Shown: positions 1 to 64,000 of the stretch, one piece after another
Numbering within the stretch: the first letter of the stretch is position 1
Layout: each line of letters begins with the position of its first letter
NCBI GenBank assembly: GCA_016839945.1
Contig: JAEOTE010000007.1
Coordinates: 21,959 to 85,958 of the forward strand
Direction: 5' to 3'
DNA length: 64,000 nt
Origin: Candidatus Heimdallarchaeota archaeon
GTDB lineage: Archaea; Asgardarchaeota; Heimdallarchaeia; Heimdallarchaeales; Heimdallarchaeaceae
The notes under the pieces: model-generated
The model's database searches: none
Told to the model about the DNA's origin: nothing
Seen by the model: the letters and a program-made list of their open reading frames with translations, nothing else
Made by a program: the position numbers and the translations under genes

Positions 1-390
1 AATTTTGCGATTATCGATTTTGATTCTACTGCTCAGATTCTAAAAGAGATGAATACAACAATTCATCCTGAATCAATAGTTGAACTTATTCTGAATATTG
101 AGAGTAGTGGGAAAACTAATCTTGAGGAGGCTCTTTCTCTTGCGCACAAGCAACTCTCAAAGTGTGTTTCAAAAGAGAAAATAGTTTATTTGATAAGTGA
201 TTTAGAAAGGACAGTTGGTAAAAATCCAATTCCCGTAATAAGTCGAATTCCAGATTTAAGAGTTATCTACGCTCGAACTTATCGAAGAGTTGCATTTGTA
301 GATGAAGTAATTTCACTAAATAATGTCTCAATGAGTGAGTTAAATCAGAATAGCGATCTTATTGATTTGACTTCAAGACTGATCAGTTAG
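1..390 (+). CDS. C-terminal fragment of a von Willebrand factor A (vWA) domain protein; the N-terminus lies upstream of the window
   Basis: The reading frame is open from nt 1 (NFAIIDFDSTAQ...) through the listed ORF 49..390. The motifs GKTNLEEALSLA and KIVYLISDLE resemble the distal half of a vWA/MIDAS fold (G-T-N...A-L, then hydrophobic-LxSDG-like). Confidence 0.45.
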   Translation, partial: NFAIIDFDSTAQILKEMNTTIHPESIVELILNIESSGKTNLEEALSLAHKQLSKCVSKEKIVYLISDLERTVGKNPIPVISRIPDLRVIYARTYRRVAFVDEVISLNNVSMSELNQNSDLIDLTSRLIS

Positions 391-1744
391 TTTTCTTTTG
401 AATTTCCTTTATAATTTTATTATCACTTTTTGTAAAAAGAAGTTGATCCAAAAGTATTATCACAACACCTAAGCCTACTAGAATATATCCTTCAATTTGA
501 GCTTGTTTTCTTTCAATCAAGTATTTTATTTCAATGGTAGCTTCATAGAAAAACGATTGAGTTGTATTCCATTCATCCACCAAGGTTATTAGATATAAAT
601 TGATTTCAGTTTGGGTTTCATTTATTTGAACTGTATATCCATCAGAATTTTGATTCCCTATTAACCTCTTTGAATACAAACTTGATTGTTTCATTTTAGC
701 AACTTGATTATCATATTCCGTAATTAATTGTGAAAATGTTATGTTTCCATCATAGAAATTTAGAGTCAGATTATCAAATGAAGTAAAGAAATTGGAAAAG
801 GTTACATTATTAGTAAGAACAATCGATGAATTATATGGAACAGTACCCGTTTCGCACTGGAAGAAAACCTCTGTTTGAGTATGTGGCTTATTTACGAAAG
901 AGATTCCTAACGTTGGATCAAAATAAGTTAAAGTATTGATGTAATCTGAAGAAACCGAGTAAGTTATCAATCTCGTTCTTCCTATTGATGGGCCAAGTAA
1001 AATTCCTAGTACAATTATGAAATAAGCAAAAATACTGAAACTTCTCTTAGCTCTCCTCCATATATGTGAGATTGTTGTTTTTACTTTCTTCTCTTCTTTT
1101 TCCTCTCTTTTTTTCTTTCTTCTAAATGCAGGAGCTAGGATAACAATTATCCAAACAAGAACAATCAAAATATGCACAGTTATTTGTTCAAGATAAAGAT
1201 CAATGAATTCTCCATAGAGTGCTTCTCTTTCTTGTTGAGAAAGATTTGTTATAAATATACCATGACCTTCAGTTGGGGAATAAATCGTCCAGTCAGGTAT
1301 TATTCCAACTAATGATAAGGGGAAGAATAACCAAGGTTGGTTACTGAATCTTAGATAGACTGTCAAATCATATAAGTTTGGATCTAAAGGCCAGAAAAGA
1401 AGAACTGCACCCCAACTTAGGTCAAGAATAATATGTAGGATCCACATAATTGAAACTAATTTAAAGAAACGAGTAGTCTTTTGTCCTGTTGTTTCAATTG
1501 GTCCTTCATCTTTATTGAACCTTCCAATAATCATGAAACATAGTAGAGTGAACGTTGGAATTATTATGCTGTGAGTGTAAGAACGATGATAACCAAAGAA
1601 AATGTCTAAATCTGGGAGAGTTGCAAAGAGGTTAATTAGAATAAATTCCCACCTATGTTTCTTATAATATGCTTTATCATTTTTTGAAAGTAATAACCAC
1701 ACAGTTAATCCTTGTAATGCTAGATGAGTAGTTGTGTAGGTCAT
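383..1744 (-). CDS. Membrane-bound metal-dependent hydrolase-like protein (YdjM/DUF457-like N-terminal TM domain) with a lysine/arginine-rich linker and a C-terminal extracytoplasmic domain
   Basis: The N-terminus has multiple TM helices and the motif LPDLDIFFGYHRSYTHS typical of the YdjM/DUF457 family. A KR/E-rich stretch (RRKKKREEKEEKK) follows, then another TM and a ~230-aa N/T/S-rich domain with many N-x-S/T sequons. Confidence 0.45.
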   Translation of the reverse strand: MTYTTTHLALQGLTVWLLLSKNDKAYYKKHRWEFILINLFATLPDLDIFFGYHRSYTHSIIIPTFTLLCFMIIGRFNKDEGPIETTGQKTTRFFKLVSIMWILHIILDLSWGAVLLFWPLDPNLYDLTVYLRFSNQPWLFFPLSLVGIIPDWTIYSPTEGHGIFITNLSQQEREALYGEFIDLYLEQITVHILIVLVWIIVILAPAFRRKKKREEKEEKKVKTTISHIWRRAKRSFSIFAYFIIVLGILLGPSIGRTRLITYSVSSDYINTLTYFDPTLGISFVNKPHTQTEVFFQCETGTVPYNSSIVLTNNVTFSNFFTSFDNLTLNFYDGNITFSQLITEYDNQVAKMKQSSLYSKRLIGNQNSDGYTVQINETQTEINLYLITLVDEWNTTQSFFYEATIEIKYLIERKQAQIEGYILVGLGVVIILLDQLLFTKSDNKIIKEIQKKTN

Positions 1745-1904
1745 TTTCTTCTCTAACTTTTAATTCTTTACTTAAAAATACTTTTGCTTAATTTATTATG
1801 TACTTTTTATAGTAATTTTTCTATTTATCTATTGAAAACTTAATGTAAGTAAGATTTATTAGCTATATCAAAATTGAGTAGCTATAGTAGTAAGGTAGAA
1901 GCTT

Positions 1905-4900
1905 ATGGCCATTGAAGATGTACCTCTCCATCCAAAGGATAGTTTTAAAGATTTCATCCTTGATTATCAAGATATAGATGGAAAACATATCTACTCTGAT
2001 CAAATCAGTAAAATGACTATTGAAGGTTTAACTTCTTTTTTTATTAACTATGAGGATGTTGTGGGTCACGATCCTAAATTAGCGGAAGACTTATTGAAAA
2101 ATCCGGAAGATTTCTTAGAAGCTGCAAATTTTGCACTTGAAGAAGTACTGCTTGCCATAGAAGCAGATTTTGTTGAAGCTAAGAAAAAAGATGGAGAAGA
2201 ATTTCGGATTCGTTTTTCAAATACTCCAGAGCAAGTAGATTTACGACACTTAAGGTCCATTCATATGGGAAAATTTGTTTCAATAGAGGGAATTATCATT
2301 CGTCAAAGTGTTGTAAAACCTCTTCTTGTTAAAGGTGTTTTCCAGTGTGATAGCTGCAAAACAGAGATTTTTCCAATTACACAAGAAGGAGGAGTATACA
2401 AAGAACCTAGAAAATGCACTAATCCAAATTGTGGAAAAAAAGGTCCTTTTAAACTTGTACCTGAGAATTCTTCTTTTACAGATTTTCAAACTGTAACCCT
2501 ACAGGAACGTCCTGAAACACTTCCTCCAGGACAAATTCCACGTTCAGTTCCAGCAAGATTAATTGGTGATACAGTTGATACAGTAAGAGCTGGTGACAGG
2601 GCAGTTGCGGCTGGAATTTTACGAATGAGAGCACCACCAAAAGGACGAAAAGCAGGAACTGCAATTTTCGATCCATGGTTGGATGTTAATTTTATATCTT
2701 CCCGAGAAAAAGAATTTGAAGAAATTGAAATAGATCCTGAGACTGAACAACAGATACTTAATTTATCTCAAGATTTGAACATTCATAGGAGAATAATTCG
2801 TTCCATTGCTCCTTCAATTTATGGGATGGAAATAATTAAAGAAGCTTTAGCGACTGTGCTTTTTGGAGGAGTATCAAGACTTGCTCCTGATGGTATGAAA
2901 CAAAGAGGAGATTCTAATCTTCTTCTAGTTGGAGATCCTGGCGTTGCTAAATCACAGTTGCTTCAATATGTTCATAGATTAGCTCCAAGGGGTTTGTTAA
3001 CTTCAGGAAAAGCAAGTTCTGCAGCAGGTTTAACAGCTGCTGTAATAAGAGATCCCGATACTGGTGAGTTCGGTCTTGAAGCAGGAGCTCTTGTACTTGC
3101 TGATAGAGGAATCTGTGCAATTGATGAATTTGACAAAATGAATCCAGTGGATAGATCATCAATACATGAAGCGATGGAACAACAATCTTATCACCCAAGT
3201 TTAGAGATTTCATTCTTAGATGGACACAAACATCAAATTGGTAATTTCGTTGATGGTCTATTCGATGAGTATAAAGAACACATAATCAATGGAAAAGATT
3301 GTGAGATATTACCTTTAAACGGTTTAGATTACCAAGTTCTTACAACTAATTTTCAAAAAATCTACACCACTACAGTTAATAGAGTGAGTCGTCATTTAGC
3401 ACCAGATCATTTTGTTAAGATCACTTATTCAAATGGCAGAGAAATCCTAGTTACACCAGAACATCCAGTATTTATTATGAAAAATGGAAAAATAGAGACT
3501 ATAGAAGCAGAAAAAGTAACTGTAGATACTTTTGTTCCAGGAGTTCGATATTTAGACAACAAAAATAGCACATCATTAATTACTGATTTTGATGCTGGAA
3601 GGAAGAACATTACACTACCAGATACAATTACAGAGGATTTGGCGAAATTCTTAGGATATTACATAACAGAGGGATACTCCTACAAAGGATCTTCTTTAGA
3701 AGTTGGATTAAGCAATACTGACCCAGAGATAATAGAAGATATGATTGATAGTATAAGAAATACATTCAATACTGAACCAATTGATTACGTCGAACAAAAC
3801 AGAACCATTCGTATTATATCATCTGATGTTTATAACTATTTGAAAGAAAATTTTCCTAAGATGATGGTTAAAAGCTATGAAAAGAGAATTGACAAGAAAG
3901 TGTTCTGTATAGAGGAAAACAAAAGGACTGAATTCCTCCGAGCAGCTTTCAAGGGTGATGGATCAATAGAAAGTACCTCAATTTCATATTCTACTTCCTC
4001 AAAAGGTTTAGCTCATGATTATCAAGATCTATTGCTTACTTTAGGAGTAAACTCAAGATTATTCAGTGAAGAATATTCTTTTGGCAAGGAAAAAGAACAG
4101 AGGAGAGTAAGATATAAGGTCTACATAACAGGAGATAGTATAACCAAATTCTCTTCTATGATTTTCGAAAAACCTGAGGTGATTCCTAAACTTATGAAAT
4201 TGATAACAAAGAGTAAAAGATCAAATAGAAAACATGATGTTTTACCTCCAGATGTTGCACATCTTATAATTGATTCTCTTCATAGCTTAGGATTGAGTTA
4301 CGATGGTTATTTCTATCAACATCTAAAGAACAAGTATGGAATAACAACTGATGTTATTAACAAATACTATAACAAAATTACTAGCAGATATTACAGTCTT
4401 CAAGATAAAATCAGTAAAATAAAATCCCCAAAAGAACTCAGAGAACTTTCAAGGTACTCAGCTAGTAAAATGGCTAGATTAGTTGGAATTTCTAGATATA
4501 CACTGTCAAAGTACGAAAAGAATGAGAAGAAAGAACTGCTATCTTTATACCAAAACACATTAGAAAGACAATTAGATCAAGTAAGAAAAAACTTAGTTGA
4601 AATTGATCATCTGAGAGAATTTAGATGGTTGAGAATCAAAAAAACAGAATTAGTTGAAAATAAAGGAGAATTAAAAACAAAGTGGGTTTATGATGTTACA
4701 ATAGAACCTACTGAGAATTTTATCAGTCATGGTATTGTTCTCCACAACACTGTAAGTATAGCAAAAGCTGGTATTGTAGCTCAATTGAATGCTAGAACAG
4801 CTGTTATAGCAGCAGCTAATCCTCGTTTCGGTAGATATGAGGTTACAAGACCTCCAATAGAGAACATAAACTTACCTGCAACTATTCTATCAAGATTTGA

Positions 4901-5549
4901 TCTTATCTTTGTAATAAGAGATGAACCTGATGTTGAAATTGATCGAAAAATGGCTCGTCATATTCTTGAACTTAGAAGAGGTCATATTATTGAGGAAGCT
5001 GAACCTACAATAGAAATGGAACTATTAAGAAAGTATATTAGTTACTCAAAACAGCATATTCAACCCTCTTTAACTGATGAAGCAATGGAAAAAATTGAAG
5101 AATATTATTTGGATTTGCGAAAAGTACATGATGAATCAGCAGCTATAGCTATTACTCCAAGATACTTAGAAGCTATTGTGCGTTTGTCTGAATCTCAAGC
5201 TAGGATGGCACTAAAGGAAGAAGTAACTATTGATCATGTTGAAGCAGCTATAGAATTACTTGATGCTTCATTAAAACAAGTTAGTACTGATCCACTTACA
5301 GGAAGAGTAGATATTGATTACTTGTTATCAGGAACACCTAAAAGTGTGCGTTCAAAATTCGATAAGGTTCTTGACATAATCAGAGATGAAATAAATAAAT
5401 CTAGTTCTGGTAAAGTAGCTATCGATAAAGTGAAGGAGATTGCTAGAGATTTAGATATAGACGCGGAATTTGTGGATAGGGCTATTACTTCTCTTCGAAG
5501 TGATGGAATCATCTTTGAACCCACAAAAGGTTTTATCAAAATGCCGTAA
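1905..5549 (+). CDS. mcm: Minichromosome maintenance (MCM) replicative helicase, interrupted by an in-frame intein
   Basis: C4 zinc finger (CDSC...CTNPNC), Walker A LLLVGDPGVAKSQLL and Walker B CAIDEFDKM. The conserved IHEAMEQQ / TVSIAKAGIVAQLNARTAVIAAANP motif is split by ~520 aa. The C-terminal winged-helix region is present. Confidence 0.93.
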   Translation: MAIEDVPLHPKDSFKDFILDYQDIDGKHIYSDQISKMTIEGLTSFFINYEDVVGHDPKLAEDLLKNPEDFLEAANFALEEVLLAIEADFVEAKKKDGEEFRIRFSNTPEQVDLRHLRSIHMGKFVSIEGIIIRQSVVKPLLVKGVFQCDSCKTEIFPITQEGGVYKEPRKCTNPNCGKKGPFKLVPENSSFTDFQTVTLQERPETLPPGQIPRSVPARLIGDTVDTVRAGDRAVAAGILRMRAPPKGRKAGTAIFDPWLDVNFISSREKEFEEIEIDPETEQQILNLSQDLNIHRRIIRSIAPSIYGMEIIKEALATVLFGGVSRLAPDGMKQRGDSNLLLVGDPGVAKSQLLQYVHRLAPRGLLTSGKASSAAGLTAAVIRDPDTGEFGLEAGALVLADRGICAIDEFDKMNPVDRSSIHEAMEQQSYHPSLEISFLDGHKHQIGNFVDGLFDEYKEHIINGKDCEILPLNGLDYQVLTTNFQKIYTTTVNRVSRHLAPDHFVKITYSNGREILVTPEHPVFIMKNGKIETIEAEKVTVDTFVPGVRYLDNKNSTSLITDFDAGRKNITLPDTITEDLAKFLGYYITEGYSYKGSSLEVGLSNTDPEIIEDMIDSIRNTFNTEPIDYVEQNRTIRIISSDVYNYLKENFPKMMVKSYEKRIDKKVFCIEENKRTEFLRAAFKGDGSIESTSISYSTSSKGLAHDYQDLLLTLGVNSRLFSEEYSFGKEKEQRRVRYKVYITGDSITKFSSMIFEKPEVIPKLMKLITKSKRSNRKHDVLPPDVAHLIIDSLHSLGLSYDGYFYQHLKNKYGITTDVINKYYNKITSRYYSLQDKISKIKSPKELRELSRYSASKMARLVGISRYTLSKYEKNEKKELLSLYQNTLERQLDQVRKNLVEIDHLREFRWLRIKKTELVENKGELKTKWVYDVTIEPTENFISHGIVLHNTVSIAKAGIVAQLNARTAVIAAANPRFGRYEVTRPPIENINLPATILSRFDLIFVIRDEPDVEIDRKMARHILELRRGHIIEEAEPTIEMELLRKYISYSKQHIQPSLTDEAMEKIEEYYLDLRKVHDESAAIAITPRYLEAIVRLSESQARMALKEEVTIDHVEAAIELLDASLKQVSTDPLTGRVDIDYLLSGTPKSVRSKFDKVLDIIRDEINKSSSGKVAIDKVKEIARDLDIDAEFVDRAITSLRSDGIIFEPTKGFIKMP
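3186..4748 (+). mobile_element. Intein with LAGLIDADG homing-endonuclease domain inserted in mcm (521 codons, between EAMEQQ and TVSIAKAGI)
   Basis: The host motif is interrupted exactly after EQQ. The insert ends ...GIVLHN followed by Thr (+1), the classic His-Asn/Thr C-terminal splice junction. Block B TPEHPVF is present, and two LAGLIDADG-type motifs (LAKFLGYYITEGYS and EFLRAAFKGDGSI) are found. The first residue is Ser. Confidence 0.85.
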
Positions 5550-5567
5550 TTATAACGTTGATGTCTA

Positions 5568-7820
5568 ATGAATATTAATGATCTTCCTATTCCTCAAGTT
5601 ATTAAAGAAAAATTAAAAGAAGATGGAATAGAGTCATTATATCCTCCTCAAGTAGATGCAATCAAGAAAGGACTTCTTGAAGGAAATAATCTTGTCGTAG
5701 CAGTTCCTACAGCTTCTGGAAAAACACTAATAGCACTTCTTGCCTGTATTAAAGCATTAGAAGAAACAGGATTAAAAACGCTTTATTTATCCCCTTTAAG
5801 AGCTCTAGCATATGAGAAATATATGGAATTTCGTTCATATCTTGACCTACTAGGTAAGCGAACCATTCTTTTAACTGGTGATTACGATACAGAAGACTCT
5901 AATGCAAAATATGCAGACGCCATAATTGCAACTAATGAAAAGATAGATTCTGCTATAAGACATCAAGCAAAATGGGTAAACCAAATTGGCTTGGTAGTTT
6001 CAGACGAAATACATCTTATAAACGATGCAACTAGAGGACCTACATTAGAAGTTGTTTTAGCTCAATTAAGAAAAGTTAGTAGAACACAAATTCTAGCATT
6101 AAGTGCAACAATAAAAAATGCAGATGAAATTGCTAGATGGTTGGAAGCTGGATTAGTTTCAAGTGATTGGAGACCTGTGAAGTTAAATGAAGGTGTTCTC
6201 TTAGATAACAAAATAAAGTACAAAGAGAACAGAGAAGTAAAAATACCTTTACAATATAAGAATAGTTTTACTAATTTAATAAATCACATCATTAAACAAG
6301 GGAATCAAGCACTGGTATTTGGAACTACTAGAAATATGGCAGAATCAACAGCAAGAAATCTAACTGCTAGAGTAAACAAATCGTTAACTATAGAAGAAAA
6401 ACAAAAATTAAAGGCAGCATCTAGTGAGATTTTAAGAACTGGAGAGCAGACTAAACAATCAAAAAATTTAGCAAAACTAGTGGAACAAGGAGTATCATAT
6501 CACCATGCTGGTTTGAGTCCAAGCCAAAGAAGGATAATAGAGAAAAATTTCAAACAAGGAAATATCAAAATTCTTGGATCTACTCCAACTTTAGCTGCAG
6601 GAATTAATTTACCAGCTCGGTATGTAATAATCAAGAGTGTTTACCGTTATGACGTAACTTTAGGGAGCTACCCTATACCCGTATTAGAATTTAAGCAACA
6701 ATCCGGAAGGGCAGGTAGACCACAGTATGATAAAGAGGGAGATGCTATTGTTATAGCGAAGAACGAATATGATGCGGAAGGTCTTTATCATAGGTATATT
6801 GAAGCTGAAACAGAGGATATAGAATCCAGAATTGCTGCAGAACCAGCGTTAAGAAGAATAGTACTGGGTCAAATTGCAACAGATAATACTCAGACTATAG
6901 ATGAACTAGTTGATTTCATTGGGCAAACATTCTATGGACATAAAGAAGATCCAACAAGCTTAAGTAGCATACTTAGAAAAGTTATAAAATTTCTTCAAGA
7001 AGAAGCTTTGATAACTAATGATCCTGAATATTTGATTCCTACAAGTTTTGGAAGAAGAGTTAGTCAATTATATATTGACCCATTAAGTGGCATAATCATC
7101 AGAGATGGATTGATGAGAGCTAATACAAAGGCTAAAGAATTACTAACTGATATGAGTTTCTTACATTTAGTGTGTGCAACCCCAGATGTAAGATATGTTA
7201 CAATCAAGAAAAACGACGCTATAGCTATAATCAATTATATGAGTGACCATGAAGATGAAATTTTACCACCACTTCCTGTAGATTCTTTTGAACTAGAACT
7301 TTTTATGAGTCAACTAAAAACCGCACTGATTCTTCAAGATTGGATTTCAGAGACTCCTGAGGATTTAATTCTTGATAGACACAGTGTTGGCAGCGGAGAT
7401 GTTTATTCTGTAGTTTCAAATGCAGAATGGTTACTTTATGCAACTAGTGAAATAGCAAAATTACTTGGTTATTCAAACATATCAGTAAATGTTTCTAGCT
7501 TACACAATAGGGTTGTTAATGGTATCAAAAATGAGTTAGTTGACTTAGTTCAAATTCCAGGTATTGGTCGTGTAAGATCCAGATTATTGTTTGATAAAGG
7601 ATACAAAACAAGAGAGATACTTAAAGAAACAGATCCAAAAGAAATACTCAAGATTCCTGGTTTTGGAACAGAATTAGTTAGAGCAATTTTTCTTCACTTG
7701 CTAGGAGAAAAATTTTCAGAAAAAGATATAGGAAAAAATCTTGAATTGAAGGATACAGAAATTGAAGAAACTACTATCTCATTTCCACAAAAATCTTTGG
7801 ATGACTTTTTCTCAAAATAG
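5568..7820 (+). CDS. hel308: Hel308/Hjm-type Ski2-like DNA helicase
   Basis: Walker A AVPTASGKT, DEIH (DExH) box, helicase motifs HHAGL and QQSGRAGR, and a C-terminal helix-hairpin-helix (IPGIGRVRSRLLFDKGY). Its length (~750 aa) is typical of archaeal Hel308. Confidence 0.85.
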   Translation: MNINDLPIPQVIKEKLKEDGIESLYPPQVDAIKKGLLEGNNLVVAVPTASGKTLIALLACIKALEETGLKTLYLSPLRALAYEKYMEFRSYLDLLGKRTILLTGDYDTEDSNAKYADAIIATNEKIDSAIRHQAKWVNQIGLVVSDEIHLINDATRGPTLEVVLAQLRKVSRTQILALSATIKNADEIARWLEAGLVSSDWRPVKLNEGVLLDNKIKYKENREVKIPLQYKNSFTNLINHIIKQGNQALVFGTTRNMAESTARNLTARVNKSLTIEEKQKLKAASSEILRTGEQTKQSKNLAKLVEQGVSYHHAGLSPSQRRIIEKNFKQGNIKILGSTPTLAAGINLPARYVIIKSVYRYDVTLGSYPIPVLEFKQQSGRAGRPQYDKEGDAIVIAKNEYDAEGLYHRYIEAETEDIESRIAAEPALRRIVLGQIATDNTQTIDELVDFIGQTFYGHKEDPTSLSSILRKVIKFLQEEALITNDPEYLIPTSFGRRVSQLYIDPLSGIIIRDGLMRANTKAKELLTDMSFLHLVCATPDVRYVTIKKNDAIAIINYMSDHEDEILPPLPVDSFELELFMSQLKTALILQDWISETPEDLILDRHSVGSGDVYSVVSNAEWLLYATSEIAKLLGYSNISVNVSSLHNRVVNGIKNELVDLVQIPGIGRVRSRLLFDKGYKTREILKETDPKEILKIPGFGTELVRAIFLHLLGEKFSEKDIGKNLELKDTEIEETTISFPQKSLDDFFSK

Positions 7821-7854
7821 CGATACCTTAAATAACTTTCATGAAACATATTGA

Positions 7855-8427
7855 TTGATAGAAGTGATCTCTGAAGATCTTATCTTAGAAGAAATAGAAC
7901 GAATTCAGCATGATTTTGAGGACCTTGATGTTGAAGTAAAATGTGAAGAATCTTTTGATGAATTTGATATTGGAGGAAAAAAAATCAGACTTGTAAAAAG
8001 ATCAACAATAAAATTACCATATTGGTTAGCTGTTCTTCTTGAAGAAGAGAAATATGTTACGATTATTAATCCTCCAAAAATTGATAGAATAATACTAAAC
8101 ACAAAAAGGGTAGAAGAGGAGAAAAATCCGTATAAGCTTCAAGATATCGATAAATACTTCTATTTATCTGCAAAAAAAACTTACCAAGAATTAGTTGAAA
8201 AAGGTAAGATGGCATCTGCTAAAGATAAGGAAACAATGGAGAAAGAGTTATTTAGATTATTAAGAATGAGACTTCCAAAAATTGTTAAAATGGCTGAAAC
8301 TGATGGAATGAATATCAGTAGTCAATCACGTAATTTAACACCTGAAGAACGTTGGTTGTGTAAACTTATCGCCCATGCAGTCAATAAGTGGAGTAAATCA
8401 GTTAATTTTGATATCGATGTAGATTAG
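7855..8427 (+). CDS. Probable GINS complex subunit (Gins23 / Psf2-Psf3-like: N-terminal B-domain, C-terminal helical A-domain); starts with TTG or GTG
   Basis: The N-terminal segment DIGGKKIRLVKRSTIKLPYWLAVLLEEEKYVTII parallels the eukaryotic Psf2 B-domain signature (GG...VEVPLWLAINLKQ..KC.LL), followed by a helical domain. It lies immediately downstream of mcm and hel308. There is no in-frame ATG after the preceding TGA stop; the first candidate starts are TTG 7855 and GTG 7861. Confidence 0.45.
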   Translation: MIEVISEDLILEEIERIQHDFEDLDVEVKCEESFDEFDIGGKKIRLVKRSTIKLPYWLAVLLEEEKYVTIINPPKIDRIILNTKRVEEEKNPYKLQDIDKYFYLSAKKTYQELVEKGKMASAKDKETMEKELFRLLRMRLPKIVKMAETDGMNISSQSRNLTPEERWLCKLIAHAVNKWSKSVNFDIDVD

Positions 8428-8467
8428 ATTACTACAAAGAGGTAATATTTATATCAAAGATTGTTAT

Positions 8468-10090
8468 ATGCATAATGTGCCAAAGTATATCTTTATTTGT
8501 GGAGCTTTAATTTCAGGTTTAGGGAAAGGAGTTGTAACTTCCTCTGTTGGAAGGAACCTTCAGATTAGAGGTAAGAAAATTAATGTCATTAAAATTGATC
8601 CTTATCTCAATATTGATGCAGGAACAATGAATCCTTATGAACATGGTGAAACTTTTGTTACAGCTGACGGATCAGAAATTGATGTTGATTTCGGTCATTA
8701 TGAAAGAATGTTAAACCTAGAGATGAGAGGAGATCAAAATATAACCACAGGACAAGTTTACTTATCTGTCATTGAGAATGAAAGAAAAGGAGAATTTTTA
8801 GGAAAAACTGTTCAAGTAATACCTCACATTACTGATGAAATAAAGAAAAGGATTAAGAGTATTGCTGACATAGATCCCGATTTAGATGCTTTAATAATAG
8901 AAGTAGGAGGGACTATAGGTGATATCGAAAGTCAGCATTTTCTTGAAGCTATTAGACAGCTAAGAAGAGAAACACCAAGTGAAGATTCTCTTGTTGTTCT
9001 AGTGACTTATATCATGGAACCTTCAAACCTGAAAGAACAAAAAACTAAACCTACTCAACATGCTGTAAGAGAATTACAATCGATGGGATTAAGTCCTGAT
9101 ATCGTTGTAACTCGAGGAACAAATGCATTAACAGAAAAAGCAAAACAGAAAATTGTTATGTTTTGTGATGTTCCAGCAAATGCTGTTTTTTCATTACCTG
9201 ATTTAAATAATGTATTAGAAGCTCCTGCTTTTCTTGATAAACAAGGATTTGGATCAACTCTGAATTTAAAATTAAGATTTGAAGATTTTTCAGCTGATTG
9301 GTCTGAAGATATGAGATTGATGGAGAAATTCACAACTGCTGATGATACTATACACATCGCAATTACAGGAAAGTATACTGAATTAGCAGATTCATACATT
9401 AGCGTAAAAGAAGCAATAAAGCATGCAGCTGCACATAATAATGTATTTGCTGCTATAGATTTTGTATCTACAGAAGAATATGAAGAATATCCAGATAGGA
9501 TTCATGAGTTAAATAAATATGATGGTATTTTAGTTCCAGGTGGATTCGGTTCACGTGGAGCTGAAGGTAAGATTAATGTTATAAAATATGCAAGAGAAAA
9601 CCAGATTCCTTTTCTTGGAATTTGTTTTGGTTTTCAATTAGCAGTCATAGAATATGCAAGAAATCTATGCTCTCTTGATGATGCAAATACTTCAGAAATA
9701 AACCAACAGACACCTCATCCAGTAATCGACCTCCTTCCTGAACAAATTGATGTAGATAAGAAAGGAGGAACAATGAGATTAGGAAAACACAGAATCATTC
9801 TTGATGAAAATACTCGATTTCATAACATGTACAAGCAAAACTCAATAGAGGAAAGACATCGTCATAGATATGAAGTTAACCCATCTTACATCAAACAAAT
9901 AAGCGAGAAAGGATTAATTTTTTCAGGTCGTTCAGAGGATGGTATAAGAATGGAAACACTAGAACTTCCGCAACATGAATGTTTCATAGCTGCACAATTT
10001 CATCCTGAATTTCAATCCCATCCAGAAAAGCCATCTCCACCTTACTATGAATTCATTCTAGCTGCTAAAACTCGCTCAAAGAAGCGATAA
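8468..10090 (+). CDS. pyrG: CTP synthase (glutamine-hydrolysing)
   Basis: The N-terminal synthetase signature reads KYIFICGALISGLGKG and DPYLNIDAGTMNPYEHGE. The C-terminal class I glutamine amidotransferase has GICFGFQ (catalytic Cys) and HPEF. Confidence 0.95.
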   Translation: MHNVPKYIFICGALISGLGKGVVTSSVGRNLQIRGKKINVIKIDPYLNIDAGTMNPYEHGETFVTADGSEIDVDFGHYERMLNLEMRGDQNITTGQVYLSVIENERKGEFLGKTVQVIPHITDEIKKRIKSIADIDPDLDALIIEVGGTIGDIESQHFLEAIRQLRRETPSEDSLVVLVTYIMEPSNLKEQKTKPTQHAVRELQSMGLSPDIVVTRGTNALTEKAKQKIVMFCDVPANAVFSLPDLNNVLEAPAFLDKQGFGSTLNLKLRFEDFSADWSEDMRLMEKFTTADDTIHIAITGKYTELADSYISVKEAIKHAAAHNNVFAAIDFVSTEEYEEYPDRIHELNKYDGILVPGGFGSRGAEGKINVIKYARENQIPFLGICFGFQLAVIEYARNLCSLDDANTSEINQQTPHPVIDLLPEQIDVDKKGGTMRLGKHRIILDENTRFHNMYKQNSIEERHRHRYEVNPSYIKQISEKGLIFSGRSEDGIRMETLELPQHECFIAAQFHPEFQSHPEKPSPPYYEFILAAKTRSKKR

Positions 10091-10155
10091 ATATAGAGTT
10101 AAATTTTTCATTTAGTTAATATATTTAAAACTAAATATTATTAGTGGTCAGTAAA

Positions 10156-11310
10156 ATGGGAGTAAATGAGAAAATAGATTTAGCAATTGATAAAATCTCT
10201 CAAAAAATTAAAACATATAATGAACATAGAAGATTGTTTCAAGATCTTTTTCGATCAGTAAAGCGCTCACTTAATCCTTCAGAATTTCCAAGTGCGTTTG
10301 GAATTCAAACTTCAGATATTAGCTTTACAACAGAGGTGTCTGAAACAAATGTTGAAGGATTAAAAATTGCAGGAGTAGATGGAGGAGTTATTCATCGTTC
10401 TTTAAACTTCTTTGATATTGCTCTTATTAGAGCAGTAGGTGTATTGTTTTATTATCGAAAGGAAAATAATCCCATTGTCAACTATTTTCCTGAAGAACAA
10501 CCATTTCCAGATATCCTAACCAGCATCGAACCATTATCTCAAAATGAAATTGATGCTCTAATTTCAATGTGGAGAATACAAAAAGAAATTCGATGTTGTA
10601 TTTCATTAGTTGAAGAAGATGTACCAGATATCATTATTTTAGATGGTTCAGTTCTACCTTATGTTGAGTACAAATATATAAGTCAGAAGGATTTCTTAAT
10701 GAATCAGTACAGAAACATAAAAACACTTTATAGAAGATTATATACCCTGTGTAAGAAAAATAGAACTTTACTCTGTGGAGTGGTAAAAGATTCTCGTTCA
10801 GCTATTCTTACAGGTAAACTTTCACCACTTTTACCTCATTTAGGAAAACTCCCAGAATTTGAGAGATTGTTGAAAATTGACTACAGACCAATTATAAAAC
10901 AATTACGAGATACAGATTTACTTTATCAGATTCTTGATAAAAATGAACGAACTTTTGAGTTTTTCCTTTCAAAATTCAATGATGAGAGTGATAAAGATCT
11001 TGATAACTTTGATATTCACTGTTTTTATCTAAAAACTGCTGAATTTGATACACCCTTAAGAGTTGAGTTTCCAATCCTTTTCTCTAATCAGCAAGAGACT
11101 TCGAAAAAAATAGCTTCTTTGGTTACTGCAGTATCGAAATATAATCCAGAATATGGAATGCCTAGTGTAATAATAGAAGCAGATGCAAGAGCCAGATTAC
11201 AAGAGACAGATGCAGACATTTTAATTGATGAAATTTCATCTAAGATTGGATACTCAAGTCATTCTCTCCAAAAAAGAAGGAACAGAATCCCATTCAAAAC
11301 AGGTGATTAA
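10156..11310 (+). CDS. nurA: NurA 5'-3' nuclease (HerA partner)
   Basis: The N-terminal catalytic motif IAGVDGG matches NurA D-G-S/G. At ~385 aa it sits directly upstream of, and abutting, herA (nurA TAA ends at 11310; herA ATG starts at 11311). The ORF track starts at GTG 10144; the ATG at 10156 with an AT-rich TATA-like element ~25 nt upstream is the more likely start. Confidence 0.7.
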   Translation: MGVNEKIDLAIDKISQKIKTYNEHRRLFQDLFRSVKRSLNPSEFPSAFGIQTSDISFTTEVSETNVEGLKIAGVDGGVIHRSLNFFDIALIRAVGVLFYYRKENNPIVNYFPEEQPFPDILTSIEPLSQNEIDALISMWRIQKEIRCCISLVEEDVPDIIILDGSVLPYVEYKYISQKDFLMNQYRNIKTLYRRLYTLCKKNRTLLCGVVKDSRSAILTGKLSPLLPHLGKLPEFERLLKIDYRPIIKQLRDTDLLYQILDKNERTFEFFLSKFNDESDKDLDNFDIHCFYLKTAEFDTPLRVEFPILFSNQQETSKKIASLVTAVSKYNPEYGMPSVIIEADARARLQETDADILIDEISSKIGYSSHSLQKRRNRIPFKTGD

Positions 11311-12804
11311 ATGAGTGAAAAAAGTATAGGTACAGTTATAGTAGGTGAAGATAATTCACCAAACCCTTCAGAATTTAGTTTTGTTTTAACTAGAGATGAA
11401 GAAGAATTTCGATTGCAAAAAGGAATGTATATTGTTGTTCCATCAGAGGATGGCAAAATAATAGCAACAATTTCAGACGTTTATAAAACTAATAGATATT
11501 TCTCTTCACCTTCTGCAGTTAGAGCATACGAAACTAGTGGAAAAACCATGGCTTCAATATTTCCAGCAGATAGATGGGAGCACATAATTGCTAGAGCAAA
11601 GACTATGGGAATAATGACAAAAATAGGAATTCAAAGACTTCTCTATCCAGTTTCTCCAGGAGAAACAGTATTCACCCCTGACACTGAGACTTTATCTAGA
11701 TTTCTTGGATTGGAAAAGACAGATGGTTTACTTCTTGGTAAAATTGATCAACACGATCTTGACGTAAGATTGAACTTGACTCGATTATTACAAAAGCATG
11801 TTGCTGTTCTAGCAATTTCTGGCGCGGGTAAATCATATACAGTTTCTGTGATATTGGAAGAGCTCCTTACTAGGAAGAAAGAACAGGGAAGAATTGCAGT
11901 TGTACTTTTTGATGTTCATGGAGAGTATAAAGGATTAGGGGATGAAAAATCACCATTTCATAAGAAAACAGAAATCTTTCCTGGAGCCGTTATACAATTC
12001 GCAACTCACTCTATAAGGCCTGGACAATTTGCAGTTTTTGAACCTCAAATAACACCTGTACAAACTAGAGAGCTCTATAGGATAAATCAAAAACTATTTC
12101 ACGACAAAGTAAAGCAAGGAGAAGGCTACATTATTTCAGATATAATTGCAGAATTAGAGAGTGATGACCAAATAAATCCAAGAAGCAAAGAAGCGCTCAT
12201 TGGTTGGTTATATACATTAGAACGTACAAAATTATTTGGACTTGGAGAAAATCCTGCATTAGAAGAAATATTAGAACCAGGAAAACTGGTAATTTTTGAC
12301 CTAAGTGAGTTTACAAGTATGAAACTTAAACAGATGATAGTGAGTTATATTCTGTATAGAATATTTGATTCGAGGAAAAAAGACACTGTACCTCCAACAG
12401 CTATTGTCTTGGAAGAAGGTCATCAATTCGCCCCAGAAGCGCGACTTGAATTAGCTATCTCTCGTCCCATAGTAGAAACTATAGCAAGAGAAGGAAGAAA
12501 GTTTTTCACCTCCCTTATTTTAGTAAGTCAAAGGCCTGTTAAATTATCAACAACGACTCTAAGTCAATGCAATACTCACATTATAATGAATGTTCTTAAT
12601 CCATATGATCTCGATTTTATAGGAAGGTCATCTGAAGGTATTGATAAAGCAACATTAAGTGCAATTACAACACTTGGTGTAGGAGAAGCGATAATTGCTG
12701 GCAATGCAGTTAATCAACCGATTTTTGTCAAAATCCGTGAAAGGAAAACAAAAACAATGAAAACAAAAACACTTGAAGAATCCGCAAAAAAGTATGATGT
12801 ATGA
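11311..12804 (+). CDS. herA: HerA-type DNA helicase/translocase (FtsK/HerA superfamily ATPase)
   Basis: N-terminal HAS-barrel-like region, then Walker A AISGAGKSYT, later Walker B (hydrophobic stretch followed by E in VLEEGHQF), at ~500 aa length. It is adjacent to nurA. Confidence 0.85.
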   Translation: MSEKSIGTVIVGEDNSPNPSEFSFVLTRDEEEFRLQKGMYIVVPSEDGKIIATISDVYKTNRYFSSPSAVRAYETSGKTMASIFPADRWEHIIARAKTMGIMTKIGIQRLLYPVSPGETVFTPDTETLSRFLGLEKTDGLLLGKIDQHDLDVRLNLTRLLQKHVAVLAISGAGKSYTVSVILEELLTRKKEQGRIAVVLFDVHGEYKGLGDEKSPFHKKTEIFPGAVIQFATHSIRPGQFAVFEPQITPVQTRELYRINQKLFHDKVKQGEGYIISDIIAELESDDQINPRSKEALIGWLYTLERTKLFGLGENPALEEILEPGKLVIFDLSEFTSMKLKQMIVSYILYRIFDSRKKDTVPPTAIVLEEGHQFAPEARLELAISRPIVETIAREGRKFFTSLILVSQRPVKLSTTTLSQCNTHIIMNVLNPYDLDFIGRSSEGIDKATLSAITTLGVGEAIIAGNAVNQPIFVKIRERKTKTMKTKTLEESAKKYDV

Positions 12805-12889
12805 ATTCGAAGACCTTAACTAAAATCCGTTAAACAAAATCTTTTTAAATTATAGTCCTTCCCTCAAATCATACAAATAAACAAAACTG

Positions 12890-13132
12890 GTGTATAAAAT
12901 GAGCAGTATTCCAATTAATTCGTTAAGAAAGGTTATCGGGCAAAGTATAATTATTAGATTAAAAGACAATGTAAAATACAAAGGAATACTGGAAAGTTTT
13001 GATCAACATATGAATTGTCATTTAAGCAATGCAATAGAAATAATTGATAACGAAGAAGTTTCAAATTATGGTAATATTTTTGTTAGAGGAAACAACATCC
13101 TCTTAGTTCAGCTTTATGTAGATGAATTATAA
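12890..13132 (+). CDS. Sm-like (LSm) archaeal protein
   Basis: At ~75-80 aa, the Sm1 motif reads IIIRLKDNVKYKGILESFDQHMNCHL and the Sm2 motif reads NIFVRGNNILLV. Confidence 0.8.
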   Translation: MYKMSSIPINSLRKVIGQSIIIRLKDNVKYKGILESFDQHMNCHLSNAIEIIDNEEVSNYGNIFVRGNNILLVQLYVDEL

Positions 13133-13133
13133 A

Positions 13134-15245
13134 TTATTCATCATTTTCTTTAGTTCTTTTCTTTCTTTCACGACTTATTGTTTCATCATACTCTTGTATT
13201 TCTCTTTCTCTTACTTTACGATAATCTTCAACTAATGAATCAAGGAAGTTTTCTTTTTTCTCTATAATTACTTCTTCTAGCTCTTGCTCAGCTTTCTCTA
13301 TTAAATTTAGAAATTGATCTTCCTTTATTACAGCTATTTCATCAATTCTTTTTATCTCAACATCTGAAATATCCGCTAGAGGGATTTGTTTTTCGATCAA
13401 AATTTTCTTAGCATAATACGAAAGTTGGTTTATGTTTCCTATTATTGCTTTGATATTATAGGATAGAAGTTGTTCAGCTGTTTGACCTCCTCCTCCCGTT
13501 GTATCCAAAATTAAAACAGTATCTCCAGGACCCAATCCATATGTTTTTACTGTATTTTCTATCTCTTCATTTGTGAATTTTTTAATTACTTTTATTGGTA
13601 ACCATCCTTCTTGATTTCTTAACCATGTAACTTTTTTCAATTCCTCAACTCTATTCACATATCTTTCTAATTCATCTTCTAATTGCTTCATTTTTTCTTC
13701 AAGGAAGGAAATTTTGTTATCCTTTACAATAAACATTTTTTCTTTCTGAATCCTCTCGACATATTCAAATTTTCCTTCATCTAATTTCATCTGAAGATAC
13801 TCTATTTTTTCTTCCATATCTCTATTTTCTAAATGTAACTCACTGTTTTTTCTTCTTTCCCAGTCCAATTGTTCTTGAAGTAAATTGATTTTATTCCCTA
13901 ACTCACTAATATCTGGAGATGCAGGTTTTACCGCTTTTTGAACCACAGCTAAATCTTCAGCAATAACTGAATCTTCCGCTATCATTTTTTGAATCTCTTC
14001 TGTAGCTTCAACTGGTGATTTACCCTTAACAACGGAATCCTTGATTTCATCCCTTAAAGATTTGTCAAAATCATTGAAGTACTTTCTATCAATTTTTTCA
14101 AATTCTGCTTTGTAATTAGTGTAACCACGATAAGCAGAAGCTAAAGAATCACGTTGATGAGCATTTTTTACCATTACCCCTTGTTGCATCGCTAATTTTC
14201 TTGCTATATCATTTTTTTCTGATACTGTCATTACACTTCTTGGAGTATACAACTTGGAATTAAGAGTTGCTGAGATCTTTTCAACATAAGAAGGATAAGG
14301 ATAGACATCAACACAAATTAGAGTTGGTTTTCCATAACGAGTAATTTGCCTTATGATCTGTCCTCTCGTTGCTTCTCTGTAACTTTCCACTTTCAAAATT
14401 CTTCCACTTAAATCTAGAATAGACAACCCTACAGTTAAACCTGGATCAATTCCAACAATTAGTCTTTTTAATGATGATTTTGTTTGAATCTGCTGTGAAA
14501 GAGGGATAAATTCTACTCTCTCCTTGTTCACTGGAAAAATTTTTACTTGATATAATTCACCTTTTTGTTTTCTGATTGTTTTAGTTATTTCCGATATTGG
14601 TGCATAAATACTAAAGACAACTTTTTGAGCTCCAAATTTGCTTTTTGCAGTTCTTTTATCATAATCCAATCGGAATTCTATCAGTTTTTCTTCAATCTTC
14701 TTTGCTTCTTGATTAACCGTTGTATCCATTAACCTGCTATATCTTTTCTGAGACCATCCTCCTGGTCCTTTTGATTTAGCTCTTGAGATAATGATTTTTG
14801 TTTCATCCTCAAAGGGCTCGATTAGATATCCTAGTTTTTTAGAAGCTAATATTGCACAAGCTTCTGCAGCTGAAAGAGGTGTTAATTTTCCTGCAGGTTT
14901 TAATCCATGTTGACTCATTAATTTATGAAGAGAAGTAAATCCATGAATAGGAGAACCTGTAATCTGTACTAATTTTGTGTTGGGTAAAAGCTGTAAACAA
15001 AGATGAGGAATCTGTGATGGTTTCTTAACTAGTTCATAGATGTTATCACTTACCAGAAAAACAGCTTGAGAACTTCTTACAATTCCTAAGAGTTTTTGTA
15101 AATTTACTTTCTCATATTTCTTGATGATTTCTTCTTTTTTTGCGTCATAAACACAAACAGCATAGTGTGATGATCTTGTAGGAGATTCTTGAGGTAGTAT
15201 ATCAACACCAACAATTATAGCATCTGTTTCCGCTATACAAATCAC
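13134..15245 (-). CDS. Large conserved archaeal protein with two RNase-H-fold (YqgF/RuvC-like) domains, a central coiled coil and a C-terminal Gly-rich domain (COG2433/DUF460-like)
   Basis: The N-terminal motif IIVGVDILPQE and the second motif LIVGIDPGLTVGLSILDLSG...AHQRDSLASAYRGY resemble YqgF/RuvC resolvase-fold signatures. Residues ~440-540 are heptad-rich (E/K/L). The C-terminus has the motif TVLILDTTGGGGQTAEQLL. The family name is recalled, not computed. Confidence 0.5.
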   Translation of the reverse strand: MICIAETDAIIVGVDILPQESPTRSSHYAVCVYDAKKEEIIKKYEKVNLQKLLGIVRSSQAVFLVSDNIYELVKKPSQIPHLCLQLLPNTKLVQITGSPIHGFTSLHKLMSQHGLKPAGKLTPLSAAEACAILASKKLGYLIEPFEDETKIIISRAKSKGPGGWSQKRYSRLMDTTVNQEAKKIEEKLIEFRLDYDKRTAKSKFGAQKVVFSIYAPISEITKTIRKQKGELYQVKIFPVNKERVEFIPLSQQIQTKSSLKRLIVGIDPGLTVGLSILDLSGRILKVESYREATRGQIIRQITRYGKPTLICVDVYPYPSYVEKISATLNSKLYTPRSVMTVSEKNDIARKLAMQQGVMVKNAHQRDSLASAYRGYTNYKAEFEKIDRKYFNDFDKSLRDEIKDSVVKGKSPVEATEEIQKMIAEDSVIAEDLAVVQKAVKPASPDISELGNKINLLQEQLDWERRKNSELHLENRDMEEKIEYLQMKLDEGKFEYVERIQKEKMFIVKDNKISFLEEKMKQLEDELERYVNRVEELKKVTWLRNQEGWLPIKVIKKFTNEEIENTVKTYGLGPGDTVLILDTTGGGGQTAEQLLSYNIKAIIGNINQLSYYAKKILIEKQIPLADISDVEIKRIDEIAVIKEDQFLNLIEKAEQELEEVIIEKKENFLDSLVEDYRKVREREIQEYDETISRERKKRTKENDE

Positions 15246-15246
15246 C

Positions 15247-16140
15247 TCATTTTATTATGTAATCAATTACTGTTTCTACTTCTTCTGTTGTTATAGACCA
15301 TTTTTTACCGAAGAAATCAAGAAGATGGGTAAAATCTCTTCGAAGCAAATTAACTGCTTCAGGGTGATCTGATGGGACAGCTTGAGGAAAATCTATTATA
15401 ATTAGTGAGTCTCTTCTTATGTCATACAGCATATTGAATTCTGTTAAATCAGCATGAACCAAGTTATACTTCTGATAAAGTGTTTTTGCAAATTCAATTA
15501 TTTTTTCAAGTAATTTTATTGGTTTCTTAGGGTATTGGACTTTTACCAGTTCAACTCCAGGAATAATGTTCATAACTATCATATGTCGGTTGTTCCCTTT
15601 TAGAACAGGTATTGGTAAGTTTTTATTTTGGAGTTTTAGCAAATTTTCATACTCTCTTTTTGCAGCTATTTCAGCAACAGAGAACATTGAATAATGAAAT
15701 TTTCCTTTAAGAAAATCTCTTTTTCTCTTAACTTTTTGAAAACTAGCTCTACCTGTCCTATTAATTTTCAGCATCACTTCGTTATCTTCAAAATCGACTG
15801 CATAATAAATATCGCTTTCCTTTCCAACACCACTAGATCTTCCAACACCGTAAACTTTTTTGTCTATATACAATTTGTTTAAAGCTAGTGCATCAAAACC
15901 CGAAAGCGTTAATGTATATCCTACAAATTGCCCTGTCCATCTTCTGGTCAGTTTTAATTTATTTAATCTAGATAGATAAAGATCAACATCCTTTTCTCTA
16001 TAACCTGAATAGTCTGCTACTTTCTCTTTAGGAGCATATTCTCCTTTCTTTAGAAGAGTTTCCACCATATGTAAGGTTCTAAGTTCTTCATTGGATAAAT
16101 CTTTCAGAACTTTAGCTCCTCTTAGAGAAATTGGCATCAT
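15247..16140 (-). CDS. rio2: RIO-type serine/threonine protein kinase Rio2 (N-terminal winged helix plus RIO kinase domain)
   Basis: The N-terminal wHTH (LRTLHMVETLLKKGEYAP...LSRLNKLKLT) is characteristic of Rio2. Kinase motifs: nucleotide-binding loop GVGKESDIY, the conserved lysine in VMLKI, the catalytic loop LVHADLTEFNML and the metal-binding IIDFPQAV. Confidence 0.85.
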   Translation of the reverse strand: MMPISLRGAKVLKDLSNEELRTLHMVETLLKKGEYAPKEKVADYSGYREKDVDLYLSRLNKLKLTRRWTGQFVGYTLTLSGFDALALNKLYIDKKVYGVGRSSGVGKESDIYYAVDFEDNEVMLKINRTGRASFQKVKRKRDFLKGKFHYSMFSVAEIAAKREYENLLKLQNKNLPIPVLKGNNRHMIVMNIIPGVELVKVQYPKKPIKLLEKIIEFAKTLYQKYNLVHADLTEFNMLYDIRRDSLIIIDFPQAVPSDHPEAVNLLRRDFTHLLDFFGKKWSITTEEVETVIDYIIK

Positions 16141-16191
16141 AATGTTTTAAGAGCATAACTTAAAATGCTTTTCTTTCTTAAGGTAAATTGA

Positions 16192-16737
16192 ATGAGTATA
16201 AAGAAATTCGAAGTAAGAAGACGGTATGATACAACTGCAAAACATTATGATCCTAGGTATACTAACATTCAAAATCAAAAATACAGGGAGGTTTTTTCAA
16301 ATGGTAACCTTTCTGATTATGAATTAATATTAGATGTTGGTGCAGGAACTGGTCTTCTTTTGGATTTCTGTAAAGAAAAAACCCAAGATGTCTTTTGTTG
16401 TGATTTTTCCATTAATATGTTAATAGAGGGAAAAAAGAAACACAAAAATGGATTTTTCATTTGTAGTGACATAGAATCCTTGCCATTTAGAAAAAATAGT
16501 TTTGATTTATGTACAAGCTTTTCAGTTCTTCAAAATATACAAGATATTAACAAGACAATTGCAGAAAAATTTTGGGTTTTAAAAGATAATGGAGAACTTA
16601 TTTTAACAGCACTAAAGAAGAAATTTGATAAAAATGATTTGAAACATATTATAGATAAAACTGGTTTTAAGCTTGTGAAAATATGGAATTTATCTGTAGA
16701 GGATATCTCGCTTATTGCCAGAAAAGGGGAAAGATGA
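16192..16737 (+). CDS. Class I SAM-dependent methyltransferase (small, stand-alone)
   Basis: Motif I reads ILDVGAGTGLLLDF and an acidic post-I residue sits in CCDFS. Length is ~180 aa. Confidence 0.7.
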   Translation: MSIKKFEVRRRYDTTAKHYDPRYTNIQNQKYREVFSNGNLSDYELILDVGAGTGLLLDFCKEKTQDVFCCDFSINMLIEGKKKHKNGFFICSDIESLPFRKNSFDLCTSFSVLQNIQDINKTIAEKFWVLKDNGELILTALKKKFDKNDLKHIIDKTGFKLVKIWNLSVEDISLIARKGER

Positions 16738-16747
16738 AATTATCTAT

Positions 16748-17029
16748 CTAGATTATATCCAGTATGATCCTACTAATTTTTGTCTTGCAAACCTTGCGTA
16801 CACCATGTGCACCTGGCTCGTAACGAGATTCCAGAACACCCGCAACTTCCAGTTTCTTGATTTGAGCTGATGTGTTTGCTTCTGTCTGCTTCATTTTCTT
16901 TGCAATACTTGAAATATCCATTTCTTTGTCAATTAGAAGTTTGACTATATCATATCTTGTTTGAGATGATAAAGCTTTTGCCAGTATAATTATTAATTTT
17001 TCATCATTTAATTCAAGAGTTTCTGTCAA
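16748..17029 (-). CDS. ArsR-family winged-helix transcriptional regulator
   Basis: At ~90 aa, the HTH reads RYDIVKLLIDKEMDISSIAKKMKQTEANTSAQIKKLEVAGVLE. Confidence 0.65.
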   Translation of the reverse strand: MTETLELNDEKLIIILAKALSSQTRYDIVKLLIDKEMDISSIAKKMKQTEANTSAQIKKLEVAGVLESRYEPGAHGVRKVCKTKISRIILDII

Positions 17030-17302
17030 CTTTAACCACCCCTTGGTTAATCAAGCTGGAGTCTTTAAAGGATTATTTAAATATAGCTCTTGTTTGAAAG
17101 AAAAAATAGATATTTTCTTATTCATTGTAGTAAAAAAATGGAACATTGATAAAATTATTGAGTGTTTTAGACCTTTATTTATAAGTAATATCTCTTAAAT
17201 AAACAATTTTCCTTAACTTCGTTTAGATATTTCAGTTAACTATTTAAAAAATCCCTCATGAATCGTTAAGGCTAAATATTTTTTTATGATAAGTGAAGAT
17301 GC

Positions 17303-17312
17303 AATATAAATA
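17303..17312 (+). promoter_or_regulatory. TATA-box-like element (aatataaata) ~25 nt upstream of the drg ATG, suggesting a leaderless or near-leaderless transcript
   Basis: An AT-rich octamer is centred ~25 nt upstream of ATG 17333 in a 300-bp divergent intergenic region shared with the ArsR-family gene. Confidence 0.35.
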
Positions 17313-17332
17313 AATTCACTAGGTTTAGATTT

Positions 17333-18442
17333 ATGAGTAGTACAATTGATGAAAGAATTCGTGATTTGGAGGAAGAAATACGAATAACTCCTAAGAATAA
17401 GTCTACTGAACATCATGTGGGTACATTAAAAGCTAAACTTGCAAAAGCAAAACGCAAAAAACTTGATGTTCAACTCTCAAAAACTGGAAGTAGTTACGGA
17501 TTTGATGTCAAGAAAGCGGGAGATGGTTCTGTTGTTCTTATTGGATTCCCTTCTACAGGTAAATCTACTCTTATTTCAAAAATAACAAGTAAGCAATCAA
17601 AAGTTGGTGAGTATGCTTTTACAACAACATCTGCTATTCCGGGAATAATGTTTCATAAAGGTACTCAAATTCAAATTATAGATCTTCCAGGAATTATTGA
17701 AGATGCAAGTCGAGGAAGAGGAAGGGGAAAGGAGATTCTTGCAGTTGCTAGAACTGCAGATATGATTCTTTTACTTCTCGACCCAAAAAAAGCCGAATTA
17801 TTTTACGAAAAAGCTTTAGATGAACTCGGTGGAGTTGCAATTAGACCAGGAAAAGAAAAACCAAACATTAGAATTCGCAAGAAAGAACGTGGAGGGATTG
17901 CTCTTTCAACTTTAACAAAGTTAACTCATATGAGTGAAAAAACATTCAGTGGAATTTTAAGAGAATATAAGATAATGAACGCAAGTGTTACTGTTCGTAG
18001 TGATCCTACCATGGATGAATTAATTGATGTTTTAGAAGGCAATAGAGTTTATCCTCGATTAATGATAGTAATTAATAAAATAGATACAATTACTGAAAAA
18101 ACAAAGGGAAAGTTAAAACGAAAGCTTCCGGAATCGATATTAATTAGTGCACTAACAGGGGAGAATCTTAAACTACTTAAAGAAGAGATAGTAAAGAGGT
18201 TAGAACTCATCCAAATTTTCTTGAAGAAGCAGAGAGAAAAAACAGACTATGATGAGCCATTAATTGTGAAATATAATTCCACAATAAAAGATGTGTGTGA
18301 TAAAATTCATCGCAAATTTAAATCGCAATTTAGGTATGCAGTTGTATCAGGACCTAGTGCCAAACATAGGAAACAAAGAGTTGGCTTGGATCATGTAGTT
18401 AAAGAAGGGGATGTAATAACTATCATTGTTAAGAAGTTCTAA
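17333..18442 (+). CDS. drg: Developmentally-regulated GTP-binding protein (DRG/Rbg1 family, Obg-like GTPase with C-terminal TGS domain)
   Basis: The N-terminal helix IRDLEEEIRITPKNKSTEHHVGTLKAKLAKAK is typical of DRG. G1 is GFPSTGKST, G2 is FTT, G3 is DLPG and G4 is NKID. A C-terminal TGS-like tail is present. Confidence 0.85.
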   Translation: MSSTIDERIRDLEEEIRITPKNKSTEHHVGTLKAKLAKAKRKKLDVQLSKTGSSYGFDVKKAGDGSVVLIGFPSTGKSTLISKITSKQSKVGEYAFTTTSAIPGIMFHKGTQIQIIDLPGIIEDASRGRGRGKEILAVARTADMILLLLDPKKAELFYEKALDELGGVAIRPGKEKPNIRIRKKERGGIALSTLTKLTHMSEKTFSGILREYKIMNASVTVRSDPTMDELIDVLEGNRVYPRLMIVINKIDTITEKTKGKLKRKLPESILISALTGENLKLLKEEIVKRLELIQIFLKKQREKTDYDEPLIVKYNSTIKDVCDKIHRKFKSQFRYAVVSGPSAKHRKQRVGLDHVVKEGDVITIIVKKF

Positions 18443-18446
18443 AAGT

Positions 18447-20009
18447 TCATTCTCTTTGATATCTAATTTCTCCACCTATGATAGTATAATCCACAATAAC
18501 TTCATGAAATTCTTCTTTTTGCATTACATCTAACTTATGACTCAGCATTACTAAGTCTGCAAGCTTTCCTTCGGTGACTGATCCCTTAATATTTTCCTCC
18601 TTTACCGATTTAGCAGGATGCAAAGTATAGCTTCTGATAGCTTCTTCTAAGCTTAACCTTAGTTCTTGGTTTGGATGAAAGAGAGCTCCTTTTATTCCAT
18701 ATAGAGGTCCTAAAGGCATTCCATCACTCCCAAATGCAAGTATCAGGTTTTCTTCCAGAATCCATCGGAAAGGATTATTGATCATTGTTCTTTCTTTTCC
18801 TAATCTTTGTTCATACATACCATCAACATCAATTAAGCCCCACCTCCAAACAAAATTAGGTTGCATAGAAAAAACCAATCCCAACTTAGCAGCTCTTAAA
18901 ACATCTTCTTTTCTAAGAATTTCTGCATGTTCAATCCGATGAAGAGCTTCTTGGCTTTCTAATGGTTCAATGTTTTTTTCAATAGCAGTAATTAGATTAG
19001 CATTTGCTTTATCACCTATAGCATGAGCTGCAATTTGTAAATTAGCTTGATGAACTTTGGAAACCATAGTTTCAAGTTTCTCTTCATCATATAATGCAAA
19101 ACCATATTCGTTAGGTTTGTCATCGTATTCATCAAAAACATAAGCTGTGCGAGAGCTAATAGCTCCATCTGTCATTAGTTTCACAGCTCCAATTTTGAAC
19201 CACTTATCACCGAAGTTTCTATCTAAACCAATTCTTATTGCTTCATCAATCATATCCTCGTAAATAATCCCATAGACTCTCACTTTTAGTAGGTTATTCT
19301 TAGTAAGGTGTAAATAAACAGGTAAAGTTTCAAAAGTGATATTATCATGTACAGAAGTGATACCTAGTTCTATAGCTTCTTCAAATCCTAGCTCAAAACC
19401 TTGTATAAAGTCATCAAATGTTGGTCTGGTTTCTTTATTTTCTTTAAGGTCAACATCTCTTAGAGTCCCTATTACTTCACCTTTCTCGTCCAAATCTACT
19501 CCCAGTTGAGTTTTTAAAAGTCCTAATCTCTGAAAACCCAAACTATTCACTGTTTCAAAATGACCTGAAACATGTCTTAGCTTAACAGGATTATTGGGAC
19601 TAACTGGATCTAAATCAGCTGCCGTAAGATACCTTTGATCTACCCATTTACTTTGATCCCAAGCTCTTCCAATTATCCAATCCCCAGGTTGTTTCTTATC
19701 TACTTCCTGCTTGACTAAATCAACTACTTCTTCTATACTCTTTGTTTCACTCAAATCTAGATATACTTTGTTTAATCCATTCCATGCTATGTGGGTATGT
19801 GCATCAATAAAACCAGGAATTACACTTCTTCCCTTAGCGTCAATTACCACAGTATTTGGTCCAACTAAATCAGAGAAATCATTTCCATTACCAACTTTCA
19901 TAATAGTATCCAAATAAATAGCTACATATTCAGCTCTTGGAGAGTTCTCATCTATTGTCCAGATATTAGCATTCTGAATAATTAAAGTAGCAAATATCTT
20001 CTCTGCCAT
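18447..20009 (-). CDS. Metal-dependent amidohydrolase (amidohydrolase-3 family)
   Basis: The N-terminal metal-binding motif is PGFIDAHTHIAW, with later His/Asp ligands (HAIGD, MTDGA, GSDG). Length is ~520 aa. Confidence 0.75.
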   Translation of the reverse strand: MAEKIFATLIIQNANIWTIDENSPRAEYVAIYLDTIMKVGNGNDFSDLVGPNTVVIDAKGRSVIPGFIDAHTHIAWNGLNKVYLDLSETKSIEEVVDLVKQEVDKKQPGDWIIGRAWDQSKWVDQRYLTAADLDPVSPNNPVKLRHVSGHFETVNSLGFQRLGLLKTQLGVDLDEKGEVIGTLRDVDLKENKETRPTFDDFIQGFELGFEEAIELGITSVHDNITFETLPVYLHLTKNNLLKVRVYGIIYEDMIDEAIRIGLDRNFGDKWFKIGAVKLMTDGAISSRTAYVFDEYDDKPNEYGFALYDEEKLETMVSKVHQANLQIAAHAIGDKANANLITAIEKNIEPLESQEALHRIEHAEILRKEDVLRAAKLGLVFSMQPNFVWRWGLIDVDGMYEQRLGKERTMINNPFRWILEENLILAFGSDGMPLGPLYGIKGALFHPNQELRLSLEEAIRSYTLHPAKSVKEENIKGSVTEGKLADLVMLSHKLDVMQKEEFHEVIVDYTIIGGEIRYQRE

Positions 20010-20113
20010 AATAGAATTTTTACTAGACTGATTTTAAAATATATTGTAAGACCATCTGAAATTTCCTAGAAAATACATTTATAGAAGTCCGAAAGAAATA
20101 TTCACAGAATCAA

Positions 20114-21010
20114 ATGACAAAAATAGCACTAATTCTAACAGAAGATCGAGAAAAAGGAACAAAAGAAGTAGTAGAGCTATTAGGAATAAACCCAGTAAAT
20201 CTGAAAAATGTAATCTTGAAACCTAATTTTAATACAGCTGATACTCCTCCAGGATCTACTGCTATAGAAAACCTTCAAGGCTTAATTCCTACATTAAAAG
20301 ATATGGGGGCATTATCAATTACACTTGCTGAAAGGAGTGGTCCTGTTAATACTAGAGAATGTATGGAAGAAAAAGGAATTTTCAAATTAGCTGAAGAGCT
20401 AGATTTTTCCATTGTCAATCTTGCTGAGGTTCCAGTTGAAGAATATGTTCACCTTAAACCAAAAAATTCTCACTGGGAAAATGGTTTTCTATTTGCGAAA
20501 TTATATCACGAAGCTGAATGTATAGTAGAAACATGTTGCCTGAAAACACACAGATCAAAAGCTCATTTTACTCTCTCAATAAAGAATGCTGTAGGTATGG
20601 TACCAAGACGAGAATTAGACGGACATGGATATATGAGAGAAATGCACAACTCTCCCCATATTGCAAAGATGATTGCGGAAATCAATTCTGTTTTTAATCC
20701 TGATTTAATTGTTCTTGATGGAGTGACTGCGTTTGTAGATGGAGGTCCTGCTACAGGAACCAGAATTGAAGCTAACATAATTTTGGCAGGAACCGATAGA
20801 GTAGCTATTGACGCTGTAGGAATTGCAATTCTAAGGATTTTGGGGACAAACCCACATGTTTCAAAAGGATCAATTATTGAACTTGAGCAAATTGCAAGAG
20901 CTGTTGAATTAGGTATAGGTATTTCATCACTTAAAGAGATTGAAATACTAACTAAAACTGATGAAGCAGAAGAACTTGCAACAAAAATCATACTGGAACT
21001 AAATAAATGA
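20114..21010 (+). CDS. DUF362 domain protein
   Basis: The ~300-aa architecture has VILKPNFNTAD near the N-terminus and GVTAFVDGGP later, resembling the DUF362 family. The family assignment is from memory. Confidence 0.5.
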   Translation: MTKIALILTEDREKGTKEVVELLGINPVNLKNVILKPNFNTADTPPGSTAIENLQGLIPTLKDMGALSITLAERSGPVNTRECMEEKGIFKLAEELDFSIVNLAEVPVEEYVHLKPKNSHWENGFLFAKLYHEAECIVETCCLKTHRSKAHFTLSIKNAVGMVPRRELDGHGYMREMHNSPHIAKMIAEINSVFNPDLIVLDGVTAFVDGGPATGTRIEANIILAGTDRVAIDAVGIAILRILGTNPHVSKGSIIELEQIARAVELGIGISSLKEIEILTKTDEAEELATKIILELNK

Positions 21011-21086
21011 TAAGATAATTTAATTGGAATAGTATCAAGCAAGTTGTTAGATTCAATAATCTTTTTAACATAGGTGTAACTTTCAT

Positions 21087-22409
21087 GTGTCAATGTCAGA
21101 ACTGAATTTCTTACTTACTTTAAGGGCAAAAACAAGAGCTAGTTTCAAGGAAATTGTTGAAGCTCAAGAAACAAGAGAGCTTGTTGCATTCCTTACTTCG
21201 CAGTTCGTAGCATTTTTAGTTTTTATGTCATTAAGACAGATATTTCCTCTTTATTTACAAAAATCTACAGGATTATCTCAAGATGAAGTGTATATCAAAT
21301 GGGGAATCATTGTTGCAGCATATACATTCGGTGGTATAATAACTCGTATTCCTTCTGGTTACTTGATTGAGAAGTTTGGTAGACGAATATTAATTGTATT
21401 TTCATTCATTATTATGACTCTCGCTGTGGGAGGTTTAGCTTTCACAGAAAACACAATTCTGTTAGCGATTCTCTGGATTGTTTTACGTTCTTCAAATAAC
21501 ATCTTTGGTTTATCTAGTAGATCTTTGATTTCTGATTTAGAAACAAAGTATAAAGGATTTTACAATTCTATAATTTCAACATCTGGTAGGTTTGGAAGCC
21601 TTATAGGGACCATTAGTTTAGGAGTTCTACTTGATTTCTTTGACCCTATTGTTATGTTAATTGTTGTCTTTGTACTATCAATTATAGGAGGCATTCTCTT
21701 TTTTGTTATTTTCACAAAAGGGAAGGGAGAAGAAAAACATGAAGAAAGAAGAGAGGATCAAGAGAAAGGAGAAAAAGCTAAGCTTAGAGTCCATCATTTT
21801 ACTAATAAAACATTTATATTTTTCTTCATCGCTTTTGTGATTTTTGGACTCATGGAAGGATTCACAAATCCCCAATTTTCCTTGTATGGGTACAACATAA
21901 TCGGATTATCTGAAAGTCTTGTTGGAACTATCATTGGTCTTTCAAATATAGGTTTTATTGTAATAGGTCCAATAATTGGTTTAGCTATATCCTTCCGTAA
22001 ACAAATTATTGACATCATACTTTTAGTAGCTTGTGTATTAATCTCAGTGAATTTTCTGTTGATTTTCTTAATGCCTTTCAATCAAGCAATGTTCATAGTT
22101 TTTCTCTTTATTAGGAGCGTAGGGCATGCTTTGTTCTTTCCAATAGTAATGACGATTCTAACTTCAGAACTTGATAAGAAGCATTTTTCAATTTTATATT
22201 CAGTTATTACAACTGCTTTCTTTCTTGGAATATCTGGAACAAGTTATGCTTCTGGAGTTCTGCTAAATATAGATGTCACATACTTCTGGTTATCTTCATT
22301 TATAACCTCTGTTGTGTTGGTTTTTGTGATTTTAGCATACTTAGTTATTAACAAAAGAAGGGATAGAGACTTAAAAGAGCAATCAATAGATTTTGCGGGT
22401 CTTAAATAA
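21087..22409 (+). CDS. Major facilitator superfamily (MFS) transporter
   Basis: About 12 predicted TM helices lie in two halves separated by a charged central loop (KGKGEEKHEERREDQEKGEKAK). GRR-type loop motifs are present (EKFGRRILI). Confidence 0.7.
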   Translation: MSMSELNFLLTLRAKTRASFKEIVEAQETRELVAFLTSQFVAFLVFMSLRQIFPLYLQKSTGLSQDEVYIKWGIIVAAYTFGGIITRIPSGYLIEKFGRRILIVFSFIIMTLAVGGLAFTENTILLAILWIVLRSSNNIFGLSSRSLISDLETKYKGFYNSIISTSGRFGSLIGTISLGVLLDFFDPIVMLIVVFVLSIIGGILFFVIFTKGKGEEKHEERREDQEKGEKAKLRVHHFTNKTFIFFFIAFVIFGLMEGFTNPQFSLYGYNIIGLSESLVGTIIGLSNIGFIVIGPIIGLAISFRKQIIDIILLVACVLISVNFLLIFLMPFNQAMFIVFLFIRSVGHALFFPIVMTILTSELDKKHFSILYSVITTAFFLGISGTSYASGVLLNIDVTYFWLSSFITSVVLVFVILAYLVINKRRDRDLKEQSIDFAGLK

Positions 22410-22429
22410 TACTTTTCAGTTATATTAAT

Positions 22430-23476
22430 GTGTCAATAGAAATCAGAAATTTATCTAAAACATTCCAAAAGAAAGGTAAAGAAACACTCGCTTTAGATAA
22501 TATAAATGTTCAAATCAAAGAAGGAGAATTTGTAGCTTTGCTAGGTCCTAACGGAGCTGGAAAAACTACTTTAACTAAAATCCTCAATACACTTATTCTT
22601 CCATCATTAGGAGAAGCATTCATTGATGGTATAAGTATAAGAGAAGACAAGAAAATACGTCAAATGGTTGGTTCTGTTTTTGGGGAAACAGGAGGAAGAA
22701 GTTTGTACTATAGATTATCAGTTTTTGATAACCTCCTGTTCTATAGCACTCTAAGTGGTATCAAAAAAGCTGAAGCAAAAAAAAGAATAAACTCATTATT
22801 ACAATATTTTGATCTAGAAGACAAGAAAAATACTCTTGTCATGAAACTTTCGACAGGTATGAAAGCTAAAGCCTTACTTATTCGAGCATTAGTACCATTT
22901 CCCAAAGTTTTACTGCTCGATGAACCCACTTTAGGTTTTGATGCAGAAAGCTCTGAAAAAGCAAAAGAGCTTCTTCTTGAATTTAACAGAGAAATAGGTA
23001 CAACAATCTTACTTACAAGTCATAATTTTACTGACATTGATGATTTAACACAACGGTTGATATTAATAGATAGAGGTCAAATAATTCAAGACTGCTCTCC
23101 TTCAGACTTTAAAAGTGCAGCTGCTCAGGAATATGTAAAATTAGTATTTTGTCTCCCATCTTTTCATTACAAGAGTTTTGAAACTTTGATGAAACATTCA
23201 GCTGGAGCTGAAATCTTGTTTTTTAGAGATAAGGATATAGATAATTTTATCTTTGAAGCTAAAATACGACCAACAAAGTATACACTGAATGAGACTATTT
23301 CTCGAATAACTGTCTTAATTCTAAGAGCAGGAGGAGAAATCTATCAAATTGCTCCACATATGCCATCTCTAAAAGAATCTTTCCTAGCTTTCCTTGCTCT
23401 TAGTAAACAGAAAAGCGTTGAACATCCTAAATCTGTAGAAGAAATGTTTTCTATACCTTTTCAGGAGGAGGAATAG
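22430..23476 (+). CDS. ABC transporter ATP-binding protein (ABC-2 exporter type) with C-terminal accessory domain; GTG start
   Basis: Walker A GPNGAGKTTL, Q-loop, signature LSTGMKAK, Walker B LLLDEPTLGFD and H-loop TSHN, plus ~110 extra C-terminal residues. Two ABC-2 permease genes follow. Confidence 0.85.
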   Translation: MSIEIRNLSKTFQKKGKETLALDNINVQIKEGEFVALLGPNGAGKTTLTKILNTLILPSLGEAFIDGISIREDKKIRQMVGSVFGETGGRSLYYRLSVFDNLLFYSTLSGIKKAEAKKRINSLLQYFDLEDKKNTLVMKLSTGMKAKALLIRALVPFPKVLLLDEPTLGFDAESSEKAKELLLEFNREIGTTILLTSHNFTDIDDLTQRLILIDRGQIIQDCSPSDFKSAAAQEYVKLVFCLPSFHYKSFETLMKHSAGAEILFFRDKDIDNFIFEAKIRPTKYTLNETISRITVLILRAGGEIYQIAPHMPSLKESFLAFLALSKQKSVEHPKSVEEMFSIPFQEEE

Positions 23477-23579
23477 AATTTATCAACAAGCTGAGGAGGT
23501 AATATCCTCCTTTAAGCCATCAACTAAGAGAAGTACTTTCATCTCAAGAATCTATAGTATATTTATTTCAAGAATAAAA

Positions 23580-24341
23580 ATGGCATTAAACTACAAAAGT
23601 AGTTTTCTCATGATAATTGCACTGAATCTGATAATGATTGTTATGTATTTTTTCTTCAGTCGTTTGAATCCAGATATAACAATTTTTGGGATTGATGCAT
23701 CTTATTTTGAATTCTGCATAATTGGTCTCTGTCTTCAGATGGTAGTTGGAACAAGTTTAGGAACGGTATGTGCTAATATTTTCAATGAAATTTCTGCAGG
23801 AACATGGTCTTCTATTTTACCGTTTTTCAATTTTTTAGAATACTCAATTGGAACCACTCTTGCAGGTGCATTCATATCGTCTTTTTCAATATTTATTGCA
23901 CTAGGATTCACATATCTTATTGCAGGATTTTTTTTTGTTATTACGTTTCAAGAAATTATGCTGATTTTTTTCCTTTTTATTTTGATTTTAATTTCTCATA
24001 TGGCTATATCCATGCTTTTCGCTGCCTTTACTATTTACTATCAAAAAAATAGTAGTCTAGTTTCAACTTTATATCATCTAACAAAGACATTCACTGGAAT
24101 TGTTTTTCCAGTTTCTTTGTTATCAGGTTTTCCTTTAGTGTTATCAAAAAGCCTTCCTCTAACATACGGATTATCAACCCTACAGTCAATCCTGTTTTCT
24201 TCTTCTGTAGATTTTAGAGGGTATTTATTTAATTGTTTAATACTTGTATCTCTTTCTATAATAATTGGTTTAATAGCCTGGTTTCTTTTTTCTTATAGCT
24301 TAAAAAACGCAAAAAAACATGGTAAGTGTGATTGGTATTGA
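23580..24341 (+). CDS. ABC-2 family transporter permease (6 TM)
   Basis: A polytopic membrane protein immediately downstream of the ABC ATPase. Confidence 0.6.
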   Translation: MALNYKSSFLMIIALNLIMIVMYFFFSRLNPDITIFGIDASYFEFCIIGLCLQMVVGTSLGTVCANIFNEISAGTWSSILPFFNFLEYSIGTTLAGAFISSFSIFIALGFTYLIAGFFFVITFQEIMLIFFLFILILISHMAISMLFAAFTIYYQKNSSLVSTLYHLTKTFTGIVFPVSLLSGFPLVLSKSLPLTYGLSTLQSILFSSSVDFRGYLFNCLILVSLSIIIGLIAWFLFSYSLKNAKKHGKCDWY

Positions 24342-25225
24342 CATTTTACAAAATATATGATGAAATAACAAAAAGATTCTCTGTTATAGATCGAACTCCA
24401 TCATTCTTTCAAGGATTAAAAGCTATTTTCATTAGAAATTTCAAAATTATTTGGCAGTATAAATTTTCAACAGTTTTAAATTTTGTAAATACACTCATTG
24501 TATCTTCTCTATTCTATTATATTGCACTGTTAATTCCAGACATGCAAATTGAGCAAGACCTATACATTGTAGATAGTGTCTCTTTTATCTTTGCTGGGTT
24601 TGTTTTAGTTAATATAGCGACAAAGATTCTAAACAAATCTCTTAACAGTATTAGCAGTGAGATGAAGCAAGGAACATTTGAAACTCTCTCTACACTCCCT
24701 TTTGGACTAAGAAAATATTTCATTTCGGAGGTAGCTTTCGAGATGATATACGGTTTTATAACTTCAATAATATTCTTTATTCCAATATTCTTGATATTTC
24801 CTATTTTTAGAAATGTATCTATTTCTTCTGCATCCTTTTTTTCACTTTTACTAGTTCTTCTTAGTATATGCTTATTCTTCTTTTCATTATCGCTTTTAGC
24901 AGCAAACTTCACAATATTAATTAAAAGAGGAAAGGAAATTTCTTTAGTTATATTAAGCATTTTGCACTTACTCAGTGGAAGTATGTTCCCACTTTCTGTT
25001 TTTCCAGGATGGTTAAAGATTATTGCCTATTTCTCACCGTTTACGTTAGGAGTTCAAGCTTTTAGATTATGCCTTTTTGGAAATGGTATTTTAACAGATA
25101 GCATAGTATGGAGTGCGGTCTTATTCTTAATTCTATCATCTATTGTTATTATTGTAGCTTTTCTCTTTACTTACAAAAGAATCTACAAAAGGATAAGAGA
25201 AACTGGTTCAATTCATGAATATTAA
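24332..25225 (+). CDS. ABC-2 family transporter permease, second subunit
   Basis: A polytopic membrane protein that overlaps the upstream permease by 10 nt. Confidence 0.6.
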   Translation: MVLTFYKIYDEITKRFSVIDRTPSFFQGLKAIFIRNFKIIWQYKFSTVLNFVNTLIVSSLFYYIALLIPDMQIEQDLYIVDSVSFIFAGFVLVNIATKILNKSLNSISSEMKQGTFETLSTLPFGLRKYFISEVAFEMIYGFITSIIFFIPIFLIFPIFRNVSISSASFFSLLLVLLSICLFFFSLSLLAANFTILIKRGKEISLVILSILHLLSGSMFPLSVFPGWLKIIAYFSPFTLGVQAFRLCLFGNGILTDSIVWSAVLFLILSSIVIIVAFLFTYKRIYKRIRETGSIHEY

Positions 25226-25890
25226 GTGTTAGTGTCTTTTCTAAGAATTCGTAGAAAGTCATTAATTGTAGCGCTTACATCATTTGATTGTGTTATTGCT
25301 CTACCTATTACAAGAATATCTACTCCTCTGTCTAGAGCTATTTCACTTGTTAGCAAATTCAAACCTCCAGCTGCAGCTACAAGAACATTAGGAAAAGAGG
25401 ATTTTGTTTTCTTGATTAACTCCCATGGATGTTCTTGTTTACCTTCTTGATCTATTCCTCTATGAAAAAGAACTATTGAAGGTTTTTTAGTGAGTTGGTT
25501 AATTAATACTTCAGGATTCTTTACATTCATCAAATCCAGAATAATATCTATGTCTCTCTTTGTTCCTTCTTCAATAGAACTTTCTATTGTTTCAATTGAA
25601 GCTAATCCACTAATTGCTACTGCGCATGCTTTTTCTTCAACAGCTATCTGCACTTCCAGTCTACCAACATCTAAAGTTTTCATATCTGCAACTACGTAAG
25701 TATCTTCTGCGTGTGATAGTAATTCCTTGAGAATGTTTATTCCGAATTTCTTTATTAGTGGTGTCCCCGCTTCTAAAAGTATTTTATCAGATTTGGGTAT
25801 TCCATTTAGTATTCGAACTAATTCATCTTTGCTAACTAAATCAAGAGCAATTTGCAAATATGGAGGATTAGCAAGTCGCATTTTATACAC
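25222..25890 (-). CDS. hxlA: 3-hexulose-6-phosphate synthase (HPS; OMP-decarboxylase/KGPDC superfamily)
   Basis: The motifs LQIALDL, EAGTPLIK, VVADMKTLD, AAAGGL and DILVIGRAITQSND align closely with bacterial and archaeal HPS (LQLALDL...EIGTPVIK...VLADMKTMD...DLVIVGGGI). Length is ~220 aa. Confidence 0.75.
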   Translation of the reverse strand: MYKMRLANPPYLQIALDLVSKDELVRILNGIPKSDKILLEAGTPLIKKFGINILKELLSHAEDTYVVADMKTLDVGRLEVQIAVEEKACAVAISGLASIETIESSIEEGTKRDIDIILDLMNVKNPEVLINQLTKKPSIVLFHRGIDQEGKQEHPWELIKKTKSSFPNVLVAAAGGLNLLTSEIALDRGVDILVIGRAITQSNDVSATINDFLRILRKDTNT

Positions 25891-27241
25891 TCATTAAACT
25901 TGTTGGAACTTCCTCTTTTAATATCCTTGGTTGAGCTATATCTTTAACATAATCTAAAATATATTCTTGATTTCGCTGATCTCCATGTATAAGGATTATA
26001 TCTTTAGCACCTGTTTCTTTCATAATTCTCTTTAATCCATCTACTGAGCTATGACCAGAATAAGGGAATTTCATTATTTGATTCTTGAGATTGATTTTCC
26101 TCTTCTTACCAGTTTCGGTTTTAACAGTAAGTTCCTTTTTACCATCATATATTTCTCTACCAGTTGTCCCAAATACTTGATATCCTGAAAAACCTAATAC
26201 ATCATCTTCATTAGATCCACATAGTTCAAGATATGTGTGAATTGGACCACCTTCAAGCATACCAGAAGTTGTAACAATAATAGAACCTTTATCACTTGAA
26301 GATATCAGCTTTCTTGCATATTGTGTCCTTTCCGAAACTTCGTAAATAGGAATGAAATTACTTTTTTCAAATGGTGAATGCAATTTTGCTTCCTTTAGTT
26401 GATCTAAAAACCTTTTTGAAACCCATTTTTCGCTCAAGTAATGTTCAGTTATCATATTCATTTTATTAATCATACCATCCATATAAATTGGAATTTCATC
26501 TAAATCATTATCTAATGCTAATGTAATCAAAATTTCTTGTGATCTACCAACAGCAAAAGATGGTAGTATCATTTTGTTTCCTGTTTCAGCTGTTTGTTTA
26601 GCTAATAGTCTTAAACCTACATCAATCTTTTCTCTTTCTGGAACATACCTGTCTCCATTAGTAGATTCTGTGATTAAAACATCAATTTTTTCGTCTGGAA
26701 CTTCGTAACCATCAAACATTGGAGTTATTCTATCATTAATATCTCCTGTATATAGTATCAGTGTCCCTTCCCAATCAATCAAGATTTGAGCAGCTCCTAA
26801 AACATGACCTGCATTAAGAAATTCCGCAGTAATCCCATCAGCAATTTTTATTTTCTGATGATAATGGGTTGTTTTTATTTTATTGTAAACAACATCTAAA
26901 TCCCTTTCTGACCAATGTCTTCTTCCTTCGATTTTTAAGTGATCTCTCCATAAAGTATAAGCTATGTCTTTTGTTGGATGAGTCATATAATAAAATCCTT
27001 TGTATCCTTCTTTTGCTAACCGGGGTACATACCCAGAATGGTCAATATGTGCATGACTCAGGAAGAAAGCGTTCAGTGATTTAGCTATTTCATCAACACC
27101 TTTTGGTGCTTTTGATAATCCTTTAGGAACAAGCTCTATACCACAGTCTAGTAAAATAGAGTGATCTTTATCACTTAGAAGAAAGCTGCTCTTTCCTACA
27201 TAATCAGTTGCCCCGAATGCTGTAATTTGTATATCATTCAT
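25883..27241 (-). CDS. Beta-CASP family metallo-beta-lactamase-fold ribonuclease (aCPSF2-like, no KH domains)
   Basis: MBL motif 2 is FLSHAHIDHSG, with later Asp/His motifs (YTGDIN; HGD near the C-terminus). The ~450-aa length is that of a beta-CASP nuclease. Confidence 0.7.
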   Translation of the reverse strand: MNDIQITAFGATDYVGKSSFLLSDKDHSILLDCGIELVPKGLSKAPKGVDEIAKSLNAFFLSHAHIDHSGYVPRLAKEGYKGFYYMTHPTKDIAYTLWRDHLKIEGRRHWSERDLDVVYNKIKTTHYHQKIKIADGITAEFLNAGHVLGAAQILIDWEGTLILYTGDINDRITPMFDGYEVPDEKIDVLITESTNGDRYVPEREKIDVGLRLLAKQTAETGNKMILPSFAVGRSQEILITLALDNDLDEIPIYMDGMINKMNMITEHYLSEKWVSKRFLDQLKEAKLHSPFEKSNFIPIYEVSERTQYARKLISSSDKGSIIVTTSGMLEGGPIHTYLELCGSNEDDVLGFSGYQVFGTTGREIYDGKKELTVKTETGKKRKINLKNQIMKFPYSGHSSVDGLKRIMKETGAKDIILIHGDQRNQEYILDYVKDIAQPRILKEEVPTSLMSV

Positions 27242-27381
27242 TGTATTATCTCCTTAGATTTTCAAAGTATCGTCTTTTATTTAGAGCATTATAACTTTGT
27301 TTTTATATTTTTTTCAATATTAGTTACTCTTAAAGTTTATTTTATGCAAGATATTTTAGAATCATTCTTGATTTGAATAAT

Positions 27382-27390
27382 CTTTTATAT
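27382..27390 (+). promoter_or_regulatory. TATA-box-like element upstream of the Vps22-like gene (likely ATG at 27419)
   Basis: ttttatatt is centred ~30 nt upstream of ATG 27419. The longer ORF-track start (27392, MLCCFYLRT) lies inside or next to this element and is probably not used. Confidence 0.35.
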
Positions 27391-27418
27391 TATGTTATGT
27401 TGTTTTTATTTGAGAACT

Positions 27419-28147
27419 ATGGATAATGAAAAGGAAAAGAAGAAACAAGAGAAAGAAAAAACAGACTTTCGAAGTTCCTTATCAGATGCATATAAATCAT
27501 TAGACCAAGAGTTGGTTAAAGAGCAAGAACTAGATAAACAGAAGAAGCAAGAGATTATAGAAGAGGGAATAGAAAAGGTTGAAAAAGAATCTGGAAAAGA
27601 TTTAATCTCTTCAAAGCTGCTAACAGGTAAAATCTTGGAGTTGAGACAAAAAGCCGGTATGTCTCAAGCTATTGGGACTGCAGGTAAAGTAAAAACTCCA
27701 ATTCTATTTAAGAAAGATGAGTTTAAACAAAAATTGACAAGAGAATTACTAATTATTGGAATAGAGGAATTAGCAGACATTGGGGGGGCAATTACAATAC
27801 CTAACTTAGTAAATTATTTTAGAGAAACAAGACCTAACTGGAAAGTTAGAACAGGTGAGATTCTAGAAGTTCTGAAAGTTATGGAAAAGAAAGAGGTAAT
27901 TCCCAAAAGAATAGATATTGGTGAAGATGATGTTTTGATTAGATTCAAACCTATTGAGATGTCAGGAGATATACAAGACATTCTAAGATTAGCAACAGGA
28001 TTACCCTATCTCACTGTAGACAAAGTTACTTCTCATCTAGGATGGCCAATAGAAAGAGCCCAAAGTACTTTAACCGTAATGATGAAAATGGATTTAACAA
28101 TACTAGAAGAATCTACAGGAAATTATTATTTCCCAGGTATTGATTAA
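27419..28147 (+). CDS. ESCRT-II subunit Vps22/EAP30 (SNF8)-like protein: charged helical N-terminus plus tandem winged-helix domains
   Basis: Several segments parallel human SNF8/EAP30 as I recall it. ELLIIGIEELADIGGAITIPNLVNYF resembles ELGVQIIEVCLALKHRNGGLITLEEL. ILEVLKVMEKKEVIPKRIDIGEDDVLIRFKPIEMSGD resembles LIRAIKKLKALGTGFGIIPVGGTYLIQSVPAELNMD. ILRLATGLPYLTVDKVTSHLGWPIERAQSTL...GNYYFPG resembles VLQLAEKNGYVTVSEIKASLKWETERARQVL...EAHYWLP. Length is ~242 aa versus ~258 for SNF8. Confidence 0.65.
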   Translation: MDNEKEKKKQEKEKTDFRSSLSDAYKSLDQELVKEQELDKQKKQEIIEEGIEKVEKESGKDLISSKLLTGKILELRQKAGMSQAIGTAGKVKTPILFKKDEFKQKLTRELLIIGIEELADIGGAITIPNLVNYFRETRPNWKVRTGEILEVLKVMEKKEVIPKRIDIGEDDVLIRFKPIEMSGDIQDILRLATGLPYLTVDKVTSHLGWPIERAQSTLTVMMKMDLTILEESTGNYYFPGID

Positions 28148-28214
28148 GATATGTAAAACTGACAAAACTTGCATTTTACGAAGAGTTTATAAACTTACAG
28201 AAGAAAATTAATAT

Positions 28215-28250
28215 GGAAAAATCTCACACTATATTTTGCGAGATTTTTCC
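28215..28250. terminator. Perfect 11-bp-stem hairpin (ggaaaaatctc / gagatttttcc, 14-nt loop) followed by C/T-rich tract, between convergent genes; candidate bidirectional terminator or small structured RNA
   Basis: Read directly: 28215-28225 is the reverse complement of 28240-28250. It lies between the stop of the Vps22-like gene (28147) and the stop of the minus-strand phosphorylase gene (28317). Confidence 0.3.
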
Positions 28251-28316
28251 CTCCCTCCCTCATTTATTTTATTTTCAAAAAAGAAGATAAAATTATGATC
28301 CTTATTTTTGGTTTTA

Positions 28317-29150
28317 CTAAATGTTTCTGTACCAGTTTTTCTTGTTCTTTTCACGTTTATCTTTATCAATTTCTGATAGAACCTTAACAGCATAATTAGC
28401 TGCTTGGATTGCTTCTCTTTCTCCTTTCACACCAAATTCATTAGTGACTCGGTTTGCATAAACAGCACATATAGCACCAGCTCTTCCTTTGAATATACTA
28501 GCTAATGTGAATATATGGGAAGCTTCCATCTCAAAATTCAAAACACCCATTTTTTGCATATCTGGAACTATCAATTCTGTTTTACTTATTTTGTAATTTC
28601 TATACCCAGGTCTTCCTTGCCCTAAATAGAAACTGGAAGAAGAAGCAGCTATCCCAATATGATAACGAAATCCAAGACTTTCGCAAGCTTCAATTAATGC
28701 TAGTACAACTTCATAGTTTGCTAAAGCGGGGTAACTTTCAGGAACATAATATTTACTTGAACCTTCCATTTTAACGGCTCCAGTATTTATAATTAAATCC
28801 CCAAGTTCTATTCCTGGTTGAATAACTCCTGTTGATCCAACTCGAATAAAGGTATCACAACCAATATTCATCAATTCAGTTAGAGCAATTTCGCAAGCAG
28901 GTGTTCCTATTCCTGTTGATGTAACACTGATGGGAACATCATGAACTTTTCCTGTATATGAGTAATACTGACGATGCCCTGCAACATCATGAAAATCATC
29001 CCATGTTTCAGCTATTCTTTTTGCTCTTTCTGGGTCACCAGGTAATAACACAGGACCTGATAGATCACCTGGTTTGCATTCTATATGATATTGTTTTCCT
29101 TCTTCAAAAACAGGTTTGTCTGCTAATGGTTTTTTATCTTCATTTCCCAT
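28317..29150 (-). CDS. Nucleoside phosphorylase, PNP/UDP family 1 (purine nucleoside / uridine phosphorylase type)
   Basis: The phosphate-site motif GDPERAKRIAE matches DeoD/Udp GDP.RA..IA. The SxGxG-type motifs SVTSTGIGTP and GSTGV and the residue-set EMEASHIF are present. Length is ~275 aa. Confidence 0.75.
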   Translation of the reverse strand: MGNEDKKPLADKPVFEEGKQYHIECKPGDLSGPVLLPGDPERAKRIAETWDDFHDVAGHRQYYSYTGKVHDVPISVTSTGIGTPACEIALTELMNIGCDTFIRVGSTGVIQPGIELGDLIINTGAVKMEGSSKYYVPESYPALANYEVVLALIEACESLGFRYHIGIAASSSSFYLGQGRPGYRNYKISKTELIVPDMQKMGVLNFEMEASHIFTLASIFKGRAGAICAVYANRVTNEFGVKGEREAIQAANYAVKVLSEIDKDKREKNKKNWYRNI

Positions 29151-29205
29151 AATAATATAATTAAATCATGAGTAATAAAAACATTTCACACAGAAGAGGA
29201 TCTTA

Positions 29206-30474
29206 TTACTCTTCCTCTCTTATTTTCTGAAGTAATTCATTAGCATAATCAAATGTCACTTTTTCTTCTTTAGTTAGTTGTTTAGCAACCTTGTCTATTT
29301 CTTCCCCTTGAGCTCCTGCATTAATTGCCATGTTTCTAGCATGTAGAGACATATGTCCTTTTTGAATCCCTTCATCGACCAAAGCTCTTAAAGCTGCTAG
29401 ATTTTGAGCTAATCCTACAGCTCCTACAATGTTAGTAAATTCTATAACATTAGAAACTTGAAGCAGTTTAAGAGAAAGCTTGTATATTGGATTCATATTA
29501 ATAGCTCCACCAACAGTTCCAATTGATAAAGGCATTTCCAGATACCCAACTAAATCCCCTTCCTCATTTTTCTCATATTTAGTTAATGCTTGATATTTAC
29601 CTGTTATAGCAGCAAATGCATGTGCTCCAGCTTCAACGGCTCTAGTATCGTTTCCAGTAGCCAATAAAACAGCTGTAACTCCATTCATGATTCCTTTATT
29701 GTGAGTTGTTGCTCTATATGGATCATTTTCAGCTAAATCGTTTGCTAGAAGAATCTTATTTACAATCTCATCTCCACCTAATTCTTCTTTATCAAAAGTT
29801 GCTTGAACTTTTACCATTCTTTTTAATCCATAGTTTGAAATGATTTTAAGAAGAGCTTTACCTCCAGTGTACTCTTCAATTTTTAGTTTGATTTCCTCAA
29901 CCATTGTATTAACTGCATTTGCACCCATAGCATCTTTGGTGTCAACTATGAGATGAAGAAGCATATAGTCACCTAATTGACCTCTGACTTGTCTAATCTC
30001 GATATCTTTTGCACCACCTTCTAAATCAGTCAGAACCTTATTTGTAGAATTAGCTAAATCCAGCAGGTAGTATTGGTTTTCTTTAATTATTTTTTTTGCT
30101 TCTTCAAAATCCTTAATCCCTAAAATTTGCATTTGGCCAATAGTATAAGAACCAGTGTACTCTGAAGTGAAACCTCCTTTTTTTCTTGCTATTTTTGCTG
30201 CATGACTTGCTGCAGCAACGATAGAGGTTTCTTCAATAGCCATAGGAATTAAATGCTCTTTCCCATTTACTATGAAGTTAGTAGCAATTCCCAAAGGTAA
30301 AGAAACTCTACCTACAACATTTTCTATCATATATCCTAGAATTTCTTCTCCCACTTCTTCTCCTTTTAGAATTGAAACATCATCTTCAGATAAGCTAAAA
30401 ATCTTCGACAAGATTTTTCTTCGTTTATCTATTGTTTTATCATAAAACTTGGATAATCTGGAACTAAATCCCAT
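29206..30474 (-). CDS. hmgA: Class I HMG-CoA reductase (archaeal, soluble)
   Basis: Catalytic-domain motifs include ENVVGRVSLPLGIATNFIVNG, DAMGANAVNT and GTVGG. Length is ~420 aa with no membrane domain. Confidence 0.9.
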   Translation of the reverse strand: MGFSSRLSKFYDKTIDKRRKILSKIFSLSEDDVSILKGEEVGEEILGYMIENVVGRVSLPLGIATNFIVNGKEHLIPMAIEETSIVAAASHAAKIARKKGGFTSEYTGSYTIGQMQILGIKDFEEAKKIIKENQYYLLDLANSTNKVLTDLEGGAKDIEIRQVRGQLGDYMLLHLIVDTKDAMGANAVNTMVEEIKLKIEEYTGGKALLKIISNYGLKRMVKVQATFDKEELGGDEIVNKILLANDLAENDPYRATTHNKGIMNGVTAVLLATGNDTRAVEAGAHAFAAITGKYQALTKYEKNEEGDLVGYLEMPLSIGTVGGAINMNPIYKLSLKLLQVSNVIEFTNIVGAVGLAQNLAALRALVDEGIQKGHMSLHARNMAINAGAQGEEIDKVAKQLTKEEKVTFDYANELLQKIREEE

Positions 30475-30518
30475 ATGTATAGAAAAGAATGGTAGTTAAA
30501 AAATGTTTATTTTTAGAA

Positions 30519-30737
30519 TTATAATTCTTCTAGAACTTGGATTTTTTGATCCTTGAATTGACGCATAATTCTAGTAACATAACCTGCTATCAGATTACGC
30601 ATTTTTTTTGACATAGGAGAACAGACTTCTTCAACTACATGTTTGTTGTTCTGAAAATCAGTATTTAACTGATCATGAAAATCACGGACAATTTGTTTTG
30701 AGATACGTTTTATTTGGCTAGTACGTATGTTACCCAT
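30519..30737 (-). CDS. rps17e: Ribosomal protein eS17
   Basis: MGNIRTSQIKRISKQIVRDF... is the characteristic eS17 N-terminus. Length is 72 aa. Confidence 0.85.
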   Translation of the reverse strand: MGNIRTSQIKRISKQIVRDFHDQLNTDFQNNKHVVEEVCSPMSKKMRNLIAGYVTRIMRQFKDQKIQVLEEL

Positions 30738-30805
30738 CTAATCACTATTTGAGCATTTACTTTTGATTTTAAAATCTTGCTATAAAAGGGAAATTAATGC
30801 TTAGT

Positions 30806-31525
30806 TTAGAAATAGAATTGTTCCGTTGCATAAACCTCTATACCATTTGGTGTAATCGCAAACGGTCTTTCTACCATTTCATGTTTCAAACCACGCATCT
30901 TTCTAATATTCAGACTTCGTATAGCTAAAGAATTTTGGTATTCATAGTTCAATACTATTACACCTTGACTCATGAACTCTTCAACACCAAATCTACTAAC
31001 TACCCCTCCTCTCATTTCGCTTGTTAGTATTGTTGTACATTCTAAAGAGGACATGACAGCACTTAATTTTAAGATTTGTTTTCTTATTTGTTGTTCAGTT
31101 TCCATTGAAAGTGCGAGAGCAGTAATACTGTCAATAACAACTCGTTCTGCAGAGGTTTTGTCTATAATTTCTACTAATTGTGTTATTAGCTCATCTACAT
31201 CAACCGGAGTTTGGTACTTTTCTTCAGAACTTACACCAGCTCTTGGACTGAATCCATCAATTAGAACTAATAAATTATCTTTTTCTAAATCATTTAGATT
31301 CCAGCCTAAATTCAGACATTCTTCTCTCACATGAGCAGGATGTTCATCAAAAGAAACAAAAATTCCACTTTCTCCTCCAGAAACAATACCATGATAAAGA
31401 AATTGTACTCCGAAAGTTGACTTTCCTGCTCCAGCAGGTCCAGAGACTAGAATTGTTCTTCCTTTCGGGAATCCTCCTCCAAGTATTCTATCTAGACCTA
31501 TAATACCAGTTTCAACAAGTTCCAT
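30806..31525 (-). CDS. KaiC-like / RadB-like RecA-superfamily ATPase (single domain)
   Basis: GIIGLDRILGGGFPKGRTILVSGPAGAGKSTFGVQFLYHG holds the Walker A and the KaiC-type QF. Walker B is LLVLIDGFS. Length is ~240 aa with no N-terminal HhH domain. Confidence 0.6.
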   Translation of the reverse strand: MELVETGIIGLDRILGGGFPKGRTILVSGPAGAGKSTFGVQFLYHGIVSGGESGIFVSFDEHPAHVREECLNLGWNLNDLEKDNLLVLIDGFSPRAGVSSEEKYQTPVDVDELITQLVEIIDKTSAERVVIDSITALALSMETEQQIRKQILKLSAVMSSLECTTILTSEMRGGVVSRFGVEEFMSQGVIVLNYEYQNSLAIRSLNIRKMRGLKHEMVERPFAITPNGIEVYATEQFYF

Positions 31526-31576
31526 AAGTGCTAATGTTTTTTTTAGATAAAAAGAATTTCGGAAGTATTAATGACA

Positions 31577-33385
31577 TTACTCAACTGATTCCAATTTCTT
31601 CAAATCCCATCCGCTTGTTGTACGAAAAACAAAAGTTGGGTGAGATATCTTATCAATTTGTAGAAGCAGTTCAACATCAAATTGTTTCTTGAAGTGTGAA
31701 GATGCTTTTACAAACTTGTATTTTCCATCAAGAATATTGATCACTGTACCGATTGGGGATTTCTCAGCTAGTTCAGCTGATTCATCTATTATCCCGATTC
31801 TTGCCATCATCCCCCAGTTCATTACTCTTATTAATGGATGAGTTTTATTTTTGCTTTTTACTTCCTCGATACCTAAGCAGTACATTGATGATTTTTGTTC
31901 CTCAGAAAGCTTCTCAAAAACAATGTAATCTGATGTAAGAAATTTCTGCAATTCTTTGGGACTTGTTCGCAAATTAAGATTTAATTGATAACTGGATTTT
32001 ATATCTGGAAAACGTTTGATCAGTTTGTTGTACAATGTTTGTATAGTCGATTTAGCATGCGATAAACCAGCAAAATAAAGCCAACTAAGATATTCGAGAC
32101 TTGCTATACACATTCCTTTATTCTTATTGTTTAATGATAAGTAGAAAGTTTGCTCAAACATTAATCCAGATTTATTCAAGTCATCCAATTGCATATATTT
32201 GAAACCAAGTTGATTGATAAATTCAATGTTATCATAATCATAATCCTTGGCTCTCTCTTCTGCCTTGTTGCCACCTAGAATAACTGTTAGTAAAACTAGA
32301 GCTTGTACAACATTAGCAACATCAGTTCGTTGATATTGATTACATTCATCTTCAAAAGCAGGAGTGAAGTAAGAGTTTAACCGTTGAATTTGTCCAGACA
32401 ACAAAAGAAGTATCATTCTAAGGAAATGTACATTTATTCCAAGTTCTTCAACAGCTCTTGAACTTTGAAACAGAATCATAAGGAGTTTGTCCATGTACAC
32501 TCTCGCTAAATCAAGTTTCTTATTTTCGATTAGACATATACATGCTAAATATTGTAATCGAGCTAACATTAGTAGAGATTCATTGTAAATAGGATGGTCT
32601 TCTATTTTGTCAACTACTAACTTCCAGTCAACTAAACTGTCTGTTATCTCTAATACTCTAGATAAGAGTTCTTCTTCTAATTCTCCATATTTTCCTTGAA
32701 TGAAATCGTCTTCAAGTCTATTAAGATCTCTCTGTATCTCAACCAATAGTTCGCTTAGTTGTAAAGATTCTATTGAAAAAACCTCTCCTTCTTTTAAGTC
32801 ACTTTGAGTTTGTTTAACCAATTTTTCTTCATATTCTGAACGAATTACGGATATTGCAGAGTCTAATATCTTTCTAATCCTTTTGACAGGATCATATCTA
32901 TTTGTGCTCTCGACTGAATATTGTATTTCAGCGGTAAATAATTTTGATTCAAGTTCTTTTAAAAAAGAATTAACTGATGGATTAGTATTTTCTTCAATTA
33001 CATATCTTACAAAAGCACTATCTATGAGTGTTGGAATATTGATTAGTTCAGCAGTTTCAAGCAATTTTAAATCACTACTTACAACAGTTGCATTTAATTT
33101 GTCTGCTAAGAAAATAACAGCTAAATCAGGTTTTTGAGGTAAATTTGTAGTTTTATCATGTAATTTTCTTAGAAATTTTTGAAATTCTGATTCAATAATC
33201 CCCCCAACTTTAACGTGAGGTAAAATTGCTCTTTGAACATAATATCTTAATTCATTTTTAATTTGAACAGGAATGAATACTTCTATTTTGAGTTTCTTTA
33301 AAACCTGAGCAAAAGTACCATATGAATCTGGTCGAGACTGAAATCCACTTATGAAAAAATTAGTATCTACAACATATACTGCCAT
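31577..33385 (-). CDS. PIN-domain protein with long alpha-helical (possibly TPR-like) C-terminal region, function unknown
   Basis: The N-terminal ~130 aa read MAVYVVDTNFFISGF...VVSSDLKLLE, PIN-like with acidic residues at the conserved positions (D7, E, D). The remaining ~470 aa show no recognisable NTPase motifs and are predicted helical. Confidence 0.45.
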   Translation of the reverse strand: MAVYVVDTNFFISGFQSRPDSYGTFAQVLKKLKIEVFIPVQIKNELRYYVQRAILPHVKVGGIIESEFQKFLRKLHDKTTNLPQKPDLAVIFLADKLNATVVSSDLKLLETAELINIPTLIDSAFVRYVIEENTNPSVNSFLKELESKLFTAEIQYSVESTNRYDPVKRIRKILDSAISVIRSEYEEKLVKQTQSDLKEGEVFSIESLQLSELLVEIQRDLNRLEDDFIQGKYGELEEELLSRVLEITDSLVDWKLVVDKIEDHPIYNESLLMLARLQYLACICLIENKKLDLARVYMDKLLMILFQSSRAVEELGINVHFLRMILLLLSGQIQRLNSYFTPAFEDECNQYQRTDVANVVQALVLLTVILGGNKAEERAKDYDYDNIEFINQLGFKYMQLDDLNKSGLMFEQTFYLSLNNKNKGMCIASLEYLSWLYFAGLSHAKSTIQTLYNKLIKRFPDIKSSYQLNLNLRTSPKELQKFLTSDYIVFEKLSEEQKSSMYCLGIEEVKSKNKTHPLIRVMNWGMMARIGIIDESAELAEKSPIGTVINILDGKYKFVKASSHFKKQFDVELLLQIDKISHPTFVFRTTSGWDLKKLESVE

Positions 33386-33438
33386 TAAACTATGTAAAAC
33401 AAGGGGTTATTTTTACTTTTTGTCCTATATATGAAAAA

Positions 33439-34368
33439 TTACATTATTTTGTTGTATAATTCAGTCAATCCTTCTTCAAGCTTAATGGATGGTGAAAATC
33501 CTAACAATTCCTTAGCTAACTCTATTGAAGCATAACTGTCTCTAATGTCACCTTTTCTAGGTTCTACAAACTTCGGAGAAATATCTTTCCCACTTATAGA
33601 GATGATTAATTCAGCTAGCTCAAGTATTGTTGTTTTAATCCCTGTTCCTACATTAAAGATTCTTCCTATTGCTTTTTCATTTTTAAGAATCAATTCAATT
33701 GCCTTAACAACATCCATTGCATGAACAAAGTCCCTAGTTTGTTTTCCATCATCTTCAATTATGGGTGATTCATTATTCTTAACTTTCTTAATAAACTTGT
33801 AAATGACACCAGAATAAGGATCATTTTCTTTCTGCAGTGAGCTGTAAATATTAAATGGGAGAACAACTGATGATCTTAAGTTATACAGTTGTGAGTATAA
33901 CAAGACATATTTCTCTGCAACATACTTACTCATTCCATAGGGTGATACGGGATTCTTTGGATGGTCTTCTGTTATTGGAAGAAACTGAGGTTGTCCATAA
34001 GTTGCAGCAGAGCTTACATAAATAAATCTTTCAACATTTATTTTCCTAGCAAATTCTAGTAGTTGAATGGTTCCGAGAATGTTTACATTAGCGTCGAAAA
34101 TCGGATTTTCCACTGATTTATTTATGTTTATTTGAGCAGCACAGTGTAGTATAAAATCTACATCTGGGATGCTTTCGTATATTTTGTGGTCCTGGATTTT
34201 CCCTTTTATAAGAGTTACATCATCAGGAGGGGCAACTTTAGGTGATGATTGATCATCTAAAAGTATAACATTATATCTGGATTTCAGTTCTGAATATGCG
34301 TGATAGCCTATCTGACCTAGTCCTCCGGTAATAAGAATAGTCTCTAAATCTTTTTCCATATATATCAT
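33439..34368 (-). CDS. NAD-dependent sugar-nucleotide epimerase/dehydratase (UDP-glucose 4-epimerase-like SDR)
   Basis: Rossmann motif ILITGGLGQIGYH, YVSSAATYG and the catalytic YGMSKYVAEKY (YxxxK). Length is ~305 aa. Confidence 0.8.
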   Translation of the reverse strand: MIYMEKDLETILITGGLGQIGYHAYSELKSRYNVILLDDQSSPKVAPPDDVTLIKGKIQDHKIYESIPDVDFILHCAAQININKSVENPIFDANVNILGTIQLLEFARKINVERFIYVSSAATYGQPQFLPITEDHPKNPVSPYGMSKYVAEKYVLLYSQLYNLRSSVVLPFNIYSSLQKENDPYSGVIYKFIKKVKNNESPIIEDDGKQTRDFVHAMDVVKAIELILKNEKAIGRIFNVGTGIKTTILELAELIISISGKDISPKFVEPRKGDIRDSYASIELAKELLGFSPSIKLEEGLTELYNKIM

Positions 34369-34451
34369 CGAGGGTAAAACTTTTTAAAAGCATAGCGTTC
34401 ATTTGCTCATAAATTGCATATATATGTTTTTTATATTCTAATGGTGAAAAA

Positions 34452-35537
34452 ATGACGAAAAAAGTACGCGTAGCAATAGCAGGATTAGGAAATTGCGCAT
34501 CTGCTCTAATACAAGGTTTAGAATATTATAAAAATGCAGATCCTGAATCTGATTATATCCCAGGTATAATGCATGTAAAATTTGGTGATTATCACATTTC
34601 AGATGTAGAAATTGTTGCAGCTTTTGAAGTAAGTACACTTAAGATTGGAAAAGATATTTCAGAAGCAATTTGGGAAGAACCGAACTGCTGCAATAAGTTT
34701 TCAGATGTTCCATACAAGGAAGTAGAAGTATTACCAGGTCCTATTGAAGATGGTGTAGCACCTCATATGAAGGAATCTTTTCATTGTTATGATGAATCCA
34801 AAGTGCAAGCTGTAGACGTTACTGATGTTTTAAGAAAAACAGAAACTGATGTTTTAATCAATTTCTTACCTGTAGGTAGTGAAACAGCAACAAGAAGATA
34901 TGCTCAAGCTTGTTTAGATGCAGGAGTTGCCCTCGCAAATGGCATACCAGCATTTATTGCATCTGATCCTGAATGGGGTCAGAAATTTACTGATAAGAAT
35001 ATACCCATTGCTGGTGATGATATAAAATCTCAATTAGGAGCAACAATTTTACATAGAGTGTTAGTAGGATTAGCACATGATCGAGGTATTAAACTTGATG
35101 AAACTTTTCAGCTCAATATAGGTGGAAATACTGACTTTGAGAACATGAAAAAAGAGTATAGATTAACAACTAAAAGAATCTCAAAAACACAAGCAGTAAC
35201 AAGTATGATACCTTATGAAGTGCCTACAAGAATTGGACCATCAGATTATGTTCCATTTTTGGAGGATGAGAAGATTTGTTACTTATGGCTAAAAGGTAAG
35301 AATTTCGGGGAACAACCACTAACTGTTCAACTGAAACTTTCTGTTCAGGATTCACCTAACAGTGCTGGTGTTATGATTGATGTTGTACGTTCTTTAAAAA
35401 TTGCTAAGGATAGAGGTATAGGTGGTCCTTTAATTGGTGTTTCTAGCTATTTCTTCAAACACCCTCCCAAACAAATACAAGATTCTGAAGCATTCCAACT
35501 AGTCGAGAAATTCATTAAAGGAGAAATAACAAACTGA
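34452..35537 (+). CDS. myo-inositol-1-phosphate synthase (archaeal/bacterial short type), copy 1
   Basis: The N-terminal NAD-binding motif reads VRVAIAGLGNCASALIQG. Length of ~360 aa is typical of archaeal MIPS. Copy 2 follows immediately in tandem. Confidence 0.75.
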   Translation: MTKKVRVAIAGLGNCASALIQGLEYYKNADPESDYIPGIMHVKFGDYHISDVEIVAAFEVSTLKIGKDISEAIWEEPNCCNKFSDVPYKEVEVLPGPIEDGVAPHMKESFHCYDESKVQAVDVTDVLRKTETDVLINFLPVGSETATRRYAQACLDAGVALANGIPAFIASDPEWGQKFTDKNIPIAGDDIKSQLGATILHRVLVGLAHDRGIKLDETFQLNIGGNTDFENMKKEYRLTTKRISKTQAVTSMIPYEVPTRIGPSDYVPFLEDEKICYLWLKGKNFGEQPLTVQLKLSVQDSPNSAGVMIDVVRSLKIAKDRGIGGPLIGVSSYFFKHPPKQIQDSEAFQLVEKFIKGEITN

Positions 35538-35547
35538 GGTGAAATGA

Positions 35548-36618
35548 ATGGAAAACGATACTATTAAGGTTGCAATTGCTGGAGTTGGTAATGTTGCTTC
35601 AGGTTTAATTCAAGGAATAATCTACATGAGAGAGTATGAGGAAGAAAAAGAGAATCTACTTCACCCAAAAATCGGAAGTTACGAAACTAAGAACATTCAA
35701 ATTGTTGCTGCATTTGATGTTGATTCAAGTAAAGTAAACAAAGATTTGTCAGAAGCGATTTTCGTTCCAATAAACAGTACTCCACAATTTATTCAAGTTG
35801 AACATTTAGGTGTTGAAGTAGTTAAGGGACCAACTAAAGATGGGCTTTCTAAACATCTAAGACAAGTCATTCAAGTTGCTGAAACTGAAGAGGCAAACAT
35901 TGTAGAAATTTTACAAAAAACAGGAACAGAGATTCTTATCTGTGCCATTCCTACTGGTGCTGAAGAAGCAGTTAAGACTTATGCTCAAGCAGCTATAGAT
36001 GCTGAGGTTTCCTTTATTAACTGTACTCCAACAAGAATCGCTAGCAATCCTGCTTGGGCTAGAAAATTCAAACAAGCTAACGTTTGCGTAATCGGTGATG
36101 ATTTACAGTCTCTAGCAGGAGGAACAGTTCTTCATAAAGGATTTCTAGATGTTCTAAAAGAGCAAGGTGTTAAAATAAAAGACACATATCAATTAGATGT
36201 CTCTGGTGGTCTTGAAACTCTTAATACTCTTGATGATGACAGAAAACAATATAAAAGAAATATAAAGGAGCGTTCAATCCAAGAATCTGTAATAAACGAG
36301 ATCAATATTGCTAGTGGAACCTCTGATTATCTAGAGTTTCTAGGAAATAGAAGAATAGGGCACTTTTGGATTTTTGGTGAAGGATTTATGGGTATGCCAG
36401 TTAAAATTGATATAAGATTAGAAACACTTGATGGTCCAAATGCAGCTGGGACACTTATAGATGTCATAAGAGCCACAAAAATTGCTATTAACAGAGCTGG
36501 AAATGGTCCAATAAGCTCTATCTGTGCTTATGGATTTAAAGCTCCTCCAGTTACAACAGACAGACATACCTCACATCAATGGCTTAATGAATATTTAGAA
36601 GGAAAAAGAACAGAATAA
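35548..36618 (+). CDS. myo-inositol-1-phosphate synthase paralog, copy 2
   Basis: IKVAIAGVGNVASGLIQG and co-linear similarity to copy 1 throughout (VAAFDV..SKVNKDLSEAI vs VAAFEV..LKIGKDISEAI). The gap to copy 1 is 10 nt. Confidence 0.7.
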   Translation: MENDTIKVAIAGVGNVASGLIQGIIYMREYEEEKENLLHPKIGSYETKNIQIVAAFDVDSSKVNKDLSEAIFVPINSTPQFIQVEHLGVEVVKGPTKDGLSKHLRQVIQVAETEEANIVEILQKTGTEILICAIPTGAEEAVKTYAQAAIDAEVSFINCTPTRIASNPAWARKFKQANVCVIGDDLQSLAGGTVLHKGFLDVLKEQGVKIKDTYQLDVSGGLETLNTLDDDRKQYKRNIKERSIQESVINEINIASGTSDYLEFLGNRRIGHFWIFGEGFMGMPVKIDIRLETLDGPNAAGTLIDVIRATKIAINRAGNGPISSICAYGFKAPPVTTDRHTSHQWLNEYLEGKRTE

Positions 36619-36642
36619 TTTTTTCTTCAAATCCTTTCTTTT

Positions 36643-37662
36643 TTAGAACTTAAGGGATTTTGTTATTTCTATAAGTTTAGCTCTTGGAATAGATTGAGGA
36701 AATTTCTTTAAAATTGATATTGCTTTCTCAACATACAGTGAGACTTTTGTTTTTAATGAATCAATTGATCCTGATTTGATTAGTATGTCTTTTATTTTGG
36801 TTGGAGAGAAATCTTCTTTTTCAAGATAGTATTTTTCTAGTATCTCTCTATCAGAATTTTCAGTTGTTTCAAAAGCTTTGAGAACTAGGAATGTCTGAAT
36901 TCTGTTTGTAATATCAGTCCAAACTCCTGATTTCCCTAATTCTTCTTCAGAAGACAATAAAGAGAGTATGTCGTCTCTAAGTTGAAATGCTCTACCAAAG
37001 TATATTCCAAAGTTTTTCATGAGCTCCCTATCTTCTTTGGTAGAATCTCCAATTATTACTCCAATTACTGATGCTGCTTCAAATAAACAAGAAGTTTTTC
37101 TGTCGATTAATTTTATAGCTTCATCCTTTAACATTTTTCTCTCCCCTTTCCTGAATTTTTCTTCAAGAAATAGGGAAGTGGATAATGTATGCAAAGCTTT
37201 GAGTAGTTCATCAACAACTTCCAAAACCTGAGTTTTTGTTGCTAGACTAAGGGCTAAACTACTCATTGAGTAAGACAAAGAAATTGCTGCAAAAGTTGAA
37301 AACTCAAGATAGAAGGACTTTTCTTTTCTTCTAAAAATATCCTTATCAAAGACATCATCAACTAAAAGTGTAGCGTTATGAATCACTTCTAAAGCACAGG
37401 CTGCTGCATAACTTATATCATTTCTTTCTTGCTTTGATATCATCTCAAATGAAAGAAGACAAATCAAAGGTCGTATTCTCTTACCGCCTTTCCTCAAAAT
37501 ATGATCAATAAGTTCAGTTATCTCTTCATCATAAGGACTTTGATCTCTAAGATTAGACAAATAAGAGTTAATTTGATTCACTTCTTCAGAGAAATCTAAG
37601 CTAGATTTAGGCACTAGTATCAACTTATAGCAACAATAGATGTAAAAAAACTTTTTGAACAA
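36643..37662 (-). CDS. idsA: Short-chain (E)-prenyl diphosphate synthase, probably geranylgeranyl diphosphate synthase
   Basis: The first aspartate-rich motif is LLVDDVFDKD and the second is FQLRDDILS. There is an unusual hydrophobic ~25-aa N-terminal extension (MFKKFFYIYCCYKLILVP). Confidence 0.8.
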   Translation of the reverse strand: MFKKFFYIYCCYKLILVPKSSLDFSEEVNQINSYLSNLRDQSPYDEEITELIDHILRKGGKRIRPLICLLSFEMISKQERNDISYAAACALEVIHNATLLVDDVFDKDIFRRKEKSFYLEFSTFAAISLSYSMSSLALSLATKTQVLEVVDELLKALHTLSTSLFLEEKFRKGERKMLKDEAIKLIDRKTSCLFEAASVIGVIIGDSTKEDRELMKNFGIYFGRAFQLRDDILSLLSSEEELGKSGVWTDITNRIQTFLVLKAFETTENSDREILEKYYLEKEDFSPTKIKDILIKSGSIDSLKTKVSLYVEKAISILKKFPQSIPRAKLIEITKSLKF

Positions 37663-37667
37663 AGTAA

Positions 37668-39161
37668 CTAGAAAAGTGATTCTCCCATAGATGAACAGAA
37701 TTCTAGAAAATTTACATTTAATACTAATAGAAGAATTATCATAAACAAAACAAGAATCAAAGATATATGAACTCCTGGTTCAACTGTTTTTTGTACATAT
37801 GGTTTCTCGAATGTTTCAAAGAACAAGGATTTGAGAACTCTTATCAAATAGATACTTGAAAAAGCTAACACTAATACATAAACAACAGATATGAGAATAA
37901 GATAATCACTAATAATCTTAAAGAGAAGAATTTCTGTTAAGAAACCTATTATTACAGGAAAAACAAACAGAAGTATAAAACTTGTTGAAACTATTATAGA
38001 AAGAACAATACGCATTTTTCCTATCCCTTTCAAGTCCTCAATGTTTTCTGAATCAAAACATTTTGACAAATAACTTACAGCAATTGAAGAAAATGAAAAT
38101 AATAGAACATATCCTATAAGATTCAATGAAAGATATTGCATAACTTGAAGTTGTTTTGGGTAGGACAGATATCCAGATAATGAGAAAGCTAGGATAAGAA
38201 AAATAGAACCAATATGAATCTGACTAATATAATGTAAGAGCTTCTTCAAATTTGGAACTGTAATTGAAGAAAACACACCCCATAAAGCTAATATGAAACC
38301 AATGATAATGAACAGCCAAATTAAGAGATTGATAATAGATGAATCTCTATTATTTACCGCTATTTTTACCATAAATGAGATACTAATCCCTTTTTGAATA
38401 ATGGTAAGAATGCTTGAGCTAGACATGTTATTATCATCCGTAAAACCTAATGACCAAAAGTGGAATGGTGGGAAACCTAATTGAATTAGAAGAGAAATTA
38501 CTATCAGGATTATACTCAAGTATTCCCAAATATTAAGGAATGCAGCCTCTAAAATGACTTCGAAACCATTCACAGCAATGAAATGACACGAAATTCCAAA
38601 GAAAAGCAATGTTAGTGATAACCCATTTAAGATTGTATAAGGTGAGATTATTTTTGTAAGCTTGTCTTCAGTAGCGTTCTGTAGATACCTGAAATAAATA
38701 TTGAGACCAGCATATAGAAGGATAAAACCAAAAAATATAACAAGCCAAGAATTTGAGGAGAAAATAAAGAATGAACTGGATTGCAAAACTAGAAGAGAAA
38801 TAAATGCAAAATAACTTCTTTCCGAATTTTTACTAGTTTCTACAATAGTTAGAAATTCAAGTAATATGATTCCAACACTAATTGCTAAGTAAATACCAGA
38901 GGAAAATGGATTAATTTCGAATACTTGTATTTCTGGAATACCATTTTCGAACGGAGTAAGAATGTATGAAAACAGAACAACAGATATGATAGAACATAAT
39001 ATAGAACAATAACCAAAAATGAGTCTCATTCGTCCCTGAAACACAACAAATTTCTTAGCTATTTTATGTGATAATAATCCTGTAGTCAGAATAAGGATTA
39101 TCCCTAAGAGTAGTAGCTCTAGATGCAAGTAGTTAAAGAAAATTGAAGAAATATAACTCAT
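37668..39161 (-). CDS. Complex-I NuoN / MrpD-like proton-conducting membrane transporter subunit (PF00361-like)
   Basis: About 14 TM helices. GFPPFHFW parallels the H-x-WLPDA region. KKLLHYISQIHIGSIFL parallels the K.LLAYSSI.H.G signature of NuoL/M/N-MrpA/D proteins. The protein is strongly divergent. Confidence 0.45.
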   Translation of the reverse strand: MSYISSIFFNYLHLELLLLGIILILTTGLLSHKIAKKFVVFQGRMRLIFGYCSILCSIISVVLFSYILTPFENGIPEIQVFEINPFSSGIYLAISVGIILLEFLTIVETSKNSERSYFAFISLLVLQSSSFFIFSSNSWLVIFFGFILLYAGLNIYFRYLQNATEDKLTKIISPYTILNGLSLTLLFFGISCHFIAVNGFEVILEAAFLNIWEYLSIILIVISLLIQLGFPPFHFWSLGFTDDNNMSSSSILTIIQKGISISFMVKIAVNNRDSSIINLLIWLFIIIGFILALWGVFSSITVPNLKKLLHYISQIHIGSIFLILAFSLSGYLSYPKQLQVMQYLSLNLIGYVLLFSFSSIAVSYLSKCFDSENIEDLKGIGKMRIVLSIIVSTSFILLFVFPVIIGFLTEILLFKIISDYLILISVVYVLVLAFSSIYLIRVLKSLFFETFEKPYVQKTVEPGVHISLILVLFMIILLLVLNVNFLEFCSSMGESLF

Positions 39162-39180
39162 CTTAATACACCTCTTCTAT

Positions 39181-41136
39181 TCATAAAATACTTCCTCCTA
39201 CATAGTATAACACAAATGTCAACAATATTACGAAAATGAATAGAGCTGCTAATTGAAGTTGTTTTCTTAACGAAGCTTGCTCAAGCTTAAGGAAAAATTT
39301 AGAAGTATTTACAAAAATTTTCTTGATAAATGGTCTTATATAATCAGTTAATGAAATTGAGATAGCAGAAATAATTTTAGAGATAAATTTGATAATATTT
39401 TTTGCAGCAATTTGATACAAAAATCCTGCAATGATGATATCATATGTCCAAACTGAGAGAGGTTTTATTATATTTAACCAAAACCAACTAGATGCATAGA
39501 ATATAAAATCAAAGTAATATATGGATCTAATTGTTTTTCTTGCAGGCGCAAAGAAATTAAGTATTTTCTTATTCAGATCTGCTAAGAATTTTGAACTTAT
39601 AAAATACAAAAGCAAGATTACAAAGTAAGAAACTATAAGTGGGATTACTGAGATAAGATAATCGCTAGCTAGCAAAATTATAACTGGAGCTATTGAATTT
39701 TGCAAGAAGAAAGTTGGGAAAAATGCACTTGTTAAGATGAGTATTAAAACAAGGGAGATAATTGTAAACTTATGATTAGAGCTTAATACCATTTCGTTCC
39801 TTTTCTTCCAAATCCTTCTTAAGAAAATCAAACAAATGAAGAAAACTATAACAAGTGTTAGAAGCCCTCCAGACAATAATCCTATTGGTGCTAAAAGATT
39901 TGTTGAATAGAAGGAATATGTAAGAGTGACTAAAACACTATTGAATGGAATTACGCCTAACAAAGGAAGCAGTGCTAGAACAATCGCTGAAAAAATAATC
40001 AATAAGCTGGAAATACCAGATTTAGCATTTTCTAATTTTTTATTTTCATTGATTTTTACTTGGATTGAAATAAGTATTAAGAGGATTCCAAAAACAAAAG
40101 GAAGTAGTGTCAATTGGTGAAGCGCAGCTGAATATAGTCCAGATCCTATAGAAAAGAAGATCAATCCTATAAATGAAGATTGTAGGAGATATATAATGTC
40201 ATATCCTTCGTTCAGAAAAACAGCTACAATTACTGAAAAAAGAGCTATGGCTAAACCAAACCAAATAATGAAGTTTCTAATAATATACATAATGTGAATA
40301 AATGGAGTACCGAAGAGAGTGAATAGCGAAAAGAGCATATAGATATTTAGTATTAGGAATAGCCATTCGTTATTCCCTTTACAAACTTCAGATTTCCAGT
40401 TATGAAATGGGAAAAGGGAGCATTTTATTATTATTCCTATAAGAAGCAAAATACAGAGGTTTCTAAAATAAGGATTTGAAAGTATAAATTTGAATATAAT
40501 GTCGTTATTGATTACTGAGAAATCAAAGGAATGAGACCTTCGAATTAATAATGCAATAGAGATGAATATAAAGATGTTTCCAAGAATGAAAGAAAAAACT
40601 AATGACTTGATTTTGTTCTTCTTCTGTTTTTGATCAAAAGTAGTTGAGAAATTAACGAAATCAATTATTAAAACATCTAGAACAAGATAAATTGCTAGAA
40701 ATTGTAGAAAATTAGGAGAAAAAATGAGAAGAATACCTATTGTAAAAATAAGAAATACTCTCTCCAAATGTTTTATCTCAAGTTTAGGATTGTTCAAAGC
40801 TAAGTAATTTAAAATAAAAGGGAGAGCTAAGAAAATTGTTGCATAAAAAACAACTTGAATCAAATCGATTCTAAAGCCAAACTCAATATTATATTGCTGA
40901 GATTCATAAAACTGAAAGATTGACAAAGGTTCTATTGTTGTCGTAAAATATGTATAAAGAAAGTATGAGACAAAGCTGATAGTAATTATTAGACTACAAA
41001 TCATATATGAATACAGGTAAAATTTCTTAAGCTTTTCACCATCAAAAAAGAATTTCAATAAAGTTATTCTTAAGATTGGGAATAACAAGAATAGACAAAT
41101 TTGGATTGTTAAAAGCAAGGCACTAATACTTATCAT
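39181..41136 (-). CDS. Complex-I NuoL / MrpA-like proton-conducting membrane transporter subunit, divergent
   Basis: At 651 aa and ~18 TM, LFPFHNWKSE (H-x-W) and YLLQSSFIGLIFFSIG (AYSSI.H.G-like) are present. Confidence 0.4.
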   Translation of the reverse strand: MISISALLLTIQICLFLLFPILRITLLKFFFDGEKLKKFYLYSYMICSLIITISFVSYFLYTYFTTTIEPLSIFQFYESQQYNIEFGFRIDLIQVVFYATIFLALPFILNYLALNNPKLEIKHLERVFLIFTIGILLIFSPNFLQFLAIYLVLDVLIIDFVNFSTTFDQKQKKNKIKSLVFSFILGNIFIFISIALLIRRSHSFDFSVINNDIIFKFILSNPYFRNLCILLLIGIIIKCSLFPFHNWKSEVCKGNNEWLFLILNIYMLFSLFTLFGTPFIHIMYIIRNFIIWFGLAIALFSVIVAVFLNEGYDIIYLLQSSFIGLIFFSIGSGLYSAALHQLTLLPFVFGILLILISIQVKINENKKLENAKSGISSLLIIFSAIVLALLPLLGVIPFNSVLVTLTYSFYSTNLLAPIGLLSGGLLTLVIVFFICLIFLRRIWKKRNEMVLSSNHKFTIISLVLILILTSAFFPTFFLQNSIAPVIILLASDYLISVIPLIVSYFVILLLYFISSKFLADLNKKILNFFAPARKTIRSIYYFDFIFYASSWFWLNIIKPLSVWTYDIIIAGFLYQIAAKNIIKFISKIISAISISLTDYIRPFIKKIFVNTSKFFLKLEQASLRKQLQLAALFIFVILLTFVLYYVGGSIL

Positions 41137-41401
41137 CTGTCATTCCTTCTTTTTTTAATGAGAATAATAGTTGATCTCTAAAAACAAAAATGAATATTAT
41201 CGAAAAAGCAACTAAACCAAGAATCACTAGAATAAAACTTTCAGCAGTAAAATTGACGCTAGAAATAATGAGTATTCCTGAAAGAAATATCAATAAAAAT
41301 CCGAATATTAACCTGAATTTTGTTTTAAAAAATAGCATTAGTAAAATGCCTAAAACAAAACAAATGAATGATATTGCAATTACATAATTCAGGAATACCA
41401 A
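41123..41401 (-). CDS. Small 3-TM membrane protein (possibly MrpC/NuoK-like)
   Basis: 92 aa with three hydrophobic helices, overlapping both neighbours within the operon. No firm motif was found. Confidence 0.25.
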   Translation of the reverse strand: MVFLNYVIAISFICFVLGILLMLFFKTKFRLIFGFLLIFLSGILIISSVNFTAESFILVILGLVAFSIIFIFVFRDQLLFSLKKEGMTDDKY

Positions 41402-42084
41402 GATTCTTCAGCTCTTTTTTGATTGTTTGACCTAAAATCTAATGCAAGATAAATTGACATAATGATTAAGAAAACTAGTATAATAATTGAAAAAATAATT
41501 AGATTATTATTTTTGTCAAAAATATCAATTAACGAGTCTCCTTCAATCCAGACATTGAAAAATCCAGCAGATGAAGAAAATAAGATACTACATATGAGAA
41601 TTACTGGAATAATCACTAATCCTAGTATTATCAAGTTAATGAAAAAATCAAGAGTGATTTTCGAGGTTTTCTTATCTTTGACTGGTTGTTCTTTAAATAG
41701 AGAATAAATTCCAACAGATAGAAAAAGTATGTAGGAAAAGACTAAAGTTGCATAAAACATTATTTTTTGATTAAAAGACAGAAAAATAAAAGAGAAAGAA
41801 ATGAAGGCGAATAACAACAATAAAGATCTATTCTTAGATTGTAACAATAATGCTCGTAAAGTAAAACTTATTCCGAAAATTGATCCAAAGTAAAAGAATA
41901 GATCTTCTCCATTTATTACGAATAAAATAATCATTACAACAAGAGAAATAATTAATGAACTCTTAATGATGAGCCAATATTTCTTTTTTAATTTTGTTAA
42001 GTTTGGAATCACTATAATTAGAATCAATAAAAATCCACATATCGACACTAGTAATGTGGAGAGATCAAGCAAGATTCCAAACAT
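41389..42084 (-). CDS. Polytopic membrane protein (6-7 TM), unknown; possibly an accessory subunit of the antiporter-like module
   Basis: A hydrophobic 231-aa protein within the operon, with no recognisable motifs. Confidence 0.3.
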   Translation of the reverse strand: MFGILLDLSTLLVSICGFLLILIIVIPNLTKLKKKYWLIIKSSLIISLVVMIILFVINGEDLFFYFGSIFGISFTLRALLLQSKNRSLLLLFAFISFSFIFLSFNQKIMFYATLVFSYILFLSVGIYSLFKEQPVKDKKTSKITLDFFINLIILGLVIIPVILICSILFSSSAGFFNVWIEGDSLIDIFDKNNNLIIFSIIILVFLIIMSIYLALDFRSNNQKRAEESWYS

Positions 42085-42140
42085 TTCAAACCATAAAAGT
42101 ATAAAGAAAAGAAGGATAAAAACCTTTAGGAATCTTGTTA

Positions 42141-42935
42141 TCAGGAATTAGGTTTTCTTTTCTTCCGTTTCTTAAATTTGTTAAATATTAGAAAGGTTAT
42201 GGTTACAATCATCAGGAAACTTATAGTATTGCTGAAAAAGCTTGTCTCCAAAAGTTCCTCGATTAAATTGCTTGAAGTAAATAGTGGAACTGAAATGTTA
42301 TAACCTGGGAAACCTGGCATTTCTGGGTAAAGAGGATTATCGTCTCCAAAAGTTGTGAAGTTACCTAAAGTATAATTTAGACCATAATCTATTCTATACT
42401 GAAGATTTGCACCTGTATATTTTGTTAGATTTACATAATAAATTGGAGTGTTAAAATCTAATACAGAGGCATAAGAAGAATAATCAGGATCAGGATAGTA
42501 TAGTACTTCCCACTTTGCTGGGGATCCGTCAGGTATTCTTAATCTCCATCTTGCATTGACTGTAATTTTATATAAATTGATTTGTGCTGTAGTATAGTTT
42601 AGATGTGATGTATCAACAAAAGTGTTACCATAAAAGCCATAGTAAACATCTGTTTCTTCATCTTCGTCTGTATCCAAACCAAGTAAACCAAAATATAGGT
42701 TTGGTCTTTCATATCCTCCTACTGATTCATTCAAACCCATTTCTTCTCTTTCATTAGGTCCAATGATTATAAATCTGTTTTCGTCACCCGTAACTCTCAT
42801 ATGGCCTTCGAAATCCCAGATGTCTTCCTCTTCTTCGTCTTCTTGAGCATAGGAAATTAAAGATACAGCACTGAACATTGACACTATCATAATTGTTGAT
42901 AAGAAAATACTAAGCCATATTATCTTTGTTTTCAT
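42141..42935 (-). CDS. Secreted/cell-surface protein with N-terminal signal peptide, many N-glycosylation sequons and a C-terminal TM helix plus KR-rich tail (sorting-signal-like), paralog B
   Basis: The signal peptide is MKTKIIWLSIFLSTIMIVSMFSAVSLISYA. The C-terminus reads ...ISFLMIVTITFLIFNKFKKRKKRKPNS. It shares the GNFTTFGDDNPLYPEMPGF block with the upstream paralog. Confidence 0.55.
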   Translation of the reverse strand: MKTKIIWLSIFLSTIMIVSMFSAVSLISYAQEDEEEEDIWDFEGHMRVTGDENRFIIIGPNEREEMGLNESVGGYERPNLYFGLLGLDTDEDEETDVYYGFYGNTFVDTSHLNYTTAQINLYKITVNARWRLRIPDGSPAKWEVLYYPDPDYSSYASVLDFNTPIYYVNLTKYTGANLQYRIDYGLNYTLGNFTTFGDDNPLYPEMPGFPGYNISVPLFTSSNLIEELLETSFFSNTISFLMIVTITFLIFNKFKKRKKRKPNS

Positions 42936-43759
42936 CTTTTTCTCCTCCTTTTCGTGTAAACAAGCGTATAAATTGCAATGATAGTTGAAAACGATATTAT
43001 AACAGACAAAAATGGAAAACCAACGCTAAAACTATGAGTTCGTGGTAAAGATGAACGTTCAACGTTTTCTGCTACAGTTAAATTATAAAATGGCCATTCA
43101 TATGCAGTTGTGTTTCTTTCATTAGTGAATGCAGGTAATGGATTCTCTGGTCCATATGTTGTAAAATTACCATTGACAAGAGTACCATCTTCATAAATTA
43201 TTTGCCAAAAACCAACAGGGCCTACAACCAGTGTAAAATCAACTAAATGAACTGGGAATCTTAAATCCGAACCAGTCCAGATTTCTGGTAAAGTTACAAG
43301 TGGTGAATCTAATTTATCTACAATTTGGTCATAGATATCTTGAGTTTTATTATCAAAAGTACCTACATTTGCAGGTGTTATATCCTTCCATTCTAATCCA
43401 CTTGCTTCATTAATAGCAAAACTATAATTACCTCCATTTCCTTGAACTTTTGTTTCTTCAAAGAAATCGGAGAAACTGGGAGCATTTCTGATCGATTGTA
43501 TTCCATAGAGAGCCACTATAATATCTACAAGGCCATCATCAGTTTGATCTAAAGCATACACAAAAGTGCGAATTCTAAAAGGATCCTCGATCAAACTTGG
43601 GATTGCAATTTGACGGTGTTTTGGGTAATGTCTTACACCAGTATATGCCCATTCAATTTCGTCATACAATCCTGCTTGCAAATTGGGTGTAATAAAGAAC
43701 ATTGGTACCATTAGTGAAAAAATTATTATTGAACACATTATTTTGGATAATCTCAACAT
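42932..43759 (-). CDS. Secreted/cell-surface protein, paralog A of the downstream gene, with signal peptide and C-terminal TM plus KR tail
   Basis: The signal peptide is MCSIIIFSLMVPMFFITPNLQA. The C-terminus reads ...FPFLSVIISFSTIIAIYTLVYTKRRRKR. The block VNGNFTTYGPENPLPAF matches paralog B. There is a 4-nt overlap with the next gene. Confidence 0.55.
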   Translation of the reverse strand: MLRLSKIMCSIIIFSLMVPMFFITPNLQAGLYDEIEWAYTGVRHYPKHRQIAIPSLIEDPFRIRTFVYALDQTDDGLVDIIVALYGIQSIRNAPSFSDFFEETKVQGNGGNYSFAINEASGLEWKDITPANVGTFDNKTQDIYDQIVDKLDSPLVTLPEIWTGSDLRFPVHLVDFTLVVGPVGFWQIIYEDGTLVNGNFTTYGPENPLPAFTNERNTTAYEWPFYNLTVAENVERSSLPRTHSFSVGFPFLSVIISFSTIIAIYTLVYTKRRRKR

Positions 43760-43896
43760 CTTTCCTCCAAATCAACTCTCTACAACTAAGGTTTAAGTGA
43801 CATTTATAAAGATTATTGAATTGAGTAGATAATAGGATTAGCGTTGTTTCATCATAACTCTTAAATCGTTTAAAAAAATCCTTGAACTAGGAACCC

Positions 43897-45711
43897 ATGT
43901 CTTGGCTTGAAAAAAGAAAACGAACACATTCCGCTAGAAAAATATTTGGGGTTATCTTTCCATATATTTCTAAAAGGAAATTGTTTTTTACTTTTGTTGG
44001 CATAGTTTCTTTTCTTGCTGCAGGAATCGGATTAGCTACTCCTCTACTAATCAGAGAAGCCATTAACACAGCGATTCCACAAGAAAAAATTGGATTAGTA
44101 TGGATTATTGGTGGTAGTATTTTTGTTGCAGCATTAATAGGAGGAGTAATGGTATTTCTCTCTAGATTTTATGCATCGCTTTTTGCACAGAAAGTTATAT
44201 TCGAATTAAGAAATGATATCTACGAAATTTTGCAGCAATTAAGTCTTGATTTCTTTGATGATGAGAATACAGGACAAATTATGACAAGAGTTACTACAGA
44301 TCTTAATGCCATACAGTCATTTGTAAGTTTCACAGTTCGTTTGATCATGAATGGGATTATAATGTTTGTTGGAGCTTATATTGCGATGCTAATCATGAGC
44401 TGGAAGCTAGGATTGATTCTTGTTGCATTATTTCCTGGTTTTATATGGTTGATTTATTGGTTCAGCAAAAACGTGAGACCTTTATTTTATCAAGCAAGAA
44501 GACAGTTTGGAGATGTAACTTCAATCCTTCAAGAAAATGTAACAGGAGCACATGTTGTTAGAGGATTTGCTCAAGAAGAAAATGAAATCGCTAAGTTTGA
44601 TAATTCCAATACGATATATAGAGATTTAAGAATTAAAACACAAGTATATCGTGCAATCTACTTCTCAATTATGACTTTATTAATTGGTGTTGGAACAACT
44701 TTAGTTCTTGTTGTTGGTGGAATAGCTACAATTAATAACCAGATGGAGCTAGGAGATTTTATTGCTTTTATAGCATATTTAGCATTATTACCAGGTCCAA
44801 CAAGGCAGCTTACATGGTTAGTGGGAATCATTCAGAGAGCTTTAGCAAGTGGAGATCGAATAATAGAGTTAATTGAAGCTAAAAAAGAAGTTCAAGAAGA
44901 TCCGAATGCAATTGAACCACCAACATTCAAAGGAAAAATATCTTATGAAGAAGTATCGTTTGAGTATGATAAAGGAAGACCTATTTTATCAGATTTGAGT
45001 ATAACGATACCATCGAGTCAGAAAATTGTTATTCTTGGAGGTACAGGAAGTGGAAAAAGTAGTTTTGTTAATTTACTTTCGCGTTTTTATGATCCTACTT
45101 ATGGTATAATCAAAATCGATGATGTTGATATTAAGAAATATAAATTGAAAAAAATGAGAAGACAAATAGGTTTGGTTCTCCAAGAAACATACTTGTTTAA
45201 TGCAACAATTAAGGAGAATATAGCTTTTGGAAAGCCAGATGCAAGTGATGAAGAAATCATAGAAGCTGCAAAAACTGCTAAGATATATGATTTTATTGCT
45301 AGCTTACCAGATGAATATGAAACAAGAGTGGGAGATAGAGGGATCACATTAAGCGGTGGTCAAAAACAACGTCTTTCAATAGCTAGAACATTACTTACTA
45401 ATCCTTCAATCTTGATTTTTGATGATTCAACTGCTTCAGTTGATGCAGAAACAGAAGCACATATACAAGAAGCATTGGATATTCTAAGTAAAGGAAGAAC
45501 TACAATAATTATATCACAAAGAATTTCTTCTGTTCATTATGCTGATAGAATTCTTGTTTTCGAGGAAGGTAAAATAGTTCAAGATGGCAATCATGATGAC
45601 TTAATCAGTAGTGTAGGTATTTATCAAGAGATATACAGAACTCTTGCTGAGAGTATGCAGAAAGTGAGTGATACTATAGATACAAAAGAAGTTGTAAGAG
45701 GTGATGATTAA
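43897..45711 (+). CDS. ABC exporter, fused TMD-NBD half transporter (heterodimer subunit 1)
   Basis: A 6-TM N-terminal domain, then Walker A GGTGSGKSS, signature LSGGQKQRLSIAR, Walker B ILIFDDSTASVD and an H-loop. Confidence 0.85.
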   Translation: MSWLEKRKRTHSARKIFGVIFPYISKRKLFFTFVGIVSFLAAGIGLATPLLIREAINTAIPQEKIGLVWIIGGSIFVAALIGGVMVFLSRFYASLFAQKVIFELRNDIYEILQQLSLDFFDDENTGQIMTRVTTDLNAIQSFVSFTVRLIMNGIIMFVGAYIAMLIMSWKLGLILVALFPGFIWLIYWFSKNVRPLFYQARRQFGDVTSILQENVTGAHVVRGFAQEENEIAKFDNSNTIYRDLRIKTQVYRAIYFSIMTLLIGVGTTLVLVVGGIATINNQMELGDFIAFIAYLALLPGPTRQLTWLVGIIQRALASGDRIIELIEAKKEVQEDPNAIEPPTFKGKISYEEVSFEYDKGRPILSDLSITIPSSQKIVILGGTGSGKSSFVNLLSRFYDPTYGIIKIDDVDIKKYKLKKMRRQIGLVLQETYLFNATIKENIAFGKPDASDEEIIEAAKTAKIYDFIASLPDEYETRVGDRGITLSGGQKQRLSIARTLLTNPSILIFDDSTASVDAETEAHIQEALDILSKGRTTIIISQRISSVHYADRILVFEEGKIVQDGNHDDLISSVGIYQEIYRTLAESMQKVSDTIDTKEVVRGDD

Positions 45712-47519
45712 TGGGTTGGTTACTTCATTACATGGCAAGAGAAGAAGAAGAGCGTGAAAGGAAATATTCAGACTGGACTCTTTTTAAAAGAGTTTTTGGT
45801 ATGTTTAGATATTATAAAACTGAAGCTGCAGCTGTAGCTGCTATTGTTTTAACTGCATCACTTTTTTCTTCCTTAATTCCTATACTCATGCAAAGAACAA
45901 TCGATTATTTCATACAACCTGGAACAAAGGATTTTGTAAATGAATTAATGATTATGGGTGGGTTATATCTTCTATTCATCATACTAAACTTTGTACTCAT
46001 TTTAACTAGAACTATTTTCTTTGCAAAGCTAGGACAAAAAATGATCTATAGAATAAGAAATGATGTTTTTACTAAATTACAATATCTTTCATTTGACTAT
46101 TTCACTGAAACAGAATCTGGTAGAACAATTTCTAAAGTTACAAATGATGTAGATGCACTTGGTGAACTATTAACTACTGGAATAATAGATATTTTTGCTG
46201 ATTTTTTTGGGTTAATTTGGATATTAGTGATAATGTTTCTTTATGATATTCAAATGACACTTCTGACATTTACAGTTATACCAATACTCCTTATTATTGC
46301 AATTTTCTTTCAGAAAAGAGTCAGAGCTGCTTATCGAAGAACAAGAGTTGCAATTGCAAAAGTTACTGCTAACTTACAAGAAACAATTTCAGGTGTTAGA
46401 GTGACTAAGGCTTTATCTAGAGAAGGGGAAAATATTGAAAGGTTCAGGGATCTGAATCAAGAGAATTTTGCGGCCAATGTTCAGGCTGCAGGAGTATCCT
46501 CTCTTTTCATGCCTATTATACAAATAATTGCAGCCCTAGGAAGTACAATAGTCATTATATTTGGAGGATATGCTGTAATCTCTCTTGGTACTATAACCTA
46601 TGGTGAACTTTACGCATTTTTAGAGTACTCAAATAGATTCTTTATGCCTGTGATAAGTTTATTCACGTTTTACACAATCATTCAATCAGGTTTCGCAGCA
46701 GCAGAAAGAATCTTTGAAATAGTAGATGAGGAACCAAGTGTAAAAAATCACTCTAATCCATTCAAACCAAAAGAAATAAACGGTCATTTGGAACTACATT
46801 CAGTTGACTTTAGATATCAAGAAAATGTCCCTGTATTAAAGAACATCAATTTGGTCATAAATCAAGGAGAGAGCATAGCTTTAGTTGGTCAAACAGGAGC
46901 TGGAAAAACGACGATTACGAAGCTCTTATCTCGTTACTATGATGTTTCTGAAGGAGAAGTTCTAGTGGATGGAAGGGATATAAAAGAAATAGACTTGGAG
47001 ATATTAAGAAAAAACATAGCGATTGTTCCCCAAGATGTTTACTTATTCAGTGGAACGATTATGGAGAATCTCAAGTTTGGGAAGAAAGAAGCAATGGATG
47101 ATGAGGTTTTCGATGTTTGTTTAATCTTGGGATTGCATGATTATATTCTAAGACTTCCAGAAGGATATGAGACAGATGTAAAAGAAGGCGGGTCTAGATT
47201 GTCATTAGGACAAAGGCAACTTATATCCCTTGCAAGAGCTGTTGTAGCTGATCCAAGTATTTTGATTCTTGATGAATGTAGTAGTTCTGTCGATCCCATT
47301 ACAGAAGCTTTAATTCAAAAAGGAATAAATTTCATTCTCAAGGAGAGAACATCAATAATCATAGCCCATAGACTTTCAACTATCAAAAATGCTTCCAAAA
47401 TTGTAGTTCTAGAAGATGGGGAGATTATTGAAGAGGGAACACATGAAAAATTACTTTTAAAGAAAGGAAAATATTATGATCTTTATGAGACACAGCTTAC
47501 TAGTAACATAATTAACTAA
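45711..47519 (+). CDS. ABC exporter, fused TMD-NBD half transporter (heterodimer subunit 2, degenerate-site partner)
   Basis: A 6-TM N-terminal domain, then Walker A GQTGAGKTT, signature LSLGQRQLISLAR, Walker B ILILDECSSSVD. There is a 1-nt overlap with subunit 1. Confidence 0.85.
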   Translation: MGWLLHYMAREEEERERKYSDWTLFKRVFGMFRYYKTEAAAVAAIVLTASLFSSLIPILMQRTIDYFIQPGTKDFVNELMIMGGLYLLFIILNFVLILTRTIFFAKLGQKMIYRIRNDVFTKLQYLSFDYFTETESGRTISKVTNDVDALGELLTTGIIDIFADFFGLIWILVIMFLYDIQMTLLTFTVIPILLIIAIFFQKRVRAAYRRTRVAIAKVTANLQETISGVRVTKALSREGENIERFRDLNQENFAANVQAAGVSSLFMPIIQIIAALGSTIVIIFGGYAVISLGTITYGELYAFLEYSNRFFMPVISLFTFYTIIQSGFAAAERIFEIVDEEPSVKNHSNPFKPKEINGHLELHSVDFRYQENVPVLKNINLVINQGESIALVGQTGAGKTTITKLLSRYYDVSEGEVLVDGRDIKEIDLEILRKNIAIVPQDVYLFSGTIMENLKFGKKEAMDDEVFDVCLILGLHDYILRLPEGYETDVKEGGSRLSLGQRQLISLARAVVADPSILILDECSSSVDPITEALIQKGINFILKERTSIIIAHRLSTIKNASKIVVLEDGEIIEEGTHEKLLLKKGKYYDLYETQLTSNIIN

Positions 47520-47582
47520 CACATAGTTCTATTCATTACAAAATCTTTTTTACTATACTTTTTCTTTGAATAGTAGATATAA

Positions 47583-49433
47583 ATGGCTAAATTATCTGAA
47601 TTAACTGCAAATGAAGATAAAAGAGTTTTATGTTTAGGAAACGAAGCAATTGCTAGAGGAGCTATTGAAGCTGGAGTTCAAGTGTTTGCTGCTTATCCTG
47701 GAACTCCTAGCAGTGAAATAAGTATGGCACTTAATGCAGCTGCACCAGAACTCGGTTTTTATGCTGAATGGAGCACAAATGAAAAAGTAGCAATGGAGGT
47801 AGCTTTTGCAGCATCTATAAGTGGAATCAGAGCAATGACTGCTTGTAAACATGTTGGTTTGAATGTTGCTGCTGATGTTTTTTATTCCTTCATGTATATG
47901 GGATGTAAAGGTGGATTTGTAACAGTAGTAGGAGATGATCCTCATTGCTTCAGTAGTCAAAATGAACAAGATTCAAGATGGTTAGGTGTATCAGCAAACT
48001 TTCCAATTATTGAACCATCTAATCCTCATGAAGCAAAAGAATTTACAAAACTAGCTTTCGAAATTAGTGAAAAATTTGAAATTCCAATGTTACTTAGATC
48101 AACTACAAGAATTTCGCATGCTAGAGCAGATGTTCAATTTAACAAATATGAATCAAATTTCAAAGATGGAGAATTTGAAAAAACCTCTCGATTTAAGTGC
48201 TTACCTGCGATAGCTAGAGCAAATCATCCTAAATTATTGGAAAAAATTGAAAAAATCAAAGAATGGATTCCTGAGAGTGGTCTAACAGTAGTTGAAGACT
48301 GTTCCGATAATAAATTTGGTATAATAACTTCAGGAATATCATATGCGTATGTCAAGGATGCGTTAAAGGAATTGAAATTAGATGTATCCATTTTGAAACT
48401 AGGTATGGTTTCTCCACTTGATGAGGAATCAATTATTAAATTTTCAAAAGATAAAGAAAATATTATTTTCATAGAGGAAGTTGATCCATACCTAGAGGAC
48501 AGAATATCAGCATTATTAATTCAGAATAATTTGTATCCAAAAATACATGGAAAGTGTTCTGGAGCAACTAAACGTTATCATGAATTGAATTATAGAATTG
48601 TAGCAGAAGCTCTATCGAAAATAATAGGAGGAGAAATCCCATCAGTTGCCGAAATAGAGGAAGCAGTTGAAGGAACTAAAGAATTTATTCCATTCAGACC
48701 TCCTTTATTCTGTGCAGGTTGTCAACATAGAGCTGCATTTTATGAACTTTCCAAAGTTGTTAGAAAGAATAATGGTATTTTCTCGTCAGATATTGGTTGT
48801 TATTCCTTGGATCCTTGGGTAACAGATACAATTGTCTGCATGGGGGCTTCTATTGGAATGGCAAATGGTTTCGCTCGAGTGATAAAGGATAAACCCATTT
48901 TTGCGATAATTGGAGATTCTACATTCTTCCATACAGGTCTTCCTGCTTTAGCAAATGCAGTATATCATAAAGCAAATTTCAATATTTTAATTTTAGATAA
49001 CAGGATGACTGCAATGACAGGTTTCCAACCGAATCCTACTGAAAGTATTCCCATAGAAGATGTAGTTAAAGGAATGGGAGTAGAATATATAGTTGAGTTT
49101 GATCCTTATGATTTCGAAAATGGAAAAAAAACAATCGAAGAAGCTCTGAAGCATGAAGGTCCCACCGTTATAATCATGAGAAAAATATGTGCTAATGAGT
49201 GGTGGAGAACGCAAAGAAGGAAGGGTGAGAAGATTGAAGTTTATTCAATTGATCCAGAAATATGCATTGCTTGTGGTACATGCATAGTGCAATATCAATG
49301 TCCAGCAATTTCATGGAGTTTGGATACCAATACAAAAGGGAAAAAATATTCTGTCATAGATCCTTCAATGTGTACTGGATGTTCAGTTTGTTCTCAAATA
49401 TGTCCTGTAAAAGCAATTTCAAAGGTAGAGTGA
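47583..49433 (+). CDS. iorA: Indolepyruvate:ferredoxin oxidoreductase alpha subunit
   Basis: The N-terminus reads LCLGNEAIARGAIEAGVQVFAAYPGTPSSEI. TPP-binding GDSTFFHTG is present. Two C-terminal 4Fe-4S motifs read CIACGTCIVQYQCP and CTGCSVCSQICP. Length is ~616 aa. Confidence 0.8.
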   Translation: MAKLSELTANEDKRVLCLGNEAIARGAIEAGVQVFAAYPGTPSSEISMALNAAAPELGFYAEWSTNEKVAMEVAFAASISGIRAMTACKHVGLNVAADVFYSFMYMGCKGGFVTVVGDDPHCFSSQNEQDSRWLGVSANFPIIEPSNPHEAKEFTKLAFEISEKFEIPMLLRSTTRISHARADVQFNKYESNFKDGEFEKTSRFKCLPAIARANHPKLLEKIEKIKEWIPESGLTVVEDCSDNKFGIITSGISYAYVKDALKELKLDVSILKLGMVSPLDEESIIKFSKDKENIIFIEEVDPYLEDRISALLIQNNLYPKIHGKCSGATKRYHELNYRIVAEALSKIIGGEIPSVAEIEEAVEGTKEFIPFRPPLFCAGCQHRAAFYELSKVVRKNNGIFSSDIGCYSLDPWVTDTIVCMGASIGMANGFARVIKDKPIFAIIGDSTFFHTGLPALANAVYHKANFNILILDNRMTAMTGFQPNPTESIPIEDVVKGMGVEYIVEFDPYDFENGKKTIEEALKHEGPTVIIMRKICANEWWRTQRRKGEKIEVYSIDPEICIACGTCIVQYQCPAISWSLDTNTKGKKYSVIDPSMCTGCSVCSQICPVKAISKVE

Positions 49434-49437
49434 TAAA

Positions 49438-50043
49438 ATGGATGAAGAATACAAAATGGTTTTAGTAGGTGTTGGTGGTCAAGGAATTCTGACTATTTCA
49501 GATGTTATAGCAATAGCAGCTCAGAAAAAGGGCTTACATGTATTAGGTTCAGAAGTTCATGGCATGGCTCAGAAAGGTGGATCAGTTATTACAAACTTGA
49601 AAATTGGGAAAAAACTTTACTCACCAACAATACCTATAGGTTCCTGCAAAGCTCTGGTTGGATTAGAAGAAAATGAAACACTTCGATATATTAAATTTCT
49701 AAAACCTGATGGAATTGTTATAACATCTAAAACTGTTCTTTACCCAGTAGGCTGGAAAAAAGACAAATCTGCAGCTGATATTGCACATGAAAAAATTGAA
49801 GAGAATCTAGAACAATTCAAGGTAAAAATCATTAGAATAGATGCAGAAGAATTAGCTCTGAAAGCTGGTTTAGTTCTTACTCAAAACATAGTTCTGCTTG
49901 GAGCTCTATCTCAAATAAAGGATTTCCCACTATCAGAGGAAGATCTCAGATCTGCTCTAAAAGAAAGAGTACCTTCTAAATACTTGAACCAAAATCTAAG
50001 AGCCTTTGATTTAGGTATTGAAGCAGTGAAAAATAGAACATAG
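49438..50043 (+). CDS. iorB: Indolepyruvate:ferredoxin oxidoreductase beta subunit
   Basis: At ~200 aa, the N-terminus MVLVGVGGQGILT matches the gamma-like 2-oxoacid oxidoreductase fold. The gene is immediately downstream of iorA. Confidence 0.75.
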   Translation: MDEEYKMVLVGVGGQGILTISDVIAIAAQKKGLHVLGSEVHGMAQKGGSVITNLKIGKKLYSPTIPIGSCKALVGLEENETLRYIKFLKPDGIVITSKTVLYPVGWKKDKSAADIAHEKIEENLEQFKVKIIRIDAEELALKAGLVLTQNIVLLGALSQIKDFPLSEEDLRSALKERVPSKYLNQNLRAFDLGIEAVKNRT

Positions 50044-50110
50044 TCTACTATTTCTACAAAGGACTTCTTGTAAGAGTTCAAGGTTTAGAATTAGAATTAG
50101 TGTTTATTTT

Positions 50111-50428
50111 CTAAGCATTACCTTCTTCTGGTGGTAATTGCACAGCGTCTATGATTCGTTCACCTGCAACCACCTCATCAACGGAATGAATTGAAGAACC
50201 ATAATCTCGGAGAGTTTCTTGAATATTTTGGAAAATCAAATCGTCTCCTACAATAGTTACAGTTATTCCTTCAGTGCTTGAATCAGTTTCAGTTCTTAGA
50301 ATATTCACTGATTCTATTCCTTTCAACTTAGTTAATTCCAAAGCCAAAACATCAATTCTTGGTTGATGAGGCTTTAACACATCCAATACAAGTCTTCTTA
50401 TGCGAACATTTTTTGTGGGTTCAGCCAT
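50111..50428 (-). CDS. DUF211-like small archaeal protein
   Basis: The motif RRLVLDVLKPHQP and a ~105-aa length. The family name is from memory. Confidence 0.4.
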   Translation of the reverse strand: MAEPTKNVRIRRLVLDVLKPHQPRIDVLALELTKLKGIESVNILRTETDSSTEGITVTIVGDDLIFQNIQETLRDYGSSIHSVDEVVAGERIIDAVQLPPEEGNA

Positions 50429-50576
50429 CTTTGTTCCCGTGTTATAACTGATTAGTCAATTTTTTCTTTGTTTAGTAGATTATTAAACTTTCTGTTATCT
50501 AAATAGATGTAAGTAATAGTAATATTCTTTAATTTGGCTTACCATTAGAAAAAAGAATTTAAACATAGTAAATATT

Positions 50577-53500
50577 ATGTATTGGGGAACTCTAGATTAT
50601 GAGTACAGATATGTGAGGTTTATGACTAAGAAATTTCCGTATGAGCTTTGGTTATCTGCAGGAAGTGATGCAGGTATTAGTTTTGCCACAGTTGGCCGTC
50701 TAGCTAAAGATTCAAGCATGATGCAAGGGATTCTACTTTCCCTTCAAAATCTAATGTCTACAGAAGTAGATGTTTCTAATTCACAATTTATGACAGGAGA
50801 GAATGAGTTTGTAAAATTTGGTACTTTTACACTTGCAGAAGAAGCAGATAATGTTGTTGTTCAATATATCGTTAAATCCGAACAAGCAAAGAAATTGTCC
50901 AAATATGATGAAGAACTTGTTCAAGAGTTAGCTCAGTCATTCTGTAGATTCATAATATTAACACCCAATTTCCATCAAAACATATCTGCTGGAAAAATGA
51001 TATCTCCTGATTATGTATCAAAAGCGTTCCTAAAAGCATGTACTATTACTAAACAAAAAATTAGTGTCCCTACAAATAACAAGGATTTGGGTGAGCTAAT
51101 AAAGAAACATATAGAGATTATAGAACAAAATCCGGAGAATTATGAAACATTAGTACAATTAAAAGACATTAAACAATGGTTAGGGGATGATGAACAGTCT
51201 TGGGATAAAGGTTCAATTATACCATTCAAAAGACAACTTCTTGTTCAAATGGTTTCTCAAGATATATTAAACCAAATAATTAGAGAGGATCCTTTTGTTC
51301 TCTTAGAGTTTGAATCCCCCAGATATGTGGTGGAGGAAATTCGAAATAGTATTGAAAATTATTTAAGAAAGAAAGACATCAAACCTCAAGATTTAATAGA
51401 AAGATATCTAGCAAAAGATTTGTCAAAAATTGTTAGAACAAACCTTGAAAGATTAACAATCGATGAAATACATTCTGCCAATTCCTTTATATCTAACATT
51501 CTAGCAAAGGAAGTAATATACAAAATTGCTAAAGAAAAACCTCTAAATTCTTTAATTGATTTTAGAGATATTCCCCTCTTTAGTACAATTCAAAAAACTA
51601 TAACCACACTAACAGAGATTCCTAACCCTGGAACAATGATATGTGATGCACTTATTGAGGATGTATCACCTTTAGTACTACAAAGTGGAAGACTTTTCTA
51701 TAATCAATTAATAAATCCATTTACTGGAAAAAAACTTCCCCCAAGTATTTGGAATGTGATAATAGATTTTACATATGCAATAATTGAAGAAAAGAAAATT
51801 AAAAGTAAAGAAGAAGGGAGAGAAACGTCTATACAAGTAAAAAGAAATCTTCTAAACAATCGTCTAGCAAAATTAACAGTAATTCAATCAGAATGGCTGA
51901 AGGAATTAACTATAAAATTTAAGGAAGTAGGTGTAGGAAGAGAGCTTCGATTATCTAATGTTGAAGAATCTGTCTTATTTGCAAACGCATTGGAAAGAGC
52001 AATAATCACCACTTTGGAGAAAATAGTCAAAGATCAACTATTTAATACAAACCTAGGAGATATCTTTAATTTCATGATTGATACATTCAAAGATCTAGCT
52101 CCTAAGACGGTTTTAGCTAAAATAATATCCAATGTAATGAATGATGTTAAAGAAAGAAAATATGAAACTGCTCAACAAATGAGTATGAGCGCTCAAGATC
52201 TTATTGGAGCATCAATTGAAGAAGGAGATGTGAAAGCTTTTGTGAATTCAGTTCCTGTTCAATTGAAAAGATCTTTCTTTAGAGGAACAAATCTCAGTTT
52301 TGATGGAAGAACTGTATCTTCTTCTGAATTATTACAGAAAAAAGGAGTTTCTATAAGTATAGGTAACAAAATAATGCCTCTAAACGATTTTGAAGCAGAT
52401 GCAGAATTTCTATCAACTTGTTTTACAAACTCTAAAATATTACGTAAAGCTTATGCTAAAGCCATATTGAGGGGGATGATTGAATCTTATGTACAACAGA
52501 TTTTTAATTTTGAAGGTGAGATAATAGGAAGACTTGACTCTTTAATAACTGCTTTTAATAAAGAAATGGTTTCGAAATTGACACCTGCTCATAGGTTGCT
52601 TGAAATAAAAGAAAGTTTCCCTTCTTTCCCTCAAATACGGGATATTCCACAAAAATTTGCTGAAAGAAATTTTCATGATCGTTGTCGTGATAGTTGGAAT
52701 CTTTATGCACCTAAAATTCAAAAAGCAATCCAAGATATACTAAATGGTTTCTCTAAGCTACGTACAAAGGATTTAAACTATAAGAAAAAAGCTATGAAAC
52801 TGTATAGTAAAGCTATAAAAGATCTAAAATATGTTCGAAAAATTCTTCTTAAAAGCTGGAATCCCCTCAATAATCAAATGACCAAAGTTGTTGAAAAATG
52901 GTCAAAAGATGTAAGTGCTAAGCTTTCAGCTCATCTAGATTTTGTTGATCGCAATGTTAATGATTGGATTAGTGATGTTTTCAAGATTAATAGACTAGAA
53001 TATGGCCGTTTTACAATTTCACATGAGCAAAGTCAAAAACAAATAATTGAAACTCTCAATGAAATCAACCCTAGAGAGATAGCGGAATTACCTAAGAATT
53101 TCATGGAGATTGCTATATCAATTCTGCTTTATCGTCGAATACCTGAGTATGTTATAGATGAATCATACAACCAAATGATATCTGGAGAAAGGAAAGTTGC
53201 TGATGCTGTATTAAAAGCATGGAGTAAAAGCAAATCCAGAAATGAGTTTGAGGATAACCTTTACATGAACATGAGGGTTTTAGGAAATACTTTTACTAGA
53301 ATGATTAATACATACGGGAGATTAGTAAGCTCGTTATTTATTCAAGATGATATTGCTTTATCCAGTGATATCAAAGGTTATTACATAGTATTAGGATCAT
53401 TCACAAAGGATGTATATACTACAAAAAATCATGTGTTATCTATCTTAAGATTCCTGAATGTTGAAGTTATAGATTTAGGAGAAGATTGGGAAGTCAGACT

Positions 53501-53768
53501 GTACTTAGAACCTGAATACAAGAAAGAGATGAGTGAGTACAGAGACCGTTTAATTGTTATGAGTGATTTAGTAGGTTTCGTTGCTCGTAAGAAGTTTGAT
53601 GAAAATACAGGTCCTGTACTAGAAGGAATAAAATCAGCTATTAATTATTTAATTGAACATGGAGACACCAACATTATAGACCTAGCAGAAACAATTAAAG
53701 AAGCACTCTTTATGCTATCAGAATATCCTACAAAAGTATTAGAGGAAAAACAACAACAAAAACAATGA
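50577..53768 (+). CDS. Large (1063 aa) soluble protein of unknown function; N-terminal ~120 aa may adopt a roadblock/longin-like alpha-beta fold, remainder predicted helical
   Basis: A long uninterrupted ORF with coding-like composition. There are no TM segments, no Walker A/B, and no low-complexity repeats. The N-terminus reads ELWLSAGSDAGISFATVGRLAKDSSMMQGILLSLQNLMSTEV...EFVKFGTFTLAEEADNVVVQYIVK. The true start may be the internal ATG at MTKKF (aa 16). Confidence 0.5.
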   Translation: MYWGTLDYEYRYVRFMTKKFPYELWLSAGSDAGISFATVGRLAKDSSMMQGILLSLQNLMSTEVDVSNSQFMTGENEFVKFGTFTLAEEADNVVVQYIVKSEQAKKLSKYDEELVQELAQSFCRFIILTPNFHQNISAGKMISPDYVSKAFLKACTITKQKISVPTNNKDLGELIKKHIEIIEQNPENYETLVQLKDIKQWLGDDEQSWDKGSIIPFKRQLLVQMVSQDILNQIIREDPFVLLEFESPRYVVEEIRNSIENYLRKKDIKPQDLIERYLAKDLSKIVRTNLERLTIDEIHSANSFISNILAKEVIYKIAKEKPLNSLIDFRDIPLFSTIQKTITTLTEIPNPGTMICDALIEDVSPLVLQSGRLFYNQLINPFTGKKLPPSIWNVIIDFTYAIIEEKKIKSKEEGRETSIQVKRNLLNNRLAKLTVIQSEWLKELTIKFKEVGVGRELRLSNVEESVLFANALERAIITTLEKIVKDQLFNTNLGDIFNFMIDTFKDLAPKTVLAKIISNVMNDVKERKYETAQQMSMSAQDLIGASIEEGDVKAFVNSVPVQLKRSFFRGTNLSFDGRTVSSSELLQKKGVSISIGNKIMPLNDFEADAEFLSTCFTNSKILRKAYAKAILRGMIESYVQQIFNFEGEIIGRLDSLITAFNKEMVSKLTPAHRLLEIKESFPSFPQIRDIPQKFAERNFHDRCRDSWNLYAPKIQKAIQDILNGFSKLRTKDLNYKKKAMKLYSKAIKDLKYVRKILLKSWNPLNNQMTKVVEKWSKDVSAKLSAHLDFVDRNVNDWISDVFKINRLEYGRFTISHEQSQKQIIETLNEINPREIAELPKNFMEIAISILLYRRIPEYVIDESYNQMISGERKVADAVLKAWSKSKSRNEFEDNLYMNMRVLGNTFTRMINTYGRLVSSLFIQDDIALSSDIKGYYIVLGSFTKDVYTTKNHVLSILRFLNVEVIDLGEDWEVRLYLEPEYKKEMSEYRDRLIVMSDLVGFVARKKFDENTGPVLEGIKSAINYLIEHGDTNIIDLAETIKEALFMLSEYPTKVLEEKQQQKQ

Positions 53769-53793
53769 AATTTCTCTGACTTCCATTAGTAAT

Positions 53794-54519
53794 TTACTTT
53801 GGCAATCTAGGTCCAAAAATAGAAGTTCCTATTCTAACCATATTTGATCCTTCTTCAATTGCTATCTCAAAATCATTGGACATTCCCATTGAGAGTATAG
53901 GATTTTCTACTACTAAAAGAGGTATAATTTGCTTTTTGAAAATTTCAGTAGTTTTAGAAAACAGTTTCCTCAAAACCTGTTGATCACTTTCAAATTCTAG
54001 GGGAGCTATTGTCATAATACCATGTACAATAACATTTGAATATTGTTTTGTTAATTCAAGAAATTTCAAGGTTTCACTAATGTTTAAACCTTTTGGAGAA
54101 GCTACATTGCTAAAATCTACTTGTATAAGAATAGGATATATTGTTTTCTGATTCAATGCACGTTTGTTAATAAGAGATAAAATCTTCTCTTGTTGAACAC
54201 TCTGGATAAAATTACAGTTTTCAACAGCAAATTTTACTTTGTTCGATTGCATACGTCCTACAACATGTAATTCAGTTGATGGAGAATAATTCTTTATTTG
54301 AAGTATCTTTGATTTAAGTTCAGTACCAACAACCTCACCAATTATTTTAAGACCTGCATCTATTGCTAATTGGATTCTACCCATTTCAATGCGTTTAGTT
54401 ACACCAACCAGTGAAATTTCTGTTCCATCACGTCCACTCTTTCTTGCACTTTCATCTATTCTACCTAAAACATCTTGATAATTAGAGGGAATATCTATAG
54501 AGAGTGGACTCTGAGTCAT
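53794..54519 (-). CDS. YggS/PROSC-family pyridoxal-5'-phosphate homeostasis protein (alanine-racemase N-terminal-domain fold)
   Basis: The PLP-lysine is in LVGVTK. HVVGRMQSNKVK matches HFIGHLQSNK, and the C-terminal MVRIGTSIFGPR matches VRIGTAIFG. Length is ~240 aa. Confidence 0.75.
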   Translation of the reverse strand: MTQSPLSIDIPSNYQDVLGRIDESARKSGRDGTEISLVGVTKRIEMGRIQLAIDAGLKIIGEVVGTELKSKILQIKNYSPSTELHVVGRMQSNKVKFAVENCNFIQSVQQEKILSLINKRALNQKTIYPILIQVDFSNVASPKGLNISETLKFLELTKQYSNVIVHGIMTIAPLEFESDQQVLRKLFSKTTEIFKKQIIPLLVVENPILSMGMSNDFEIAIEEGSNMVRIGTSIFGPRLPK

Positions 54520-54616
54520 TGTTTTATTATAGACACTTAAAAAATAAAGATATTGCTATCAACAATAGTTTTGATTTCATTCAAAATTCAACTGGTTTTA
54601 ATACAGTTATTCTCAA

Positions 54617-55399
54617 TTAAAGCACTCTACCTTCCATTCCTCCATGGACCATTATTGTTTCTCCACTTATATGTCCCGCAGCTTTTTCTGAAAGAAGAAA
54701 TCCAACTATTGAAGCTACATCCTCAACTTGAGCTATTTTTTTTAAAGGCATTGTTTGGAATATTCTTTCCATCTTCCCTTCTTCTCTTAAAGATTTTTCT
54801 GCCATCTCTGTAAATACCCAACCTGGTGCAACACAATTAACTCTACCTAAAGAAGAATAAGTAATTATTTCGTTTTTCCATGTCTTTGTTAAACCATACA
54901 TCAAAGCTGCTTTTGTAGCAGAATAATCAGCATATCCTGCTTCACCAAATTGACCAGCTGTAGAACCTATTAAAACAATTGAAGCTGTCTCTTCCTTAGA
55001 TGATAGGAGATTTCTGAAAAATTCTCTAACACATAGGAAAACACCAGTAAGATTAACATTCAAGGTTTTTTCCCATCGATCTATATTCATCTTATCAGTT
55101 AATGTAGGCATAGGTGCCCAGATTCCAGCATTAGCTACTAAACAATCTACTCTTCCAAAATTATCTATAGCTTCCTGAAAGATTCTTTTAATATCAGTTT
55201 CTTTTTCTAAATCACCTTTGATTAAAACAAGATTGCTTGAGTCTAGCTGATCCCTAATTTGGTTGGCTTTATCCTCACTTTTATTATAATGAAGACTGAT
55301 TTTTGCACCCTCTTGGTGCAGTAGTTTTACAATAGATTGTCCAATTCCTCCTGACCCACCTGTGACTAACACATGCTTATTAGTTAATCCTAATTCCAT
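54617..55399 (-). CDS. Short-chain dehydrogenase/reductase (SDR, FabG-like)
   Basis: Cofactor motif VLVTGGSGGIGQ, NAG (LVANAG) and catalytic YSATKAAL (YxxxK). Confidence 0.8.
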   Translation of the reverse strand: MELGLTNKHVLVTGGSGGIGQSIVKLLHQEGAKISLHYNKSEDKANQIRDQLDSSNLVLIKGDLEKETDIKRIFQEAIDNFGRVDCLVANAGIWAPMPTLTDKMNIDRWEKTLNVNLTGVFLCVREFFRNLLSSKEETASIVLIGSTAGQFGEAGYADYSATKAALMYGLTKTWKNEIITYSSLGRVNCVAPGWVFTEMAEKSLREEGKMERIFQTMPLKKIAQVEDVASIVGFLLSEKAAGHISGETIMVHGGMEGRVL

Positions 55400-55483
55400 A
55401 GGATAAAGAAAGAGAGTGAGATTTTAAATTTAATCCAATGATTTCATTTGAATATATTTATAAAAGAATGTTCTTGACTGAGA

Positions 55484-56890
55484 GTGATACATATGAACGA
55501 AGATTTAGTAAACAATGTACTAAAATCTATAGAAAAAGAAAAAGTTACTTATGCTGATATAAGAATTGAAAATTCTTTAATGACACAAATTCGAACTGTT
55601 AATAAAAAAGTTGAACGAAGCACTACAGGGATAGAATCTGGTATAGGAATAAGGATTCTAAAAGAAGGTGCTTGGGGATTTGCATTTGGACCTATCGATA
55701 ATTTTACAGATATCATTAAGATGGCAGTCCAAGCAAATAAGTTGAATCTCAAACATAAGAAAGAGGAAATTAAATTAGCAGAGATAAAAATCGTAGAAGA
55801 CGATTTTGAAGGAAAGCAGAAAAAGAAAATTGATGATGTGGGATTTGATGAAAAAATCCAAATGACTTTTGAAACTGATAAAGCTCAAGAAGATGAAAAG
55901 ATAAAATCCAGAACATCCGTTTATAGAGAAGTTCTCAAGAATGTGATTCTAGCAACAACAGAGGGAACAAGGATAAACTATTCTGTACCTTATGTAAGAC
56001 TAGGAGCAATTTCTGTCGCTAGAGAAGGAAATGAAACCATAGAAACCTATTGTATTGCAGGTCATTTAGGTGGTTTAGAACTCATTGACATTAGAGCACC
56101 ACAAGAGATAGGAGATAAAGCTAAAGAAAGAGCTTTAGAAGGACTTAAAGCTCCTAAACTTAAAAATGGAAGATACCCAGTTGTTCTTGATGGAACAATA
56201 AATCATCTTTTTGCTCATGAAGCTGCAGGTCATAGTGCAGAAGCTGATTTAGCAAAAAATGCAGGTATTCTTAAAGGTAAGTTAGGAAAAAGAATTGCTC
56301 ATCCAAAAGTTGATATGATAGACGATGGGAGATTGAAGGAGGTTGATAACATCGTACATTTTGGAAATATAAAATATGACGATGAAGGAGTACTAGGACA
56401 AAGAAATCACATTATTCGAAATGGTATTCTTGAAACTTACCTTCATGATAGAGCAACAGCAGCTTATTTTGGTACAAAACCCACAGGAAACTCAAGAGTA
56501 GAGGCATACAATTATCCTCAAATAATTAGAATGACTAATACATTCATAGCTCCAGCTGAAGATCCTATGAACCATGAAGAGCTATTAGAGTTAATTAAGA
56601 ACGGATATCTACTAATGCAAGGAGGAGGAGGACAAGTAAGTCCAATTGAAGGTACTTTTAATTTTGGTGTTGGAGAGGTGTATGAAGTCAAAAATGGTGA
56701 AATAGGTCAAAGGTATCGTCCAACTACTTTAGCTGGAAATACTTTGGAGACTCTCAACAAAATCATAGGAATATCTCCTGAAATGGGAGATCCTCTAGTT
56801 AGTACTGGATTTTGTGGAAAAGGCAGTCAAAGTGTACCTGTAGCAGGAACTGCAGGATGGATAGCTGTAAAAGATATTGTAATAGGTTAG
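55484..56890 (+). CDS. tldD: TldD-family metalloprotease
   Basis: HEAAGHSAEADL (HExxxH) and the C-terminal GxC motif FCGKG, at ~465 aa, paired with the downstream pmbA-like gene. Confidence 0.8.
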   Translation: MIHMNEDLVNNVLKSIEKEKVTYADIRIENSLMTQIRTVNKKVERSTTGIESGIGIRILKEGAWGFAFGPIDNFTDIIKMAVQANKLNLKHKKEEIKLAEIKIVEDDFEGKQKKKIDDVGFDEKIQMTFETDKAQEDEKIKSRTSVYREVLKNVILATTEGTRINYSVPYVRLGAISVAREGNETIETYCIAGHLGGLELIDIRAPQEIGDKAKERALEGLKAPKLKNGRYPVVLDGTINHLFAHEAAGHSAEADLAKNAGILKGKLGKRIAHPKVDMIDDGRLKEVDNIVHFGNIKYDDEGVLGQRNHIIRNGILETYLHDRATAAYFGTKPTGNSRVEAYNYPQIIRMTNTFIAPAEDPMNHEELLELIKNGYLLMQGGGGQVSPIEGTFNFGVGEVYEVKNGEIGQRYRPTTLAGNTLETLNKIIGISPEMGDPLVSTGFCGKGSQSVPVAGTAGWIAVKDIVIG

Positions 56891-56899
56891 GAGATAAAA

Positions 56900-58354
56900 A
56901 TGTCAGAAAATAGTCTAAGTATTAAAATTGAAAAAGCACTTGAAACTGGTCTAAAGTATGCTAAAAAAGCTGGTGCATCGCATTGTGAAGCTTATGGTGT
57001 AAATGAGAAAGCATATAATTTAGAAATTGAAAAAAAAGAACCTAAACATAATATAGGAATTATGCATGGTCTTGCTTTTAGAGTAATTGCAAACGATGCA
57101 TTAGGATTTGCATATACTTCCTCATTCCAAGAAAATGATATTAAGCATACAATTAATTTAGCAATTCAAAATGCAAAAACACAAAAGAAAGATCCGGATT
57201 TGAAACCTTTTCCTGAATTAAAAGAGACAAAAGAAAAATTGTCACTAGATAAAAAACTATATTCTATTAAACCTGAAGAAATTGCAGAAATATTTGAAAA
57301 ACTCCATCTTGAAAAACTACCAAAGAATATTCATTTCTTATTTTCTTTCGGTTTTCTTGGATCTGGAGAGAGTTTCTTAAAAAACTCTCAAGGTTTGGAT
57401 CTTCATGAAAAAGACGCAGGATATGGTTTAGGGATAGGATATCTATCATCTCATGGTTACCCTGTATATGACATTCATGCTGAAGGTTCAAGAAAACTAG
57501 GTGAACTAGATCCTGAAATCATTGCAAAAACAACAATAAGCAAAGTACTTGAAAGTGCAAAACCTAAAACAATGTCTGTCGCAGGTGAGTATCCTGTTAT
57601 CATAACTCCTGAAGGTTCCTATGGTGCATTTGGAGCATTGTTTGGAGTCTTAACAAATCTACTGCGAGGAGATAAGGCTTCTAGAGGGGATACAGTCTAT
57701 GCAGATAGGATAGGAGATCAAATTGCTCCTGAGAATTTCACTCTTATTGATGATCCACTAAGAAAAGATTTGGTAACATCTGCTTTATATGATGGTGAAG
57801 GAGTTCCAACTCAGCGAACAAAACTAATAGAGAAGGGAGTACTACAAACATACTATCTGGATTCTTATTATGCAGGGAAACTGAATATGGAAAGTAACGG
57901 AAAAGCTACAAGAGGAGGATTATTTAGTGGAAATCCAGTTAAAGGACCACCTCGAATTGGCTCCTTTGCAACAATCATTGAACCTGGTGATTCCTCAGTT
58001 GAAGAAATGATAAGCGAAACAAAGGAAGGTTTCATGCTGAAAAGCTTCATGGGTATTCATATGTCTGATATGAGTAGTGGAAGATTTGCTGTAACAGGTA
58101 GTGGATGGTATATTAAGAACGGGGAGAAAAGGTATCCTGTTCAAGATATTTCACTTTCTGGAACAATACCAGATTTGTTGAAAGGTATTGATATGATTTC
58201 AAAAGAACGAAAGAAAGGAATAAACAATGAAGTTCCATACTTAAGAGTGGAAAAACTGAATGTAACAGCTAAGAAACTAGATTTTAAAGTACGCTTTGGA
58301 ATAAAGATATTGAAACTACTAACAAAATTTGGGTATCCAAATCCTTACACCTAA
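56900..58354 (+). CDS. pmbA: PmbA/TldE-family protein (TldD partner)
   Basis: Co-linear TldD/PmbA fold without HExxxH, at ~484 aa, directly downstream of tldD. Confidence 0.7.
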   Translation: MSENSLSIKIEKALETGLKYAKKAGASHCEAYGVNEKAYNLEIEKKEPKHNIGIMHGLAFRVIANDALGFAYTSSFQENDIKHTINLAIQNAKTQKKDPDLKPFPELKETKEKLSLDKKLYSIKPEEIAEIFEKLHLEKLPKNIHFLFSFGFLGSGESFLKNSQGLDLHEKDAGYGLGIGYLSSHGYPVYDIHAEGSRKLGELDPEIIAKTTISKVLESAKPKTMSVAGEYPVIITPEGSYGAFGALFGVLTNLLRGDKASRGDTVYADRIGDQIAPENFTLIDDPLRKDLVTSALYDGEGVPTQRTKLIEKGVLQTYYLDSYYAGKLNMESNGKATRGGLFSGNPVKGPPRIGSFATIIEPGDSSVEEMISETKEGFMLKSFMGIHMSDMSSGRFAVTGSGWYIKNGEKRYPVQDISLSGTIPDLLKGIDMISKERKKGINNEVPYLRVEKLNVTAKKLDFKVRFGIKILKLLTKFGYPNPYT

Positions 58355-58409
58355 TTTCTAATTTTTTTTCTTTTCGAAAAATGGAAAAAGAAAAAAGAAA
58401 AAAGAAAAA

Positions 58410-61295
58410 TTATTTTCTTCGTTTTGTAAATATTACTGCACTTGCTACAGCTGCGAAACCAATGATGCTTAGAATAGAAGCAATACCAAATTCAGAGATT
58501 ACTGGTAAGCTTGATGGTCCTAAAACATAATCTAGAGTTGGAGGACTTGCAAAGTTAGCACTAACAAGTATTTCGAGGTATGCTTGTAATATACCTGCTC
58601 CGCTCATACCATAATCAGGAACAGTTGTTATTTCAAAGTCGAAACTTGTTTTTAATCCAGCACCTAGAACTACACCTGAGTTATAATCTACAACAACCCA
58701 TATGTAACCTCTGATAAATCCATCAATGATTGTATTTTCCCACTCATAGTCTCCATTTAAAGCATCCCATTCGATGTCAGCTTCGGTATCTATTGTTATA
58801 TAATAATACATAACATCCATACCAGTTGTATAATGATAACTATCAACTTGAGCATCTATTAGTAATTGTGTAATTAAGAAGTTGGTATTTATAACATCTA
58901 GAGCATTGAATGCATCTACGAAGTAGTCTGTAGCTCCCAGCATCGAGTTAGCCGTTACTACTAAACCATCATAGTAATTCCAATCAGGTATGACATGGAA
59001 TCCCATTGGACTAAACATTGGGTAAGTCACCGTAGATTCATATGGTGTTGCCAAAGGATCTAATGGATCATACATGGTGTAATTAGCTTTTGCCCATAAT
59101 CCTTCATAATCCAACATTTCAACTCCTAGAGTTGGATGTCCTATTGAGCTTAAAGCTTGTGTCTTAAAGTTCTTTACGCTATCAATGAAATCTGTAGGTG
59201 CTAATGGTGGTGCATTATAATAGAATATAACATTATCAAATAAATAAGTCCATGAGCTTGGCGATGGTAAGCTTGGTGTATAAGGAGTATCGGTTTTCGC
59301 ATCGTCTAATTCCAGTGTTATATTGAACCAAACATCTGAAACTGCGTAGTAGTCCATACTTGCTGTTACATTGAGAAGTTTTCCTGTTGTTGTATTATAA
59401 CCCCAGTATACATCTTGTGTTAATTGAGCATCAGACATATTCATATGCATTTCAAAAAGACAGTATTGATTCGCAACATCATATGTTGTGTTGAATCCAG
59501 GTTGTCCTGTTGAATCATTCTTGGCTACATCAAAAGTGTCAAATTGTACCCAATCGGTGTCACTTGCATCGAAGGTTTGGAATGGAACAAATCGTTCACT
59601 GAATGGCCAATAGTCATATGCGCCCCACCAAAATTCGTACTCATGATATTCAGAGATTGCGAAATTTAGGTCAGTGAACATTGTTATATCAATAGGAATT
59701 GCAGGTAATATTGAGTTAGCTAAGAATGAGAATTGAAAGTCTGGAAGTGTCATGTTATAGAATGGTCCATTACTCCATGTCCAATCTAAAGCACTAGGAC
59801 TGTTTACTAATGATTCATAAAGGTAACCATTTGGATATCCTTCAAGATATTGTTGTTCATAAATCCAATTAGCTCCCATTTCATAAGGATCAGTAGTACT
59901 TGGGGAGTAAGGTAGAATAATTAAAGGAGTTTCTGGTAAACTGTTGTAGGAATCATAAGCTCCTTCAGCAAATCCATCAAAATATCCTTCTTCTCTGTAG
60001 CTGGACATACCCCATTGGTATTGTTCTCCTGCAGTTGTAAGATCAAATCCATCATCATAAGCAGCCAAGTAACCTTCTTGTATTCCATTATTATATCCTG
60101 ATTCCCATGCATCCCGAGGATCATAGAAATAAGGATCAGGTGGTGGAAACCAAGTTGTATATCTTGGATTTGCGGAGAGTCGATCGTTTTCTCCATTCCA
60201 ATAACCATTGTAATGATAGTATCCATCGTGATAACCATCAGCATAACCAACAGGCCAATTATTCCATGCATTGTTGTATAAGTCATTATACAGCATTTCA
60301 TTGAAATATAATTGAGCTCCTTCATATAGATATCCTGCAGCATAATAATCTTCGTAAAAACGAGGATAATATTGCCATCTTGCATAGCTATTCATATCAG
60401 TTATTGCTGGTGGAGCTGGAGCTTTTTTATCTGGTATTCTATCTGTAATGAAATCTGTTTGACCAGTGGTGAAACCATCACCTCTTGCATCAAAGAATCC
60501 AGTATAGAATCCATCTAAAGCAACTTGAGCGTCAAACCATAAGGGATTGTTGCTACTAAATTCACAACCCCAGTGTCCTATATCATACCCAATAACTTCT
60601 CCTAAATCGTAAGCAAAATCACCAAGTTGATATTCACCATAATGATAAGGTCTTGGCCATTCATTTCTGGGTGGCCAATATCCAAAAGAATTGTTATAAT
60701 CATACCAACCATTGTCAAAATTTGGCATGAATGAGGCGTTAAAGTTTGACCAGAAAACACTTGAAGTTACATTGTCTATAAAATTACTTCGTGGCCAGGT
60801 TTCCCAATAGAAATGAATATCTGTTTTTGCGAAATCATCTGGAAAGCTAAATTGAGATACATTTGCATAAAAACCAAAATCATCATATAGATTTAGAAAT
60901 CCAATTGCTTGCAAAACAGTTTCACTTATACCATCATGATATCCATGAGTTTCATTCCACTTATACAAAGGAATGTTATCCATAGCGCTGATAAGAATTT
61001 CAATTTCGCTCCCTTCTAAACTGTTTATGAGACCAAAATCAAAATCTGGAACCTCTTCAGGTAGCATCATTCTTAGAAGATCAAAGGCAGCTGAGCCCCA
61101 ATCAAATTGTGATATATTATAAAACAAATGTGCACCTGGTTCTACAGGTCCATAATCAGGTTTTATGTTGCCAGGTAATGTAGAATTATCTTTTGCCATC
61201 ATAGCGTTTGGTGTTATAAGTGGCAGTAAAATTATCAATAAGCCTATACTTAAAATTTTATTTTTCATATTTGAACCCCTAAGGAATTCTAACAT
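58410..61295 (-). CDS. Large (961 aa) cell-surface protein: signal peptide, aromatic/acidic low-complexity repeat region, C-terminal TM helix and basic tail
   Basis: The N-terminal signal peptide reads MKNKILSIGLLIILLPLITPNAMMA. The central region is extremely rich in Y/W/D/N/G with recurring motifs such as GYHDGYYHYNGYWNG, GYNNGIQEGYLAAYDDGFD and YFDGFAEGAYDSY. Many N-x-S/T sequons are present. The C-terminus is ...PVISEFGIASILSIIGFAAVASAVIFTKRRK. Confidence 0.6.
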   Translation of the reverse strand: MLEFLRGSNMKNKILSIGLLIILLPLITPNAMMAKDNSTLPGNIKPDYGPVEPGAHLFYNISQFDWGSAAFDLLRMMLPEEVPDFDFGLINSLEGSEIEILISAMDNIPLYKWNETHGYHDGISETVLQAIGFLNLYDDFGFYANVSQFSFPDDFAKTDIHFYWETWPRSNFIDNVTSSVFWSNFNASFMPNFDNGWYDYNNSFGYWPPRNEWPRPYHYGEYQLGDFAYDLGEVIGYDIGHWGCEFSSNNPLWFDAQVALDGFYTGFFDARGDGFTTGQTDFITDRIPDKKAPAPPAITDMNSYARWQYYPRFYEDYYAAGYLYEGAQLYFNEMLYNDLYNNAWNNWPVGYADGYHDGYYHYNGYWNGENDRLSANPRYTTWFPPPDPYFYDPRDAWESGYNNGIQEGYLAAYDDGFDLTTAGEQYQWGMSSYREEGYFDGFAEGAYDSYNSLPETPLIILPYSPSTTDPYEMGANWIYEQQYLEGYPNGYLYESLVNSPSALDWTWSNGPFYNMTLPDFQFSFLANSILPAIPIDITMFTDLNFAISEYHEYEFWWGAYDYWPFSERFVPFQTFDASDTDWVQFDTFDVAKNDSTGQPGFNTTYDVANQYCLFEMHMNMSDAQLTQDVYWGYNTTTGKLLNVTASMDYYAVSDVWFNITLELDDAKTDTPYTPSLPSPSSWTYLFDNVIFYYNAPPLAPTDFIDSVKNFKTQALSSIGHPTLGVEMLDYEGLWAKANYTMYDPLDPLATPYESTVTYPMFSPMGFHVIPDWNYYDGLVVTANSMLGATDYFVDAFNALDVINTNFLITQLLIDAQVDSYHYTTGMDVMYYYITIDTEADIEWDALNGDYEWENTIIDGFIRGYIWVVVDYNSGVVLGAGLKTSFDFEITTVPDYGMSGAGILQAYLEILVSANFASPPTLDYVLGPSSLPVISEFGIASILSIIGFAAVASAVIFTKRRK

Positions 61296-61421
61296 ACATA
61301 TTAAGAATCTTATTTAAAAACCTAATGTTTGATTTTTTTCGAAGTTAAAAATAATGTATAGCGAAAAATATCTGTCTTACATAGAATGAGTTGAAATTAA
61401 AAGATTAAAAAAGAGAGATAA

Positions 61422-61619
61422 TTAATCTAATTCTGTTGGTTGCTCAAATTGGCTTCCGAAAAACTCAAAGTTGTGATAACTGCCACACTCTGGACAGTAG
61501 AATGTCAATATGAAGGTTTCTTTTCTGTTTTCGCCTTTAAACTCATGTTCTGTATTTTTTTCACAGAATTTGCAATAAATTGCTAATTTTGGTCCTTGTG
61601 CTTCTGACATTTGCTTCAC
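61422..61619 (-). CDS. Small zinc-ribbon protein
   Basis: 65 aa with CKFCEKN...CPECGSYH (CxxC-x21-CxxC). Confidence 0.45.
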   Translation of the reverse strand: MKQMSEAQGPKLAIYCKFCEKNTEHEFKGENRKETFILTFYCPECGSYHNFEFFGSQFEQPTELD

Positions 61620-61669
61620 TTAATCATTTTACATATTCATTTTTAAGTTATTTGCAATAATATGAAAAA

Positions 61670-62827
61670 CTAAAGAATTTTATTTAATCGTTCAATTACT
61701 TCTTGAATCTGTTCTACACCGGCTGAACCGAAGCTTGCTCTTATATAGGGAGTTTGACTTGGACCAAATTCCAAACCTGGAACTAAAACAACTCGAGCAT
61801 CTTTGAAGGCTTTTTCAGAAAATTCTTCACAATTAGAGTATTTAGTTTGAGAGATATCTGGATAACAATAAAATGATCCTACAGGTTCTTGGCACGATAT
61901 TCCTTCAATAGAATTAAATCCTTTAACAATAACATCTCTCCTTTTTTGAAATTCATCTCTGATATACTTAATAAATTCCTCAGATTCTTTTGTTTGCATG
62001 TAGTTCGCTAAAGCAACCTGTGTAGGTGTTGTAGAGTTAGCAACTACATAAGTATGATATTTAAGAATAGGCTTTAAGAGCTCAGGAGTCGAAACACCAA
62101 ATCCCATTCTCCAACCAGGGATTGCATATGTTTTAGAGAAAGAATTAGCTGTTATAGTTCTTTCATAAGCATTGTCAATACTTCCAATATGAACATGTTC
62201 GTTTCCATTGAAAATAATATGTTCATAAACTTCATCACTAAGAATAAGTAAATTGTAATCCTCTGCTAAATCCACTAAGGCTTTTAGCTCTTGTCTGGTC
62301 ATTATTGCCCCTGTAGGATTAGAGGGGAAGTTAAGAATCATGATTCTGGTTTTATCTGTGATTTTTTCTTTAGTTTTTTCGATATCAATTTTAAAATCAG
62401 GAGTTGATGGCATCCAAACCATTTTTCCTCCAGCTAAAACTACTTGACGAGGATAAGTTAGAAAACAAGGATCTTGATGTAAAACTTCTTCACCTGGTTT
62501 GAGATATGTTTGTAGAGCAACATAGATTAGTTCTACACCTCCTGTTGTTACAATTACCCCTTCTGAAGAATCATATTCAACACCATAATATTCTTTATAC
62601 TTTTCTGCAATTGCTTTCCTTAGTTCTAGATTTCCTATAGATTGGTCATAATTATTGTAATCATCATCAACTGCTTGTTTTAATGCTTCCTTCAATCCAG
62701 TGGGTGTAGTAATATCAGGTGCCCCTATACCTAGTGAGATAACATGTTCTATACCTTGAGCTTTAGCAAAAAGTTCTCTAATTCCACTTGGTTCAATTGT
62801 ATCAAGTTTTTCTGTAGGAAATTTCAT
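61670..62827 (-). CDS. Class I/II pyridoxal-phosphate-dependent aminotransferase (aspartate aminotransferase-like)
   Basis: The PLP-lysine motif is SFSKTYAIPGWRMGF, with NPTG (FPSNPTGA) and a ~385-aa length. Confidence 0.8.
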   Translation of the reverse strand: MKFPTEKLDTIEPSGIRELFAKAQGIEHVISLGIGAPDITTPTGLKEALKQAVDDDYNNYDQSIGNLELRKAIAEKYKEYYGVEYDSSEGVIVTTGGVELIYVALQTYLKPGEEVLHQDPCFLTYPRQVVLAGGKMVWMPSTPDFKIDIEKTKEKITDKTRIMILNFPSNPTGAIMTRQELKALVDLAEDYNLLILSDEVYEHIIFNGNEHVHIGSIDNAYERTITANSFSKTYAIPGWRMGFGVSTPELLKPILKYHTYVVANSTTPTQVALANYMQTKESEEFIKYIRDEFQKRRDVIVKGFNSIEGISCQEPVGSFYCYPDISQTKYSNCEEFSEKAFKDARVVLVPGLEFGPSQTPYIRASFGSAGVEQIQEVIERLNKIL

Positions 62828-62863
62828 CTTGGATAGAAGTAGAAAAAAAAGTAAAATTAAACC

Positions 62864-62981
62864 TTTGCATATAGTATTTATATTTCTATTATATTATTTC
62901 AAGAACTTTATCAACAGGAGAATTTGCATATAGTATTTATATTTCTATTATATTATTTCAAGAACTTTATCAACAGGAGAA
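62864..62981. repeat. Perfect tandem duplication of a 59-bp unit (62864-62922 and 62923-62981); copy 2 contains the last 10 codons plus stop of the DUF354 gene
   Basis: A direct read of the sequence shows tttgcatatagtatttatatttctattatattatttcaagaactttatcaacaggagaa twice with no mismatch. Confidence 0.9.
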
Positions 62982-64000
62982 TCTAGTTTTTCTAGAATGG
63001 TTCTGGTTTGATATCTCATTAAATCTTTATTACCTACATTCTCTAATAATTCCAGTGATTTTTTAATAGCACTTTCTGTTGTGTATTCGTTAAATAAAGG
63101 TATACCAATAGATGAAATATACTCTAGAACATCTAATGGTTTGGGATAGTAAGAAATTGAAGGTGTTCCCATCGAAGCAGCTTCTCTAGCCATTGTTGCC
63201 CCACCAGTGATGCACATATCAGAGTAATAATACAAAGACAGAGTATCAACAGCTTTAGGTGGAATGATGATTCTATCTTGAAATGTTTCCTTTAGGATTA
63301 ACTTTTGTTTTTCATATCTTGGAAAAACAACTGCTTTTCCATTATATGTTTCGAAAATCTCTTTTAGGATTGTATCCAGATGTGTTTGATCTGCCATCCC
63401 TTTTTCAAGCATATAAGCTGCACTACTTTCTTCAGGTCTACAAACAATAAAATTATCTTCCTGTGTTAATCCTAATTCGTTCAGAATCCCATCATTAGGG
63501 GAGAAATCTCTAATCCATGCTACTTCATCTAATCCATCATATGGTTTTAGTTGTTCCTCTGTTGCACCAAGTGCAAACCATCCTTCATTTCGTATGCAAG
63601 AACTGTAAATCAGATATTTTGAGAGAGGAATTGTTAGTTTTCCTACAGCTTTTGCATGAGGAGAGTCGTTGATTAATATTGTTGGAATAGCTAGTCCAAA
63701 AGCAACTCTTGTTGATTCCGGACAGGAATAAGATATATGATAATCAGGTTTATTTTCTAAATCATTGATATAATTTGCTAACAATCCTATTCTCTCATTT
63801 CCAGCCTTTAGCTTTCCATAGAGAGTCCCCCCACCATGTTTTCCTAGAACTGTAACTTCTCTTCCAAGCAATTCAAAAAGAGTAACTACATAATCATAAT
63901 CTCTGCAAGTAAAAATAACTTCATGTCCTTCTTTCTCTAATTCTATAGCTATTGTATTAAATAGTAAAGGTTCTTTAGATGTTACAGCATCAAACCAGAT
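62948..64000 (-). CDS. DUF354-family protein (GT-B glycosyltransferase-like fold), N-terminus beyond window end
   Basis: The ORF track begins at TTG 63871, but the minus-strand frame stays open to nt 64000 (...IWFDAVTSKEPLLFNTIAIELEKEGHEVIFTCRDYDY...), so the gene is truncated by the window. The family is recalled from the ~350-aa architecture. Confidence 0.45.
   Translation of the reverse strand: MWFDAVTSKEPLLFNTIAIELEKEGHEVIFTCRDYDYVVTLFELLGREVTVLGKHGGGTLYGKLKAGNERIGLLANYINDLENKPDYHISYSCPESTRVAFGLAIPTILINDSPHAKAVGKLTIPLSKYLIYSSCIRNEGWFALGATEEQLKPYDGLDEVAWIRDFSPNDGILNELGLTQEDNFIVCRPEESSAAYMLEKGMADQTHLDTILKEIFETYNGKAVVFPRYEKQKLILKETFQDRIIIPPKAVDTLSLYYYSDMCITGGATMAREAASMGTPSISYYPKPLDVLEYISSIGIPLFNEYTTESAIKKSLELLENVGNKDLMRYQTRTILEKLDSPVDKVLEII

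Follow-up and report, generated by a model that had tools for sequence, protein, structure and literature searches.

The 64-kb stretch of Heimdallarchaeota DNA analyzed here (the window; 32% G+C) carries the gene for a functional but divergent paralog of the ESCRT-II protein Vps22, which coexists with a canonical Vps22 in genomes of the same family. We call this paralog EAP30-B, a name coined in this analysis for the stand-alone Vps22-like copy. Its gene occupies positions 27419 to 28147 of the forward strand (242 codons plus stop) and is supported by the open reading frame, a Pfam EAP30 match, a structure model and the pattern of substitution. The dN/dS ratio against close orthologs is about 0.07, indicating strong purifying selection. 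EAP30-B is already catalogued, through NCBI-named orthologs, asCOG cog.002769 and a supplementary table (Makarova 2024, PMC10936438). Its existence is thus no new finding, but it has gone undiscussed and without biochemical study. No new fold or system is involved, and what EAP30-B exposes is a concrete, testable gap in the Asgard ESCRT-II model.

Family membership and predicted fold

The protein matches the Pfam EAP30 profile (PF04157) with an E-value of 1.6e-7 and a score of 31.8 bits, above the gathering cut-off of 26.8, over profile positions 17-216 of 219. This confirms the Vps22/EAP30-like identity that the earlier note had proposed from the sequence. Searched as a single sequence against solved structures, EAP30-B retrieves human SNF8 (1.7e-3) and yeast Vps22 (6.5e-3); a profile built from 29 orthologs (A1) aligns residues 30-241 with human SNF8 chain 2zme_A at E=5e-8 and reaches yeast Vps22 at 7e-4. 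In the profile alignment, the W-x-x-E-R-A motif (W209...A214) falls on human WETERA and the C-terminal YYFP on human HYWLP, so that both motifs singled out earlier, W-x-x-ERA and the terminal aromatic one, have their human counterparts. The Pfam scan of the 242 residues returned no domain besides EAP30, no HTH family above threshold and no RNA-binding signature. We regard it as almost certain that EAP30-B is a genuine paralog within the EAP30 family.

An AlphaFold2 model shows a predicted core of tandem winged helices: residues 100-240 are confident (pLDDT 80-88) and form two winged-helix units. For residues 1-99 it gives helix or disorder at low confidence, including predicted helices at 17-57 and 62-78 with pLDDT below 60; residues 48-100 align with the helical region of canonical Vps22. 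The model thus agrees with the architecture first read from the sequence, a helical N-terminus followed by two winged helices, with the N-terminal part modeled at low confidence. When the model was submitted to Foldseek, the top five PDB matches were SNF8, Vps22 and VPS36 chains (human and yeast Vps22, human VPS36), followed by the tandem winged helices of SelB bound to SECIS RNA.

EAP30-B shares its domain order with eukaryotic Vps22/SNF8/EAP30 (PDB 3CUQ, 2ZME chain A, 1U5T chain A), which provides both its best sequence match among solved structures and its best Foldseek match. The similarity is nevertheless weak, and a rough tree places eukaryotic Vps22 with the canonical Asgard Vps22 instead. 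Resemblance to eukaryotic Vps36/EAP45 is lower than to Vps22: EAP30-B lacks a GLUE/PH or zinc-finger domain, and the tree does not group the two.

A search of 5.8 billion proteins identified 42 clusters of EAP30-B orthologs at 56-94% identity. PF04157 is present in 41 of them, the exception being a short fragment. Named sources are Heimdallarchaeaceae or Heimdallarchaeota MAGs, and orthologs occur in the complete genomes of Ca. Heimdallarchaeum endolithica (P0039) and Ca. H. aukensis (P0040). NCBI labels these orthologs "EAP30/Vps36 family vacuolar-sorting protein". An exhaustive profile search over 1.84 billion cluster representatives returned 172 proteins at E<=1e-3. Two further profile searches gave only 6 and 11 matches and supplied four proteins (P0050, P0053, P0056 and P0228) for context; the first of these low yields was probably due to swamping by lysine-rich words, and N-terminal trimming helped little. 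One ortholog (P0048) lies on a contig of 1.4 kb (L008) whose flanks contain Ns and are uninformative. A metagenome scan with a Hodarchaeales-type protein (P0099) gave no match, and the genomic context of the Hodarchaeales group is taken from the Makarova table alone.

Two Vps22-like genes in the same genomes

A single Vps22/36-like gene per Asgard genome has been stated (Hatano 2022, PMC9192718). The canonical representative from Heimdall AB_125, HeimAB125_14050, adjoins Vps25 (HeimAB125_14040) and UEV-Vps28 (HeimAB125_14070) in the same study, and its sequence, given in the Supplementary Data (PMC9192718), served as our canonical query. Scanning GTDB genomes with it produced 29 loci, including CP084167.1, CP084166.1 and JABLTJ010000016.1.

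In the complete H. endolithica genome (CP084167.1), a beta-CASP gene adjoins the EAP30-B ortholog P0039 at 3.08-3.10 Mb, and the canonical Vps22 (Pfam EAP30, E=2.3e-22) is located at 1.70-1.72 Mb, about 1.4 Mb away. According to Pfam, the latter belongs to a Ub-ESCRT cluster comprising a UEV-Vps23core-Vps28 fusion, a small protein, Vps22, a ThiF-type E1, ubiquitin, Vps25, Vps4 and two Snf7 proteins, and this cluster is conserved in other members of the family. H. aukensis likewise holds both copies (stand-alone P0040 and a canonical locus, L031, on CP084166.1), as does assembly JABLTJ01 (stand-alone locus L003 and a canonical gene on JABLTJ010000016.1). The earlier note had called for a search for a canonical ESCRT cluster and a second EAP30 gene; carried out on the genomes of these relatives, it found both.

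Published gene tables point the same way. The "Asgard_loci" sheet lists two cog.002769 "EAP30/Vps22 family" genes for AB_125 (Makarova 2024 supplement, PMC10936438), one within the ESCRT cluster and the other stand-alone. Around the latter the sheet shows three ABC-transporter genes, hexulose-phosphate synthase, a YSH1 beta-CASP gene and Udp (PMC10936438), and this gene order is exactly that of the window. Since relatives carry both copies and the AB_125 order is the same, the window gene is the stand-alone paralog. The initial suggestion of an independently expressed, possibly paralogous EAP30 protein is thereby upheld, the canonical copy of the family genomes and AB_125 residing in the Ub-ESCRT cluster. 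The text of the same study says of ESCRT-II only that the "number of paralogs" varies (Makarova 2024, PMC10936438).

The two copies have much in common. Both are about 240 amino acids long, belong to the same Pfam family and to asCOG cog.002769, and combine two winged helices with an N-terminal helical region, which in EAP30-B is predicted at low confidence; shared motifs are RP in the first winged helix, W..ER and YFPG. Alignment of EAP30-B with the canonical family by hhalign gives a probability of 99.8% at 25% identity over residues 48-242, the N-terminal 47 residues remaining unaligned. However, EAP30-B is only 26% identical to HeimAB125_14050 (24-26% between copies generally), falls in a separate clade and lacks the MGLRxIE start of the canonical proteins. 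Its gene, moreover, adjoins that of a beta-CASP RNase and lies at a distance from Vps25, Vps28, Vps4 and Snf7.

Profile comparisons place the canonical copy closer to the eukaryotic proteins. The canonical Asgard profile (A5) matches SNF8 at 6.6e-33, yeast Vps22 at 1.3e-18 and VPS36 at 1.3e-15, whereas the EAP30-B family profile (A1), whose SNF8 and yeast Vps22 E-values are given above, has no VPS36 match at E<=1; scores against SNF8 are 117 and 36 bits, respectively. A profile of the wider clade containing EAP30-B, hereafter the B clade (A3), gives 2.2e-16, 1.2e-12 and 3e-4 for the same three proteins. A neighbour-joining analysis of 55 sequences (200 bootstrap replicates) gave a rough, distance-based tree without maximum likelihood. 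The B clade is recovered at 81%, eukaryotic Vps22 is monophyletic at 97%, and the canonical Asgard Vps22 stands with eukaryotic Vps22 and human Vps36 on the opposite side of a 74% split from the B clade. This split argues against EAP30-B having been copied recently from the Heimdall canonical gene, and equally against its being a Vps36-like lineage. An ancestral relationship of EAP30-B to Vps36 was considered and rejected, since eukaryotic Vps36 sides with the canonical Asgard Vps22 in sequence similarity and in the tree alike. Judged by protein identity, EAP30-B evolves faster than canonical Vps22: between H. endolithica and JABLTJ01, the canonical copies are 77.5% identical and the EAP30-B copies 52.3%.

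Gene neighbourhood and possible role

Upstream of EAP30-B, on the reverse strand, lies a gene for a KH-less beta-CASP RNase of 452 amino acids (25883 to 27241; Pfam Lactamase_B_6, Beta-Casp and RMMBL), separated from it by a divergent intergenic region of 177 bp (27242 to 27418). Downstream, a uridine phosphorylase-type gene (Pfam PNP_UDP_1; 28317-29150, reverse strand) converges on it. Pfam thus recovers the two flanks named in the earlier note, a beta-CASP RNase and a nucleoside phosphorylase. The RNase has an aCPSF1/CPSF73-like catalytic core: it covers positions 175-613 of 631 in the aCPSF1 model TIGR03675, scoring below the equivalog cut-off, and among solved structures it comes closest to archaeal aCPSF1 (chain 2ycb_A, 4e-53) and human CPSF73 (1.7e-42). 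It corresponds to the catalytic part of aCPSF1, CPSF73 and IntS11.

The large ORFs of the window that were scanned with Pfam encode replication and repair proteins, transporters and metabolic enzymes; six others, without a Pfam match, are membrane proteins. Among most large ORFs, these scans detected no Snf7, Vps4, Vps25, Vps28, UEV/E2, E1 or ubiquitin. Five stretches (22430-25225, 29206-30737, 34452-36618, 43897-47519 and 56900-58354) were assigned only via their syntenic counterparts at two orthologous loci (L001 and L003). When all ten proteins encoded in the Ub-ESCRT cluster of H. endolithica were compared with the window by tblastn, EAP30-B alone was retrieved, at 24% identity to the canonical Vps22. 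Scans and tblastn both support the view that the gene lies outside any ESCRT/ubiquitin cluster. This stand-alone position is real; it is not peculiar to one genome but the conserved state of the whole paralog clade.

Closer relatives (L043-L045) share the entire local synteny of the window. The head-to-head arrangement of the beta-CASP and EAP30-B genes recurs at five orthologous loci (L001 in H. endolithica, L003 in JABLTJ01, L006, L009 and L010), with gaps of 146-255 bp and no ESCRT gene within 10 kb. Among these loci are those of more distant members of the B clade, represented by P0056, P0050 and P0228 (31%, 35% and 24% identical to the window protein), each with a beta-CASP gene of 460-492 amino acids head-to-head at 146-225 bp. 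Four deep Heimdallarchaeia lineages, with EAP30 proteins 24-35% identical, thus keep a divergent KH-less beta-CASP neighbour. The neighbour itself is 43-75% identical across lineages, and 43-50% among the distant ones, where most other neighbouring genes differ. Both flanks described for the window are present; of the two, only the RNase is conserved as a neighbour, not the phosphorylase. P0055, a close relative of P0228, heads a cluster that includes a protein of Ca. Kariarchaeum pelagius.

Other listed arrangements differ. Heimdall LC_2 has a single, stand-alone EAP30 gene with a beta-CASP gene 3.7 kb away (Makarova 2024 supplement, PMC10936438); it is of the EAP30-B type, and no Vps25 or Vps4 is listed for this MAG, which may be incomplete (PMC10936438). 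A Wukongarchaeota-type relative (P0067/P0275) is stand-alone too, without a beta-CASP neighbour. In Heimdall LC_3 (Hodarchaeota), known to us from the gene table alone, a KH-less beta-CASP gene on the reverse strand stands head-to-head with an EAP30 gene on the forward strand, as in the window; unlike the window and the Heimdallarchaeaceae, where these genes lie elsewhere, co-directional Vps20, Vps24, Vps4 and Vps25 follow directly (PMC10936438). A second LC_3 EAP30 gene adjoins RpoK and S17e (Makarova 2024 supplement, PMC10936438). This single gene table suggests that the LC_3 layout, with the beta-CASP gene head-to-head with EAP30 and then ESCRT-III, Vps4 and Vps25, is ancestral. In the Heimdallarchaeaceae, the ESCRT-III-Vps4-Vps25 module, now found with the canonical Vps22, ESCRT-I and ubiquitin genes, would have left EAP30-B behind by the nuclease gene.

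EAP30-B most likely serves as an alternative or partner ESCRT-II scaffold. Through its N-terminal helices and first winged helix it would associate with another subunit of the EAP30 fold (a second copy of itself or the canonical Vps22), much as Vps22 pairs with Vps36 in eukaryotes. Vps25, or a different partner feeding ESCRT-III and Vps4, would bind to the second winged helix, and expression of the gene would be controlled separately from the main ESCRT cluster. A scaffold role, possibly as partner of the canonical Vps22, is favoured by the LC_3 layout taken as the ancestral arrangement. Against such a partnership, the canonical Vps22 of AB_125 forms homodimers by itself (Hatano 2022, PMC9192718), so that no partner subunit is required. 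The explanation as a whole, a functional divergent Vps22 paralog that may work as an ESCRT-II-type scaffold, seems to us slightly favoured.

Whether EAP30-B acts with the ESCRT machinery, or at least retains an ESCRT-II-type scaffold, is by itself an even call. On one side, the beta-CASP-adjacent EAP30 of LC_3 heads the Vps20-Vps24-Vps4-Vps25 array, and EAP30-B keeps the canonical motifs. On the other, the window holds no ESCRT gene, LC_2 lists neither Vps25 nor Vps4, evolution is faster and similarity to eukaryotic Vps22 weaker, and the N-terminal 47 residues are unalignable and modeled with low confidence.

We may also hypothesize that EAP30-B works outside ESCRT with the KH-less beta-CASP RNase, for instance by serving, with its two winged helices, as an adaptor to bind RNA or bring in the nuclease. 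Such an activity would parallel, in archaea, the functions that ESCRT-II/EAP30 has away from endosomes. Three observations speak for such a role: the head-to-head pair persists in four deep lineages among which nearly every other neighbour differs, the next-best structural matches are the RNA-bound winged helices of SelB, and LC_2 is listed with an EAP30-B type but without Vps25 or Vps4 (PMC10936438). However, divergent adjacency implies shared regulation at most, not a physical or functional link; the LC_2 genes are 3.7 kb apart, and the Wukongarchaeota-type relative has no such neighbour. The LC_3 pair is moreover contiguous with ESCRT-III, Vps4 and Vps25, so that the adjacency may simply be inherited synteny, and Pfam reveals no RNA-binding signature. 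On balance, we consider an RNA-linked role unlikely.

Even less probable is a winged-helix DNA-binding regulator or generic scaffold that has kept the fold and lost ESCRT-II function: the full-length match, helical region included, is to the EAP30 family only, no Pfam HTH family exceeds its threshold, and Vps22-specific motifs are retained. Finally, the 64 kb seen of this genome and the published single Vps22/36-like gene per Asgard genome (Hatano 2022, PMC9192718) would accommodate the one canonical Vps22 displaced from its cluster, but we judge this extremely improbable, given that three same-family assemblies and AB_125 carry both genes, that the window is syntenic with the stand-alone locus of relatives rather than with their cluster, and that identity to the canonical type is 24-26%, in a different clade.

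Heimdallarchaeia are the archaeal group nearest to eukaryotes. In the current model of Asgard ESCRT-II, a single Vps22-like gene encodes a homodimer that replaces the eukaryotic Vps22-Vps36 pair, and the duplication producing Vps36 took place during eukaryogenesis (Hatano 2022, PMC9192718). A conserved, selected second EAP30-fold protein across Heimdallarchaeia is missing from that model (PMC9192718). Perhaps Heimdallarchaeia use two EAP30-fold subunits, EAP30-B and canonical Vps22, in a heteromeric ESCRT-II, or EAP30-B couples the scaffold to the CPSF73-like nuclease; we offer this as a speculation with a minor chance of being correct. If it were true, an ESCRT-II with two paralogs, or else an RNA-linked 'EAP' function, would have existed before eukaryogenesis, against the one-gene homodimer model. 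The question is open to direct test through binding of EAP30-B to canonical Vps22, Vps25, ESCRT-III or the CPSF73-like nuclease. Should EAP30-B prove an ordinary alternative subunit, the gains would be a corrected gene inventory and start codons for its family.

Promoter-like blocks and the downstream hairpin

The reading frame ending at 28147 on the forward strand has two candidate starts, ATG 27392 (251 amino acids) and ATG 27419 (242 amino acids). The first lies inside a block of 22 nt, TTGAATAATCTTTTATATTATG (27373 to 27394, forward strand), kept in six orthologous loci with only three variable positions in the upstream alignment, although the proteins are 55-94% identical and the surrounding intergenic DNA has diverged; in JABLTJ01 (L003), a stop codon follows right after the same ATG. 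Because the block is conserved as DNA amid diverged sequence and the L003 stop interrupts the frame, it more plausibly represents a promoter element than part of the coding sequence, and ATG 27419 is the likely start, giving the coordinates 27419-28147. A TATA-like box, TTTTATAT, lies within the block at 27383-27390 (forward strand), 29-36 nt 5' of this ATG. Position and sequence are consistent with a BRE/TATA promoter at 27373-27394; the TATA-like promoter of its own credited to the gene by the earlier note is therefore conserved in orthologs, its function being a probable one.

The converging EAP30-B and phosphorylase genes are 169 bp apart. A terminator scan found one hairpin, against 0.4 expected in shuffles, within this gap at 28215 to 28250 on the forward strand (-15.3 kcal/mol, z=-6.5). 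The hairpin earlier taken for a terminator thus exists; its interpretation changes, as a promoter-like block of BRE/TATA shape, TTGCATTTTACGAAGAGTTTATAAA (28169-28193), stands 5' of it, which argues that it is probably not simply the terminator of EAP30-B. A second block, CCCTCCCTCCCTCA (28249-28262), stands on its 3' side. Both blocks are invariant in five loci and each is unique within the window. At gathering thresholds, Rfam gave nothing in the window, the downstream element having only sub-threshold chance matches, and the element was not found downstream of the H. endolithica ortholog. A consensus fold based on MAFFT was blurred by a register shift of 1 nt. In L045 and L003 the stem has an altogether different sequence, but base pairing is preserved in all of these loci, with folding z-scores from -5.4 to -7.0. 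The region has the appearance of a gene for a small RNA of some 55-60 nt under a promoter of its own, and the hairpin would more likely form the body of this separate conserved element.

Start codon and downstream element of EAP30-B

An in-frame ATG at 27392 (stretch 27392-27418), upstream of the start of the stand-alone Vps22-like gene EAP30-B (27419-28147, +), falls within a conserved TATA-like block. Many database orthologs are annotated from this upstream ATG (P0001-P0004, P0008, P0013 and P0021); annotation from the equivalent of ATG 27392 adds about nine spurious residues to EAP30-B orthologs.

The gap between EAP30-B and the convergent phosphorylase gene holds a conserved element (28169-28275, +) that looks like a small RNA and is also present in the orthologous loci of relatives: L003 (about 10740-10845), L043, L044 and L045. 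It comprises a BRE/TATA-like block (28169-28193, +), invariant among the compared loci, a hairpin (28215-28250, +) whose pairing is always kept while its stem sequence varies between relatives, the block CCCTCCCTCCCTCA (28249-28262, +), likewise invariant among these loci, and a T-rich tail. Each block occurs once per locus, and a comparison with Rfam gave no family match to the element.

Other EAP30 genes and modules in Asgard archaea

In L042 (3627-5499), RpoK (Rpb6) is encoded close to the Wukongarchaeota-type EAP30-like gene, and both RpoK and S17e lie near the second EAP30 gene of the Heimdall genome LC_3, on contig n_00031 (Makarova 2024 table, PMC10936438). In the window, S17e (30519-30737) is found 2.4 kb downstream of EAP30-B. 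The proximity of RpoK and S17e to EAP30 genes may be a leftover of an older synteny.

The genome that carries L003, JABLTJ01, also has a canonical locus (L039, JABLTJ010000016.1), where the genes for canonical Vps22, UEV-Vps28, E1 and ubiquitin are grouped. In the 7.5 kb that flank Vps22 on the opposite side, Vps25, Vps4 and Snf7 were not found, in contrast to AB_125 and the Heimdallarchaeum genomes; the Ub-ESCRT cluster of this MAG may be split.

EAP30-like tandem winged-helix modules also occur in larger proteins. A profile search of cluster representatives matched Thorarchaeota proteins of about 770 aa (P0087, P0088, P0091 and others) with a C-terminal module at residues about 630-770; the module is likewise C-terminal in Promethearchaeota proteins of 386-555 aa.

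Other genes of the window

Six consecutive ORFs (37668-43759, -) gave no Pfam match at E<=1e-3. Four of the products (497, 651, 92 and 231 aa) are polytopic membrane proteins of high hydrophobicity, and the other two (264 and 275 aa) are either secreted or anchored; the syntenic gene in L003 matches Proton_antipo_M. Two large ORFs (50577-53768, +, 1063 aa; 58410-61295, -, 961 aa) also have no Pfam match. A 602-aa protein (31577-33385, -; counterpart in L003, 14130-15935) shows a weak N-terminal PIN-domain signal and nothing else, and received no family assignment; in relatives it is conserved beside a KaiC-like ATPase.

Genes for replication, repair and RNA functions are densely packed in the region 1905-16140; their order is MCM, Hel308-like helicase, GINS, CTP synthase, NurA-HerA, Sm-like protein, DUF460 protein and RIO2 kinase. 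The MCM helicase gene (1905-5549, +; 1214 aa in total) is interrupted by an intein bearing a LAGLIDADG homing-endonuclease domain.

Follow-up and report, generated by a model that had tools for sequence, protein, structure and literature searches.

Seven consecutive minus-strand genes in an Asgard archaeon encode two surface proteins, four membrane proteins, and a prenyl-diphosphate synthase, raising the question of whether these proteins act as one assembly or are neighbors with separate roles. The genes were examined in a 64,000-nt stretch of DNA (the window) from Candidatus Heimdallarchaeota archaeon (Heimdallarchaeaceae; GCA_016839945.1, contig JAEOTE010000007.1, 21,959–85,958). A preliminary description had presented them as a tight seven-gene operon. 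The coordinates, strand, and lengths of the ORFs (275, 264, 231, 92, 651, 497, and 339 aa) were all exact, and the junctions of −4, 56, −13, −14, 19, and 5 nt were reproduced exactly on the ORFs as listed. The single operon fared less well, as conserved BRE/TATA-like elements were found before the first, third, and last genes.

Gene layout and promoter-like elements

The first gene, encoding paralog A (275 aa; 42932–43759, minus strand, as for all features below), is preceded by a BRE/TATA promoter-like element, CAATAATCTTTATAAATGTCA (43798–43818), and, downstream of this element, by a GGAGG Shine-Dalgarno sequence at 43764–43768. The element is near-identical across ~20 orthologous loci, whereas the A protein itself is just 43–51% identical. 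The gene for paralog B (264 aa; 42141–42935) overlaps that of A by 4 nt and has its own Shine-Dalgarno sequence, AGGAGG. A second promoter-like element, CCTAAAGGTTTTTATCC (42114–42130), sits within the 56-nt spacer between B and the 231-aa gene, ~30 nt upstream of the latter, and is conserved in 12 of 12 aligned loci, including two (L030 and L032) where a divergent intergenic region is followed directly by the 231-aa gene. The third element, CAAAAAGTTTTTTTAC (37642–37657), lies between the stop codon of the 497-aa gene and the start of the synthase and includes a T7 run that may double as a terminator for the upstream operon. Each of the 15 loci compared has a related motif (CAATAAGTTTTT or AATAACTTTxT) 21–28 nt ahead of the synthase start.

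The 5-nt gap before the synthase proved to be an artefact of choosing the longest ORF, which begins at TTG 37662. Orthologues are called at 320–325 aa, with the start 16 codons later, at GTG 37614; the likely protein is 323 aa in length (36643–37614), and the resulting 53-nt spacer holds the conserved promoter-like element. With such an element before each of A, the 231-aa gene, and the synthase, the seven genes probably form three transcription units (A-B; 231-92-651-497; and the synthase), with transcript boundaries suggested by promoters that are read from conserved motifs alone. The A-B pair would probably be a neighboring unit with its own conserved element, separate from the membrane module, and the synthase is probably a leaderless unit adjoining that module. 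A layout of the CAAAAAGTTTTTTTAC type also precedes HMGR, KaiC, and POR in the window.

Homology and residue loss in the membrane module

The four membrane-protein genes are unannotated, and their members are named 'hypothetical protein' at NCBI. Two of the products had been described as NuoL/MrpA-like and NuoN/MrpD-like, with PF00361 proposed as a check. Neither the 651-aa nor the 497-aa protein matched PF00361, and the module proteins fall short of all curated cut-offs, unlike the subunits of complex I. The L-like and N-like assignments were nonetheless borne out by family profiles, and these matches identify the module as a divergent, antiporter-like member of the complex I/Mrp superfamily. 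For the 497-aa protein (37668–39161), the TIGR01770 NuoN model aligned over the full length at 1e-17, below its cut-off, and the family profile matched NdhB, Nad2, and NuoN at 1e-20 to 5e-18 (solved NdhB at 1e-20), MbhH at 6e-16, and MrpD at 5e-10. For the 651-aa protein (39181–41136), NCBIfam NuoL models aligned across the full length with an E-value of 1e-4, collinear with its C-terminal extension, and the family profile matched solved NdhF at 4e-21 and NuoL/ND5 at ~1e-11. Homology to NuoL/NdhF and NuoN/NdhB is nearly full length, and, judged by sequence, the two proteins are real, very divergent homologues of NuoL/ND5 and NuoN/ND2. The superfamily placement in the earlier Mrp/complex-I label therefore stands, with the profiles favoring the complex-I type over MrpD and MrpA.

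The assignments of the two smaller proteins are weaker. The 231-aa polytopic protein (~7 helices; 41389–42084) appears weakly NuoJ-like in its center (residues 61–172): the sole PDB matches of its family profile were to E. coli NuoJ (E 0.4–0.8), non-significant on their own, and individual members gave weak Pfam matches to TgpA_N rather than PF00499. It carries two extra N-terminal helices in comparison with the complex I subunit, and its single-sequence AF2 model was poor. The nucleotides encoding its conserved C-terminal EE.WY motif also form the beginning of the 92-aa gene (41123–41401), which overlaps both neighbors, by 13 and 14 nt. The 92-aa three-helix membrane protein is, again weakly, NuoK/ND4L-like. 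PF00420, also proposed as a check, was the top Pfam family among its members, though in only 6 of 16 and with a best E-value of 0.0037, and the top PDB matches (MbhD, followed by NdhE and ND4L) were all non-significant. When the four family HMMs were scored against six E. coli membrane subunits, each scored best on its positional counterpart: NuoJ with 16.2 bits (the other five −1 or less), NuoK with 5.0 bits (against −8.6 or less), NuoL with 29.8 bits, and NuoN with 41.6 bits. Given the weak resemblance of the small proteins to NuoJ and NuoK, the module would keep the order J-K-L-(M)-N of the complex I arm (NuoJ, K, L, N; Nqo10-14; ND6, ND4L, ND5, ND2).

The antiporter-like subunits hold vestigial H-x-WLPDA and AYSSI.H.G signatures, as previously described. 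Residues were mapped by HMM alignments of very divergent transmembrane proteins, in which a shift of a few positions is possible outside the PFH motif. The 651-aa family keeps this motif and K238 (equivalent to NuoL K229), and D154 is invariant; the equivalents of NuoL E144, H254, H334, H338, K342, K399, and D400 are gone. At the NuoN sites of the 497-aa family, E133 is replaced by V/I/L and K217 by Q/L/N/F, K395 is variable, and the equivalents of K247 and H224 are kept. Counterparts of NuoK E36 and E72 are absent from the HMM alignment of the 92-aa family. The module therefore shares with complex I the PFH motif and one TM7/TM8 lysine and differs from it in having lost most charged axis residues. 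A residual ion path may run through the conserved buried charges (D154 and K238 in the L-like protein, K257 in the N-like protein, E54 in the 92-aa protein, and D61 in the 231-aa protein). In L010, L029, and L030, the NuoL-like core is absent and the C-terminal 120–151 aa alone remain, as a separate gene whose clamp-like product could not be matched to any solved chain; the loss is that of one genus (the Heimdallarchaeum variant). The ion translocation proposed earlier is doubtful in view of the loss of most canonical charged residues and of an L core that one genus can do without.

Surface proteins, synthase, distribution, and selection

Paralog A is a predicted type I membrane protein in which a signal-like N-terminus is followed by a beta-rich ectodomain bearing conserved N-x-S/T sequons; a juxtamembrane motif, NVERSSLPRTHS, is likewise conserved, and the protein ends in a C-terminal TM helix and an RRRKR tail. 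It had no Pfam or NCBIfam match, and its AF2 model (pLDDT 75, pTM 0.68) had no fold match in the PDB or BFVD. Paralog B has the same architecture and is more conserved (motifs GLDTDxD, YYGFYG, WRLRIP, WEVLYYPDP, and NFTTFG), with a ~180-aa PKD-like insertion in the genus Heimdallarchaeum. Pairwise BLASTP related the two only weakly (E 2e-4), and profile-profile comparison with hhalign confirmed that they are paralogous (probability 98.2%, E 5e-14, 184 columns). In both, a signal-like helix stands at the N-terminus and a TM helix with a polybasic tail at the C-terminus; the 'archaeosortase-substrate-like' label formerly given to these C-termini found no HMM support. The synthase matched PF00348 (polyprenyl_synt) at 5e-47, in keeping with a trans-prenyl diphosphate synthase. 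Its more specific naming as a GGPP synthase is probable, with the GGPP_syn equivalog model scoring 148 bits against a cut-off of 500.

The arrangement recurs in relatives, with the complete membrane set at 17 further loci and A-B immediately preceding the membrane genes both here and at ~20 other loci. In the rearranged PR6 genome, A-B remained beside the module and not beside the ABC genes. Association with the secreted paralogs is optional: in L032 the ABC genes are followed immediately by the membrane genes, and A/B are absent from the surrounding 10 kb; in L030 A/B remain beside the ABC genes but are 5 kb from the module, on the other strand. Three rearrangements have left one block unchanged, consisting of the membrane genes, the synthase, and two inositol-phosphate synthases, MIPS2 and MIPS1. 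As the ~25-kb neighborhood is largely colinear across the family, arguments from adjacency are weak either way.

The six non-synthase genes have dN/dS values of 0.11–0.31, compared with 0.01–0.08 for the flanks, including the synthase (0.05–0.06). These six are under purifying yet relaxed selection, the module evolving 2–5 times as fast as housekeeping genes, whereas the synthase evolves as a housekeeping gene does. An exhaustive search of 1.84e9 representatives resulted in 358 matches at E<=1e-3 but just ~12 family clusters, with 17 matches alone to the 497-aa family at E<=1e-10. All 19 species genomes with B are labelled Heimdallarchaeota, bar one MAG labelled Thorarchaeota, and the module family is confined to Heimdallarchaeaceae.

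Origin and possible role of the module

Taking together the homology, gene order, residue loss, selection regime, taxonomic restriction, synteny variants, and promoter-like footprints observed, we are inclined, on balance, to read the core of the locus as an autonomous four-gene membrane operon (231-92-651-497; 37668–42084) descended from a NuoJ-NuoK-NuoL-NuoN segment of a complex I or group-4-hydrogenase membrane arm, exapted and probably non-pumping. We infer both the lack of pumping and an assembly geometry in which the four proteins would pack as in the distal membrane arm, with the two small subunits (J-like and K-like) abutting the 14-TM N-like one and the L-like subunit distal, its C-terminal extension running back as a clamp. 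Such a clamp role would explain why a separate 120–151-aa protein survives deletion of the L core. The complex would serve as a membrane scaffold, non-pumping or at most single-path, in a membrane or envelope role, with the A/B glycoproteins and the synthase as neighbors and putative subunits at most.

The earlier proposal of one envelope/ion-translocation assembly, in which the A/B glycoproteins are physical partners of the module and are coupled functionally to isoprenoid synthesis, is unlikely. It draws on the position of A-B upstream of the membrane genes, their retention there in PR6, the relaxed dN/dS class and narrow taxonomic range shared by A, B, and the membrane genes, and the invariant block with the synthase, MIPS2, and MIPS1; the separate promoter-like elements, the arrangements in L032 and L030, and the housekeeping-like synthase speak against it. 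We regard as more doubtful still that the module is a detached distal arm, a separately encoded, divergent extension of a Heimdallarchaeia complex-I-like group-4 [NiFe] hydrogenase whose main cluster is short-armed. Complex-I-type NuoN and NuoL are the closest solved homologues and the C-terminal clamp of L is retained, both in its favor, but the module's own J-like and K-like proteins would duplicate those of the proximal arm, the N-like coupling residues (TM5 Glu, TM7 Lys, and TM12 Lys) are lost, the module evolves 2–5 times faster than housekeeping genes, and it never adjoins nuoA/B/C/D/H/I in the loci examined. As described earlier, the window holds no respiratory or hydrogenase subunits besides the module, and no redox partner was found there or in the ±10 kb flanks of related loci examined; in contrast to complex I, NuoM, NuoA/H, and a peripheral arm are lacking nearby. 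Heimdallarchaeaceae have been reported to have complex-I-like hydrogenases with shortened membrane arms (10.1101/2024.07.04.601786), so that the module may yet attach to one whose genes lie elsewhere.

A minimal Mrp-like cation/proton antiporter, still working via non-canonical residues, seems very improbable. J, K, L, and N form the core common to Mrp and complex I, selection is purifying, and the conserved charges of the L-like, N-like, and both small proteins would be available to it. Like Mrp (Mnh/Sha/Pha), the module would be a stand-alone membrane complex of antiporter-like and NuoK-like subunits with no redox module. However, Pfam/NCBIfam profile searches found no MrpB/E/F/G-like protein nearby, profile matches to NuoN/NuoL are 10 orders of magnitude stronger than those to MrpD/MrpA, the catalytic Lys and Glu and most other axis residues are gone, and one genus has deleted the L core.

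For the favored reading of an exapted membrane-arm segment, the MBH/MBS complexes (MbhH, MbhI, MbhD/E/G) offer a likeness in the Heimdallarchaeum variant, which has one antiporter-like subunit, a clamp-like small protein, and small K/J-like subunits; they differ in having a hydrogenase module and the MrpE/F/G-like MbhA-C. DabAB/MpsAB and the cyanobacterial Cup-NdhD/F are known cases in which PF00361-type proteins work apart from complex I, alongside lineage-specific partners. These systems retain the ion-path residues that are degraded in the module, and their partner is a cytoplasmic carbonic-anhydrase-like protein, whereas the neighbors of the module are predicted extracytoplasmic type I glycoproteins.

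Predicted transcription units and gene neighbourhood

The minus-strand cluster consists of seven ORFs encoding two secreted paralogs (A, 275 aa, and B, 264 aa), four membrane proteins of 231, 92, 651 (NuoL/ND5-like, hereafter L-like), and 497 aa (NuoN/ND2-like, hereafter N-like), and a prenyl synthase. Their coordinates, lengths, and junctions (-4, 56, -13, -14, 19, and 5 nt) matched the preliminary description exactly; the proposal that they form one seven-gene operon was not borne out, as three conserved promoter-like elements probably split the cluster. In this AT-rich archaeal window (G+C ~31%), genes such as those for HMG-CoA reductase (HMGR), KaiC, and POR are typically preceded by an A-rich/T-rich BRE/TATA-like box ~22–30 nt before the start codon. 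Three such elements are present in the cluster, each kept as a footprint in loci whose flanking proteins have diverged strongly. The first, 'CAATAATCTTTATAAATGTCA', is located upstream of A, is followed by a GGAGG Shine-Dalgarno sequence, and is a footprint across orthologous loci. The second, 'CCAAAnnTTTTTAT', lies ~30 nt upstream of the 231-aa gene in 12 of 12 aligned loci, including L030 and L032 from other genomes; because the 231-aa gene follows a divergent intergenic region in these two loci, the element must be a promoter there. The third, 'CAA(T/A)AAGTTTTT..', is found 21–28 nt upstream of the synthase start in 15 of 15 loci. Within the resulting units, genes overlap or have Shine-Dalgarno sequences, and the cluster is predicted to be transcribed as A-B, as 231-92-651-497 (37668-42084, minus strand), and as the synthase alone. 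For the synthase, GTG 37614 (323 aa, in line with the called orthologues) is the most likely start codon rather than TTG 37662, so that the 5-nt gap is an artefact of ORF calling. Conservation upstream of A (window 43791-43810, minus strand, and orthologues) reaches past the TATA box ('TATAAATGTCAYTTnAAC'), and since this exceeds the needs of a core promoter, the footprint may include an operator or initiator element. A scan for sigma-70 promoters and intrinsic terminators, which is uninformative for an archaeon, returned counts at shuffle level.

The related loci are nearly all labelled Heimdallarchaeota or Heimdallarchaeaceae, among them AB_125 and Ca. Heimdallarchaeum endolithica PR6, the latter a complete genome. 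They were located with an alignment of the B family, the N-like family having no sufficiently conserved stretch. In the usual layout, which is colinear over ~25 kb, POR and the two genes of an MsbA-like ABC pair (ABC2 and ABC1) are on one strand, and A, B, the four membrane genes, and the synthase are on the other; beyond the synthase lie the myo-inositol-1-phosphate synthase genes MIPS2 and MIPS1, then an epimerase, PIN, KaiC, and HMGR. Colinearity alone says little, and the rearranged loci are the informative cases. In PR6 (locus L029), the segment from the epimerase to HMGR lies upstream in inverted orientation and the ABC genes come after MIPS1; the run from A-B through the membrane genes and the synthase to MIPS2-MIPS1 is unbroken. 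In L030, the block of membrane genes, synthase, and MIPS pair is intact, and A-B is 5 kb away on the opposite strand, still divergent from ABC1-ABC2. In L032, the membrane genes directly follow ABC1, and neither A nor B is encoded within 10 kb. What all three rearrangements leave intact is therefore a unit made up of the membrane genes (four, or 3+1), the prenyl synthase gene, and the MIPS pair. The membrane block recurs in relatives, and A and B are frequent rather than obligatory neighbours. With the epimerase, HMGR, and the ABC pair close by, the unit hints at a lipid/envelope-biogenesis neighbourhood. The tandem MIPS paralogs (window 34452-36618, plus strand) are convergent with the synthase. 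In PR6 (CP084167), transposase/integrase-like ORF fragments (L029 6641-7587; translations judged by eye) sit just upstream of A, at the very point where gene order departs from that of the other genomes.

The synthase was the sole cluster protein with a significant Pfam match; the six others yielded none. Its earlier designation as a GGPP synthase held at the level of the polyprenyl synthetase family (PF00348 polyprenyl_synt, 5e-47, above cut-off), but the GGPP equivalog level was not reached, the best NCBIfam match being GGPP_syn (NF041003) at 148 bits vs a cut-off of 500.

Relationship of the membrane proteins to complex I subunits

The 651-aa and 497-aa window proteins did not match PF00361 (Proton_antipo_M) at E ≤ 1, and their homology to NuoL and NuoN therefore had to rest on NCBIfam, PDB, and family profiles. 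NCBIfam models aligned at full length (497-aa protein to NuoN, 1e-17; 651-aa protein to NuoL, 1e-4) with scores under cut-off (64 bits vs 333 and 21 bits vs 556, respectively), and in the PDB the two proteins also aligned with chains of ND2 and NuoL. When the family profiles were compared with solved chains, the N-like family matched NdhB/Nad2/NuoN at 1e-20 to 5e-18, MbhH at 6e-16, and MrpD at 5e-10, and the L-like family matched NdhF at 4e-21 and NuoL/ND5 at ~1e-11. This ranking indicates that the two proteins are complex-I-type rather than Mrp-type. The assignment to the antiporter-like superfamily thus stands on significant profile similarity across the 14-TM core, and the curated thresholds (Pfam gathering, NCBIfam) were not reached.

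The two smaller membrane proteins gave weaker signals. The only PDB matches of the 231-aa family at E < 10 were to E. coli NuoJ (E 0.4–0.8; residues 61-172 on NuoJ 2-117). The family did not match PF00499, showing weak TgpA_N matches in Pfam instead, and a single-sequence AF2 model (pLDDT 62) was too poor to test the NuoJ fold; this protein is a candidate NuoJ-like subunit. For the 92-aa family, the best PDB matches were MbhD, NdhE, and ND4L, none significant. PF00420 (NuoK/ND4L) was the top Pfam family of its members, matched by 6 of 16 (best E 0.0037, sub-threshold); counterparts of NuoK E36 and E72 are absent. When HMMs for the four families were scored against the six E. coli nuo membrane subunits, each scored highest on its positional counterpart (J 16.2, K 5.0, L 29.8, and N 41.6 bits). 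Based on these scores and the gene positions, 231-92-651-497 mirrors nuoJ-K-L-(M)-N. In all lineages, the end of the 231-aa protein (W-Y-S-stop) is co-encoded with the start of the 92-aa protein (M-V-F-L) in overlapping frames (window 41389-41401), with both peptide motifs kept across the family, and this conserved co-encoding suggests translational coupling. The 92-aa gene starts with TTG in the window and with ATG in most relatives.

As the preliminary description had claimed, no further respiratory or hydrogenase gene is present in the 64-kb window. NuoA, NuoB, NuoD, NuoH, and NuoI were found neither there nor within 10 kb on either side of the related loci. The operon contains only the four membrane genes, and no cluster protein matched the MrpB, MrpE, MrpF, or MrpG families in Pfam or NCBIfam. 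A canonical Mrp antiporter was rejected given the absent accessory subunits, and a DabAB/Cup-type CO2-hydration module was rejected because a DabA/CupA-like partner is absent.

Pump residues, the L core, and the secreted paralogs

Key residues of the E. coli proteins were mapped onto the family alignments, a mapping that is alignment-dependent. In the N-like family, the position of NuoN E133 is occupied by V/I/L, that of K217 by Q/L/N/F, and that of K395 by variable residues (E/Q/N/S/F/R); K247 is retained as K/R, and H224 is retained. In the L-like family, the position of NuoL E144 is occupied by L/A/I/S, with an invariant Asp (D154) following it, K229 is retained, and H254, H334, H338, K342, K399, and D400 are all replaced by hydrophobic or small residues. 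The charged axis of TM5 Glu, TM7 Lys, TM8 Lys/His, and TM12 Lys/Glu is accordingly incomplete in this alignment-dependent mapping.

The L-like protein is not full-length throughout the family. In three genomes of one genus, L010, L029 (PR6), and L030, the whole L core is missing, and in its place is a gene for a 120–151-aa protein that aligns with the last ~100–130 residues of the 651-aa protein (HMM E 1e-7). Because full-length L occurs both in the window's group and in L032, which represent divergent branches, deletion of the core is most likely secondary. The L C-terminal segment has four invariant residues (P45, S98, E105, and Q112), and the L-like C-terminus carries an FD..F/Y..P motif. 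That this piece outlives the core fits a clamp or scaffold role, which collinearity suggests may be inherited from the NuoL lateral helix: NuoL models reach residue 609 of the 651 (620 of 630 profile positions). The isolated C-terminal profile, however, had no PDB match, and against the C-terminus of E. coli NuoL nothing significant was obtained.

Homology between A and B extends over nearly all of the ectodomain (hhalign probability 98.2%, E 5e-14). Both begin with a signal-like segment, contain conserved N-x-S/T sequons from which glycosylation can be predicted, and end in a TM helix followed by a polybasic tail. Protein A has an invariant juxtamembrane motif, NVERSSLPRTHS, and its AF2 model is beta-rich (pLDDT 75, pTM 0.68) with no significant fold match in the PDB or BFVD. 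In the genus Heimdallarchaeum, B is 449–476 aa long (L029 9206-10555; L010 4-1227; L030 16782-18209) owing to ~180 aa of PKD/Ig-like repeats inserted after the signal peptide and ahead of the conserved domain, as expected for a surface-exposed protein. The C-termini had been likened to those of archaeosortase substrates, a comparison that the searches did not support: no PGF-CTERM model matched at E ≤ 1, no PGF motif is present, and no archaeosortase/exosortase domain is encoded in the window. The motif, TM helix, and Arg/Lys tail also fit an ordinary type I anchor.

Selection, distribution, and possible function

Comparison of the window with two close relatives resulted in dN/dS values of 0.11–0.31 for the six non-synthase genes and 0.01–0.08 for the synthase, both inositol-phosphate synthases, the ABC genes, PIN, KaiC, and HMGR. 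This marks the six as real genes under a common relaxed regime, to which the synthase does not belong. A pseudogene relic was rejected, as every locus of sufficient length to contain them has intact ORFs and dN/dS lies well under 1. A word-index search with an alignment of distant members retrieved a single family member. An exhaustive HMMER search of 1.84 billion representatives with the N-like protein returned 358 matches at E ≤ 1e-3 and 17 at E ≤ 1e-10; the family comprises about a dozen clusters at 19–79% identity, and its named members are 'hypothetical protein' entries from Heimdallarchaeota. The module family is confined to one archaeal family, Heimdallarchaeaceae. The closest relative of the window (L004 and L011; GCA_048883065.1, isolate QM1B.68) is colinear with it at 88–95% protein identity and was deposited as 'Candidatus Thorarchaeota archaeon', a label that is probably wrong; all other relatives are labelled Heimdallarchaeota.

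Ion translocation within complex I, hydrogenases, or Mrp is the usual interpretation of antiporter-like subunits. We put at somewhat better than even the best-supported reading, in which the four membrane genes form an autonomous operon that is an exapted, probably non-pumping relic of the membrane arm of complex I or a group-4 hydrogenase. The surviving buried conserved charges form a sparse set (L D154 and K238, N K257, 92-aa E54, and 231-aa D61). A still-active minimal antiporter appears quite improbable. A different history, in which the module is the detached distal arm of a complex-I-like hydrogenase with a shortened membrane arm, is doubtful; such a hydrogenase is described in Heimdallarchaeia (10.1101/2024.07.04.601786), and for the AB_125 clade an earlier survey did not list NADH dehydrogenase (10.1101/2020.10.19.343400).

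The preliminary description had coupled the module to the surface proteins. A and B share the relaxed regime of the membrane genes; they are displaced from them in L030 and absent within 10 kb in L032. That they are true partners is a possibility we consider unlikely. It is similarly unlikely that, after loss of the redox partner and pumping residues, the distal arm was kept as a membrane machine working with A and B, for example as an envelope anchor or conformational relay; such a relay would be transmembrane, via the single residual charged path. If this were so, the machine would be the first 'pseudo-antiporter' complex with extracellular partners.

Whichever reading applies, the module was not described in the literature searched, and the combination of J-K-L-N genes in a stand-alone arrangement, an axis with degraded residues, and an L core that can be dispensed with is new, the superfamily itself being known. 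The family, invisible to Pfam, keeps this order under purifying selection despite the loss of most pumping residues, which bears on how respiratory modules are dismantled and reused. As a natural experiment, it points to the putative L C-terminal clamp and the N-like core as the structurally indispensable parts of the membrane arm. In metabolic reconstructions of Asgard archaea, a weak NuoN/NuoL match of this kind should not be counted as respiration, and the module bears on complex-I-like evolution in Heimdallarchaeia, a class that includes the closest known relatives of eukaryotes.

The window, in which zero tRNAs and zero Rfam RNA families were found across 64 kb, encodes HMG-CoA reductase, KaiC, the two MIPS, MCM, GINS, and NurA/HerA in addition to the cluster. 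The gene for the 1214-aa MCM helicase (1905-5549, plus strand) contains an intervening intein that bears a homing-endonuclease domain of the LAGLIDADG type (Pfam Intein_splicing, residues 444-948; LAGLIDADG_3, residues 674-752). Two large ORFs, at 50577-53768 (plus strand, 1063 aa) and 58410-61295 (minus strand, 961 aa), were without Pfam matches at E ≤ 1e-4, and loci L007 and L030 also hold a ~1050-aa counterpart without Pfam matches. Eukaryotic-signature genes are also nearby, namely one for an ESCRT-II EAP30/Vps22-36-like protein in the window (27392-28147, plus strand) and, in a related locus, one for a small GTPase of the Arf/Ras family at its very edge (L032 1-119).
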